Positions 1-64,000 of a DNA stretch of 64,000 bases are shown here, piece by piece. The position numbers and the translations under genes are program-made. Below the pieces are notes generated by a model that did not search any database, was not told the DNA's origin, and worked only from the letters and a program-made list of their open reading frames with translations. Origin of the DNA: Mustelus asterias (taxonomy: Eukaryota); assembly GCF_964213995.1 (NCBI RefSeq), contig NW_027590122.1:372001-436000 (forward strand). The letters are read 5' to 3'. Numbering within the stretch: the first letter of the stretch is position 1; each line of letters starts with the position of its first letter.

Positions 1-225
1 GGCTGATGATTTTCACGTCCTTATGAATCAAGTGACTCTTTTGAGATTTCCATTTTCAAAACCTCTCCTTCCGATATCCACTGAAAGGAGTTTACAAAAA
101 TCATCACTGTCAGCACATGATAGTAATTCAAAACAGACAATTGTAGTTTCTATGGAACATTCTTTAAATCTCCACCCACGCCCCTCACACATACACTCTC
201 TCTCTCTCATTCCATTTAGCATTCT
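1..225 (-). other. Intron 3' end and start of the large exon of a further paralogous ZNF gene lying left of the window
   Basis: Reverse complement aligns by eye with the intron/acceptor regions of the ZNF genes at 14470-14600, 30500-30660 and 35270-35370 (aagaatgttccatagaaac...acagtgatga...tgtaaactcctttcag). Confidence 0.7.
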
Positions 226-535
226 GCGGCACGGTGGCACAGTGGTTAGCACCATCAGCTCCAAGTTCCCCTCCAACTCACACACCATCCTGACTTGTCT
301 GACATCCAGGACTAAGAGAACAGAAATGTTTTCCATATAAATACTGGGAAGTCTGAAGCCATTGTCTTCAGTCCCCACCACAAACTCCACTCCCTGTCGA
401 AGCCGGAACCAGGCTGTTCACAACCATGGTGAAATATTTCACGATGTGGAGATGCCGGCGTTGGACTGGGGTGAACACAGTAAGAGTTTTAACAACACCA
501 GGTTAAAGTCCAACAGGTTTATTTGGTAGCAAATA

Positions 536-572
536 CCAGTAGCTTTCGGAGCGCTGCTCCTTCGTCAGTTGG
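536..572 (-). ncRNA. Minimal type I hammerhead ribozyme motif in the inverted pLTR
   Basis: Reverse complement ccaa-CTGACGA-aggagcagcgctcc-GAAAGCTA-ctgg; one stem I mismatch. Confidence 0.75.
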
Positions 573-3500
573 AGTGGAAATCTGCTGTCAAACAGGGCAC
601 AGAGACACAAAATCAAGTTACAGAATACTGATTAGAATGCGAATCCCTACAGTATTTGCTACCAAATAAACCTGTTGGACTTTAACCTGGTGTTGTTAAA
701 ACTCTTACTGTGTTCACCCCAGTCCAACACCAGCATCTCCACATCATGACTACCATCGACACCGCAAACTGTCGGCTCCAAGTGGAGAGGATCTCCAAGA
801 AGATCGCGCATATCGACACAGACATCAAGTTTCTACAAAGATGCAAGAAAGCAGACAAGATAGTGAAAGGACTACAGATCACGAACACACTCAGGTCAAC
901 CTTTAATACAGACTACGCTGAGAGACTTTGCCGTCGCACCTCTCTCACACTCCTCAAACACCTCATTCACCAGCTCTACAGCAAACGCCGCAGCCTGGAA
1001 ACCAAGATCGAATCCATATTCTCAACTTGCGCTCAGGATGCAGAACAGCTGCGAAACTCTGCCAAGCAGACGAGACAAAGGAACTACACCATCTACATGC
1101 ACACCAAGAACAGGAAACTTGAGAAACTCGGCATCACCACCAGCAGCAACCAAGCCTCCCCCGGTACCACAGCAGAAAACAGTACCACTGCAGGGAAGTC
1201 CATTGTCAACTTGTCGGACTACACCCTTCAGCCAGATGAAATCGAAGTTCTCAGCCGTGGGCTCAACTTTTGCCCCACTACCAAAATAGACCCGATCAGT
1301 CTCGCAGCGGACACAGAGGAATTCATCAGGCGTATGAGGCTGCGGGAGTTCTTCCATCAACCCCAAGAGGCCAACAGCGAACACAATGAGACAGCCAATG
1401 AACCGGAACAGCCGACAGAGAGATCCGCAGTGCAACCGAAGAGGAAAGAGTCGAATTGGACTCCTCCGGAAGGCCGCTGCCCTCGACTTGACATGTATGC
1501 CCAAGCGATCAGGAGGTGCGTCAACACCAAATTCATCAGCCGCACTCACAAGACAGCACTGAACATCAGCCAAGCACAACGTAACGCCATCCACGCTCTC
1601 AAGACCAAACGCAACATTGTCACCAAACCAGCAGACAAAGGAGGGGCCATCGTCATATTGAACAGAACGGATTACTGCAAAGAAGTGTACCGACAACGGA
1701 ACAACGAGGAACACTACAGACAGGTACCTGCAGATCCGAACAAAGAACACACCTGTCAACTCAACACTCTGATCAAGACCTTTGATCCGGACCTTCAGAG
1801 CACCCTCCGTGCTCTCATCCCACGTACTCCACGCGTTGGAGATCTCTACTGCCTCCCAAAGATACACAAGGCAAATACACACGGCCGTCCCATCGTATCG
1901 GGCAATGGGACCCTGTGCGAGAACCTCTCCGGCTATGTCGAGGACATCTTGAAACCCATTGTACAAAGAACCCCCAGCGTTTGTCGTGACACTACGGACT
2001 TCCGACAGAAACTCAGCACACATGGAGCAGTTGAACCAGGAGCACCCCTCGTCACAATGAATGTCTCGGCACTCTACACCAGCATCCCCACGATGATGAC
2101 ATTGCTGCAACTGCCTCAGTACTCAACGCCGTCAACTGCCAGTTTCCAGATGCGATTTTACAACTCATCCGCTTCATCCTGGACCACAATGTCTTCAGCT
2201 TCAACAACCAGTTCTTCATCCAGACACACGGAACAGCCATAGGAACCAAATTCGCACCTCAATATGCCAACATCTTCATGCACACGTTCGAACAAGACTT
2301 CTTCACCGCACAGGACCTTCAGCCGATGCTATACACTCGATACATCGATGACATTTTCTTCCTTTGGAGTCATGGTGAGCAATCACCGAAACAACTATAT
2401 GATGACATCAACAAGTTCCATCCCACCATCAGGCTCACCATAGACTACTCTCCGGAATCGGTTGCATTCTTGGACACACGCATCTCCATTAAGGACGGTC
2501 ACCTCAGCACCTCACTGTACTGCAAGCCCACGGATAACCTCACGATGCTCCACTTCTCCAGCTTCCACCTGAAACACGTTAAAGAAGCCATCCCCTACGG
2601 ACAAGCCCTCCGTATACACAGGATCTGCTCGGATGAGGAGGATCGCAACAGACACCGCCAGACGCTGAAAGATCCCCTCCTAAGAACAGGACATGGCGCT
2701 CGACTCATCGATCAACAGTTCTGACGCGCCCCAGCGGAAAACTGCACCGACCTCCTCAGAAGACAAACATGGGACACGGTGGCCAGAGTACCCTTCGTCG
2801 TCCAGTACTTCCCCGGAGTGGAGAAGCTACGGCATCTCCTGCGGAGCCTTCAACATGCCATTGATGAAGACAAACATCTCGCCAAGGCCAGCCCCACACC
2901 CCCACTTCTTGCCTTCAAACAACAGCGCAACCTCAAACAGACCATTGTCCGCAGCAAACTACCCAGCCTTCAGGAGAACAGTGACCACGACACCAATCAA
3001 CCCTGCCACAACAACCTCTGCAAGACGTGCCAGATCATCGACACGGATGCCATCATCTCATATTAGAACACCATCTACCAGGTCCACGGTACCTACTCTT
3101 GCAACTCAGCCAACGTTGTCTACATGATACGCTGCAGGAAAGGATGTCCCGAGGCATGGTACATTGGGGAAACCATGCAGACACTACGACAACAGATGAA
3201 TGAACACCGCTCGACAATCACCAGGCAAGACTGTTCTCTTCCTGTGGGGGAGCACTTCAGCAGTCACGGGCATTCAGCCTCTGATCTTCAGGTAAGCGTT
3301 CTCCAAGGCGGCCTTCACAACACACGACAGCGCAGAGTCGCTGAGCAGAAACTGATAGCCAAGTTCCGCACACATGAGGATGGTCTAAACCGGGATGTTG
3401 GATTTCTGTCACATTATCACTAACCCCACAGCTTGCCTCCTGCACTTGCGGGCTATGCTGTCTGGAGACAATACACATCTCTTTAACCTGTGCTTAATGC

Positions 3501-3621
3501 TCCCTCCAACCACATTGTCTATATCTTTAGGATCTGGTTGGCTGTAGGGATTCGCATTCTAACCAGTATTCTGTAACTTGATTTTGCGTCTCTTTGCCCT
3601 GTTTGAGAGCACATTTCCACT

Positions 3622-3658
3622 CCATCTGACGAAGGAGCAGTGCTCCGAAAGCTAATGG
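3622..3658 (+). ncRNA. Minimal type I hammerhead ribozyme in the 3' pLTR
   Basis: ccat-CTGACGA-a-ggagc-agt-gctcc-GAAA-GC-TA-atgg: CUGANGA and GAAA cores, stem I ccat/atgg, stem II ggagc/gctcc, palindromic AGCU stem III, UA cleavage site. Confidence 0.85.
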
Positions 3659-3789
3659 TATTTGCTACCAAATAAACCTGTTGGACTTTAACCTGGTGTT
3701 GTTAAAACTCTTACTGAAATATTTCACTCCAGGGTGGGCTTCCAGCCACATCATCATCAAGACTGCCCATTTCCACCTCAGTGACATCA

Positions 3790-5975
3790 TCCGACGCCAG
3801 CACCGACGCCTGAGGCAAACCACTGGTCACCGGCTGCCATCCTGAGAAAGACCCCTTTATCCCCACTCTCTGCCTTCTGCCAGCCAATCCTCTATCCATG
3901 CCAGGATTTTACCCTGAACACCATGGGCACTTAACTTATTTAACAGTTTCCTATGCAGCACCTTGTCAAAGGCCTTCTGGAAATCTAAATAAATCAGGTC
4001 TAACTTCATTGTTACCAGATACCATCTAAGGAGATCCATCAAAGATGCCAAAAGATAATACCGGACCAAGCTAGAGTCCCAGGCTCACCACACCAATCCC
4101 TGCTGACTATGGCAAGGTCTGCAAGACATAACAGGCTACAAGATGAAGACATGTAAAATCGCTGGCTCCAACGCTCCTCTCCCTGATGAGCTTAATGCAT
4201 TCGTTTTGAGCAAGAGGTCAGCGAGAGCATGCTCTCCACCCTGGAAGCCCTGGATGAACCTGTATCTGGGGTCTCCATTGCAGATGTCAGAACAGCTTTC
4301 TTGAAGGTCAACCCACAGAAAGCAACTGGCCCGGATGGGATACCCGGACGTGCACTCAGATCCTGTGCGGATTAGCTGGCAGAGGTATTCACAGACATTT
4401 TCAACCTCTCTTTACAACAATCTGAGGTCCCTATCTGCTTCAAGAAGACGACCATCATCCCGGTACCTAAGAAAAACCAAGCAGCGTGCCTTAATGACTA
4501 TCGGCCGGTGGATCTGACATCCATCATTATGAAGTGCTTTGAAAGGTTACTCATGGTACGAATCAATTCCAGCCTCCCAGACTATCTGGATCCACTACAG
4601 TTTGCCTACTGCCGCAACAGGTCCACAGCAGACGCCATTTCCCTGGCCCTGTACTCAACCCTGGAACACCTAACAAGGACACTGATGTCAGACTCCTATT
4701 TGTTGACTACAGCTCAGCCTTCAACACACTTCTTCCCACGAAACTCATCTCCAAACTCCGTGGCCTGGGTCTCGGCAGCTCCCGCAGCAACTGGATCCTG
4801 AACTTCCTAACTCACAGACCACAATCAGTAAGGATAGGTAACAACACCTCCTCCACGATCACCCTCAACACCGGTGCCCCACAAGGCTGTGTTCTCAGCC
4901 CCCTATTATACTCTTATACACCTATGACTGTGCGGCCAAATTCCCCTCCAATTCGATTTTCAAGTTTGCTGACGACACCACAGTACTGGGTCGGATTTCA
5001 AACACTGATGAGACAGAGTACAGGAATGAGATAGAGAATCTGGTGAACTGGTGCGGCAACAATAATCTCTCCCTCAATGTCAACAAAACAAAGGAGATTG
5101 TCATCGACTTCAGGAAGCATAAAGAAGAACATGCCCATGTCTACATCAATGGATACGAAGTAGAAAGTGTCGAGAGCTTCAGGTTTTTAGATGTCCAGAT
5201 CACCAACAACCTGTCCTGGTCCCCCCATGTTGACACTATAGTTACGAAAGCTCACTAACGCCTCTACTTTCTCAGAAGACTAAGGAAATTTGGCATGTCA
5301 GCTACGACTCTCACCAACCTTTACAGATGCACCATAGAAAGCATTCTTTCTGGTTGTATCACAGCTTGGTATGGCTCCTGCTCTGCCCAAGACCGCAAGG
5401 ATCTAGAAAAGGTTCTGAATGTAGCCCAATCCATCATGTGAACCAGCCTCCCATCCATTGACTCTGTCTACACTTCCCGCTGCTTTGGCAAAGCAACCAG
5501 CATAATTAAGGACCCCACGCACCCTGGACATTCTCTCTTCCACCTTCTTCCCTCAGGAAAATGATACAAAAGTCTGTGGTCACGGACCAACCGACTCAAG
5601 AACAGCTTCTTCTCTGCTGCTGTCAGTCTTTTGAATGGACTTACCTTGCATTCAGTTGATCTTTGTCTACACCCTCGCTATGACTGTAACACTACATTCT
5701 GCACTCTCTCCTTTACTTCTCTATGAATGGCATGTTTTCTCTGTATGGCGCACAAGAAACAATACCTATCACTGTATGTTAATACATGTGACAATAATAA
5801 ATCAAATCAAATCAAAACCTCCTCAAAGAACTCGAACAGATTTGTCAGACGTGACCTCCCCTTGACAAAGCCGTGCTGACTCAGTCCTACTTTATCCTGC
5901 ACTTCCAAGCACTCTGCGATCTCAGCTTTAATAATGGACTCGAAAATCTTGGCAATGACCGAAGTCGGGCGAATT
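3790..5975 (-). mobile_element. CR1 LINE RT fragment (3790-4016 and 5817-5975) split by a Rex1/Babar-like insertion
   Basis: LDFQKAFDKV, WQPVTSG on the minus strand; sequence resumes after 5816. Confidence 0.8.
4017..5816 (+). mobile_element. 5'-truncated Rex1/Babar-like non-LTR retrotransposon
   Basis: [51 protein letters not shown]; (aaatc)n 3' tail; possible 3-bp TSD acc. Confidence 0.85.
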
Positions 5976-5980
5976 TGGAA

Positions 5981-6200
5981 CTCTCACCCATTCCACTGTG
6001 ACGTCACACACTCACCCATTCCATTGTGACCTCACACCCTCACCGATTCCATTGTGACCTCACACTCTGACCCATTCCATTGTGACCTCACACTCTCACC
6101 CATTCCTTTGTGACATCACTCCGACCCATTCCATTGTGACGCCACACCCTCACCCATTCCATTGTGACGTCACACTCTCACCCATTCCATTGTGACGTCA
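5981..6200. repeat. 28-bp tandem repeat, 8 units, each ending in a CRE or CRE-like octamer
   Basis: Unit cactctcacccattccattgTGACGTCA; octamers start at 5999, 6027, 6055, 6083, 6111, 6137, 6165, 6193. Confidence 0.9.
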
Positions 6201-6269
6201 GGGCTTCACTCTCCGATCACAATCCCTGCCGGCCTCCCACATGCAGCCTCAATGGCGGCAGTCAGCCCG

Positions 6270-6696
6270 GGTCTAACACTACAAGCTGCCGTTCCATTTG
6301 GTACAAAGGGGGGGACCGGGAAGATCTTTTCCGGGGACTGGGTTTGAACAACATGTTTACAAAGCCTTTCCACCCACCCGCCACATTTATCATTCCCCGC
6401 ACGCCGCCCTCTACCTCGTATCGATCTCGCTTCCAACTTAAAACTGTCCGTCTGTCCGTCGCCATTACCCGCACTGCGCATCCTTCAGGTCCTGCCCCTC
6501 ATTCACTCCGATTGGCTGGAGGACCAGCCGCACCCACTCGGTCGTCCAGCCCCGCCCCTTGATTGGAGGACCCGCTCGGTCCTCCAGCACCGCCCCCTCT
6601 TCCTATTGGTCCGGAGCTGCCGTCAATCAGTGCCCGGGAATTGTGATGTGGAGCATGCGCAGTGTCATTGCTGGCCTTGGCGCTTGCTTGTCCCGG
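6270..6696. promoter_or_regulatory. CpG-rich, probably bidirectional promoter for ZNF genes
   Basis: Three ATTGG (CCAAT) boxes, GC boxes, inverted NRF1-like cactgcgcat (6472) and atgcgcagtg (6655), ZNF143-like gggaattgtg; motif shared with 13740-13790 and 37620-37670. Confidence 0.7.
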
Positions 6697-7942
6697 AACA
6701 AAGAACAAAGAACAGTACAGCACAGGAAACAGGCCATTCGGCCCTCCAAGCCTGTGCCGCTCCTTGGTCCAACTAGACCAATCATTTGTATCCCTCCATT
6801 CCCAGGCTGCTCATGTGACTATCCAGGTAAGTCTTAAACAATGTCAGCGTGCCTGCCTCCACCACCCTACTTGGCAGCGCATTCCAGGCCGCCACCACCC
6901 TCTGTTTAAAAAAACATCCCTCTAATATCTGAGTTATACTTCGCCCCTCTCACATTAAGCCCGTGACCCATCGTGAACGTCACTTCTGATCTGGGAAAAA
7001 GCTTCCCACCGTTCACCCTATCTATCCCCTTCATAATCTTGTAGACCTCTATTAGATCTCCCCTCATTCTCCGTCTTTCCAGAGAGAACAACCCCAGTTT
7101 ACCCAATCTCTCCTCACAGCTAAGACCCTCCATACCAGGCAACATCCTGGTAAACCTTCTCTGCACTCTCTCTAACGCCTCCACGTCCTTCTGGTAGTGC
7201 GGCGACCAGAACTGGACGCAGTACTCCAAATGAGGCCTAACCAGCGTTCTATACAGCTGCATCATCAGAATCCAGCTTTTATACTCTATACCCCGTCCTA
7301 TAAAGGCAAGCATTCCATATGCCTTCTTCACCACCTTCTCCACCTGTGTTGCCACCTTCAAGGATTTGTGGACTTGCACACCTAGGTCCCTCTGTGTTTC
7401 TATACTCCTGATGACTCTGCCATTTATTGTATAACTCCTCCCTTCATTATTTCTTCCAAAATGCATCACTTCGCATTTATCCGGATTAAACTCCATCTGC
7501 CACCTCTCCGCCCAATTTTCCAGCCTATCGATATCCTGGTGTATTGCCCGACAATGCTCTTCGCTATCCGCAAGTCCAGTCATCTTCGTGTCATCCGCAA
7601 ACTTGCTGATTACACCAGTTACACCTTCTTCCAAATCATTTATAAAAATCACAAATAGCAGAGGTCCCAGTATAGAGCCCCGCGGAACACCATTGGTCAC
7701 AGACCTCCAGCCGGAAAAAGACCCTTCGACCACTACCCTCTGTCTCCTATGGCCAAGCCAGTTCTCCACCCATCTAGCCACTTCTCCTTGTATCCCATTA
7801 GCCTTAACCTTCCTAACCAACCTGCCATGTGGGACTTTGTCAAATGCCTTCCTGAAATCCATATAGACGACATTCACGGCCCTTCCTTCATCAACCGTTT
7901 TTGTCACGTCCTCAAAAAACTCCACCAAATTTGTAAGGCACA
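6697..7942 (-). mobile_element. 5'-truncated CR1 LINE inserted into the promoter/first-exon region
   Basis: ORF 6906-~7940 with [27 protein letters not shown]; (aaagaac)n tail at 6697-6715. Confidence 0.9.
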
Positions 7943-8550
7943 GAGAAGCGGAGTCAGCGTTAGGCGGTGGCTGGGAGGATTTGGAAACACTTTGTGGATC
8001 CGCAAACCCTTCAGAATCATTGTCAGCTCCCTGGTTTGCAGCTGCGGGGCTTCTCCCTCCCTCCCTCCCTCCCTCCCGGGAACAGGCCCAGGTTAACGGC
8101 CCCATCCTGGCTCAGCCACTGGAGGATGGTTCACATCAGAGGATGGGGGAGGGGGACAATAAATAAGAGGTTACACTTTGGCCTCAAATCAATGAGGACT
8201 CTCTTCTCTGGGAAGGAAGGAAACCCTGGGAGGTGGGCGGGGAGGATTCACAAACACCCGCTGGAAGCCCCAACACCCCCAGTAAAAAGCTGCAGCTCCC
8301 GAGTTTGCAGCTTTTTCCCGGGAGGGAGTTGGGGAAGTTTTGTGGAGACAATTCCCGGCTGGTTCAGTTAGTGGTTCCTGGAGCTCAGAAACCCTGAGTT
8401 AGAATCCTGAACCCCACAGTGAGTGGTTGTTTTATTAAATACTTTTTATTTATTAATCATCTGTTGAAGAAAATATTAATTTGTTTTGAAAAATCATTTT
8501 ATAGACTTTGTGAAAATACCCATTAAAATAGCAATTCTCCCAATGTATTT

Positions 8551-8879
8551 CATAGAATCCCTACAGTGCTGAAGGAGGTTATTCGGCCCGTCGAGTCTGC
8601 ACCGACAACAATCCCACCTAGGCCCTATTCCCATAACCCCACAGATGTAACCTGCTAATCCCTCTGACCTACTCATCCCAGGATACTAAGGGACAATTTA
8701 GCATAGCCAATGCAACTAACCTGCACATGTTTGGACGATGGGAGGAAGCTGGAGCATCTGAAGAAAACCCACGCCGACATGGGGAGAACGGGCAGACTCC
8801 ACACGGACAGTGAGCCAAGTTGGGAATCGAACCCAGGTCCCTGGAGCTGTGAGGCAGCAGTGCTAACCACTGTGCCGCC
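8551..8879 (-). mobile_element. HE1/V-SINE-type tRNA-derived SINE
   Basis: ggcacagtggttagcac A box, ggttcgattcc B box, V-domain, CR1-like tail. Confidence 0.85.
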
Positions 8880-9648
8880 TACATTGCTGATGAGAATTTT
8901 AATTTACTGACTTGGGAATTAATTCTCGGGAATAGTCATTCTGAAAATGACCATTAAAATGTGTTTTAATTTACCCCATAATTGCAGATTTCAGTTTGCT
9001 TTTCAAAATTGAATTGTGACTGTCTGGGAGCAAATGGTAAAATGAGGTTTGAGACACCAGCGGCAATTATTTTCTGTGACTGATGATACCCATGTGTCTG
9101 TGCAGGAGGTAATTCCCCTGGTGCTTGGCACAAATAAAATAGAGCCTTTCCTCTGAACAGGCCCATGTTAATGGTCACCGTGGTGTTTCATTGGTGAACA
9201 GAGGAGGAGGATTCACAGACAGGAAACTCAAGCTAAACTTCAGGTCAAGATCTGACAGAGCCATTCGATCCATCATGACCTAAATATGATTGCTTTTGAC
9301 AGTGGCGGGAGAAATCGTTCCCTGTTTTGTCAGTGGAAGAAAATTTCAAAATTCAAAGTGACAGCAAAAGAACTGAAACACACCCAAGTGAGAGTGCTCC
9401 AGTGAACTGACTGTGGATAGAGCTTTAACCAGTTACACAGCCTGAAAAACACCACACCATTCACAGTGGAGAGAAACCATACACATGGTCTGTATGTGGA
9501 TGAGGCTTCAAGTAATCATCCAACCTGGAGAGACAGAATGACACCAGCACCATGGACAAACCGTGGAAATGTGAGGATTGTGGTCAAGGATTCAATTATC
9601 CATCCCGGTTGGAAACCCCATCGACACGGTCACATTGGGGCTGGGAAA

Positions 9649-10227
9649 ATGGAGAAACCATGGAAATGTGATGATTGTGGTAAAGGATTCAATTATCCAT
9701 ACTTGCTGGAAAACCATAGACACAGTCACACTGGAGAGAAGTCATTCATCTGTTCTGTGTGTTGGAAAGGATTCACTACCTCATCCCACCTGCTGTTACA
9801 CCAGCGAATTCACACAGAGGAGAGACCGTTCAGCTGCACTCCCTGTGGAAAGAGGTTCAGGTCTTCATCCAACCTCAGTGCACACAAGCGAGTTCACGCT
9901 GGGGAAAGGCCGTTCACCTGTTCCACATGTGGGAGGGAATTCACCAATTCATCCGGCCTCCTGTCACATCAGCGAATTCACACTGAGGAGAAGCCATTTA
10001 TTTGCTCATACTGTGGAAAGAGTTTCAGGCAGTTATCAATCCTCACTGCACATCAACCGACTCACACTGGGGAGCGACCATTCACTTGTTCCATGTGTGG
10101 GAAGGGATTCACTCAGTCTGGCAGCCTGCATTTACATGAGCTCACCCACACTGGGGAGAGGCCTTTCACCTGCTGTGTGTGTGGGAAGGGATACACTCGG
10201 TCATCCCACTTGCTGACACATCTGTAA
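9649..10227 (+). CDS. C2H2 zinc-finger protein A (6 intact fingers, 7th cut by a stop)
   Basis: MEKPWKC start as in paralogues; TGE(K/R)PF linkers; an in-frame ATG also exists at 9538, so the start is uncertain. Confidence 0.75.
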   Translation: MEKPWKCDDCGKGFNYPYLLENHRHSHTGEKSFICSVCWKGFTTSSHLLLHQRIHTEERPFSCTPCGKRFRSSSNLSAHKRVHAGERPFTCSTCGREFTNSSGLLSHQRIHTEEKPFICSYCGKSFRQLSILTAHQPTHTGERPFTCSMCGKGFTQSGSLHLHELTHTGERPFTCCVCGKGYTRSSHLLTHL

Positions 10228-11635
10228 GTTCACAATTGCCTGCAGGAGTTGGATTTTGCTATTACTGCAGCTGTTAATCACATCCAGGATTGATAGTCTG
10301 ACAATATTTGGTTTGTTTCTGCTGACATTAACAATCGCTACAACTGGCTGAAGTTTAATATTCTGAGATGTCACTGATTTTCAGGGCTGTTGTGTCCCTT
10401 TTTAAAAGCACCATCTGTGATTTTTTTAAAATTCAGCAACTCTCAACAGGAACTTGTTTCTAATCATTTTATGAACTTTTCCTGCAATTTTAAATTGATG
10501 TTTGGTGCAAACTGTACAATTCAGTGTCTGAAAGGTTCCACTGATTAATATTTCCAATTAGAAAATGCTGACAATTCTTACTGACTTGCACATTATTCAC
10601 AGTGACACTTCCACGATCACATTTAATTATCAAGGAACATAAAACAATGCACAGATACTTGTTAGAACTGAACTTGAATATTGCTGAAAGGAGAGACGTG
10701 TTGCTGAATCTCTTCATCATGCACTTATCAGGACAAACAGAAGAATGCCAAATTTCAAATGATCACTATTGGTGGACTCTCATTGACTTGAAACATTACC
10801 ATGCAGAAATCAATAGAAGACTGTAGGTTTCTCAAGCTTCTGGGAAATTCAAAAAAGGTGCAAGGCTTGAAAATTCTCCTTTTGTTTGCAGGGAAAGGAT
10901 CGCTGCGTATAAATGTAAGTTGCTTTTCGCGACTATAACTGAGCCGCATTATGAACTCGATTGATCATCTTCAATTGATTATGAGTGTAGCTATTGGCAC
11001 ACTCAGGATTGTTCAGCAAGTGCTGCCCAATCTGTAATCACAGTAAACATTGTATTTTTGGTTTTGTGAGTGTGGGCTGCTGAAAAAAAACCACTGCCTA
11101 TTCTGACAAATCAAGGAACATGCTGTTTTATTCTATCAGCCACTCACTTGCTCATTTGTGTGGGAGGCTGAATGCCTTTTTGGTGCTGGCAGCTAATTAG
11201 TGGAAAGTATCACTCGTGTAACCACGACATGGTCGCAGAATGAAACAGATTAGTGTTCCCTCTGTATTGTGCAGCCTTGTGATTGTGGTAAAGGCCATCA
11301 TTTTCAGATCTGAAAAGTGCCTGGGTCAAGGTCAAATTACCCCAGAAAGGGAAATTTTCTCTCAAATCTGAAGCAACAGGTGAAGCAAATCATTTCACAC
11401 TGAAACACATCTTCAACGTTGCGGTAGTTTGTTCAGTTACACACTTGGTGACCACGTGACTCTGGTTGCAACATTCCTGAGCCTCATTGGAGGGATTCCT
11501 CACATGAGCCGAGTTTGAGGACAGTATCTCTGGCCTCCAGTGATGCAGCCGCTGAATCTATTCCTGGAAAAAACACATTTGGAATATTGTGATAATGCTG
11601 TCTGAATCCATCAGGACAATTTTGTATTCAAGTGT

Positions 11636-11866
11636 GGGGGGGATAATGTTCACTGTTTTATATTCGGGTCTGGGGGGGATAATGTTCACTGTTTTATATT
11701 CGGGTCTGGGGGATAATGTTCATTGTTTTATATTCGGGTCTGGGGGATAATGTTCACTGTTTTATATTCGGGTCTGGGGGGGATAATGTTCACTGTTTTA
11801 TATTCGGGTCTGGGGGGGATAATGTTCACTGTTTTATATTCGGGTCTGGGGGATAATGTTCACTGT
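11636..11866. repeat. Minisatellite, 34-36-bp unit, ~6.5 copies
   Basis: G5-7-ataatgttcactgttttatattcgggtct repeated; units differ mainly in G-run length. Confidence 0.95.
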
Positions 11867-11914
11867 CTGGGGTTTGTTAGCTCGGGTTGATTCTGCCTAT
11901 GGTGCATTCTCGGT

Positions 11915-11972
11915 AAGAAGTTTAACAACACCAGGTTAAAGTCCAACAGGTTTATTTGGTAGCAAAAGCCAC
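11915..11972 (-). mobile_element. 58-bp Penelope pLTR fragment with 16-bp TSD
   Basis: Matches the pLTR 3' part; atggtgcattctcggt at 11899-11914 and 11973-11988. Confidence 0.9.
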
Positions 11973-12412
11973 ATGGTGCATTCTCGGTTGTCAGAGCTCT
12001 CATTAAAAGACCTAATTTCCAGTCAGTGACTGAGTTGTCTCTGATGGGATGGAGAATCAGAGTGGGGGTAATGTGCTTCATGGACAGCGATGGGTGGGAG
12101 TGAGTATAAAATAAACCCAGACTACACCAGGTAATTGGGAGAACATTAAAACAATCTCAAAAAAATCATCGCACCATGTTGGAAAACAGAATATTTTGGC
12201 TCAATCTTTGATCAATTTTGTTTGATTCAATATTTTGTGTGGCTTTTTGGATTGCTGGTTATTTTCTAACGGCAGCTCAGCATCATCATTTTGACCATAA
12301 ACTCGGCCCCGGTGACTGCTGCATTTTTCCAGCACTTTCTGTTTTAATTTTAAGTGGAACCTTAATATCTGCTTCGTACACAGGCCAATTTATCTTTCTA
12401 GGGGTGAGTGTG

Positions 12413-13219
12413 TGTTGTGCCTGCTGCACAGCCTGTTTCAACCCTTATATGATGGACAAAGAACTGCGAGTAGACGTCTTGTTAGTACAACCAACATTTA
12501 TTTAAAACACACAATCAATAATCACCCACCCAACCAACAATAAGTTATCTTACAGAAAATAGTAAAGTTCAAATCCAATCCAAGACCTTGACTTAACTTT
12601 GCGTGACTGGCAAGGACCCAAGCAGATATTGGCCTTTATCTGTGCGCTGGCCTCGGTCGCCCTCTGCATAGTCTGGTCCTTTGGTCTGGTCTGGTACTCT
12701 GACTCTGGTCTTCCCTCCTTCTCGGGTGTGGTGGCTCTCCTCGTGCTGGTCGTTGCTGGCGATGGTCACCACTGTTGTAGCTCGTTCGTGGAGTCAGAGA
12801 GAGAGAGAGATTCTTGGTTACGCAGCACCCTTTATACCCCATTGGGTTTCGTGCCCCTTTTGGCCATTGCCAATCAATCGATCAGGACTTGATCACCCTG
12901 ATCGATAAAGTCCAATCGGGTGCTGCCACACCAATCTCTGGGTGTATCCCCAACGGCCACGTCTGTAGGTGCTGGGGGCATGTAGAAAACACGCCTCCCT
13001 CCCAATAAGGGGTTACGGCACCCCTATGTCTGATAAACGACCCAGCTTGACCAGAAAGTCTCTATTGTCCTCGAGATGACCCATATCCTGTGTATTAACT
13101 CGTCTGGGTTGCAGCCCGTTTATCTCTGTCTTTTAGGCTGCAGCCTGTCGTTTTAGTTCTTGTCCAATTGTCCCAGAATGCTTTACAAATCATCATTTCA
13201 GGTGGCCGATTTGGCTACA
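12413..13219 (-). mobile_element. Solo LTR (807 bp)
   Basis: TG...CA ends (tgttg/ctaca), 5-bp TSD gtgtg, minus-strand TATAAA (~12833) and AATAAA (~12500) in U3-R-U5 order. Confidence 0.8.
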
Positions 13220-13669
13220 GTGTGTCTGAGAAGTATGCAACTGGAAAACATTTTCCATTCACCTCCTGCATTGCTGCAGTAAATAGATATTGTTCTCACT
13301 CTGCCAGCAGGGCTGTGGGATTAACTGGATAGATCTTAAAGACAGCCCGACTGGGCAGGATTAGCCAAATGGTTTCCATCTGTGATGTATCATTCCATAA
13401 AACAGAATATTCAGCATCAGGAGAAAGAAAGTGAAAGAAACCAGTCTCTGTGGGATTTACCCAACCAGTGTGAGCACCTTCAGGACAGAAGAGAGAGAGA
13501 GGGAAACCAATGGGAAAAGTTTTAAAAACTCGGGCTATTCCCACAGGAGAGCACTGGTTTAAATCAATTTTAGAAATAGAGAATGGCAGCGCACAAATTC
13601 CGAGGAATGCATTTTTAAAAATTAATTGATCTGAATTGCACAAGATAATTTTCTATTATCGTCTGTGAC

Positions 13670-13830
13670 AATGACGCCGTTAATTCCCAGGTGCCCCTGC
13701 GGTTGTGAACGTGCCCCAGTCATTCCACAGGAGCCTATTGCGCAGGCGCAGTGCTGTATCTGGAGCATGCGCAGTGTCACTTTGCTCGGAGTCCTGTGAA
13801 TGTGGGAGACGCTTTTTTCAGTGGGTGAGT
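13670..13830 (+). promoter_or_regulatory. Promoter/first exon of ZNF gene B
   Basis: CpG-rich; tandem NRF1-like tgcgcaggcgca and gcatgcgca; donor gtgagt at ~13825; inverted paralogue at 37570-37720. Confidence 0.65.
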
Positions 13831-14333
13831 CGGTGGGGCTGCGGGAGTAATGGAGTCGGGGGAGGAAGGGAGCTGTGGCTTCCAAACACCCGCTCTCGGC
13901 CGCACGGCCCGAATAGACCCTGCAGGTCCAGACATCTCTTCTCTCAGAGGATTTCTCTTCCACAGGGACCAGTGGAGGCTGAGGATCATTGAATATATTC
14001 CAGTTAGACAGATCTTTGACTGACAAGGGTGTCAAGAGTTATGGGGAACAGACAAGAAGATGGAGCAAAAGCTAAGATGTGAGGGGATTTCTTCACTCAA
14101 GATGTGGTAAAACTTTGGGATTCTCAACCACTGAGGACAGTGAAGCCTCAGTCATCAACTATTTTCAAGAGAGAGATTGGTTTCTAGATATTGAAGATAT
14201 CAAGGGATATGGCTTTAGTGTGGGGAGAATGATGCTGAGGTAGATGAATGAATTATCTAATTGAATAATTTAAAAGGCTCGATGGGCCAAATGGCCGACT
14301 GCAGCTCCTATTTGTTATGGTCTCTGTGTCCAG

Positions 14334-14399
14334 GACAGGAAGCAGTGAGCATGGATCTGTCAATCAGCCTCAATCAGCACCTTCAGGAGAATTGGGAGG
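14334..14399 (+). other. Predicted 66-nt upstream exon of ZNF gene B
   Basis: ccag acceptor, gtgaat donor, next acceptor ttttacag ending at 14567; paralogues at ~30698-30763(-) and 35527-35592(+). Confidence 0.55.
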
Positions 14400-14902
14400 G
14401 TGAATATTAGATACAGCAGAGTGAGAATGGAGGGAGAGTGTGTGGGATGGAGATTCACAGCTTTTTGGGACTGAAATAGGAAAGAATGTTCCATAGGAAC
14501 GAGAATTGTCTGTTCTGAATTTCTATCCTGTACTGACAGTGATGACTTTTGTAAACCCATTTTACAGGATATTGAAAGAGGAATCACAGGCCGAAATCTC
14601 AAACGTCACGTCTAGATCTGACAGAGTCATATTCCTTGAGAGCTGAATATCATCGGACTTTGAATCCAGAAGCAGAAATGATTTGAAAAGATTTCAAACA
14701 TCAGTATGACTGGAAAAGTACCAACACACTGCCACACTCGAGTGAGAGTCTTCCAGCGCACGGACTAAAGAGTTTCAACCAGTTACACAGCCTGAATAAA
14801 TATCACATCATTCACAGCAGGGAGAGACTGTACTCGTGTTGTGAGTGTGTTCGAGGCTTCAACTGATTGTCCACCCAAGAGAGCGGCAAGGACACCCGCA
14901 CC

Positions 14903-15577
14903 ATGGAGAAACCATGGAAATGTGGGGACTGTGGGAAGAGATACAGTTACCCATCAGAGCTGGAAGCTCATCGACGCAGCCACACTGGGGAGAGACCATT
15001 CATCTGCTCTCAGTGTGGGGAGGGATTCACTCAGTCATCCAGCCTGCAGAGACACCAGCAAGTTCACACTGGGGAGAGACCGTTCACGTGTTCTCAGTGT
15101 GGGGAGGGATTCAGTCATTTATTCACCCTGCGGAGGCACCAGCGAGTTCACACTGGGGAGAGGCCCTTCAGCTGCTCTCAGTGTGGGAAGGGATTCGCTT
15201 GTTCATCCAACCTGCGGGCACACAAGCGGGATCACACTGGGGAGAGGCCATTCACCTGCTCTCAGTGTGGGAAGGGATTCACTCAGTCATCCAGCCTGCA
15301 GTCACACCAGCGAGTTCACACTGGGAAGAGGCCGTTCACCTGCTCTCAGTATGGGGAGGGATTCACTTGGTTATCCCACCTGCAGAGACACCAGCGAGTT
15401 CAGACTGGGGAGAGACCATTCACCTGCTCTCAATGTGGGAAGGGATTCACTCAGTTATCCAGCCTGCAGACACACCAGCGAGTTCACACTGGGGAGAAAT
15501 CATTCACCTGCTCTCAGTGTGGGAAGGGATTCAGAGTTTCAGCCCAACTGTTGAGACACCATCAAGTTCACGAGTGA
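14903..15577 (+). CDS. C2H2 zinc-finger protein B (8 fingers, 6th degenerate)
   Basis: gcaccATGg Kozak context, MEKPWKC, TGERPF linkers, stop after HQVHE. Confidence 0.85.
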   Translation: MEKPWKCGDCGKRYSYPSELEAHRRSHTGERPFICSQCGEGFTQSSSLQRHQQVHTGERPFTCSQCGEGFSHLFTLRRHQRVHTGERPFSCSQCGKGFACSSNLRAHKRDHTGERPFTCSQCGKGFTQSSSLQSHQRVHTGKRPFTCSQYGEGFTWLSHLQRHQRVQTGERPFTCSQCGKGFTQLSSLQTHQRVHTGEKSFTCSQCGKGFRVSAQLLRHHQVHE

Positions 15578-15829
15578 TTCCAGGGGTTAGATTCTGCTGT
15601 CATTGTTTCTGCTCTCAATTACATCCAGGACTGCATTTTGTTCATTCTCACAGTTGGTCAATGGGGAGGGTCGGAGGGTTTCTTTCTGCTGGACTGGTCG
15701 GTCTCATGACTTTGCCTCCAGTGGGCTGCGACTTGTTGCGAATACCTGGTTTCAAATTTCACAAGGATCACAGAGTGACAGGATGTTAGGAGGTTCAGAG
15801 ATATTTAGTCAGCATTTCTGTTTGAAACC

Positions 15830-16062
15830 CCCCAAATGTCCATCCAATTTCCTTTGTAATTGTTTATTGTCTCCACTTCCTCCACCCTCGTCGGCAGCAA
15901 GTTCCAGGTCATTACCATTCACAGCATCAAAATATTCTTCCTCACATCCCCCCCTGCATCTCTGACTCAAAAGTTTAAATCTGTGACCCCTCATCCTTGT
16001 CCCATCAGCTAATGGGAACAGCTTTTCTTTGTCCACCTGATCTAAACCTGTCAGAATCTTGT
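15830..16062 (-). mobile_element. Old CR1 3' fragment
   Basis: KILTGLDQVDKEKLFPL...RGHRFK; shared with the paralogous block at 33300-33600. Confidence 0.7.
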
Positions 16063-16366
16063 CAGGAATGTGTAGCTGGAAACCTCTCCCTAACAGCACT
16101 GTGGGTGTACTTACATCTCAAGCATTGCAGCAGTTCAAGAAGGCAGTGTTGGGGTTGACCATGGCCGAGGCAGCTACAGACAGCCACATATCCTGTTATA
16201 ATTAAAGGACAGCAGATTGAATGTGAAGCATTATGTGACTGGACCATCTTAACCACATTCCTGTGACTGCTCAGATTCTGCTATCAGGGACCATTAAAGC
16301 TGCTTAGCAGGGCACCAACAGAGGAGCTGGTGAGAATATTTACTCAGAATGACTTAGAATTAAACT

Positions 16367-16691
16367 GGGGTGGCACGGTGGCACAGTGGTTAGCACTGCT
16401 GCCTCACAGCGCCAAGGACCCGGGTTCGATTCCTGGCTGGCTTGGGTCACTGTCTGTGTGGAGTTTGCACATATTCCCCGTGTCCCAGTTTCCTCCAGGT
16501 GCCCCGGTTTCCTCCCAAAGTCCAAAGATATGCAGGTTAGGTGAATTGGCCAAGCTAAATTGCCCCTTAGTGTCAGGGGGACTAGCTAGGGTAAATACAT
16601 CGGGGATAGGGCCTGGGTGTGATTGTGATCGGTACAGACTCGATGGGCCAAATGGCCTCCTTCTGCACTGTAGGATTCTATGAATCTATGA
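16367..16691 (+). mobile_element. HE1/V-SINE-type SINE
   Basis: A/B boxes, V-domain, tctatga tail; absent from the paralogous site at ~32810. Confidence 0.9.
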
Positions 16692-17021
16692 ATAACCAGC
16701 TGGTATTCAGCGGCTGAGATATCCAAATCTGTAAAAAGGGGGTCTGATCAATCAACAAACGGTGGTAAGTAGATTAAGAAGCGTTCTCAGGCATTGCTTA
16801 AATTATTTTATCATAGATTTGTGATAAGAACTGTGAAGGTCTTGTGACCCGGTAGTCGGTGAAGTGACAGTACACCAAGTAGCACTGGACTGAAAAGTGG
16901 ACCTCTAAGAGTGGATTCTAATGCTTATAGTCCAACCCAAGCATGGCCAGTGACAAATCAGAGCTCGAGTGAGCACCAGACAAATTTCTTACCTGTCTTT
17001 TGGAAACTAAGAACAAGAAAC

Positions 17022-17180
17022 CTATCGATAAAATGATAGAGCCAACATTTTGAGTCTGGGTGACACTTCATAGGAGCTCTCATGAAGGATAATCCAGACT
17101 TGAAACGTTGGCTCTATTCTCCCCCTACAGATGCTGTCAGATCTGCTGGGATTTTCCAGCACTTCCTGTTTTTGTTTTAC
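17022..17180. mobile_element. Inverted-repeat derivative of a second Penelope pLTR family
   Basis: agagccaacattttgagtctgg...ccagacttgaaacgttggctct arms; related to 36015-36152 and 50285-50323. Confidence 0.55.
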
Positions 17181-17857
17181 TTTTATAATCAATGATTTGG
17201 TCTGATTGGAATCCCCACGACCCTCCCGCAAAACAGAGAGAGTGGTGGCAAAAGGAGAAAAAGGAAATGGATGATAGAGTCTGTGTTCTGATTGTCTGAG
17301 CCCATGTAGAATTAACAAAATGAGTGAACCAGTTTGTAAAGAATAGAAATTACCCATCCCTCACAAAAACTGATCAAATTAAAATAGGTTGAGGAATATA
17401 ACAAAAACATTAATAGATGAAGTTTAAAATCAAGTTTCTTTTGTTGTTAGAGAGGGGATTTTTCACAGTAACTTCATTGCAGTGTCAATGTAAGCTTACT
17501 TGAGGCTAATTATAAACTTTAAGTTTTTTAAAGTTATTTTGTTAGAAGAGTTCAGAATACCTTGAGATTAAAAACTAATAAAGGCTATTGAAACAGGGTG
17601 GGCTGACTTAGACTAACGTAGAATAAGGACTACAACGTGCCTTATTTATATTATACAAAGGTACTGTCTGCATAGAGACACATATAACCACTGGTAGAGA
17701 ATTTAAATATGTATTTCAGATTTAAATATGTACTTTTTGTACAAAAATGTATACCTTGGCCAAACTGCAGACTGCCCTAAAGCATAATGGGATAAAAGCT
17801 GAGTGAGACAGGCCACATTCTGTCAGAACAGTGAAGCCACAGAGCACAGTTTGTATC

Positions 17858-20800
17858 ATAGAACCATAGAACCATAGAAAATTACAGCTCAGAAACAGGC
17901 CTTTTGGCCCTTCTTGTCTGTGCCGAACCATTTTATGCCTAGTCCCACTGACCTGCACTTGGACCATATCCCTCCACACCCCTCTCATCCATGAACCCGT
18001 CCAAGTTTTTCTTAAATGTTAAAAGTGACCCCGCATTTACCACTTTATCCGGCAGCTCATTCCACACTCCCACCACTCTCTGCGTGAAGAAGCACCCCCC
18101 CCCAATATTCCCTTTAAACTTTTCTCCTTTCACCCTTAACCCATGCCCATGCCCTCTGGTTTTTTTCTCCCCTAGCCTCAGCGGAAAAAGCCTGCTTGAA
18201 TTCACTCTATCTATACCCATCAAAATCTTATACACCTCTATCAAATCTCCCCTCAATCTTCTACTCTCCAGGGAATAAAGTCCCAACCTATTCAATCTCT
18301 CTCTGTAACTCAGCTTCTCAAGTCCCGGCAACATCCTTGTGAACCTTCTCTGCACTCTTTCAATCTTATTTACATCCTTCCTGTAACTAGGTGACCAAAA
18401 CTGTACACAATACTCCAAATTCGGCCTCACCAATGCCTTATATAACCTTACCATAACACTCCAACTTTTATACTCGATACTCCGATTTATAAAGGCCAAT
18501 GTACCAAAGGCACTCTTTACGACCCTATCCACCTGTGACGTCACTTTTAGGGAATTCTGTACCTGTATTCCCAGATCCCTCTGTTCAACTGCACTCTTCA
18601 GAGTCCTACCATTTACCGAGTACGTTCTTCTTTGGTTTGTCCTTCCAAAGTGCAATATCTCACACTTGTCTGCGTTAAATTCCATTTGCCATTTTTCAGC
18701 CCATTTTTCTAGTTGGTCCAAATCCCTCTGCAAGCTTTGAAAACCTTCCTCACTGTCCACTACACCTCCAATCTTTGTATCATCAGCAAACTTGCTGATC
18801 CAATTTACCACATTATCATCCAGATCATTGATATAGATGACAAACAACAATGGACCCAACACCGATCCCTGCGGCACACCACTAGTCACAGGCCTCCACT
18901 CAGAGAAGCAATCCTCCACAACCACTCTCTGGCTTCTTCCATTGAGCCAGTGTCTTATCCAATTTACTACCTCCCCATGTATACCTAGCGACTGAACCTT
19001 CCTAACTAACCTCCCATGAGGGACCTTGTCAAAGGCCTTGCTGAAATCCAGGTAGACAACATCCACCGCCTTCCCTTCATCCACTTTCCTGGTAACCTCC
19101 TCGAAAAACTCTAATAGATTGGTCAAACATGACCTACCACGCACAAAGCCATGTTGACTCTCCCTAATAGGTCCCTGTCTATCCAAATATTTGTAGATCC
19201 TATCCCTTATCACACCTTCCAATAACTTGCCCACCACCGACGTCAAACTTACTGGCCGATAATTTCCCGGATTTCTTTTGGAACCTTTTTTAAACAACGG
19301 AACAACATGAGCCACCCTCCAATCATCCGGCACCTTCCCCGTGAATACTGACATTTTAAATATGTCTGCCAGGGTCCCTGCAAGTTCAACACTAGCTTCC
19401 CTCAAGGTCCGTGGGAATACCCTGTCCGGTCCTGGGGATTTATCCACTCTGATTTGCCTCAAGACAGCGAGCACCTCCTCCCCTTTAATCTGTAAAGGTT
19501 CCATGGCCTCCCTACCAGTTTGCCCTATTTCCGTAGACTCCATGCCCGTTTCCTCAGTAAATACGGATGCAAAAAAACCATTTAGTATCTCCCCCATCTC
19601 TTTTGGTTCCATACACAGTGTACCACTCTGGTCTTCAAGAGGACCAATTTAATCCCTCACTATCCTTTTGCTCCTAACATACCTATAGAAGCTCTTTGGA
19701 TTTTCCTTCACTCTGTCTGCCAAAGCAACCTCATGTCTTCTTTTAGCCCTCCTGATATCCCTCTTAAGTAGCTTCTTGCACTTTTTAGACTCCTCGAGCA
19801 TCTGATGTGTTCCTTGCTGCCTGTACATTTCATACAACTCTCTCTTCCTCTTAATCAGTGTTACAATCTCCCTCGAGAACCAAGGTTCCTTATTCCGATT
19901 TACTTTGCCTTTAATCCTGACAGGAACATACAAACTCTGCACTCTCAAAATTTCTCCTTTGAAGGCCTCCCACTTTCCATTTACATCCTTACCAGAGAAC
20001 AGCCTGTGCCAATCCACACTTCCCAGATCCCTTCTCATTTCATCAAATTTGGCCTTTTTCCAGTTCAGAACTTCAACCCGAGGACCAGATCTATCCTTAG
20101 CCACGATCAGGTTGAAACTAATGGCATTATGATCACTGGATCCAAAGTGTTCCCTCACACTCACATCCATCACCTGCCCTAACTCATTTCCCAATAGGAG
20201 ATCCAATATCGCATCCTCTCTAGATGGCACCTCTATATACTGATGTAGAAAATTCTCCTGAACACATTTTACAAACTCTACCCCGTCTAAACCTTTAACA
20301 GTATGCGAGTCCCAATCTATATGTGGAAAATTAAAATCCCCTACGATCACAACTTTGTGTTTCTTGCAGTTGTCAGCTATCTCTCCGCTGATTTGCTCCT
20401 CCAATTCTCGCTGACTATTGGGTGGTCTATAATACAAGCCCATTAATGTGGTCATACCTTTCCTGTTTCTCAGCTCCACCCATAGGGCCTCTGTAGACAA
20501 GCTCCCTAATCTATCCTGTCTGAGTACCGCTGTAACATTTCCCCTGACCAACAATGCCACCCCCCCCCCCCCCACCTTTTATCCCTCTGCCTCTATCCCG
20601 CCTGAAACATTGGAACCCTGGAACATTGAGCTGCCAGTCCTGCCCCTCCTGTAGCCAAGTTTCACTAATGGCTATAATGTCATATTTCCATGTGTCTATC
20701 CACGCCTTCAGCTCATCTGCCTTCCCCACAATACTCCTGGCATTGAAATAGACACACCTCAAAAAATTATTTCCACCACACTCTACCCTTCCATTTGTGA

Positions 20801-22340
20801 TTTTGCTTGAACTAACCTGTCTTTTTACCCCTGCTCCACTATCTGCTCTGGCACTCTGGTTCCCATCCCCCTGCAAATCTAGTTTAAACGCTCCCCAATA
20901 ACACTAGCAAATCTCCCTGCAAGTATATTGGTCCCCTTGTAGTTTAGGTGTAACCCGTCTCTCTTGTACAGGTCCCACCTACCCCAGAAGAGGTCCCAAT
21001 GATCCAAGAATTGGAAACCCTGCCCCCTGCACCAGTTCCTCAGCCACGTGTTTATCCGCCCAAGCATCCTACTCCTGCCCTCACTGGCATGTGGCTCAGG
21101 TAGCAATCCTGAGATTACTACCCTCGGGGTCCTGCTTTTTAACTTCCTTCCAAGCTCTTTGTACTCACTCTTTAGGACTTCCTCACTCTTCCTTCCCACG
21201 TCATTGGTACTGACATGTACCAGGACATCTGGCTGATCACCTTCCCTCTTTAGAACGCTGTGCACGCGATCAGAGACATCGCTGACCTTGGCACCTGGGA
21301 GGCAACAAACCATGCGGGAGTCTCTGTCCCGACCACAGAACCTCCGGTCTGTACCTCTGACCATCGAGTCCCCTATCACTACTGCTCTCCTCTTCTTCAT
21401 CCCACCCTTTTGCGCTGTAGCACCAGACTCAGTATCAGAGTTCCGGCTGTCGCAGCTTGTCCCAGGTAAAGCATCTGCCACAACAGTATCCAATTCAGTA
21501 TACCTGTTGTGGAGGGGTATGTCCACAGGGGAACCCTGCTCTGCCTGTCCTTTCACACTGCCATTTCCTCTCCTTACAGTAACCCAATTTCCTGTGCTCT
21601 GCTGTTTAGGTGTAACTATCTCCCTATATCTACTGTCTATATACGTCTCATTCTCTCGAATTAGATGGAGGTCATCAAGCTCCTGCTCCAGTTCCCTAAC
21701 ACGCTTTGCTAGCAGCTGCAGCTGACTACATCTTTTGCAGGTGCTGTCGTCAGGGATACCGGAGGTCTCCCTGATCTCCCACATCCTGCAAGAGGAGCAT
21801 TCCAACATCTTGCCTGGCATATTTTTTTTACTCTGGGGAAATACAGGAACAAACTTTCTGAAAAAGAAAAAATAACCTCCTCTCGCCTCTGCCTGTTCTC
21901 GCCAAAGCCCGTTTTGAGCCAAAGCCCTTCAGCTCTCACTCTGTCCCCTGCTCACTCCACTGCCCGCTAACGACGCTGCCCGCTCAAAGGTGCGGCCTAC
22001 TTTTAAACCCTCCAAAACCTTCCCAGGCTGCTGCTGGGCCTATTTCCTGTTTTGAAAAAAACCTCCGATTTTTTTCACAAATTTAACTGAAAAATAAATA
22101 AATAAATTAGTGCACAAACAAGCTCCCTTACCCTCAGCCTGCTCCTGTGGAACAATGAGGCTGAAACCTCCAAGGTAAGCACTTTTAAACCCTCCAAAAC
22201 CTTTCCAGGCTGCTGCTGGGCCTATTTCCTGTTTTGAAAAAAACCTCCGATTTTTTTCACAAATTTAACTGAAAAATAAATAAATAAATTAGTGCACAAA
22301 CAAGCTCCCTTACCCTCAGCCTGCTCCTGTGGAAGAATGA
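17858..22340 (-). mobile_element. Near full-length CR1 LINE: 5' UTR with 182-bp tandem monomers, ORF1 (zinc finger + SGNH esterase), ORF2 (APE endonuclease + RT)
   Basis: ORF1 20879-21922 (CSSC..CKRC, VIGDSMVR, DGLH). ORF2 YFNARS, AISETWL, GDFNFP, SDHN, FADDTK; frameshift in the poly-G at ~20565 and one stop at 19649. (catagaac)n tail. Confidence 0.95.
20879..21922 (-). CDS. CR1 ORF1p (zinc finger/coiled coil/SGNH esterase), intact
   Basis: Uninterrupted ORF with GDS and DGLH esterase motifs; likely start at the MPGKMLEC methionine. Confidence 0.85.
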   Translation of the reverse strand: MAQNGLWREQAEARGGYFFFFRKFVPVFPQSKKNMPGKMLECSSCRMWEIRETSGIPDDSTCKRCSQLQLLAKRVRELEQELDDLHLIRENETYIDSRYREIVTPKQQSTGNWVTVRRGNGSVKGQAEQGSPVDIPLHNRYTELDTVVADALPGTSCDSRNSDTESGATAQKGGMKKRRAVVIGDSMVRGTDRRFCGRDRDSRMVCCLPGAKVSDVSDRVHSVLKREGDQPDVLVHVSTNDVGRKSEEVLKSEYKELGRKLKSRTPRVVISGLLPEPHASEGRSRMLGRINTWLRNWCRGQGFQFLDHWDLFWGRWDLYKRDGLHLNYKGTNILAGRFASVIGERLN

Positions 22341-23289
22341 GTTCAGTATGAGTTATAAAAGTAAACGCTTCCCAGAAACTAGAATGAATAGAATTATTCA
22401 TTTTTTACTGATAAGGGATGGCTCAGCAGACAGTGGAAAGGAACGTTTGAACCCTATAACCTATGTAATAGAAGTTGCTGAGAGTCAGTTAGAAAGCAAC
22501 CTTTGAACCCTATAGACCGACGTAAGTGAAAGTTGCAAAGTAACAGTGGGCATGAACTGTCAGATTCGACAGACCAATGAATTCCCATTCTGCCAGAAGA
22601 TAGGATGTTATTGGCCAAGGTAAATATTGTGCATGAACATGATTGGAGCATCCAGTTGGGATGACAGAGTGGGTGGGTGAAATGAACTTTCAAAATAGTA
22701 TAACTACACGGCCAATGTATTGTAACTTTAGAAAGGAGTTGGACTCCCAGCTGCCTTTCTCCCAGTGCGTGTTGGTCAATAAATAATGTCTTTAACCAGT
22801 ATACTGTCTTTTGCAAATCTTTGTATTAACTGGGTTCAGCTCAATACTGAGCCTCTGAGAAAAACCCCCATCATATGTGAAGTGATGTAATTGTGGGCCA
22901 AGTTTTTTCTGCTCACTCCCGACCCCTTTAGGTTCTGTAGAAAAGTTAACCCTTTCAGCAGACAGTTCATTTGTTTTTAAATCACCTGGAAACTCATGTG
23001 TCTATTTTAGTTTTTGATTGAGGATTTATGGGAACCAGTGAAACGTGGAAATTTTAAGCATGGCCTGGAGGAATTTGGAAGAACTGTGAGGATTTTATCA
23101 TGTTGTCACCTCAACCCCAGATAAAGAACAAACATTTTGCAGGTGGTAACGTGTTGAGGATTTTAAATCAACAAAGACGAGATGTTGCCTATAAATCAGG
23201 CTTTGGAAGTTAGCTTAAAAAAGATTAACTTATAATGAAGAGGAATGAAGGATCTTGTATCTTATTTTAATCAAGGACTTGTGAGCTTA

Positions 23290-24265
23290 GACCATAAGAC
23301 CATAAGACATAGGAGCAGAATTAAGCCACTCGGCCCATCGAGTCTTCTCCGCTATTCAATCATGGCTGATATTTTTCTCATCCCCATTCTCCTGCCTTTT
23401 TCCCATAACCCATGATCCCCTTATTAATCAAGAACCTATCTATCTCGGTCTTAAAGACACTCAATGACCTGGCCTCCACAGCCTTCTGCGGCAAAGAGTT
23501 CCACAGATTCACCACTCTCTGGCTGAAGAAATTCCACCTCATCTCTGTTTTAAAGGATCATCCATTTAGCCTGAGGTTGTGCCCTCTGGTTCTAGTTTTT
23601 CCTACCAGTGGAAACATCCTCTCCACGTCCACTCTATCCAGGCCTCGCAGTATCCTGTAAGTTTTAATAAGGTACCCCCACATCCTTCTAAACTCCAATG
23701 AGTACAGGCCCAGAGCCCTCAAACGTTCCTCATACGACCAGCTCTTCATTCCAGGGATCATTCTTGTGAATCTTCTCCGGACCCTTTCTAAGACCAGAAT
23801 ATCCTTCCTTAGATGTGCGGCCCAAAACTGCTCCAAATACTCCAAATGTGTCTGACCAGAGCCTTATACTGTCTCAGGAGTACATCCCTGCTGTTGTATT
23901 CTCGCCCTCTTGACATGAATGATAACATTGCATTTGCCTTCCTAACTGCCAACTAAACCTGCACATCAGCCTTAAGAGAATCTTGAATAATGACTCCCAA
24001 GTCCCTTTGTGCTTCTGATGTCCAAAGCATTTCACCATTTAGAAAATAGTCTACGCCTCCATTCCTCCTACCCAAGTGCATATTCTCACACTTTTCCACA
24101 TTGTATTCCATCCGCCACTTTGCCCACTCTCCGAGCCCATCAAAGTCCTTCTGCAGCCCCCCTGCTCCCTCAATACTAACTGTCCCTCTACATATCTTTG
24201 TATCATCTGCAAACTTAGCAACAGTGCCTTCAGTTCCTTCCTCCAAATCATTAATGTATATTGTG
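23290..24265 (-). mobile_element. 5'-truncated CR1 LINE
   Basis: YINDLEEG, KFADDTK, LERVRRRFTRMIP; (accataag)n tail. Confidence 0.9.
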
Positions 24266-24866
24266 AAACTTTTGTGGTGCTCTGTCACTTTAAGAAGCTA
24301 TAGCTGCGAGAGAGAATGCTGAGGATTCATTTGAAATTTACGAGCTGTGAGAATCTGTGTGTTTCATTTGTTTTATGTGGATGTTTGCAGATGTGTTTTA
24401 TCATTGTTTTGGGCTACATTTGTTAAGGTTTATCTTTCTGGGGAATTAACCTTATCTTGAGTCTTTAATTAAAGGCATTTCTGGAAGTTTAGAAACAGAA
24501 CCACAAGAACGCTTAAGGAATTAATTTCAGTTATTGTTGTAAAGCACATGCTATGTTTCTCTGTTTGTGTGTGGATGATATTTGTGGGTTGAATGCTTCA
24601 AGCTTTCAGGTTTTCTGTCTGTGATTTAAATCAAACAGATTTAAATAAAGGACGTGGAATTAATAAAGCTTTTTTTCACAAAAGTTGTGAACCTAGAGCC
24701 ACATTCACTGGCCAGAGACATGATTCCAGGATACTTTGCTAAACTTGTGGGAATTTTAATCCGGATTCAAACTCACACATGTGAGTATGAGATAGTTTTA
24801 ATTGTAATGGTTATTTAAAATTTGGGACATGTGAAATAATTCTGACCATTCCTGTGTTCATTGAAT

Positions 24867-25223
24867 CATAGAATCCCTCCAGTGCAGAAGGGACCATTCG
24901 GCCCATCAAGTCTGCACCGAGTCTCTAACAGAGCACCTTACCCAGGCCCTCTCCCCCATCCTATCCCTGTAACTTACACAGTTACCATGGCTAACCCATC
25001 TAATCTGCACATCTTGGGACACTAAGAGGGAAATTAGCATTGCAAATCCACCTAACCCGCACATCTTTGGTCTGTTGGAGGAAACTGGAGCACCCCGAGG
25101 AAACCCACGCAAACATGGGGAGAACATGGAAAGTCCACATGGACACTCACCCAAGGCTGGAATTAAGCCCGGGTCCCTGGCGCTGTGAGGCAGCTGCGCT
25201 GACCACTGTGCCACCATGCCACC
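24867..25223 (-). mobile_element. HE1/V-SINE-type SINE
   Basis: A box, degenerate B box, V-domain, tail. Confidence 0.85.
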
Positions 25224-27736
25224 CTATAGTTGAGGCCAAAACATTGTCTGATTTCAAGAAGATATGAAATATAGCTCTTGGGACTAAAGGGATCAAGGGA
25301 TATGGAAGGAAAGTGGGAATCAGGAAATTGAATTCGATGATCAGCCATGACCAAGATGAATGGTGGAGCAGGCTCAAAGGGCCGAATGGCCTACTCCTGC
25401 TTCTAGTTTCTATGTTTCTCTCCACTGGGCCAGCAGTCCATCCAGTGGCACAGTGGTTAGCACTGCTACCTCAAAAAAACAAATACAACAATGGCTTTGG
25501 CATCTGCTACAATGTGACTGACAGTTTGACAACGGAGTCAAGGGCATCAGAAGCAAAAGATACCCTGGGAGGTGTAGAAGAATGTGATGGAGATTACGAG
25601 CGGGTCCTTGATAGGTTTTCTAAAGAGATTCAGAAAGGAAATAGCGAGTTGAAAACGTCCAGAATAAATTAATTTCCAGTTACATTGGAAACCTGTTGCC
25701 TCACAGCTGAGTACAAAATATAAAGAGTTGAGGGAACTGGTGGATAAGCTGCAGAATGGAGCTGATTGCTGGCAGGAGAGCACGTCTGACCTGGACAATC
25801 AGTTACATTGGGAACAGGGGGCAGATGATAGGGTGAGTGGAGCTCAGAAAAATCTACTGCTGTTCGGCCAAACTCTGGAACAAGATATCAATTTACAGTC
25901 AGAAAATATCAGATCAAGTGAAGAGTTAGAAAATGCCATGGGGACATTGAGGAAGTGAATTCAGCCACAAAGTGACACCTCCCCTGAAGCAGACCACTCC
26001 CCGTGTTTAGCTAAAATCAAACAACCTGAGACACAAATCAGTCACCAGCGAGCAGATGTAGTTGTTTTCTCCAAAACCAAGGCCACTGAAAGCACTCCCC
26101 CCTCTCCTCTGCCTCTCCTGTGTGATAAGGAAATACCGGTGTATGAGGTTAGCCATGACTTCTGCACCATCATGATCCACAACCCTTACTCCAAGTTGGT
26201 TTGCCCAGTTGAAGGAATTCTTAAAGCAGCGTGTTTTTTGCAAGTATCATAGATTCGAAGAATTAGTTTGGAAAGGGAATAAAAATTAATTTAATTTGAA
26301 CTGCCGTGTGTTTCTGTTTGAAATAAATTCAGACTGTACTAAAATGTGAAAGAAATTAAGTTGTTCAAGGTTAGAATTGTGAAGGCCAATTTGCTCCCAA
26401 AACACAAAGATAAGGCTGCAGTTTGGCAGCAAACCAGTTCCAACTTTCCAAAACATCTGAGTTAAAATTGTTGAGATTTGGTTAACAACACATTTCACAA
26501 AGTATTTCTTTCAACTTTGATTAAGTAGCAAATATTGGAAATTGGCATTTACAAAAAAGACAGACAAAAGAGATGAAATTTGAGCAAAATTGAAGAAAAT
26601 AACACAAGAGAAGTTTTTTAAATTATGTAAGTTGATGCAGTTGCCAAGTTTCCTCTGCCCACTCCCCGCCTCTCTCGGTTCCACAGAGAAGTTAACCCTT
26701 TCAGCAGACAGTTGATTTTTATAAATCTCCAAACAGCCTTTGTTTTTCAATGTAACCTGTGATTGGACATATTAACTCACTGGGATCTTGGCCAGAGCCA
26801 GATGGATTTTTTTTTTAAACAGGTGATGACGGTTTCACTCACAAACAATCCGAGTGAAGGCCGCAGTTTTGAGAATTAAAGCAAAGAATAAAAGACTTTA
26901 CCTTTCAGAAAGCCAACAAGCCTGCTTTTGAGATTAGAATTGATAAATATCTGACATGGGTTGCTATTTCAAGCATTTAAAATGGAAATTACCTGGTGTT
27001 TAAGGGAAAGAACAAAATTGATAATGCCTGGAATCAAACAGAAATGTTCGGTTTCTGTTAAAATATGTTATGAGAATACTTAATGATTTATTTGACTCCA
27101 AAGATTCTCCAGAACTCCTGAAAGTGTAGTTTAAAGCAATCCATATATTTGGGTGTTTATGAAGATTTGAGTGAAAGGGAAGTCCAGATGAGATGAATGA
27201 GGTGACAGTTTTCTCTTGGAGATATTTGTTTCTTTGTCTATGAACTATTTGAGAGAACTGAATTTGATAATCTGGCCATCATCTGAGACATTGGGACTGT
27301 ACAGGGGGAAATAAGCAAAGACATTGAGATGAAGAACCCCTTTGACTCTGACTTTTGACTTTCTTCTGAAGATTCTTCCAGAATTATTTAATGGTGCTTC
27401 CTTTGTAAGAAAGTGGAATCTAGGATGATGAAACTGATTGGTAAAAAACATAGCACAATCCTAAAAGACCTGATAAACCTTCCACAAATGTAAAACAATG
27501 ATTTGTTGGAGAGGGAAAAGAGATGCCAACAAGCATGACAAAAGAACACTGTCTGGTTAAAAATAAAATGAGAGGCAACGTTTAACAGGGAGGGACATGT
27601 GTGAAGATGGCTTATGAGCGTGAGACTCCAACAGAGGGTTAAGGAAGGAATTGGAATGTGAGATTGCAGAGGTGGTTTGTAAATTGTGAAGGAACTGACA
27701 TCCGACAGTACACGGTGGAACTGCACTGAAGAATAA

Positions 27737-28005
27737 AGGGTGGCATGGTGTCACAGTGGTTAGCACTGCTGCCTCACAGCGCCAAGGACTCGGGTTCAAT
27801 TCTGGCCTTGGGTGACTGTCTGTGTGGAGTTTGTACATTTTCCCCATGTCTGTGTGGGTTTCCTCCAGGTGCTCCAGTTTCTTCCCTCAGTCCAAGATTG
27901 GCAGGTTAGGTTGATTGGCCATAGTAAATTGTCCCTTCATGTCAGCGGAACGAGCAGGGTAAATAAGTGATATTATGGGGATAGGCCCTGATGGGATTGT
28001 GGTCT
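27737..28005 (+). mobile_element. HE1/V-SINE-type SINE, 3'-truncated
   Basis: A/B boxes and V-domain; joins a CR1 at ~28006. Confidence 0.85.
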
Positions 28006-28740
28006 GGGGAAATACTTAGGAAATCAGAAGCACAAAGGGACTTGCAAGTTCTGGTTCAGGACTCTCTTAAGGTTAACATGCAGGTTCAGTTGACAGTTTG
28101 GAAGGCAAATGCAATGTTAGCATTCATGTCGAGAGGGCTAGAATACAAGAGCAGGGATGTACTTCTGAGGCTGTCTAAGGCTCTGGTCAGACTCCATTTG
28201 GAGTATTGTGAGCAGTTTTGGGCCCCTTATCTAAGGAAGGATGTGCTGGCCTTAGAAAGGATCCAGAGGAGGTTCACAAGAATGATCCCTGGAATGAAGA
28301 GCTTGTCGTATGAGGAACGGTTGAGGACTCTGGGTCTGTACTCATTGGAGTTTGGAAGGATGAGGGGGGGGGGGATTTAATTGAAACTTACAGAATACTG
28401 AGAGGCCTGGAGAGAGTGGACGTGGAGAGGATGTTTCCACTAGTGGGAGAGTGTAGAACTCGAGGGCACAACCTCAGAGTGAAGGGATGATCCTTTAAAA
28501 CAGATGAGGAGGAATTTCTTCAGCCAGAGTGGTGAATCTTTGGAAGGAGAGCTGTGAAGACCAGGTCATTGAGTGTCTTTAAGACAGAGATACGCAGGTT
28601 CTTGATTAATCGCTGGATCAAGGGTTACAGGGAGAAGACAGAAGAAGGGGGACAAGAATCAGATCAGCCATGATTGAATGGCAGAGCAGATTCGATGGGC
28701 CAAATGGCCTAATTCTGCTCCTATATCTTATGGTCTTATG
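28006..28740 (+). mobile_element. CR1 3' fragment
   Basis: LVRLHLEYCEQFWAPY; cttatggtcttatg tail. Confidence 0.9.
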
Positions 28741-29261
28741 ATTCCATTAGAACGGTCTGGGTATTCTGTATCTGAGATCATCAATATAATTTCTCCCATT
28801 GATCACTGGTTTTTAATAAAGTTTTACCTTTATACTGTGACATTGGTTTCCGGAGTATAATTGCCACCTTGTCGGAGAAACCCACTAACAAATGGTGTGG
28901 AAGGGGTTCTGGGTTAATTAGCAGAATGACAGGCAGAGTCTGAGGTTTAGCAACAGCTGGGGAGGAAAGAGTTACTGGGATTCCCTGTACTGCCAGGAGT
29001 GGTGGTGGAGGCAGATACAATAGGGGCTTTTAGATAAGCACATGAATTTGTAAGGAATAGAGGAATATGGACCAAGAGCAGGCAGAAGGGATTAGTTGAA
29101 TTTGGCATCATGTTTAACGCAACATCGTGGGCTGAAGGGTCTGTTCCTGTGCTGTACTGTTCTACGTTCTATTTGTGATCTCCATTTAGAAAAAGGAAAT
29201 AGAGGCACTGGAGAAGGGGCAAGAAAGATTCACAAGAATAATCCCAGAACTGTAATCACTT

Positions 29262-30165
29262 GTGAACTCACTGGTGTTTCACCAAGTTTGCTGACTGAGT
29301 GAATCACAGTCAGAGCAGGTGACCAGCCTCTGCCCAGTGTGAACTCACTGAAGTACCCATGGGTTGGATGACTCAGTGAATCCCTTCCCACACTGAGAGC
29401 AGCTCCCCACTGTGAACTCACTGGTGTTTCAGCAGTGCTGAAGATATTCTAAATCTCTTTGAGCAGTGAGAGCAGCTGAACGGTCTCTCCTCAGTGTGAA
29501 TGCGCTGGTGGGACATCAGCTCTCCAGAGCTTTTGAAGCCACTTCCACAGTCAGAGCATTTGAAAGGCCTCAGATTGGTGTGAGCGAGATTGTGTCTGAG
29601 CAGGCTGGATGACTGAGTGAATCCCTTTCCACACACAGAGCAGGTGAATGGTCTCTCCCCAGTGTGAACTCGCTGGTGGGACACCAGTTCTCCAGAGCTT
29701 TTGAATCTGCTCCCACAGTCAGAACATTTAAAGGGTCTCTCATTGGTGTGAGTGAGATTATGACTCAGCAGGTGGGAGAACTGAGTGAATCCCTTCCCAC
29801 AGTCAGAACAGGTGAATGGTCTCTCCCCCGTGTGAACTCGTTGGTGTCTCTGCAGATTGGATGAGCTTTTAAACCTCTTTGTGCAGTGAGAGCAGCTGAA
29901 CGGTCTCTCCTCAGTGTGACACCTGGTGGGACACTGGTTCTCCAGAGGTTTTGAAGCCAATCCTACAGTCAGAGCATTTAAAGGATCCCTCATTGGTGTG
30001 AGTGAGATTGTGACTCTGCAGGCTGGATAACTGAGTGAATCCCTTCCCGCACACAGAGCAGGTGAATGGCCGCTCCCCAGTGTGAATGTGTCGATGAGAT
30101 TCCAGCCGTGATGGGATCCTGAATCGCCTCCCACAGTCCCCACATTTACACAGTTTCCCCCTGGT
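29262..30165 (-). pseudogene. C2H2 zinc-finger gene C, probable pseudogene (~11 fingers)
   Basis: Family start accATGgag reads accAGGggg; frameshift near 29920; stops at 29418 and beyond. Confidence 0.75.
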
Positions 30166-30858
30166 GCGGGTGTCCTTGTGACTCTCCAGGTTAAACAATG
30201 AGTTAAATCTCACACAGAACACGGGTACAGTCTCTCCCCGCTGTAAATGCTGCGATGTATTTTCAGGCTGTGTAACTGGTTAAATCTCTTCCCACACAGT
30301 ACACTGGAACACACTCACTCGGGTGTATCTGTGTCTCAGTGATTTTTCAGTTACATTTATGTTAAAAAAATAATTCTGAAGCAGACAGAACAGAAAAAGA
30401 TTTCTCCTTTTAGATTCAAAGGCCAATGATATTCAGGTCCTGATCAAATGAATAACTCTGTCAGGTCTTGATGTGTTGTTTGATTTGAAATTTCTGCCTG
30501 TAAATCCTCACCTTCTGCAAATCTATCCTGCAAATGGAGTTTATAAAATTCATCAGTGTTAGTACAGGCTAGAAATTCAGAACAGACAATTCTCGTTTCT
30601 ATGGAACATTCTTTCCTCTCTCATTCCCCAAAAGCTGTAAATCTCCATCCCACACACTCTCCCTCCATTCTCACTCTGCTGTATCTAATATTCACCCTAC
30701 CAATTCTTCGAAAGGTGCTGATTCAGGCTGATTGACCGATCCATACTCACTGCTTCCTGTCCTGGATGTGAAGATGTCGGCGTTGGACTGGGGTAGACAC
30801 CCAGTCTAAGAAAGAAGTTTCACAACACCAGGTTAAAGTCCAACAGGTTTATTAGTAG

Positions 30859-30893
30859 CAGGAGCTTTCGGAGCACTGCTCCTTCATCAGCTG
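30859..30893 (-). ncRNA. Minimal hammerhead ribozyme motif
   Basis: cag-CTGATGA-aggagcagtgctcc-GAAAGCTC-ctg. Confidence 0.75.
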
Positions 30894-31184
30894 TGTGCAG
30901 GATTTGGTTCGCAAACAGGGCATATATAGACACAAACTCCATTATAAGATAATAGTTGGAATGCGAGTCTTAACAGGTAATCAAGTCTTTCCAGGTACAA
31001 TGTGAGTGGAGAGAGGGTTAAGCACAGGTTAAAGAGGTGTGAATTGTCTCAATGTTGTCTCAATTGTCTCACGTTGTTTGTATCTTAAAGACTTGATTAG
31101 TTGTAAGTATTCACATTCCAACCATTATTCATGTAAATTGAGTCTGTGTCTTTATATGCCCTGTTTGTGAACAGAATTCCCACT

Positions 31185-31221
31185 CACCTGAAGAAGGGGC
31201 TTAGAGCTCCGAAAGCTTGTG
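31185..31221 (+). ncRNA. Minimal hammerhead ribozyme motif
   Basis: cac-CTGAAGA-aggggcttagagctcc-GAAAGCTT-gtg. Confidence 0.75.
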
Positions 31222-32089
31222 TGGCTTTTGTGACCAAATAAACCTGTTGGACTTTAACCTGGTGTTGTTAAACTTCTTACTGAATTGTCTCAAGCCAGGA
31301 CAGTTAGTGAGATTTTGCAAGCCCAGCAAGTTGTGGGGGTTACAGATAGTGTGACGTGAACCCAAGATCGTGGTTGAGACCGTCCTCATGTGTGCGGAAC
31401 TTTCTGCTCAGCGATTCTGCACGGTCGTGAGTCTTGAAGGCCGCCTTGGAGAACATTTACCCGAAGATCAAGGGCATTCAGCCTCTGATCTTCGAGTAAG
31501 TGTTCACCAAGGCGGTTTATAGTTTAGTTTTGATTGTTTATTAATTAGTGTCACAGGAGGCTTACATTAACACTGCAATTAAGTCACTTGAAAATCATGA
31601 AAAAAGTGCAAACAATCTATGAAGTTACTGTGAGAGTCGGTATGGACTCGAGTTGTCCAATGGACTCCTTCTGTGCTGTAATGACTCTATAACTGGAAAT
31701 ATATAATGTAGCTACAATACAATATGACAAGATTGGAATGATAAATGTATTTATTGCAGGACCAGGAATAAACCTGTCTGATACAACAACATTGGACATA
31801 TCTCTGTCCGATATTAATTTACTGTCCCCTTAAATGTCAGCCATCCCCTGGGGAAACCAGCCATTTAATTGTGAACATTAGGAAAGAGACCATCCTTTTA
31901 GATAGACAAATAAATGTGTCAAACTGAGGGAGCAAAGGATGTCAATGTCTTTAAGAGACAGAGCCCTGGGCCAACCTTTCCAGAGTCTGCACCCTCCCTG
32001 GATTCACTTCCATTGCCTTCAGTTGCTGCAAGTCCCCAATTTCCCCCAGAATGAGAAAAGAAATGGAAAGGGGGAGAAAATAAAGTGTT

Positions 32090-32550
32090 TTACTCACAGA
32101 TGTTGGAGACAGGAGGAAGTTTGAGTCTGTCTGAAGCTCAATCTTCATTCACGCAAAGCCGGTGCTCTGATCAGCTGGAGGACCAGTGTCCTTCCAGTCC
32201 TCCAACTCTTCCCATTGGTCAACACCTCAGGTCAGGGGGTGGGATCTGCCCTGCAATTCTCAGCATCCCCCTCCCTTGGACCTGCGCAGTCCCGGGCCGG
32301 GGGGAGGGGGAGATCACTGAGCGGCTTCTCGCTCTGGCCGGAGCCGTCAGCCGGTTGCCTGGAAACCTTGGCTCGATGTGGTGTAGGGGGAGGGGAACTA
32401 TGGGTGGGGGCGGGGCTCCCGGGTCCGCGCGCCCGGGCCTGAGCACTGGAACCCGGAGACGTCACCGCGGAGCAGAGTGATTCCTATTGGCTGATTCAAA
32501 GATGGCTCCGCTGTGACATCACAAAGGGGAAGTTGGCCAATGATGATGTA
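32090..32550 (-). promoter_or_regulatory. CpG-island promoter/first exon, probably of ZNF gene C
   Basis: CpG-rich; CCAAT boxes, GC box, CRE-like gacgtca/tgacatca, YY1-like aagatggc; minus-strand donor gtgagta at ~32097. Confidence 0.6.
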
Positions 32551-33861
32551 ATTTAAACAATGCCTGAGATCACTTCACTTCTTGGTCAGACCCCCTTTTC
32601 AGTCCAGTGCTACTTGGAGTTTACCGTCAATTCAACAACTATTGGGTTACAAGTCCCTCACAGTTCTGATCACAAATTTATGATAAAATAATTTAAACAA
32701 TACATGAGAACGCTTCTTAACTAACTACCGACCACTGTTTGTTGATTGGTCAGACCCCCTTTTTACAGATTCGGGAATCTCAGCCACTGAACACCTGCCG
32801 ATCCTGGAATAAGTTTAATTCTAACTCATTCTGAGTAAATATTCTCACCAGGTCCTCTGTTGGGGCCCTGCTATGCAGCTTTAATGGTCCGTGATTGCAG
32901 AAACTGAGCAGTAACAGGAATGTGGTCAAGATAGTCCAGTCCCATAATGCCTCACATTCAATCTGCAGTCCTTCAATTATAACAGAATATGTGGCTGTAT
33001 GTAGCTGCCTCGGCCGTGGTCAACCCCAACACTGCCTTCCTGAACTGCTACAATGCCTGAGGTGTAAGTACACCCACAGTGCTGTTAGGGAGGGATTTCC
33101 AGCTACACATTCCACACTTCCTCTAGACTGTGGGTGGATGCGAGATTGATACATTTCATTCAACTGCACTCAAGCTGAGTTATTCAAATCCCTTTATTGT
33201 ACGGGACAATATATTCACAATATCTTTAAAACAGAAATTAAACATTCCCATTTGATTTCAGGTATTAACATATTCTGTTAGTTTGTTCTTTATTGTCAAT
33301 GTCAGGCTGAGGTTGTTCCCCTTGGAGCAAAGGAGGTTCAGGGGAGATTTGATAGAGGTGGACAAGATTCTGACAGGTTTAGATAAGGTGGACAAAGAAA
33401 AGCTGTTCCCATTAGCTGATGGGACAAGGACGAGGGGGGTCACAGATTTATGGTTTCGGGTCAGAGTGGAAGGGGGGAATGTGAGGAAGAATATTTTGAT
33501 GCAGCGAATGGTAATGACCTGGAACTCGCTGCCTACGAGGGTGGAGGAAGTGGAGACAATAAACAATTACAAAGGAAATTGGATGAGCATTTGGGAGGTT
33601 TCAAACAGAAATGCTGACTAAATATCTCTGAACTTCCTCACACCCGGTCACTCGGTGATCTGTGTGAAATCTGAAACCAGGTATTCGCAACAAGACTCAA
33701 AGAGCATCAGCCCACTGGAGGCAAAGTCATGTGACCAGCCAGTCCAGCAGAAAGAAACCCCCCGACCCTCCCCATTGACCAACTGTGAGAATGAACAAAA
33801 TGCAATCCTGGATGTAATTGAGAGCAGAAACAATAACAGCAGAATCCAACCCCTGGAATCA

Positions 33862-34002
<141 letters not shown>

Positions 34003-34953
34003 CTAAGAGCAGGTGAATGACCTCTCCCCAGTGTGAATGCGCTGGTGTCTCCGCAGGCTGGATAACTGACTGAACCCCTTCCCACACTGGGAGCAGGTGA
34101 ATGGCCTCTCCCCAGTGTGAATGCGCTGGTGTCGCTGCAGGTCAGATAATTGACTGAACCCCTTCCCACACTGAGAGCAGTTGAATGGCCTCTCCCCAGT
34201 GTGAACTCGCTGGTGTCTCCGCAGGACGGATAAATCAATGAATCCTTTCCCACACTGAGAGCAGGTGAACGGTCTCTCCCCAGTGTGAACTCGCTGGTGT
34301 ATCCGCAGGGTGGATAACCGAGTGAATCCCTCCCCACACTGACAGCAGGTGAACGGCCTCTCCCCAGTGTGAACTCGCTGGTGTCTCCGCAGGGTGGATA
34401 AATCAATGAATCCTTTCCCACACTGAGAGCAGGTGAATGGTCTCTCTCCAGTGTGAACTCGCTGGTGTATCCGCAGGGTGGATAACCGAGTGAATCCCTT
34501 CCCACACTGACAGCAGGTGAACGGCCTCTCCCCAGTGTGAACTCGCTGGTGTGTCTGCAGGGTGGATAAATCAGTGAACCCCTTCCCACACTGAGGGCAG
34601 GTGAATGGCCTCTCCCCAGTGTGAACTCGCTGGTGTCTCTGCAGGTTGGATAACCGAGTGAATCCCTTCTCACACTGAGAGCAGGTGAATGGTCTCTCCC
34701 CAGTATGAACTCGCTGGTGTCTCTGCAGGCTGGATAACTGAGTGAATCCCTTCCCACACTGACAGCAGGTGAAGGGCCCCTCCCCAGTGTGAATTCGCTG
34801 GTGTGTCTGCAGGTGGGATGGTTGACTGAATCCCTTCCCACACTGAGAGCAAGTAAATGGTCTCTCCCCAGTGTGGCTGCGCCAATGAGCTTCCAGCTCA
34901 GATGGGTATTTGTATCTCTTCCCACAGTCCCCACATTTCCATGGTTTCTCCAT
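34003..34953 (-). CDS. C2H2 zinc-finger protein D (11 intact fingers; premature TAG removes 2 more, ancestral stop at 33859)
   Basis: gcaccATGg MEKPWKC; TGERPF linkers; CAG>TAG at 34003-34005 followed by two in-frame fingers ending HQQVHE*. Confidence 0.8.
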
Positions 34954-36014
34954 GGTGCAGGTGTCCTTGCCTCTCTCTTCAGTTGAAGACTCGTCCACAC
35001 ACAGAACAGTCTCCCCCTGCTGTGAATGGTGTGATATTTATTCAGGCTGTGTAACTGGTTCAAGCTCAGTGCACTGGAACACACTCACTCCAGTGTGGCA
35101 GCGTGTTGGCTCTTTTCCAGTCACACTGATGTTTGAAATCTTTTCAAGTCATCAGACCGGACAACCATTTCTCCTTGATTCAAAGGCCGATGATATTCAG
35201 GTCCCAAGGAATGTGACTCTGTCAGATCGAGATGTGACGTTTGAGATTTCGGCCTGTGATTCCTCTTTCAGTATCCTGTAAAACAAGTTTACAGAGATCA
35301 TCAGTATCAGTGCAGGATAGAAATTCAGAACACATAATTCTAGTTTCTATGGAACATTCTTTCCTCTCTCCAGACTCGAAACATTGGCTCTATTCTCTCT
35401 CAATCTGGGGGATAGCGTGGGAAATGATGCTGCGGTAGATCAGCCAATTCTCAATGAATGGTTGAGGCAGTTCGATGGGCTGAATGGCCAACTGCAGCTC
35501 CTGTTTCTTATGATTTGTGTGTGGTGGACAGGAAGCAGTGAGCATGGATCTGTCAATCAGCCTCAATCAGCACCTTCAGGAGAATTGGGAGGGTGAATAT
35601 TAGATACAGCAGAGTGAGAATGGAGGGAGAGTGTGTGGGATGGAGATTCACAGCTTTTGGGGATTGAGAGAGAAAGAATGTTCATTAGAATCTAGAATTC
35701 CTACATCTTATCAACCGTCCCTGAGCCTTCAAAATGAATCTCTCTTCTCAGGACACTCTTATCTCTGACTTGTCTGTGCTGCTCGCAGTCTCACAAAGCA
35801 GCTGCCTGTGTGTTGACACAAGGGGCCCTGCGAGGCAAGTTTAATGCTCCATGACTGTGTCTTTAATGACTGAATAACTATAGGAATATGGTCAAGTCAG
35901 CTAAATCACATGATGCTTTATATTTCGGTTAGTAACTGTCCATTTTGTTAACATAGCACATTTGGATATATAAATACAGATAAAGGCAAAATGTTGCGGA
36001 TATTGGAAAAAACA

Positions 36015-36152
36015 AAAACAGAAAATGCTGGAAAATGTCAGCAGGTCTGACAGCATCTGTGGAGAGAGAGTAGAGCCAACATTTAAAGTCTGGATGACCC
36101 TTGTTCTGACAAAGGGTCATCCAGACTCAAAATGTTAGTCTATTCTCTCTCT
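36015..36152. mobile_element. Palindromic derivative of the second Penelope pLTR family
   Basis: agtctggatgaccctt / aagggtcatccagact inverted arms; decayed hammerhead core. Confidence 0.6.
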
Positions 36153-36329
36153 ATAAATATATATACGACAGCTGCCTCAGGCTTGGCCCACTCTAACTCC
36201 CTGCAAAAGGAGATTACAAGAGTCATGTGTCAATTGTGGCTTGAAATTAAGAAATACACATTTTTTGGGGGGTTTGAGATTGCTGTCAAAATCCTCTTCT
36301 TCTAACCATCTGTAAAAGGAAATTCCAAA

Positions 36330-36665
36330 ATCACAGAATCTCTGCAGTGCAGAAGGAGGCCTTTTAGCCCATCGAGTCTGCACCAAGTTTCTAACAGAGC
36401 ACCTTTACTCAGGCCCTATCCCTGTAACCTGATGTACGTACATCACTAATCCTTTCCTTCCCCCTCATCTTGGGACACAAAGGGACACTTTAGCACGGTC
36501 GATCAACCCACTCTTTGGAGTGTGGGAGGAAACCAGAGCACCCAGAGGAAACCCACACAGACAGAGGGAGAATGTGCAAACTCCATACAGACAATCACCC
36601 GAGGCTGGAATTGAACCGGGTCTCTGGCGCTTTCAGACAGAACTGCTAACCACTGTGTCACCCCC
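36330..36665 (-). mobile_element. HE1/V-SINE-type SINE (older)
   Basis: A/B boxes and V-domain on the minus strand. Confidence 0.8.
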
Positions 36666-36874
36666 AACAGTCATTTGTCAGACCTGAATATAAATCCATA
36701 ACATTCTCCCCTCCTGTTTTCGAGCATAAGATTACTTAAGATGGAATATACTTACATTGGAAGCAATTCAGACAAGGTTCACTCGCTGATTTTGGGCATG
36801 AAGGGGTCTGTTTTTTGAGGAAAGGTTAGGCAGGGTGCATCTATGCTCGTTGGATTTTAGATAAATGAGATGAG

Positions 36875-37345
36875 TGTTGGAGTGAAACTAAGACTGCGAC
36901 CTTTGAAAGTGAATGCGTACGGGACTGGCTGTGCCCAGCACTTATCCTGTGGTTAACAAAGATCATTCTGTTGCTGACTAAATAACGAACTAACCTTTGA
37001 GCTACATCCTGTTATTGTATAAAAAATACGGAACAGACAAAAAAAACCAGACCGCGAGGTCCAGATGGTCAGCTTAGCTTAAGATAAAGGTGAACTGAAA
37101 CAATAAGTTGTGGGTTTCTGTTAACGGTTGTTTTTGAAGGAATGTGATTGGAGGTCAATTATTGCGAGGGGAGCCCAATTGGCTAAGTACAGGTAACCAC
37201 CCAAAGCTAATGACGAAGTAACCGCTAATGTCTGTATGATCAAAGTGTATAAAAGACGGCGAGCCGCCGCTCCAAATTGAGAAGGTGAAAGGCAGCATCC
37301 ATGAACCCGGCCTGTCAGTCAATGACTCAAACATTGTCTCTCCTG
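36875..37345 (+). mobile_element. Possible truncated LTR (U3 plus start of R)
   Basis: Starts tgttgg; CCAAT boxes then gtataaaaga at ~37247; no 3' end or TSD found. Confidence 0.4.
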
Positions 37346-37359
37346 GTCACCCAAATCCT

Positions 37360-37720
37360 GAAACCCCGCCCACTGGCCGCGCATGCGCTCTGCTCCCCGC
37401 TAAACAAAGATGGCAGCCGCGGCACCGCGCCTGATCCCGGATAAAATCCACGGAGCTGCAAAGCCGGGACCGGAAGGCTCTTATTCAGATCTTGCGGCCT
37501 ACAGCAGATGTTTATGAAGCCTCTGTTCCCTCCCCACCCCGAGTCCCGGCTTCATTCCTCCCGCCGTCCCACCGATTCTCACCCCTTGAAACAAGTGTCT
37601 CCCGGACTCGCGGGCTCCGAGCAAAGTGACACTGCGCATGCTCCAGATACAGCGCTGCGCCTGCGTACTGGGCTCCTGTGGAGTGAATAGGGCACTTTCA
37701 CACCCGCAGCGAATGCTGGG
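37360..37720 (-). promoter_or_regulatory. CpG promoter/first exon of ZNF gene D
   Basis: Reverse complement of the 13700-13830 module (tandem NRF1-like sites); donor gtgaga at ~37582; extra gcgcatgcgc and aagatggc sites. Confidence 0.65.
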
Positions 37721-37775
37721 CAATAAACGCCATTGAAACTTCATACAGTTAATTCAAAATAGCATTGTTAGCATT

Positions 37776-38340
37776 TAGAACATAGAACAGTACAGCACAG
37801 AACAGGCCCTTCGGCCCACGATGTTGTGCCGAGCTTTATCTGAAACCAAGATCAAGCTATCCCACTCCCTATCATCCTGGTGTGCTCCATGTGCCTATCC
37901 AATAACCGCTTAAATGTTCCTAAAGTGTCTGACTCCACTATTACTGCAGGCAGTCCATTCCACACCCCAACCACTCTCTGCGTAAAGAACCTACCTCTGA
38001 TATCCTTCCTATATCTCCCATCATGAACCCTATAGTTATGCCCCCTTGTAATAGCTCCATCCACCCGAGGAAATAGTCTTTGAACGTTCACTCTATCTAT
38101 CCCCTTCATCATTTTATAAACCTCTATTAAGTCTCCCCTCAGCCTCCTCCGCTCCAGAGAGAACAGCCCTAGCTCCCTCAACCTTTCCTCATAAGACCTA
38201 CCCTCCAAACCAGGCAGCATCCTGGTAAATCTCCTCTGCACTCTTTCCAGCGCTTCCACATCCTTCTTATAGTGAGGTGACCAGAACTGCACACAATATT
38301 CCAAATGTGGTCTCACCAAGGTCCTGTACAGTTGCAGCAT
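37776..38340 (-). mobile_element. Young CR1 3' fragment
   Basis: ORF 37852-38340; nearly identical to 45346-45895. Confidence 0.9.
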
Positions 38341-38809
38341 AAAGGTAAATGACTGAAATATTGAGAATTGATGATATGCTGTGCTCTAGTTCTCAAAGTT
38401 CTGCTGCAGGACCATGCAATGGTTTCAAAGCTTTTATACCGTTTCCCCCTCACTCCTCCCTTTATGGTGCTGATTCTGGCTGGGTTCAATCGCACAGTCA
38501 CTGGTTCTTCTCTCTGTCACTGATACTGAATACTCACCCTTTTAGAGAATGATACAGCATAAATAGAAACCATTTGGCCCATTTTGTCTCTGCTGGCTCT
38601 CTGGAAGATCTATCCAACTAATTCCACAGCCCGGCTGGTCGAGTCAGAACAATGCATATCTGCTGTAGTAATCTGAGACCTTAATGGAAAAGGGTTTCCA
38701 CAGTTAAGCATACCAGGTGGCTGGTAGAATTTAATTGAATGTTTCTGCAGATCCCATATACTGCAGTGACATTATCCTGAAGGGCCAAGGGAGTATTCCA
38801 GTGTGTTAA

Positions 38810-39107
38810 CCAGAATACTCCAGGGCACAACCTCAGACTAAAGGGACGATCCTTTAAAACAGAGATTAGGAGGAATTTCTTCAGCCAGAGAGTGGTGAAT
38901 CTGTTGGAACTCTTCGCCACAGAAGGCTGTGGAGGCCAGGTCATTGAGTGGCTTCCACAGAGATAGATAGGTTCTTGATTAATAAGGGGATCAGGGGTTA
39001 TGGGGAAAAGGCAGGAGACTGGGGATGAGGAAAATATCAGCCATGATTGAATGGCAGAGCAGACTCGATGGGCCAAGTGGCCTAATTCTGCTCCTATGTC
39101 TTATGGT
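38810..39107 (+). mobile_element. CR1 3' fragment
   Basis: RGHNLRLKG, NFFSQRVVNL, 3' UTR. Confidence 0.85.
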
Positions 39108-39556
39108 CAAGAGTGGATGAATGTTGGAATTACAAAAAGGCATTCATATTCTGAATCTTCATAGTTATCACTTATCTGGGATGTTTCAATATGAAAGAAT
39201 CCCATGTACTTGTCAGGTGAGAGGTCGTGTCCAATAGAACTGTGAAAGACCTGTTAGATTACACTGGGGTTTATGTGATCAGGTCGTTAAATGAACAAGG
39301 TCTTTATCAGACTGGAGCTGTGTCTTTGATTCTCCACAACAGTTGTAGGTAGTGTCCTTACTAAATATCCACCACAAACAAAATAGTCCGGAGGTCTGAG
39401 GTTATTGTGATCACAGCCCTTCAAATTGGATGCATAAATTCTTTCCCACACGGAGCAGGTGAATGGCCTTTTCCTATGTGTGTACATTGAGGAGGCAGTG
39501 GCATAGTGATATTGTCACTAGCACAGTAATCCAGAGACCCAGGGCAATGCTCTGAC

Positions 39557-39976
39557 CATGAAACCATAGAAACCCTACAGTACAGAAAGAGGCCATTCGG
39601 CCCATCGAGTCTGCACCGACCACAATCCCACCCAGGCCCTATATCCCTACATATTTTACCCACTAATCCCTCTAATCTACACATCCCAGGACACTAAGGG
39701 GCAATTTTAGCACGGCCAATTGCTGATTGCTCACTAATGTCCTCTGGGGAAGGAAATCTGCTGTCCCTCTCCCCACCCTATACCCGTAATCCCATACATT
39801 TAGCATGGCCATTCCACCTAGCCTGCACATCTTTGGAGTGTGGAAGAAACCGGAGCACACGGAGGAAATCCACACAAACTCAGAAAGAATGTGCAAACTC
39901 CACAGAGACTGAAATTGAACTCAGGTGCCTGGATCTGTGAGGCAGCAGTGCGATCCACCATGCCACCTTGCTGCCC
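39557..39976 (-). mobile_element. Two partial HE1/V-SINE copies
   Basis: 3' part 39557-39720; 5' part 39770-39976. Confidence 0.7.
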
Positions 39977-39979
39977 AAA

Positions 39980-40450
39980 TAGGAGACCAAAAGTATATAT
40001 CCTTGGGAGACACCAAGTTCAAAGACTTTGGAGAGGAAAGGGAGACTGGAGATGGGGCCATAATTTGCAAGCAAAGTGGGATCAAAGGGTTTTTTTCATA
40101 AAGGGTGATGTTTGTGTATTTAAAAGTGAGAGGAACAAAACCAGAAGAGAGGGAGAGAATCATTAACAATATCAGCCAATATGGGGAAGTTGGATGGTCA
40201 GTAATTTAATGAAAATAGAGTCAGGGCCAAGACAGGAAAGAAACTGTTGAAAGATGCAGGTTCAAGGCTCAGACAGGGAGAGGCTTTAGATACATTAGTT
40301 TGGCTCAGTGGGAGGGTGGAAGAGAGGGAAGCAGCAGGGACAGCTGAATGGGTTGGCTCAATCCTAGTAACAAAGAAGCTCCATGACTTCATCACACTTT
40401 TTGTTGGGGGTCAGGATGGAGGAGACAGGGGAGAGGGAGAGCCATTCGAA
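39980..40450 (-). mobile_element. Old L2-like LINE RT remnant
   Basis: LANYGPISSLPFLSKVFE on the minus strand. Confidence 0.6.
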
Positions 40451-40642
40451 AGGAATGGACTTGAGTCAGAGATAATAAAAAGTTTCAACAGATTGTTTGT
40501 TTAACATAAAAGCAGATTGATTTGACTTTCATCCAGGACATTCGTATTTATTTGTGGGCTCAAATTTATTTACATCAGAGGCGAATGACCACAATCAACA
40601 TGTTTGTGATTTGTGATAAACAGCAGAATCAAACTCCAGCAG

Positions 40643-41839
40643 TCACTTGTCAACTCGCTGATGGCTCAACAGGTTGTATTTCTGAGTGAATCCCTTTCCA
40701 CATTTGGAGCAGGTGAACGGCCTCTCCCCAGTGTGAATTCGCTGGTGGACAGTGAGTTGGGATGGTCGCCTGAACCCAGTCCCGCAGTGAGTGCACTTGA
40801 ACGGTCTCTCATCAGTGTGACCACGTTGATGAGACATCAGATCACTGCAGCTTTTATAGCATTTCCCGCAGTCTGGACATTTAAAAGGTCTCTCCTCACT
40901 GTGAACACGTTGATGGGACACTAGACTGCTGGAACTTTTACAGCACTTCCCGCAGTCTGGACATTTAAACGGTCTCTCATCGGTGTGAACTTGCTGATGT
41001 GCCATGAGGTGTGATGTCCGAGTGAATCCCTTCCCACAGTCAGTGCAAGTGAACGGCCGCTCCCCAGTGTGAATTCACTGGTGTTCAGTGAGTTGAGATG
41101 ACCACCTGAACCCAGTCCCGCAGTGAGAGCACCTGAACGGTCTCTCATCAGTGTGAACACGTTGATGGAACATTAGTTCTCTGGAACCTCTATAACACTT
41201 CTCGCAGTCTGGGCATTTAAATGGTCTCTCCTCAGTGTGAACACGTTGATGGAACATCACTTCCTTTAAACTTTTATAGCACTTGCCACATTCTGGACAT
41301 TTAAATGGTCTTTCCTCTGTGTGAACTCGCTGGTGTGTCTGCAGTGTAGATGACTGAGTGAATCCCTTCCCACACTCGGAGCAGGTGAATGGCCTCTCTC
41401 CCTTGTGAATCCGCTGGTGTCTCAGCAGGTTGAATGACTGAGTGAATCGCATCCCACATTCAGAGCAGGTGAATGGCCTCTCTCCAGTGTGAACCCGCTG
41501 GTGTGTCAGCAGGTTAGATGATTGAGTGAATCCCTTTCCACACTCGGAGCAGATAAATGGCCTCTCTCCAGTGTGAACTCGCTGGTGTGTCAGCAGGGTG
41601 GATGACTGAGTGAATCCTCTCCCACACTCAGAGCAGGTGAACAGCCTCTCCCCAGTGTTACTGTATTGGTGAATTTCCAGCTCAGACAGGTCTCTGAATC
41701 CTTCCCCACATTTCCACGGTTTCTCCTCAGTGTGACTGCACTTGTGTCTTGACAGGCCAGATGATTGTCTGAATCCTTGTCCACACACAGAACACGTGTA
41801 CAGTTTTGCCCCATTGTGAATGGTGCTTTTTCCTTCCAT
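40643..41839 (-). pseudogene. C2H2 zinc-finger gene E (14 finger units) with one in-frame TGA at 41075-41077; truncated gene or pseudogene
   Basis: MEGKSTIH start; ORFs 41075-41845 and 40643-41005 are in the same frame; HQ*IH (CGA>TGA); acceptor tttcacag at 41949. Confidence 0.75.
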
Positions 41840-42551
41840 GCTCAAGGTTCAGTGGTATTCAGGTAACGATAAGTTGGGCGACTCAGTCAGATCTGGATTT
41901 GATGTTTGGTTTGAGTTTCCTGACTGCAAATCATCCCCTTCTAAAACCCTGTGAAATTGATTTAAAACAGCGAAAAGGGAGTGAGAGAGATCCCACAAAA
42001 ACACAAAGGCAGGTTGTGAAATTGAGCCGAATGAATCTGGTCATTTGTGGGGCCGGCACCAGGAAAAAGTTACCATGGAAACTGCTGGATTGTCATAAAA
42101 CCTCAACTGGTTCACTAATGCCTTTCAGGGAAGGGAATCTGCCATCCAGTCTGGGACTACACAAGGCTCAGGCCTCAATGGATGGAGAGAGAGATGGGGG
42201 CAAAGGAGGGACTTTATGTATCTTACAACTCAACCAGTGGTTTGAACCTAAAAACCGTTAACCTGCCCACCGAGAAGGATCAGGGTAAGAGGTGTATGTG
42301 AACACCATCATCTCCAAATTCCCTCCAATTTTACACACCATCCTCCCTTGTCTGACATCCAGGACTGGATGAGCAGTAATTGCCTTTGTTAAATATTGGA
42401 AGATGAAGGCTGTCATCTTCAGCCCTGCAACAAATTCCACTTCCGAACCACTGACTCCATCTGTCCCCATTGCGACTGTCTGAGGCTGAACCGGAGTATT
42501 CACAACCTCAGTGACATGTTTCACTTCAAACTGAGCTTCTAAACATATCCT

Positions 42552-43348
42552 CATAGAATCTACAGCACGGAGACAGGCCCTTCGGCCCAAACTGGACAAT
42601 GCCCACCAAAAATGCCCATGTGAGCTAACTCCATTTGGCCCATATCCCTCTGAACCTTTCCTATCCATGTATCTGTCCAAATGCCTTTTAAATGTTGACA
42701 ATGTCCCTGTCTCAACCACTCCCTCCGGCAGCTCATTCCACATACGTACCACCCTCTGTGTAAAAAAGCTGCTCCTCAGGTTCCCATTAATTCTTTCCCC
42801 TCTTAACTTAAACTTATGCCCTCTAATTCTTAATTCCCCAACCCTGGGAAAAAGACTGAGTGCATTCAACCTATCCATGCCTCTCATGATCTTACACACC
42901 TCTATAAGATCACCCCTCAGTCTCCTACGCTCCAAAGAAAAAAGTCCTAACTCATCCAATCTCTCCCTATAACTTGAGTACTGGCAACATCCTTGTAAAT
43001 CTCTTCTGCACTCTCTCCAGTTGAATAACATCTTTCCAAATCAAGGTGACCAAAACTGAACACAATATTCCAGGTGCAGCCTCACCAAAGTCCTGTACAA
43101 CTGCAACATAACTTCCCAACTCCTATACTCAATGCCCTGACTGATAAAGGCCAGCATGTCAAAAGCCTTCTTCACTGCCCTATCTACACGTGACTCCACC
43201 TTAAGAGAACCGTGCACCTGGACTCCAAGGTCCCTCTGTTCCACGATACTCCCTGAGGTCCTACCATTCACTGTGAAAGTTCTACCTTGGTTTGACTTCC
43301 CATGATGCAACACCTCACACTGATCTGTATTTAACTCTATTTGCCACA
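42552..43348 (-). mobile_element. CR1 3' fragment
   Basis: LVRLHLEYCVQFWSP, FFTQRVVRMWNELP. Confidence 0.9.
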
Positions 43349-43429
43349 TCACCACCTACACTACCTATTTCCACCTCAGTGACATCGCCCCACTTTGTCC
43401 TGGCCTCAGCTCACCTGCTGCTGAAACCA

Positions 43430-45895
43430 GGTGGAGGAAGGAATTGCTAAGCAGATTATGGATATCTGTGGGGGCACAGGGTAGTTGTCATGGGGGACTT
43501 TAACTTTCCAAATATTGATTGGTACCTTTGTAGGTCGAACAGTTTGGATGGGGCAGTTTTTGTGCAGTGTGTGCAGGAGGGTTTCCTGACACAATATGTG
43601 GATAGGCCGACAAGAGGTGGGGCCACAGTAGATTTGGTACTGGGAAATGAACCGGGCCAAGTGTTAGATTTGGTTGTGGGAGAGCACTTTGGAGATAGTG
43701 ACCACAATTCGATGTCTTTTGTTATTGCAATGGAGAAGGATAGGGCCGTACGGCAGGGCAAGGTTTATAATTGGGGGAAGAGGTAATTATGATGCGATTA
43801 GGCAAGAATTAGGGGGCATAAGATGGGAACAGAAACTGTCAGGGAAAGGCACTAATGAAAAGTGGAATTTTTTCAAGGAACAAATACTGTGTGTCCTTGA
43901 TAGGTATGTCCCTGTCAGGCAGGGAGGAAATGGCCGAGTGAGGGAACCATGGTTCACAAAAGAGGTGGGAAGCTTATGAGGAAACAAGGTTCAGATGGCT
44001 CGATTGAGGGTTACAAGTTAGCAAGGAATGAGCTGAAAAAGGGGCTTAGGAGAGCTAGGAGGGGACATGAGAAGTCCTTGGCGGGTCGGATCAAGGAAAA
44101 CCCCAAGGCTTTTTACTCTTATGTGAGGAATAAACAAATGACCAGGGTGAGGTTAGGGCCGGTCAAGGACAGTAGTGGGAACTTGTGTATGGAGTCAGTA
44201 GAGATAGGAGAGGTGATGAATGAATACTTTTCTTCAGTGTTCACCAAGGAGAGGGGTCATGTTTTTGAGGAAGAGAAGGTGTTACAGGCGAATAGGCTGG
44301 AGGAAGTAGATGTTCGGCGGGAGGATGTACTAGCAGTTTTGAATAAACTGAAGGTCGATAAGTCTCCTGGGCCTGATGAAATATATCCTAGGATTCTTTG
44401 GGAGGCAAGGGATGAGATTGCAGAGCCTTTGGCTTTGATCTTTGGGTCCTCACTGTCCACGGGGATGGTGCCAGAGGACTGGAGAGTGGCGAGTGTTGTA
44501 CCTCTCTTTAAGAAAGGGAATAGAAATGACCCTGGTAATGATAGGCCGGTTAGTCTTACTTCGGTGGTTGGTAAGTTGATGGAAAAGGTCCTTAGGGATG
44601 GGATTTACGACCATTTAGAAAGATGCGGATTAATCCGGGATAGTCAGCACGGATTCGTGAAGGGCAAGTCGTGCCTCACAAATTTGATTGAATTTTTTGA
44701 GGAGGTAACTAAGTGTGTTGACGAAGGTAGGGCAGTTGATGTCAGAAACATGGATTTTAGTAAGGCGTTTGATAAGGTCCCCCATGGTCAGCTTATGATG
44801 AAAGTAAGGAGGTTGGGATAGAGGGAAAGTTGGCTGATTGGATAGGTAACTGGCTGTCTGATCGAAGACAGAGGGTGGTGGTGAATGGAAAATTTTCGGA
44901 TTGGAGGCAGGTTGCTAGCGGAGTGCCACAGGGATCAGTGCTTGGTCCTCTGCTATTTGTGATTTTTATTAATGACCGAGAGGAGGGGGCTGAAGGGTGG
45001 ATCAGTAAATTTGCTGATGACACCAAGATTGGTGGAGTAGTGGATGAGGTGGAGGGCTGTTATAGACTGTAAAGAGACATAGATAGGATGCAAAGCTGGG
45101 CTGAAAAATGGCAGATGGAGTTTAACCCTGATAAATGTGAGGTTTTTCATTTTGGTAGGACAAATTTAAGTGTGGATTACATGGTCAAAGGTAGGGTTCT
45201 GAAGACTGTGGAAGAACAGAGAGATCTTGGGGTCCATATCCACAGATCTCTGAAGGTTGCCACTCAAATGGATAGAGCTGTGAAGAAGGCCAATAGTGTG
45301 TTAGCTTTTATTAACAGGGGGTTGGAGTTTAAGAGCTGTGGGGTTATGCTGCAACTGTACAGGACCTTGGTGAGACCACATTTGGAATATTGTGTGCAGT
45401 TCTGGTCACCTCACAATAAGAAGGATGTGGAAGCGCTGGAAAGAGTGCAAAGGAGATTTACCAGGATGCTGCCTGGTTTGGAGGGTACGTCTTATGAGGA
45501 AAGGTTGAGGGAGCTAGGGCTGTTCTCTCTGGACCGGAGGAGGTTGGGGGGAGACTTAATAGAGGTTTATAAAATGATGAAGGGGATAGATAGAGTGAAC
45601 GTTCAAAGACTATTTCCTCGGGTGGATGGAGGTATGACAAGGGGGCACAACTATAGGGGTCATGGTGGGAGATATAGGAAGGATATCAGAGGTAGGTTCT
45701 TTACGCAGAGAGTGGTTGGGGTGTGGAATGGACTGCCTGCAGTGATAGTGGAGTCAGACACTTTAGGAACATTTAAGCGGTTATTGGATTGGCACATGGA
45801 GCACACCAGGATGATAGGGAGTGGGATAGCTTGATCTTGGTTTCAGATAAAGCTCAGCACAACATTGTGGGCCGAAGGGCCTGTTCTATGTTCGA
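43430..45895 (+). mobile_element. CR1 ORF2 (part of the endonuclease through RT and 3' UTR), frameshifted
   Basis: [36 protein letters not shown]. Confidence 0.95.
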
Positions 45896-45899
45896 TGTA

Positions 45900-46645
45900 T
45901 GACTTACTCAGTTAATGGTATGTGTTGGGGAGAGTTACAGAACAGAGAGATCTAAGGGTACATGTTCATAGCTCCTTGAAAGTGGAGTCACAGGTGGACA
46001 GAGTGGTGAAGAAGGCATTCGGCATGCTTGGTTTCATTGGTCAGAACATTGAATACAGGAGTTGGGACATCTTGTTGAAGTTGTACAAGACATTGGTAAG
46101 GCCACACTTGGAATACTATGTACAGTTCTGGTCACCCTATTATAGAAAGGATATTATTAAACTAGAAAGAGTGCAGAAGAGATTTACTAGGATGCTACCG
46201 GACTTGATGGTTTGAGTTGGAAGGAGAGGCTGGATAGACTGGGACTTTTTTCTCTTGGGCTGAGGAGGCTGAGGGTGATGTTATAGAGGCCTATAAAATA
46301 ATGAGGGGCATAGATCAGCTAGATAGTCAATATCTTTTCCCAAAGGTCGGGGAGTCTAAAACTAGGGGGCATAGGTTTAAGGTGAGACGGGAAGATAGAA
46401 AAATGTCCAAAGGGGCAATTGTTTCACACAGAGGGTGGTGAGTGTCTGGAACAAGCTGCCAGAGGTAGTAGTAGAGGGGGTACAGTTTTGTATTTTAAAA
46501 AGCATTTAGACAGTTACATGGGTAAAATGGGTAGAGAGGGATATGGGCGAAATGCGGACAATTGGGACTAGCTCAGGGGTTTTAAAAAAAGGATGGCATG
46601 GACAAGTTGGGCCGAAGGGTCTGTTTCCATGCTGTAAACCTCTAT
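45900..46645 (+). mobile_element. CR1 3' fragment
   Basis: LVRPHLEYYVQFWSPYY and 3' UTR. Confidence 0.9.
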
Positions 46646-47040
46646 GCCTGTTTGCCCTGGATCAAACTGACACCCAGGAACTCCCAAATGCTGCAGCTTG
46701 AATGTGTACTAATAAACTATTTCTTTTATCCAATGATAATTTATTTTTGTTTTTAAGTATTTTATTAACTTTACCACCTGTTGCTATACTATTGTGATCC
46801 TTAGGAACAGAATAAATCTTAGTTACTTCGCAGATACTCACCAAAAATCTGGCTTCTTCTCCTGTAGAAGAGTAAGATCACTTCCTAAAGGCTGAGAAAG
46901 TTAGAAAGCAAAAGGGCACCTCTTTCCCTTCCTTCCCTAACTCCCTTAATTACCCAACTCCCAGAACTCTATTCTAAGCTGCACTCAAGTGATGCCGCTT
47001 CAGAGCTGTTTCTGAGCTGTAGATTCAATACAATACTCAC

Positions 47041-48240
47041 TTGCAGACATGGACATCAAGGCCTGTATAGGTCTCCAGGCCATCATGCACACCATCATGA
47101 TAGGGAGGATGGAGATGTTGTTGCCAGCCATGTACATGATGTTGGGACATCTTGGGCAGCTGTTTCAATGGGCCCAAGGCGATGTCCCAGCAGGACTGAA
47201 AACAGAAAGCGAGCAGGGTATCAGTAAAGGGGGCCGGTTACGGGAGGCCATATGCTGATCTTATACCCAGGCCTGGAAGTTAGGATGATGATTAACCCTT
47301 TATCACACAGGGTGCTGTGGTTCACCAAGGTACTTCACCACCGTGAACAAACCAGGGGCGTTGTCAGCCACACACTAAAGACACATTCAAATCTAACTTA
47401 CTTTCTCGACCAGGATCCGGTCTGTTTCTTGGACGCAGATGTCCGGTAGCTGTTTGTCCGAATATGCGACTGGGCACATGGAGTCTCTCTGGCCACACTG
47501 TTGATCACGGCTCCTATGAGAAACAGAAAACACAAGTTGGTCACTCTTTCAAGACCTTCTTTAAAAAGGGAGTCTCTCTTTTGCGGACCCCAACGTGGTG
47601 GCAATAGTGCCAGCACAAACTAAAGCTTGGGCAAACCTCAGACACACACTGCCATTGCGTGTACCAAACTGCCAGGGGAATGGAGGGATGTAGAAGTAGA
47701 TTTAGTGTGAATTGATAATCAGGGTGCCAATCCGCTTGCCCTCCATTTAGGGACAAAGCGACAAATCACCAGATGTACCAAATTGTATCTTGAAAACAAA
47801 CATTGCAGGACATTGAGAGAGATCCAGTTCAGCACCCGGCCCTGGAAACGAGCAATCGTTCCTCCAACCACCACCGCAGTTGGCATCTGATCAGGTGGAG
47901 GGGCTGAAACCAAAAGGGCATCTCAGGGTCATGACCTGGGGAAAAGATGCCAAGTGGGGTCTGAGTGGTTTCTGGGGGATTTGAGGGGCTGCTTTGTGCT
48001 GAGGAGCTCGGTGAGGGGTAAAAGCGACGTGAAAAACCCGGGGTTGGGAAGTTTTGGGTTGGTGTCACATCCCCAGGTCGCCTTCGCTGGAGAGGCGGGC
48101 TGACCCGACTTGCCTCCTACTCGAGCCCCCGGCTCCCCGCGCGGCCTCCGCATCTGCTGCTGCTGTCGCTCAGGTTGCGCTCGAGGGTCCACTTGTGCCA
48201 GCGCGCGCTGTTGGCGAGCACCCGCCCCCCCTGCCGCCAT
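47041..48240 (-). pseudogene. EMC4: Unprocessed partial EMC4 (ER membrane complex subunit 4/TMEM85) pseudogene: exon 1 48240-48154, exon 2 47513-47402, exon 3 47195-47041
   Basis: Translates to MAAGG/VLANSARWHKWTLE.., [84 protein letters not shown], recognised as EMC4. Exons 2-3 have AG/GT ends with compatible phases. Frameshifts in exons 1 and 3; exon 1 donor reads AT; no later exons found. Confidence 0.9.
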
Positions 48241-48490
48241 GGCAACGCCTGCCACCGTTAACCGTCCCCCCCTTTCAAATCTGATTCCGATCCGGAGAAG
48301 AACCCGCGCGCTTCCGTCAACAAACCACACCCGCTGCAATGCGCATGTGCGATCTCAACCTCCTCAGCGTTCTGCGTACACTGCCCATTGCCCCGCCCCC
48401 CACGTCGCCGCCATCTTTGTTAAGGGCACATTGGTTCTTCATCTTCCGTCCAAACGGAGGACGTCTGCCCCACACAAAGATGGACATCAC
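48241..48490 (-). promoter_or_regulatory. CpG-island promoter/5' UTR of the EMC4 copy
   Basis: High CpG; NRF1-like tgcgcatgtgc, GC box, YY1 consensus cgccatcttt (~48408). Confidence 0.7.
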
Positions 48491-48912
48491 TTACTATCAG
48501 AGATATTTAAAATATTGCTTTTATCGCTTCAACCGTAACGCCGCATAAAGCGTCAATAAAACCGAAAGGACCTTGTCTCCTCATTCAGCAACCAAAATCA
48601 TAAGAATCCATTGTTAATCGGTTTCTCCACAGATGCCGCCAGGTCTGCTGAGTTTATCCAGTATTTTCAGTTTAAATTTCCCAATTCCAACATCCGCAGT
48701 ATTTTACTTTTATTTCCTTCCCATTCTACCTCCAGTGCAACTGGATATCATGAGTAAAGCTAGCACCAGGCTGATCCTTCCGGGTGGAACAGTGGTTAGC
48801 ATTGCTGCCTTACAGTGCTCGGGACCTGGGTTCAATTCTTGCCTTGGGTGACTGTCTGCACGGAGTCCACCCACTGTGGTTGACAGGGCTCTTGACTGTG
48901 TCCAACACAGTT

Positions 48913-49254
48913 GGGGCGGCACGGTAGCACAGTGGTTAGCACTGCTGCTTCACAGCTCCAGGGTCCCGGGTTCGATTCCCGGCTTGGGTCACTGTCTGTG
49001 TGGAGTTTGCACATTCTCCTCGTGTCTGCGTGGGTTTCCTCCGGGTGCTCCGGTTTCCTCCCACAGTCCAAAGATGTGCGGGTTAGGTTGATTGGCCAGG
49101 TTAAAAATTGCCCCTTAGAGTCCTGAGATGCGTAGGTTAGAGGGATTAACAGGTAAATATGTGGGGGTAGGGCCTGGGTGGGATTGTGGTCGGTACAGAC
49201 TCGATGGGCCGAATGGCCTCCTTCTGCACTGTAGGGTTTCTATGATTTCTATGA
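48913..49254 (+). mobile_element. Young HE1/V-SINE-type SINE (partial older copy at 48782-48870)
   Basis: Intact A/B boxes; nearly identical to 61637-61951. Confidence 0.9.
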
Positions 49255-49261
49255 ACTCATG

Positions 49262-50323
49262 CCCCAGGCCACTGCTTGCACTCCCTCCCAGAAAGAGGAC
49301 AGGGTTCCCCTTGTCCTCACGTTTTACCAGACCAGAGACCAGCCTCCGTGTTCAAAGTATCATCCTCCGCCATTGCTGCCAATTCCAGCATGAAGCTACT
49401 CCTCAACACATCTTCACCTCACCCCTCACACCCATCAGCATTCCACAAGGAAGGTTCTCTCTGGGACAGCCTGGTCCACGCCTCCATCCCACCCAACATC
49501 CCATCCCCTACCCACAGCATCTTCCCGTGCAATGGTAGAAGGTGCAGCAGCTGCCCCTTTACCTCCTCCCTGCTCACCATCCCAGGTCCTAAACACCCCT
49601 TTCAGGTGAAGCAGCGCTTCACATGCATCTCCTTCAATCTGGTCTATTGCATTTGCTCCTCCCCATGAAGTCTACTCTCCTACATTGGAGAGACCAAACA
49701 CAAACTGGGTGATTGATTTGCTGAACACCTTCAGCCTGTCTACAAGCAGGACCCAGAACTTCAAGTCCCTTGCCACTTCAACACACCGCCCTGCTCTCCT
49801 GTCCACATGTCCGTCCCTGGCCTTTTGCAATGTTCTAGTGAACCCCAACGCAAATTGGAGGAACAGCAGCTCATCTTCCAATTGGGCACTTTACAGCCTT
49901 CTGGACTAAACATTGAGTTCAACAACTTCAGAGCATGAACTCTCCCCTCCACCTTTATCCCCTTTCCATTTATTTTATTTCATTCTGTTTCTTCTTTTTT
50001 TATCATACTTCTTTCTCACTTCCATTTTATCACTTCTTCATTCCTGCTCTCCTTCTTGCCTCTCCCCGCCCCCCACCACCCCCCCCCCCCCCCCCCCCCC
50101 CCCACTCCTCTTTCAGGGCAACTGCCTTAACCACCTTTACCTCTGCTCTGCTATTCTGATCGCTTATGGACATTTTTAGCATCTCTCTGAGCCGTCTTTA
50201 TCCTCATTTGTATTCCCTTTGTCCAATTACAGCACCCCCTTTCCAACCTCATAATTTAAATCTTTTCTGCTTTTCTTTGCTCTTAGCTCTGATGAAGGGT
50301 CATCCAGACTCGAATTGTTGGCT
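49262..50323 (+). mobile_element. 3' fragment of a second Penelope-like family
   Basis: PCNGRRCSSC, NLVYCI, LLYIGETK (GIY-YIG); decayed hammerhead agct-CTGATGA-agggtcatccagactc-GAATTGTT-ggct at ~50285-50323. Confidence 0.75.
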
Positions 50324-50552
50324 AGTTACTCAATATTTGTTTTGTTATTCGATATTAAATATTAATACATGTATTTAATACATACATCTTCATTCTGAAT
50401 TGAATATCTCGGGAATATGCAACATTGAATTGCAAACATGACTGACCAATAAAAGAAATCGAGTCACTGGGTAATACACGTCCCATGGTGCTTATTTGAG
50501 ACAGTCAGCATTTAAACAAAATCAGATATCTTTAAAGGGAAGAGATTTAATA

Positions 50553-52629
50553 ATAAGACCATAAGACATAGGAGCGGAAGTAAGGCCATTCGGCCCATCG
50601 AGTCCACTCCACCATTCAATCATGGTTGATTTCAACTCCATTTACCCGCTCTCTCCCCATAGCCCTTAATTCCTCGAGAAATCAAGAATCCATCAATTTC
50701 TGTCTTGAAGACGCTCAATGTCTCGGCCTCCACAGCCCTCTGTGGCAATGAATTCATGATGTGGAGATGCCGGCGTTGGACTGGGGTAAACACAGTAAGA
50801 AGTTTAACAACACCAGGTTAAAGTCCAACAGGTTTATTTGGTAGCAAAAGCCACACAAGCTTTCGAGGCTCTGAGCCCCTTCTTCAGGTGAGTGCACTCA
50901 CCTGAAGAAGGGGCTCAGAGCCTCGAAAGCTTGTGTGGCTTTTGCTACCAAATAAACCTGTTGGACTTTAACCTGGTGTTGTTAAACTTCTTGCAATGAA
51001 TTCCACAGACCTACCACTCTCTGGCTGAAGAAATGTCTCCTCATCTCTGTTCTAAAGTTACTCCCTTTTATTCTAAGGCTGTGCCCCCGCGTCCTAGTCT
51101 CCCCTGCTAATGGAAACAACTTCCCTACGTCCATCCTATCTAAGCCGTTCATTATCTTGTAAGTTTCTATTAGATCTCCCCTCAAACTCCTAAACTCCAA
51201 TGAATATAATCCCACGATCCTCAGACGTTCATCGTATGTCAGGCCTACCATTCCTGGGATCATCCGTGTGAATCTCCGCTGGACCCGCTCCAGTGCCAGT
51301 ATGTCCTTCCTGAGGTATGGGGCCCAGAATTGCTCACAGTACTCCAAATGGGGCCTAACCAGTGCTTTATAAACCCTCAGAAGTACATCCCTGCTTTTGT
51401 ATTCCAAGCCTCTTGAGATAAATGACAACATTACATTTGCTTTCTTAATTACGGACTCAACCTGCAAGTTTATCTTTAGAGAATCCTGGACTAGGACTCC
51501 CAAGTCCCTTTGCACTTTAGCATTATGAATTTTGTCACCGTTTAGAAAATAGTCCATGCCTCTATTCTTTTTTCCAAAGTGCAAGACCTCGCACTTGCCC
51601 ACGTTGAATTTCATCAGCCACTTCTTGGACCACTCTCCTAAGCTGTCTAAATCTTTCTGCAGCCTCCCCACCTCCTCAATACTACCTGCCCCTCCACCTA
51701 TCTTTGTATCATCGGCAAACTTGGCCAGAATGCCCCCAGTCCCGTCATCTAGATCGTTAATATATAAAGAGAACAGCTGTGGCCCCAACACTGAACCCTG
51801 CGGGACACCACTTGTCACCGGTTGCCATTCTGAGAAAGAACCTTTTATCCCAACTCTCTGCCTTCTGTCTGACAGCCAATCGTCAATCCATGTTAGTACC
51901 TTGCCTCGAATACCATGGGCCCTTATTTTACTCAGCAGTCTCCCGTGAGGCACCTTGTCAAAGGCCTTTTGGAAGTCAAGATAGATAACATCCATTGGCT
52001 CTCCTTGGTCTAACCTATTTGTTATCTCTTCAACGAACTCTAACAGGTTTGTCAGGCACGACCTCCCCTTACTAAATCCATGCTGACTTGTCCTAATCCG
52101 ACCCTGCACTTCCAAGAATTTAGAAATCTCATCCTTAACGATGGATTCTAGAATTTTGCCAACAACTGAGGTTAGGCTAATTGGCCTATAATTTTCCATC
52201 TTTTTTCTTGTTCCCTTCTTGAACAGTGGGGTTACAACAGCGATTTTCCAATCCTCTGGGACTTTCCCTGACTCCAGTGACTTTTGAAAGATCATAACTG
52301 ACGCCTCCACTATTTCTTCAGCTATCTCCTTTAGAACTCTAGGATGTAGCCCATCTGGGCCCGGAGATTTATCAATTTTCAGACCTTTTAGTTTCTCTAG
52401 CACTTTCTCCTTTGTGATGGCAACCATATTCAACTCTGCCCCCTGACTTTCCTGAATTGTTGGGATATTACTCATGTCTTCTACTGTGAAGACTGACGCA
52501 AAGTACTTATTAAGTTCCTCAGCTATTTTCTTGTCCCCCATCACTAGATTACCAGCGTCATTTTGGAGCGGCCCAATGTCTACTTTTGCCTCCCGTTTGT
52601 TTTTAATGTATTTAAAGAAACTTTTACTA
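50553..52629 (-). mobile_element. Young 5'-truncated CR1 with an open RT ORF, interrupted at 50756-50992
   Basis: ORF 50982-52544; (accataag)n tail; flanks rejoin to match the duplicate at ~53720. Confidence 0.95.
50756..50992. mobile_element. Penelope pLTR-derived insertion containing a perfect 196-bp palindrome (50797-50992) with a hammerhead on each strand
   Basis: 98-bp arms, no spacer, centre gagtg|cactc; 11-bp TSD gcaatgaattc (50745-50755, 50993-51003). Confidence 0.95.
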
Positions 52630-53164
52630 ATGATCTGCTCGTTATACTTAATCCCTCTTCATTCTGCATGTGAAACATTCTGGCGTCGAAATCCCGTTCA
52701 TCTATAGGAAAGTCCAGCAGATCTACGCTGAGTTTCGATTTACTCATCTGCCTGAGTGCTTTTTCCTATTTCTTTATTATGAAGAACAATTTTTAAAATA
52801 TGCTTCCGGGAAATGTGCGCCATTTCCTCCAGTTCAGTTACAGTTTCACCTGTGTCTGTCTTTATGAGCACACACTGCTATTACACATGTTTCAGATGGT
52901 GATTAGCTATGTTAGACTGCATTTATAAAACCATTCAATTCTGGTATGGACTGAACAAGTTGCTAATATGCGCACGGTGTCAAAGTACAAACATTTATTT
53001 CCTCACTGCGTCTTAAAATACAGCATTTCTGATTTTGCTGAGAGCATTTGTGGCCGAGGTCAGACCAAAGATAATATGGCTGCAACATCGAGATTCGGAT
53101 AATGTTCAGCAACAACTGAAACCATGCAAAACTTCCCTCATACTCACTGAATAATTTCAATAAA

Positions 53165-53237
53165 TGTTTCAGCCCGGTTTCGAACCGGGGACCTTTCCCG
53201 TGTGAGGCGAATGTGATAACCACTACACTACAGAAAC
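53165..53237 (-). tRNA. tRNA-Val(CAC), possibly non-functional
   Basis: 73 nt matching the vertebrate Val-CAC consensus with ~4 changes, including anticodon-stem and acceptor-stem mismatches. Confidence 0.8.
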
Positions 53238-54265
53238 AACTGACAGCATAGCGCCGCCAATTGGCCTGACCACAATGTTCAACTCCACTGTGTTGCTGCA
53301 GGTTCTATGGTTATACTGAGACCCCATGTCACTTAATACAAGACAAAAACCGTTTCTTTCAATCTGATTTCTCAACTCATCTTGAACTTCAACATTTATA
53401 AGCGGTCGTCCGGCAAATATCTAAGGAGCAATGATTTCTGCTCAATAATTAATGCATCATTCTCATCTTCCTTTGAATAATTTCAACCAGTTCTACCCAA
53501 TATTTGTTCGCTGTTCAATGTTTAATATTAATATATTTTTATTAATTACATATCTCCTCATTCTGAATGAAATAGCTCCGAAATAGGCAACATTGAGTTG
53601 CAAACATGACTGACCAACAAAAGGAATCGAGTCACTGGGTAATACACATGTCACGGTGCTTCATTGAGATTGACCACAATCAGCTTTTAAACAAAATCAA
53701 ATATCTTTAAAGGGAATAGATTTAAGAATGATTTGTTCGTTATACCTGATCCCTCTTTATTCTGTGTGTGAAATACTCAGGCGTCCAAATCCCGTTCAGC
53801 TGTAGGAAAGTCCAGTGGATCCGCACTGATTCTCGATTTCCTCAACTGTCTGAGTGGTTTTCCCTATTTGTTTCCTCTGAAGAACGATGTTAAAATAATG
53901 GTTCTGCGCAATGTGCGCCATTTCCTCGAGTTCAGTTACAGTTTCACTTGTCTCTGCCTTTTTAAGCACACAATACTATTAGACATGGTTCAGATGATGA
54001 TTCACTTTGTTAGTCTGCATCGACAAAGCCATTAAATTCTGTTGTGGACTGAATGAGTTGCTGATATGTCCACGGTGTCAAAACAGGAACATCTATTTCC
54101 GCTCATTGCGTCATAAAAATACAAGATTTCTGATTTTCCTGAAAGATTTTGAGGCCCGAGGTCAGAGCAAAGATAACATGGCTTTAATATCGAGTTTCGC
54201 ATAATGTTTAACAACAAATTTCAATCATGTAAACTTCCCTCACCTTAATGAACAAATTTTAACAA

Positions 54266-54338
54266 AATTTCGGCATGGTTTTGAACTAGGGACCTTTCCT
54301 GTGTGAAGTGAATGCAACCACCATTACACTACAGAAAC
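54266..54338 (-). pseudogene. tRNA-Val(CAC) pseudogene
   Basis: Degenerate duplicate of 53165-53237 with homologous flank. Confidence 0.8.
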
Positions 54339-54426
54339 TGCTGGCGCCCGTAGGACCCAATGGGACTCTCTTGAAATGTTGCAACACTCATTGGGACTGC
54401 TGTTGACATATTGATCGAAGAATGAT

Positions 54427-55850
54427 TTTGATTTGATTTGATTTATTATTGTCACATGTATTAACATACAGTGAAAAGTATTGTTTCTTGCGCTATACAG
54501 ACAAAACATACCGTTCATAGAGAAGGAAATGAGAGTTTACAGAATGCAGCGTTACAGTCATAGCTAGGGTGTAGAAAAAGATCAACTGAATGCAAGGTAA
54601 ATCGATTCAAAAGTCTGACAGCAGCAGGGAAGAAGCTATTCTTGAGTCGGTTGGTACGTGACCTCAGACTTTTGTATCTTTTTCCAGAAGGAAGAAGGTG
54701 AAGCAGAGAATGTCTGGAGTGCATGGGGTCCTTAATAATGCTGGCTGTTTTGCCCAGGCAGCGGGAAGTGTAGACAGAGTCAATGGATGGGAGGCTGGTT
54801 TGTGTGATAGATTGGGCACATTCATGACCTTTTATAGTTCCTTGCAGTCTTGGGTAGATCAGGAGCCATAGCAAGCTGTGATACAACCAGAAAGAGTGCT
54901 TTCTATGGTGCATCTGTACAAGTTGGTGAGAATCGTAGCTGACATGCCAAATTTCCTTAGTCTTCTGAGGAAGTAGAGGTGTTGGTGGGCTTTCTTAACT
55001 ATACTGTTGGCATGGGGCGGGGGGGCATGAGGGGGACCAGGACAGATAGTTGGTGATCTGGACACCTAAAAACTTGAAGCTCCCAACCTTTTCTATTTCG
55101 TCCCGTTGATGTAGACAGGGGTATGTTCTTCTCTATGCTTCCTGAAGTCGATGACAATCTCCTTCATTTTGTTGACATTGCGGGAGAGATTATTGTTGCT
55201 GCACCAGTTCAGCAGATTCTCTACCTCATTCCTGTACTCTGTCTCATCATTGTTTGAGATCCGACCCACTACGGTGGTGTCGTCAGCAAACGTGAAAATC
55301 GAATTGGAGGGGAATTTGGCCGCACAGTCATAGGTATATTAGGAGTATAGTAGGGGGGTGAGAACACAGCCTTGTGGGGCACCGGTGTTGAGGACGATCG
55401 TGGAGGAGGTGTTGTTGCCTATCCTTACAGATTGTGGTCTGTGAGTTAGGAAGTTTAGGATCCAGTCACAGAGGAGGTGCTGAGGCCCAGGCCACGGAGT
55501 TTGGAGATGTGTTTCGTGGGAATAATAGTTTTGAAGGCTGAGCTGTAGTCAATAAATATGAGTCTGTCTTTGTTATCTCGGTGATCCAGGGTTGAGTGCA
55601 AGGCCAGGGAAATGCCGTCTGCTGTGGACCTGTTGCGGCAACTGTAGTGGATCCAGGTAGTCCGGGAGGCTGGAATTGATTCGTGCCATGACAACCTTTC
55701 GAAGCGCTTCATAATGATGGATGTCAGAGCCACCGGCCGATAGTTATTAAGGCACGCTGCTTGATTTTTCTTAGGTACCGGGATGATGGTCATCTTCTTG
55801 AAGCAGATCGGGACCTCAGATTGTTGTAATGATTGAAAATGGTTGGCAAT
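54427..55850 (-). mobile_element. 5'-truncated Rex1/Babar-like LINE
   Basis: [19 protein letters not shown]; (gattt)n tail; same family as 4017-5816. Confidence 0.85.
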
Positions 55851-56984
55851 GGCAGAGAACAATAAGAGGCCTTTCGACCCACCATGCCTCTGCCAGTTAT
55901 TTTATGACGAGCTACCAAACTGACGTGTCGGTGCGAGCTTGGTGGGCCGAAGGGCCTGTTCCTGTTCTGCACTGTTCTTTCTTCTCATTTCAATTTCCTC
56001 CTCTCATTCCATGAAGCTGATTTTTCTCCCTTTCAAGTCATTGTCCAATCCCCATTGGGGAATGGGGGTGTTGGGGGGAGAGGGCTGGGTGTTTGGGGGG
56101 GGCCTGTTGGGGGGGGGGTGTTGGGGGGGGATGTTGGAGGGGGGTATTGGAGGGAGAGCACAATCTTTGTCTGAGCATAAAGACTTCCCAAAGCACTTCT
56201 GGTGACGACAGCAGGCTTTTAACAAGAGCCTTTCAGGTATGTGGGCATCGCTGGCTGGGCCGGTCTGTATTGCCCATCCCTAGTTGCGCTTCACAAACTT
56301 TCTGACAATCTTCTCAATTAGGTTTTTGCATTCAGTTGGTTATCTTGCCAAATGTTCCAGTGTCTAGAGCACAACAAACCTGCTCTTAGAGATAATTGAC
56401 TTAATAATCATTGCTCATCGGATTGTAATCATGTATTGAAATTAACTTTTGTACATTTTATGTTAAGAATTCTTAGTTTCAATCCGTGTCAAGTGTTCAT
56501 TGTGTTAACTTGAGTCACATTCTACCGAACATTTTCTAACTCTTCCCCAGTTGATATTTTTGCTTCATTACTGTAACATTGAGAGATGTTTAATCGGGCT
56601 GTTGTCATTATTAGGATTTGCCTCAGCAGGCGGGCATCAGTTTACACTGTCGACTGATATTTCAAACCAATGATGATTGGTTCCTTTGCCCCAAGTATTC
56701 TTTGAAACATCAGAACAAGAATACAACTAGTTCAAGGCTACCTGCAGCATTTTGTATTCTCAATGTTAGTGCCGAGTTCCCGGTGATCCGAAATAAACAG
56801 CAGCCAATTCTTCCCTCGCACAATGAATGTAATAATCAGGCGTAATCTGTGAACGATTGTAGATCGTGTCTGTGTGAATTGTGGTCGGGTTTGCGCTGAC
56901 AGCAAAGTATTGACGTGTCAGTGTATGACCCGCTGTGAGAAACACCTCTTGACAGACAGCAGCTGTGACCCAGAAACCTGCAGC

Positions 56985-57023
56985 AGTTTTTGTACGAATA
57001 TTTCACTCGTTCTCATCAATGTG
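56985..57023 (-). other. 23-RSS of TCR V segment 2
   Basis: cacattg-23 nt-acaaaaact. Confidence 0.9.
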
Positions 57024-58117
57024 AGACTTTGTGCACAGTAATAGACCGCGGTGTCAGACAGCCGCAGCATCGACATAGCTAATCGGTCCAACTTGTCTAA
57101 CTGCTGGGCTGAATCAGGAAATCGGGTGCCAGTGAAATCCGCCTTTAATTCAAAACCGCCGTTCTTGCCTCTTCGGACTGCAAACTCGGGCTGTCTGCCT
57201 GGGTATTGACAATACCAGAATAAATAATAAGCATCGTCGGTATAGGTGCAGATTAAAGTGACATCTTCTCCCTCTGTCTGTGTGAGTGAGGATTCCAGCT
57301 GAGTAACAGAATGTCCATCGTTCAGATCGAGAACACAAGGTTAACAAACAAAAGTCATTGATTAAAAGTTCACTTGAAGCGAGGGTGAAAAATCAGTGCA
57401 ACATAAAAGAAGGTATTAAATTCTAACACATTCACTCCAACTGATCTATGTCCCCTTTCACAATCCCTCAGAGAATCCTCCCTCCTGCCTCATCTCAAAT
57501 ACCTCTATCCCTTTCTACCTCAGCGGTTTCTCTAGTTTGCCCTCAAATGCATCGTTACTCCTCTCCTCAACAGTTCATTGTGTCGATGTGAGTCACTTCT
57601 ACAGAACTCTTTCAAAAAAAGTTTCTCTGTAATTCCCAGTTGATCTTTTTGTTTCACTTAGATTTATGGGACACAGATATGTAATTCTCCCCAAATGGAA
57701 TCATCCTCTCCCCGTCCAGCACACTAAATCTCTTTGATTTGATTTATTATTATTTAAATTGATTTGATCATCATTGTCCAGAAATCAGTCAGATTACCTG
57801 ATTGTCTTCTCGTCCAGAGAGAGAGAGTAATCATAATTTTTATAATGCTTTCTGATAGCTCTCATCTTCCAACCCTGGGACCATCTCTTTAAATCGCCTT
57901 TGCTGTGCGCTTTTAGAACCTGTTCTCCAAAAGACCAAAGCCACAAACAAAGATTCATTTGTGCTCTAAGGCAGGTCTAATACTTGTTTAACACGAAAGT
58001 CCTGCTTTTCAAACTTATTCCTCCATAAATTAAACTTCTTTTTACTCTTTTTCAAGTTTCAAACTTCTTACCAACAACGAATGTCACCCAGAAAACAGCG
58101 CGAACGGAGATCCGCAT
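57024..58117 (-). pseudogene. TCR alpha/delta-type V segment 2: leader 58117-58072, V exon 57327-57024; acceptor reads CG
   Basis: Leader MRISVRAVFWVTFVV|gtaag; open V exon DGHSVTQLESSLTQTEGEDVTLICTY..LFWYCQYPG..LRLSDTAVYYCAQS; CRE-like tgatgtca at ~58212. Confidence 0.85.
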
Positions 58118-58440
58118 CGGTGCTGCTGCTCCTGGATTCCAGGGATTTGTGTCTCCGAAAGTTGCAGAATATCGAACGAGATAAAGCTGAGGGCAGTGGA
58201 CGAGGCTAGTTTGATGTCACATCTACAGAATCAATGGGAGGAAGAGCTGAGATCACTGGATCGAGAATCAAGAGAATATTAGACAACACCATCTGCTTAT
58301 TGGCTTATTGCTGACAGAGTCTTCAGGTGGTACCCAATCATCCCCTCGGCTCTACCCTAAATAGAAATGACTGTCTTCTTGAAGCCGGGTCAAACCATTC
58401 GCGCAGGAGGAAACTTAATGGAGCTGTAAATACTCGCTGA

Positions 58441-58479
58441 GGTTTTTGTACGGGGTTTTAGCTTTAATCTAACGCTGTG
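58441..58479 (-). other. 23-RSS of TCR V segment 1
   Basis: cacagcg-23 nt-acaaaaacc (consensus nonamer). Confidence 0.95.
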
Positions 58480-59258
58480 CCTCACTGCACAGTAATAGAC
58501 CGGCCCGTCCTCCACACTGAGGGCGCTTATATTGAGGTAACCGTTCTGTTTAGACGCGTCAGAAGCCGCCAGATATCGTCCTGAAACTTCATCTTCCTTC
58601 ACTGTTAATGCTTTGGTAATAATCCATGTCGCGGGTTGTGTCGGTTTCTGCTGATACCATTGCATGCTGTACATATCCTTGTCTGTGTATTCACAACCCA
58701 ACTGCACTGAATCCCCTTCTGATGCGGTTATTGTCAGCGATGACTGTGCTACTGGATCTGCGCACAGTCCGCCTGTGAAGGTAGAGGAATGAAATATCGA
58801 GAGTTAATGTTTGTGTCTGCGATCGTTTCTGCAGCACCCGCCCCCCATCCCCTGCCCCATTCACCCCTCACATCGATATTTGTGATCGTTAATTATATTA
58901 CCATGTATGTGTGTTAATGTGTTTATCTGGCTTGATGTACGTTACCCAGTACTTATCGTGCAAGAGCACCGCCAGGAAGATCAGTGATGCGCGTCAATTG
59001 GACACGAGGCACGAAGCTTCGGTAAAAGAAGGCTTTTATTAACTAACAATGGAACTAACAGAACTTTAACACACTATCCCAGACTGAAGAGGTCCCGCCC
59101 GAGCAGGGGGTCTTATACCTCTCCCAGGAGGCGGAGCCCGACTGGGATGTGCCACAACAGTAACAACCACAGGTGTATCAATCCCACCCTAGCCCAACAA
59201 CAACATTAGAACAATCCCACAGTGGGAACCAACGATGGTTCACCACAATCAGAAACAT
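58480..59258 (-). pseudogene. TCR alpha/delta-type V segment 1: V exon 58772-58480 open; leader split by an LTR and donor reads ATAAGT
   Basis: GLCADPVAQSSLTITASEGDSVQLGCEY..MQWYQQKP..LNISALSVEDGPVYYCAVR; reconstructed leader MFLIFLAVLLH. Confidence 0.85.
58985..59247 (-). mobile_element. Short solo LTR (263 bp, Gypsy-like) inside the V leader exon
   Basis: TG..CA ends, 5-bp TSD atcag (58980-58984, 59248-59252), minus-strand TATAA and AATAAA. Confidence 0.85.
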
Positions 59259-59512
59259 ATCTGAGTGAATCTATCTCACTGAATGGGAACGGAGTGAGTC
59301 AGAGATTGAGAAGGAGAGAGGGAACCCGGGCTCTGTTCAAATGATTGCAGTGAGTGTGTTTGTGAGAGTGTCAGTGTGAGTTTCTGTGTCTGTGCTTGTG
59401 TGTGTTGGGGGGGGGGGGGGGGCGGTCGTGTCTATTGTGACCTCACAAGCCTACCATCCATACAGGTTTCGGTGATAATATCACGTGAGTTTCTGGCGCC
59501 CAGGCTAGAATG

Positions 59513-59530
59513 TGGCGCCCTCTGATGGCG
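59513..59530 (-). promoter_or_regulatory. Predicted CTCF site
   Basis: Reverse complement cgCCATCAGAGGGCGCca, one mismatch to the core consensus. Confidence 0.6.
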
Positions 59531-59579
59531 GGTTCTGCACGCTGGAATTTGGCTGTTGACTGGATTCCTCACCACAATA

Positions 59580-59650
59580 AGGAGTCTAACAATACCAGGT
59601 TAAAGTCCAACAGGTTTATTTGGTAGCAAACGCCACTAGCTTTCCACTAC
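59580..59650 (-). mobile_element. Penelope pLTR fragment with 16-bp TSD (1 mismatch)
   Basis: attcctcac(c/t)acaata at 59564-59579 and 59651-59666. Confidence 0.8.
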
Positions 59651-60237
59651 ATTCCTCACTACAATACATACTAAGATACACATGCTGCCGAAAAATCTCA
59701 ATTGCAGCTCTTCAGACACGGTCTTTGTGACTGTTGATATTTATTTGGGAAAATGATGGTAAATCTGTGAAAATCATGGCTGGAGTTCGCTGTTCAAATC
59801 CTGGGACGACAAAATCGGGAGAACGCCCATACTTTGGACAAATTGGTTACAAATCAGAATAGTGTCAGGGATTAACAGACTAATTTGGTTTCTTTTGCTT
59901 ATAACTAGGAAGGTACGAAAAGCAACTTAATTGACGTGTTCAGAATGTTGCCCTTTTCAGAGAGTAAATTGTAGTATTATAAGTCTATTTTAAAGTCACC
60001 TGTTCTTCAGTTTTAACTGCTGTGGACCGCGGCTGAGTAACGGAATCTCCATGAGCCACATCTGGAAAAGTTTGCCTTTTCCAGAAGAGGTAGATTCATG
60101 AAAAATGATTCTACACCCGAGGTGCAGTCTCAGATTTGAAAAAGGGAATAAATAAAAACGCGGAAGAATTTATCGTCGGAAATTGTCGAACACAAACATG
60201 AGTCTTGAAGATTCACAGGTGGGAGAAAGCTGCACTT

Positions 60238-60269
60238 TGTAGTTCCATATCTCTGCCACCAGAGGGCAG
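60238..60269 (+). promoter_or_regulatory. Predicted CTCF site with upstream motif
   Basis: tgtagttcc-N6-ctgCCACCAGAGGGCAG. Confidence 0.7.
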
Positions 60270-60716
60270 GACGATACCATGTTGCGTTCAGGCTCGGGGC
60301 GATTTGCAGTCTCCAGTAGTGGCCAGTAACATTATTGAGAAAATGTAATTAAAAGAGCAAATGTCGGAACAGAAATATTTTAGCATTGATAGCAAACTTA
60401 TATTGTTTCACGAGATATATTATGAGTTTTCAAAGTTGCTATTACTGTTGGTATACTGCAAATATTCTTGTTCGTTCAGCTTGGCGCTCGGCATTCTTTG
60501 TGCAGCTGAGCGGGTAATATGTGTACTTTTTACACAAAAGCTTCCAGTTGCAAACAGTCGAGTTCGCAATATTGGACGGATATTTTTCTGGAGTTTTAAG
60601 TCCACAAATGCTGATGTGGTGGGTTATTTCAACAATTTCGGCTTTCACCAGAGATGTCTGAACTGCTTTGGCGAAAGAGAAATGAGCTATATTTTGGTTA
60701 CGCTTGGTTTCGTGTA

Positions 60717-60807
60717 GGTTGGTTGGTCTAAGAGCATGATTATTGCTTCGGGTGTTTTAGTTGATGAGACATGCGAGAGATCCCGGGTTCAAATCCGAGA
60801 CGAGCCC
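60717..60807 (+). tRNA. Degenerate tRNA-Pro(CGG) with a 19-nt insertion between positions 37 and 38
   Basis: Removing 60753-60771 leaves 72 nt colinear with vertebrate tRNA-Pro (~10 substitutions); anticodon at 60749-60751. Confidence 0.75.
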
Positions 60808-61344
60808 TTTAATTGCCTCCTTTTGACCAAGTCAGGTATTGTGATTTGTTTCGGGTGCAAACGGCGGGATTGCTTTCTGGTGGCCAACTCCGAAAAAGGA
60901 TCATAGAGGCACAAAGTTTTACAGAACGGAAAGGGGCCCTTCGGCCCATCGTGTCCGGGTTGGCCATCTGACATCTGGACTGGAAACGTTAACTCTGTTT
61001 CTCGCTCCGCAGATACTGCCAGAACTACTGAAATAACCCAGCATTTCCTGTTTTTATTTCAGATTTACAGAGTTTGCAGTATGCTGCATTATATACAAAT
61101 ACATATATATATATAAAGCCTGACATAAGGCAGCATACTATATCTATCTCGATAGATCCCTATGGGAGGAAACCACAGGGAGAAAGTGCAACCTCCACAC
61201 AGACAGTGTGGCCAAGGCCGAGAATTGAACCTGGGACCCTGGCGCTGTGAGGCAGCAGTGCTAACCCAAAATGCATCTGCCCAGAAACAGCCAGGATCAG
61301 TTGATCAATTGGCAGGCAATGCATTTGTCAGTGTTGTACACCTG

Positions 61345-61412
61345 CATTCCAGATGGGACTCGAACCCACAATCCGTGGTTTATCAGTGTCTTACCCATTA
61401 CAGCAATGGGGT
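61345..61412 (-). pseudogene. tRNA-Arg(CCT)-like pseudogene with anticodon loop deleted
   Basis: taatgggtaagacactg...ggattgtgggttcgagtcccatctgg. Confidence 0.6.
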
Positions 61413-61636
61413 TGCATTCGTGCTCTTGCTGCAGCTTGTAAAAGTTGCAAATCTTCATCATCACAGATAGTGACTAAGCCAGGAATCGAAACAACGTACC
61501 TGGCATGCTGAGGCAGCAGATCTAACCATCGTGCCGTCCTCTCCCACAAATATTCTATGAGATTCTATAAATTGCAGATTTTGTTTATTTCCTTGCGGTG
61601 CGGGATTGGTTCCCATGGGGTTTCGTTTGAGAACCT

Positions 61637-61951
61637 CATAGAAACCCTACAGTACAGAAAGAGGCCATTCGGCCCATCGAGTCTGCACCGACCACAATCC
61701 CACTCAGGCCCTACATAATTACCCACTAATCCCTCTAACCTACCCATCTAAGGGCATTTTTTAGCATAGCCAATCAACCTATCCCGCACATCTTTGGACT
61801 GTGGGAGGAAACCGGAGCACCCAGAGGAAACCCACACAGACACGAGGAGAGTGTGCAAACTCCACACAGACAGTGACCCAAGCCGGGAATCGAACCCAGG
61901 TTCTTGGAGCTGTGAAGCAGCAGTGCTAACCACTGTGCTACCGTGCCGCCC
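61637..61951 (-). mobile_element. Young HE1/V-SINE-type SINE
   Basis: A/B boxes, V-domain, tail. Confidence 0.9.
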
Positions 61952-62129
61952 AGAACCTGCGCACAAACTGCAGGGAATCTATCAGCACAACACACTCGCT
62001 GGAAAATCAAGATACGTTCAGCAGGGTTGGCGATGCAACTGGACATTCATTTTATGCCCATTCACCTCTTCAGCTGACCCCATTATTGCGGGTTCAGGGA
62101 GCTGGCTGGATGTTTCTTTTTGTTCATGT

Positions 62130-62585
62130 GGGTGTCGCTTGGTTAGATCAGCATGGACTGCCATTCAGTAATTACCGTTGAGAACATGGTGGTCAGCTGT
62201 CTTCTTGAAACGTTGCAGTGTATTTGTGTAGGTACACCAACAGTGCTGTTGGGGAGGGAATTCCAGGAATTTATCCCAATGACAGTGAAGGAGTGGTGAT
62301 ATATTTGCAAATCAGAATGCTGAGTGACTTGAGGTGAGGGGGGGGGGGGGGGGGGGCCGGGGGGTAGTACTGGGGGGAAACCTGCTAGTGGTCGTGCTCT
62401 TGGGTTTTGAAGGTGCTGTCTAATGTGCATTTGGTGAGTTCCTGCATCCTCCAAACAAGTGGAAAGTATTCTAACACACTCCTGATTTGTGCCTTGTAGA
62501 TCGTGGTCTGTTGTTTGGGAGTCAGGAGGTGAGTTACTCGCCGCAGGTTTCCCAGCCTCTGACCTGCTCTTGTAGCCACCTCGAA
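62130..62585 (-). mobile_element. Old LINE (CR1/L2 group) 3' fragment
   Basis: TIYKAQIRSVLEYFPLVW, SWNSLPNSTVG. Confidence 0.7.
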
Positions 62586-62979
62586 CTGATAAAATGTCTG
62601 CTGTGTCACAATAAGAGCATCTTCTTTCCTGTTCATTTTGTTGTGAATTTTCAGCACTTCTCTTTTTCCCTGAATGTACTTTGAGGCATAAGTAAGAGCC
62701 AATGTCTTTGATTGTAAGATATTCTACTCAGGTAATGTTCGGCAGTGGATTCACAGAGGGAGTAGTTAGGGGTTGAGTCGTGTTACTGTCGCTGGACTGA
62801 TAACGCAGAGAAGCAGGCTGAATTCCAACACAGCAGATTGACTGAATTCAAGGGCCATTAGGGATGGCAGTAAATAAAATATTAATTAAGCAACCTTTCC
62901 TCACTTAAACGTATTGGTTTCTGCCCGGCTTTGAACCGTCTGGCCAATATGTAGCAAATGTTGCAAGCCGGGCATAGAT

Positions 62980-63052
62980 GGGCCAGTGGCGCAATGGATA
63001 ACGTGTCTGACTACGGATCAGAAGATTCCAGGTTCGACTCCTGGCTGGCTCG
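62980..63052 (+). tRNA. tRNA-Arg(ACG), likely functional
   Basis: One change from the vertebrate consensus (C25T, still pairs G-U); TTTT terminator at 63060. Confidence 0.95.
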
Positions 63053-64000
63053 CTATAAATTTTAAAAATAGTTCGTAAACTCCATTTTAGTTTCGATGAA
63101 AAAATGTATTTTCAATAACTTTAGACCAATTCAGACAAATGTTCACTAAATCCAGTCACCTTATATGAAGACATTTATCTTAGGTCATTACTTTTCAAAA
63201 AAAAGTTGGCTATTTTAAGTAAGATTCCACTGATAAACTTTCATTGAGTATGTTTAAATTATTTTCTTAAAATTACGAATTCTCGTTAAATTATTTGGAA
63301 AAAGTATTTTAAGCTATCTTTTAAAAAGTTGGGAATTTCTAGATAAATAACGTGGAAATCTTACATTTTTCAGAATGGTGAAAATAGTTTCTAATAAGTT
63401 GATCAAAATTTGTAAAACGCTGCGGAGGAATTTAATTTAAATACATTTAGTATTAAGAAGTTCACAAAATACTCAAGTTCTATCGAAAAGTTTTTTCAAA
63501 AGTTGAGAAATTCTAGTTAAATTCCATTGAGGAATTTCTTTGAAGTAAGTTTAGTTTAGAAAAGTTCAAATTAGCGAGAAGGTTGTGGTTTATGACCCTG
63601 CGATTATTCTCCATTGGAGTGAAGAAGATTGAGGAGTGATTTAATCGAGGTGGACTAAATTAGGGCAAGATTTGAGAGGGAAGAGGCAAATTTTAAGATT
63701 TTTGGCAAGGCGGGCGAAGAGAAGATTTGGAAGGAACATTTTTCCACAGCGAGCGCTGAGAACCAGAAACTCATTGCCTACGAGAGTGTTAGATGCAGTT
63801 AATTTAGGTAAATATAAATTCTGAGGCCGGAGATGGATTTCCTGAGAAAGGAGATGTTTCCAGGAACATTCTGAGGCAAGTATAAAGTTTATTTATTCGT
63901 CACAAGTAGGCTTACATTCACACTGAAATTAAGTTACTGTGAAAATCCCCGAGTCGCCAAACTCCAACGCCTGTTCAGAGTCTCCTCGATGATATTCAAT

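Follow-up and report, generated by a model that had tools for sequence, protein, structure and literature searches.

A damaged EMC4-derived leader with a putative promoter upstream of a zinc-finger exon in Mustelus asterias: one of an amplified family of probable promoter-capture units

The closest described parallels to the locus reported here are duplicated gene families that carry promoters of other genes. In NPEPPSP1-TBC1D3 the duplicated promoter and 5' exons of another gene splice into one gene of a family that has been amplified (available part of PMC12871316), and the Cl3 and Cl8 promoters of LRRC37 derive from DND1 and BPTF, having been acquired by segmental duplication (available part of PMC3371713). 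Amongst the zinc-finger (ZNF) genes, those of the FiNZ-ZNF and KRAB-ZNF types are clustered and rapidly expanding, with the finger array held in a single last exon (available part of PMC10547256); the main text of this source makes no mention of sharks or cartilaginous fishes. EMC4 is absent from the main text of PMC8455134 and our literature searches yielded nothing on an EMC4-ZNF amplification; the supplementary gene-family tables of shark genome papers could list such an expansion. Beyond tetrapods and zebrafish, the expression of newly duplicated ZNF genes is little understood.

We report the analysis of a locus within a 64,000-nucleotide stretch of the Mustelus asterias genome (the window), in which three exons and the promoter island of an EMC4-like gene precede a ZNF exon. 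In our reading, to which we give a probability of nearly 0.8, the locus belongs, as a damaged copy, to an amplified family whose ZNF genes likely draw their promoter and leader exons from a truncated EMC4 paralogue. The family is probably a case of promoter capture via segmental duplication, amplified across a ZNF family, and since the precursor, breakpoints, several products and spliced transcripts coexist in one genome, the capture can be traced stepwise. A hundredfold expansion is unusual in its own right for a subunit of the ER membrane complex that is otherwise conserved. Gene annotation overlooks the EMC4-ZNF link because the leader exons lie outside the ZNF protein.

The likeness to NPEPPSP1-TBC1D3 extends to two separate open reading frames (ORFs) and no fused protein; that system, however, comprises one human paralogue and one recent duplication (available part of PMC12871316), whereas the hybrid has here been amplified to dozens with several partners, and its source is an old whole-gene paralogue of which intact copies still exist. 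Foreign promoters in a duplicated family are shared with LRRC37, where promoter activity was assayed (available part of PMC3371713); the present family is known from sequence and contigs, and has three exons with an upstream ORF and tandem C2H2 ZNF recipients. Clusters and one last-exon array recall the FiNZ and KRAB genes, but in those the upstream exon encodes an in-frame effector domain (available part of PMC10547256), and no such N-terminal exon is found in any of 45 linked copies here.

The EMC4-derived exons, the island and ZNF E

All features of the locus lie on the minus strand and are given as window positions (Table 1). The earlier note had described three EMC4 exons with introns, their coding broken by two frameshifts, and this is borne out: the PF06417 (EMC4) profile matches exon 3 (E 2e-7), the exons and flanking introns align with the intact parent gene at 75% identity, and parent exon queries match the window at 82-85%. 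Exon 1 carries four extra nucleotides relative to its twin in C87 (99% identity) and exon 3 one relative to the parent. The splice sites of exons 2 and 3 and the AT in place of the exon 1 GT donor were also read correctly, as was the loss of exons 4-5: exon 4 has no match in the window, and a parent exon-5 probe matches only copies that bear exon 4. The window copy is thus an EMC4 derivative by exon and intron homology and, with two frameshifts and without exons 4-5, not a functional EMC4 gene.

Table 1. Features of the EMC4-ZNF locus in window coordinates
Feature	Position	Strand	Remarks
CpG-island promoter (predicted) of EMC4-like paralogue	48000..48517	-	Common to full-length copies
EMC4-derived exon 1, coding part from ATG (48240)	48154..48240	-	+4 nt frameshift; AT donor
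EMC4-derived exon 2	47402..47513	-	Both splice sites intact (AG/GTAAGT); joined to ZNF exon in family transcripts
EMC4-derived exon 3	47041..47195	-	+1 frameshift; both splice sites intact (AG/GTGAGT)
Intron 3 of EMC4-like paralogue	45901..47040	-	Internal deletion of ~1.8 kb at 46649; ends within LINE
Breakpoint, paralogue LINE fused to second LINE's tail	45890..45901	.	Junction identical in six class B copies compared
ZNF-side intron	41950..45890	-	Chiefly LINE fragments; without CpG island; acceptor AG at 41950-41949
ZNF exon, 5' part	41840..41948	-	Phase-1 linker frame shut by TGA 41851-41849
ZNF E ORF, 254 aa, 7 C2H2 fingers	41075..41839	-	Terminates at premature TGA (41077-41075)
Five more fingers past premature stop	40643..41074	-	AATAAA at 40570-40565

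The island, with its YY1-like and NRF1-like sites, is retained as that note had stated. Between 48001 and 48500 it has a GC content of 0.62 and an o/e of 0.93, and it holds what we take to be a YY1-like motif, AAGATGGCGGC (48417-48407), an NRF1-like motif, GCACATGCGCA (48350-48340), a GC box (48400-48391) and an ETS-like site (48317-48311). Only the NRF1-like core and ~50 nt of 5' UTR can be aligned with the parent, and no YY1 site was found within 960 bp upstream of the parent, a stretch that contains a SINE. Decay of the NRF1-like site in the window copy was considered and rejected, its form being the family norm.

The downstream ZNF exon lies 5.1 kb from the EMC4-derived exons and island. 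The absence of a family-type ZNF promoter from the interval between exon 3 and the ZNF E acceptor, claimed previously, is upheld: there is no CpG island, and seven native ZNF promoter regions match the interval only through the LINE tails at their own edges, their cores remaining unmatched. By these criteria the intron lacks a promoter of the recipient's own, a start next to the ZNF exon being conceivable all the same. The stop that ends ZNF E after finger 7 of 12 had escaped the earlier note. Changes private to the window copy are a 7-G run and a T at 48231-48220, an A at 48153 and ZNF alleles at 41854-41873; candidate replacements for the lost exon 1 donor lie at 48120, 48109 and 48104.

An amplified paralogue among ZNF clusters

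To our knowledge EMC4 is single-copy in vertebrates. A search of this genome returned 106 exon-3-type and ~30 exon-4-type matches, among them the parent, an intact gene of five exons, and an old paralogue in ~105 copies; haplotypic scaffolds may have raised this number (81 of 99 copies are distinct in the tree region, and 12 non-parent copies lie on C71). The earlier note had looked to an intact parent and partial copies beside ZNF genes, and both exist, though the locus proves to be no one-off, dozens of such units being present. The parent, whose fifth exon was located by alignment, encodes a product identical to a protein of 183 aa, which groups with the EMC4 of other sharks and rays. The paralogue has the same exon structure and its protein is 80% identical to that of the parent; it is multi-copy in Scyliorhinus torazame too, and sits among ZNF clusters; most copies share the chromosome-size contig of the parent or are found on scaffolds of lesser size.

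The 101 copies analysed fall into classes A (27), B (29), C (16), D (14) and E (15). Exon 4 is kept in class A, where 17 copies are, like the parent, intact five-exon genes, and these stand beside ZNF genes; ZNF arrays lie downstream in all 13 exon-4-clade copies extended to at least 20 kb. In a further 45 copies the paralogue breaks off within intron 3, and the exon faced is that of a ZNF from either of two subfamilies. In class B, which includes the window copy, the break is at a LINE-LINE junction, and the LINE that ends the window's intron 3 sits in full-length copies shortly 5' of exon 4; in class C the break is just 5' of exon 4 and the partner belongs to a different ZNF subfamily. At least two different ZNF partners occur in these units, and four are probable. 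Close ZNF-E-type acceptors adjoin an EMC4 exon-3 match in 32 of 37 cases; we give no count of ZNF genes, since the PF00096 search scored 150 of 43,451 candidates. The match on C25 (L025) is a lone exon-3 fragment without a ZNF. In the copy tree L067, L068 and L072 are basal, probably because of an insertion that follows exon 3; long branches lead to the parent and to L111, so that the root is unsure.

Probable chimeric transcripts and the case for promoter use

The predicted junctions 47402>41948 and 47041>41948 are both seen, at the level of the family, in contigs from runs X1, X2, X3 and X15, which we guess to be RNA, none being recorded as such. The exon 2-ZNF joint (41947/47401, CT..AC ends) occurs in X1 (two contigs, depth 169), X2 and X3 (115 letters either side), the provenance of the X2 and X3 contigs, at depth 3-5, being unclear; the exon 3-ZNF joint (41947/47040) occurs in X1 and X15 and the exon 1-2 joint (47513/48157) in an X1 contig. 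The short side is under 31 letters at the exon 3-ZNF joints and at X1's exon 2-ZNF joint, and the DNA control lists 15 of 193 joints, dominated by X16, with X15's known joint not among them. The exon 2-ZNF contigs carry alleles of sister copies, and where a ZNF piece matches the window exactly, it matches five other copies exactly too. The chimeric unit proposed in the earlier note is thus supported for the family, on these junctions and an island without CpG decay; for the window copy, whose alleles are not those of the exon 2-ZNF contigs, it is a possibility.

The strongest rival, which we consider unlikely, is that the EMC4 copies merely hitchhike in ZNF segmental duplications, the splicing being read-through from leftover promoters that yields no useful ZNF product. 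Some of the spread is indeed passive, because in the 14 copies of class D the ZNF lies on the opposite strand. Amongst the linked ZNFs, 21 of 45 have fewer than seven fingers or no recognised ATG, which suits hitchhiking, and 16 have at least ten; yet the junction alleles of X1 and X2 match an intact 12-finger group (L065 type). Five ZNF-E-type copies without a leader in the 10 kb upstream of each also suit it, and they fall within class B in two separate positions (support 87/93 and 100/97) and look like secondary losses; no pre-capture ZNF donor was found. That no other promoter was found in the ZNF-side intron argues the other way.

Variant counts in the upstream ORF of truncated copies look near neutral, as hitchhiking would have it (N/S 0.58-0.79, 2 stops among ~80 variants, by a crude distinct-codon count not calibrated for CpG decay), and selection on this ORF gains no support from them, the counts giving no sign of constraint. 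Against hitchhiking, exon 2 retains its AG and GTAAGT in every one of 99 copies, an invariance with a post hoc chance of 0.001-0.0035 for the eight sites and 0.03-0.06 for the AG/GT core. The ZNF acceptor CAG is kept in 45 of 45 linked copies, the canonical exon-1 donor in only 72 of 94 and the exon-3 acceptor in 76 of 101. The island, too, is protected: its CpG transition rate equals the non-CpG rate (0.029 vs 0.023 in class B, 0.023 vs 0.024 in A, 0.017 vs 0.016 in C), whereas in the body of exons 2-3 it is 0.080-0.141, gene-body CpGs decaying 4-7 times faster. On these sequence patterns, which bear on the matter indirectly, the captured island is the candidate start of ZNF transcription in the family (promoter candidates in the genome number 107, of which 40 were scored).

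Origin and coding potential of the units

The earlier note had proposed a partial duplication of EMC4, and the window alone, displaying just exons 1-3, would fit a single such duplication from the parent. This is highly improbable: as far as the sequence immediately ahead of exon 4, the window's promoter and intron 3 are 88-90% identical to those of full-length paralogues, its exons and introns only 75% identical to the parent, and class C has a different breakpoint and partner. The paralogue alignments refute it; the source was a whole five-exon paralogue, truncated later, whose full-length copies share intron 3, and the promoter and 5' exons came as genomic DNA, introns kept, from a gene unrelated to the recipient.

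For promoter capture we propose the following course. A whole EMC4 gene was duplicated, as the paralogue common to S. torazame and lying among ZNF clusters attests, and the copies before us were amplified together with neighbouring ZNFs. Rearrangements in intron 3, whose breakpoints are observed, would then have dropped exons 4-5 and placed a ZNF last exon downstream, with exons 1>2, 2>ZNF and 3>ZNF spliced in sister copies. The mRNA would be bicistronic, the EMC4 ATG opening an ORF of 65-93 codons; because this terminates ahead of the ZNF's own ATG, leaky scanning or reinitiation would be needed to make the ZNF, as a protein separate from the first. The window copy, with its dead exon-1 donor and its ZNF stopped at finger 7 of 12, may be decaying and is probably weak.

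More tentatively, the ZNF clusters of ground sharks might have the EMC4 paralogue as a core duplicon. Moving as a whole gene and cut time and again in intron 3, it would provide several ZNF subfamilies with the same unmethylated housekeeping promoter, the upstream ORF and optional exon 3 would throttle ZNF output, and the ER membrane complex could gain variant subunits from the ~17 EMC4 genes that are intact and diverged.

A membrane-tethered EMC4-ZNF fusion protein is the least probable product: although the end of exon 3 and, in the finger frame, the ZNF acceptor share phase 1 and the exon 3-ZNF junction exists, the frame from EMC4 ATG to finger is open in none of the 45 linked copies, with or without exon 3, and a stop closes the linker frame in all 45, so that fusion is rejected for the copies tested, a brief existence in some ancestor being possible. 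An upstream ATG in strong context is expected to lower downstream translation, which favours hitchhiking. The earlier description of the EMC4-derived 5' exons as non-coding is too simple, for the EMC4 ATG is kept in all 43 ZNF-linked copies having exon 1, where it begins an upstream ORF; exons 1 and 2 together are open in 40 of these.

EMC4-ZNF unit of the window

Promoter capture is well supported in the EMC4-ZNF family and unproven for the window's own copy. The class of mechanism is already known (PMC12871316, PMC3371713), and what is unusual here is that the family has been amplified, that it has several ZNF partners and that an array of intact EMC4 paralogues survives; a literature search for EMC4-ZNF promoter capture found no paper.

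The window (C90:372001-436000), from a genome of 3.68 Gb, contains five C2H2 ZNF arrays in tandem, together with LINEs and two V-set segments. Exon 4 of one EMC4 paralogue in this genome shows 96-100% identity to proteins labelled Mustelus asterias, so the DNA comes from that shark or one very near to it. The EMC4-ZNF feature is real: the three EMC4-derived exons, AT donor, two frameshifts, CpG island and ZNF acceptor reported in the earlier note are all as described. Its claim that no family-type ZNF promoter lies between exon 3 and the ZNF also holds, in that no CpG island was found between exon 3 and the acceptor and seven native ZNF promoter regions match this interval through LINE tails only. 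The ZNF has its own ATG at 41839 and a stop after 7 of 12 fingers, and the copy looks like a decaying family member.

Coordinates of the EMC4-ZNF unit and the V-set segments within the window
Feature	Position	Strand	Remark
EMC4-derived exon 1	48240-48154	-	donor AT; +4 frameshift
EMC4-derived exon 2	47513-47402	-	
EMC4-derived exon 3	47195-47041	-	+1 frameshift
ZNF acceptor	41949	-	
V-set segments	56918-57340 and 58390-58803	-	PF07686

Native ZNF promoter-like regions lie at 6300-6700, 13700-13900, 32300-32600 and 37300-37700; two are alike at 78%, others resemble islands found beside ZNF loci elsewhere, and none matches the EMC4 island. Long, frameshifted retroelement-like ORFs at 686-2724 (+), the first of which has no Pfam match, are unlike the CR1-type LINEs elsewhere. 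The V-set segments, which we take to resemble T-cell receptor V genes, lie 9 kb from the EMC4-ZNF unit, and one of them carries an RSS with a 23 spacer at 58479; CpG o/e is high across 52500-61000.

The parent gene and its copies

A PF06417 profile search of the genome gave 137 matches from 146 candidates, 106 being parsed as exon 3. The parent EMC4 is intact, with five exons between C71:20307253 and about 20335930, and no ZNF array was found in the 130 kb examined near it; its protein is identical to P0068, which groups with the EMC4 proteins of Callorhinchus, rays and other sharks. We analysed 101 copies (the window and 10-kb regions around 100 non-parent matches), counts which may take in haplotypic scaffolds; contig C71 itself bears 12 non-parent copies.

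Class A (n=27) retains exon 4, with exon 5 present in 26/27, and 17 of its members have an open frame and canonical splice sites. These paralogues are spread over C71 and many scaffolds (e.g. L032:655-6530), and the paralogue protein is 80% identical to the parent's, with changes clustered at the start of exon 4. When regions were enlarged to at least 20 kb, a convergent ZNF was present 5-8 kb behind the position of exon 4 in 13/13 copies (12 of class A and one exon-4-less relative). Class B (n=29, including the window) has a ZNF-E-type exon downstream of exon 3, at about 5.1 kb (maximum 6.6 kb); class C (n=16) faces, at 3.7 kb, a different ZNF subfamily (74.5% to ZNF E); class D (n=14) adjoins a ZNF on the opposite strand and class E (n=15) is mixed, with further ZNF types faced by L075, L080 and L111. 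Three copies added later, outside the 101, belong to class A (one) and class B (two), and one of the latter, a twin at 99% to the window, has a GT donor. L162, L163 and L164 show just the promoter and exon 1, with no exons 2-3 inside the 10 kb examined, and a solitary exon-3 fragment lies on another large contig (L025, G000:C25:12757287-12757424) with no ZNF in 10 kb.

Spliced junctions and coding output

Assembled contigs from four runs, three presumed RNA and one unlabelled, were compared with 40600-48600 at 88% likeness, and the junctions reported here are among 15 of 127 joints listed. Both predicted junctions, 47402>41948 and 47041>41948, occur in contigs presumed to be RNA: exon 2 joins the ZNF in X1, X2 and X3 (two studies), flanked on either side by 115 letters in X2 and X3 and with a short side of 23 in X1, and exon 3 does so in X1 and X15, with short sides of 27 and 29 letters. 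X1 also holds the exon 1-2 joint. The parts skipped in the ZNF joints are bounded by CT..AC, that is, minus-strand GT..AG, at the predicted places. The exon 2-ZNF alleles are those of sister copies: on the ZNF side the X1 and X2 contigs mismatch the window and agree with copies such as L065, L066, L078 and L079, whose exon-1 donor is GT and whose ZNFs have 11-12 intact fingers. In run X17 the deepest exon 1-3 contig bears, at 47107, the allele of the parent, to which most of the exon depth in that run is therefore due.

A 20-nt stretch in intron 3 (46842-46861, minus strand), bounded by AG and GTGAGT, is present in 54/101 copies; the alignment of one X1 contig ends beside it, at 46841, and the stretch is possibly a micro-exon or an extended exon-3 donor.

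The phases of exon 3 and of the ZNF acceptor are compatible, and an open frame running into a finger was found in 0/45 linked copies (those facing a ZNF exon). The EMC4 ATG is kept in all 43 linked copies with exon 1; in 41 of these the exon 1-2 frame spans 65-93 codons and ends within the ZNF exon, 18-90 nt from its start and ahead of the ZNF ATG (+109). At least 7 fingers are encoded in 24/45 linked ZNFs and at least 10 in 16/45. The predicted product of the linked copies is likely a two-ORF mRNA, in which they would resemble NPEPPSP1-TBC1D3, an mRNA with two ORFs according to PMC12871316.

Conservation, age and route of formation

Among distinct copies, island CpG and non-CpG transition rates are 0.029 vs 0.023 (class B), 0.023 vs 0.024 (A) and 0.017 vs 0.016 (C), and CpG transitions in the exon 2-3 region reach 0.080-0.141. 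Island CpG transitions at the non-CpG rate are consistent with the trace expected of an island unmethylated in the germline. The NRF1-like site is present in 81/89 copies and the AAGATGGCG core in 37/89. The exon-2 splice sites are invariant (99/99), the GT of exon 1 is retained in 72/94 and the AG of exon 3 in 76/101. A candidate second GT lies ~33 nt behind the exon-1 donor in most copies, including the window and 15/16 of class C, all of which are without the canonical donor.

Between the parent and five class A copies, dS is 0.36-0.43 and dN/dS 0.18-0.24 over exons 2-4. Scyliorhinus torazame has 12 distinct annotated proteins of the same paralogue, some of them isoforms, and between Mustelus and this species EMC4 orthologues are 98% identical and paralogues 84%. 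Together these values argue that the duplicate predates the split of the two shark lineages and has evolved faster with its frame preserved.

Identity between the window and class A is 88-90% over 48517-45901 and stops inside a LINE shortly before exon 4; at 45901 the paralogue's LINE meets the tail of a second LINE, a junction common to the six class B copies compared. Class C retains intron pieces absent from B, with a breakpoint nearer exon 4. The best fit is that a full-length paralogue was truncated and that two or more joining events came after, whose order the tree does not fix. Of the partial duplication proposed earlier, the EMC4-derived front end at the ZNF stands, but its source was most likely a full-length paralogue, truncated later. 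An earlier promoter of the ZNF was not found, because the five ZNF-E-type copies without the leader all nest inside class B.

The copy L159 (G000:C87:277800-287000) is 99% identical to the window's unit over 9.2 kb and has a GT donor and an in-frame exon 1. Its differences from the window concentrate upstream of 47300, which suggests that the promoter end was recombined or converted.
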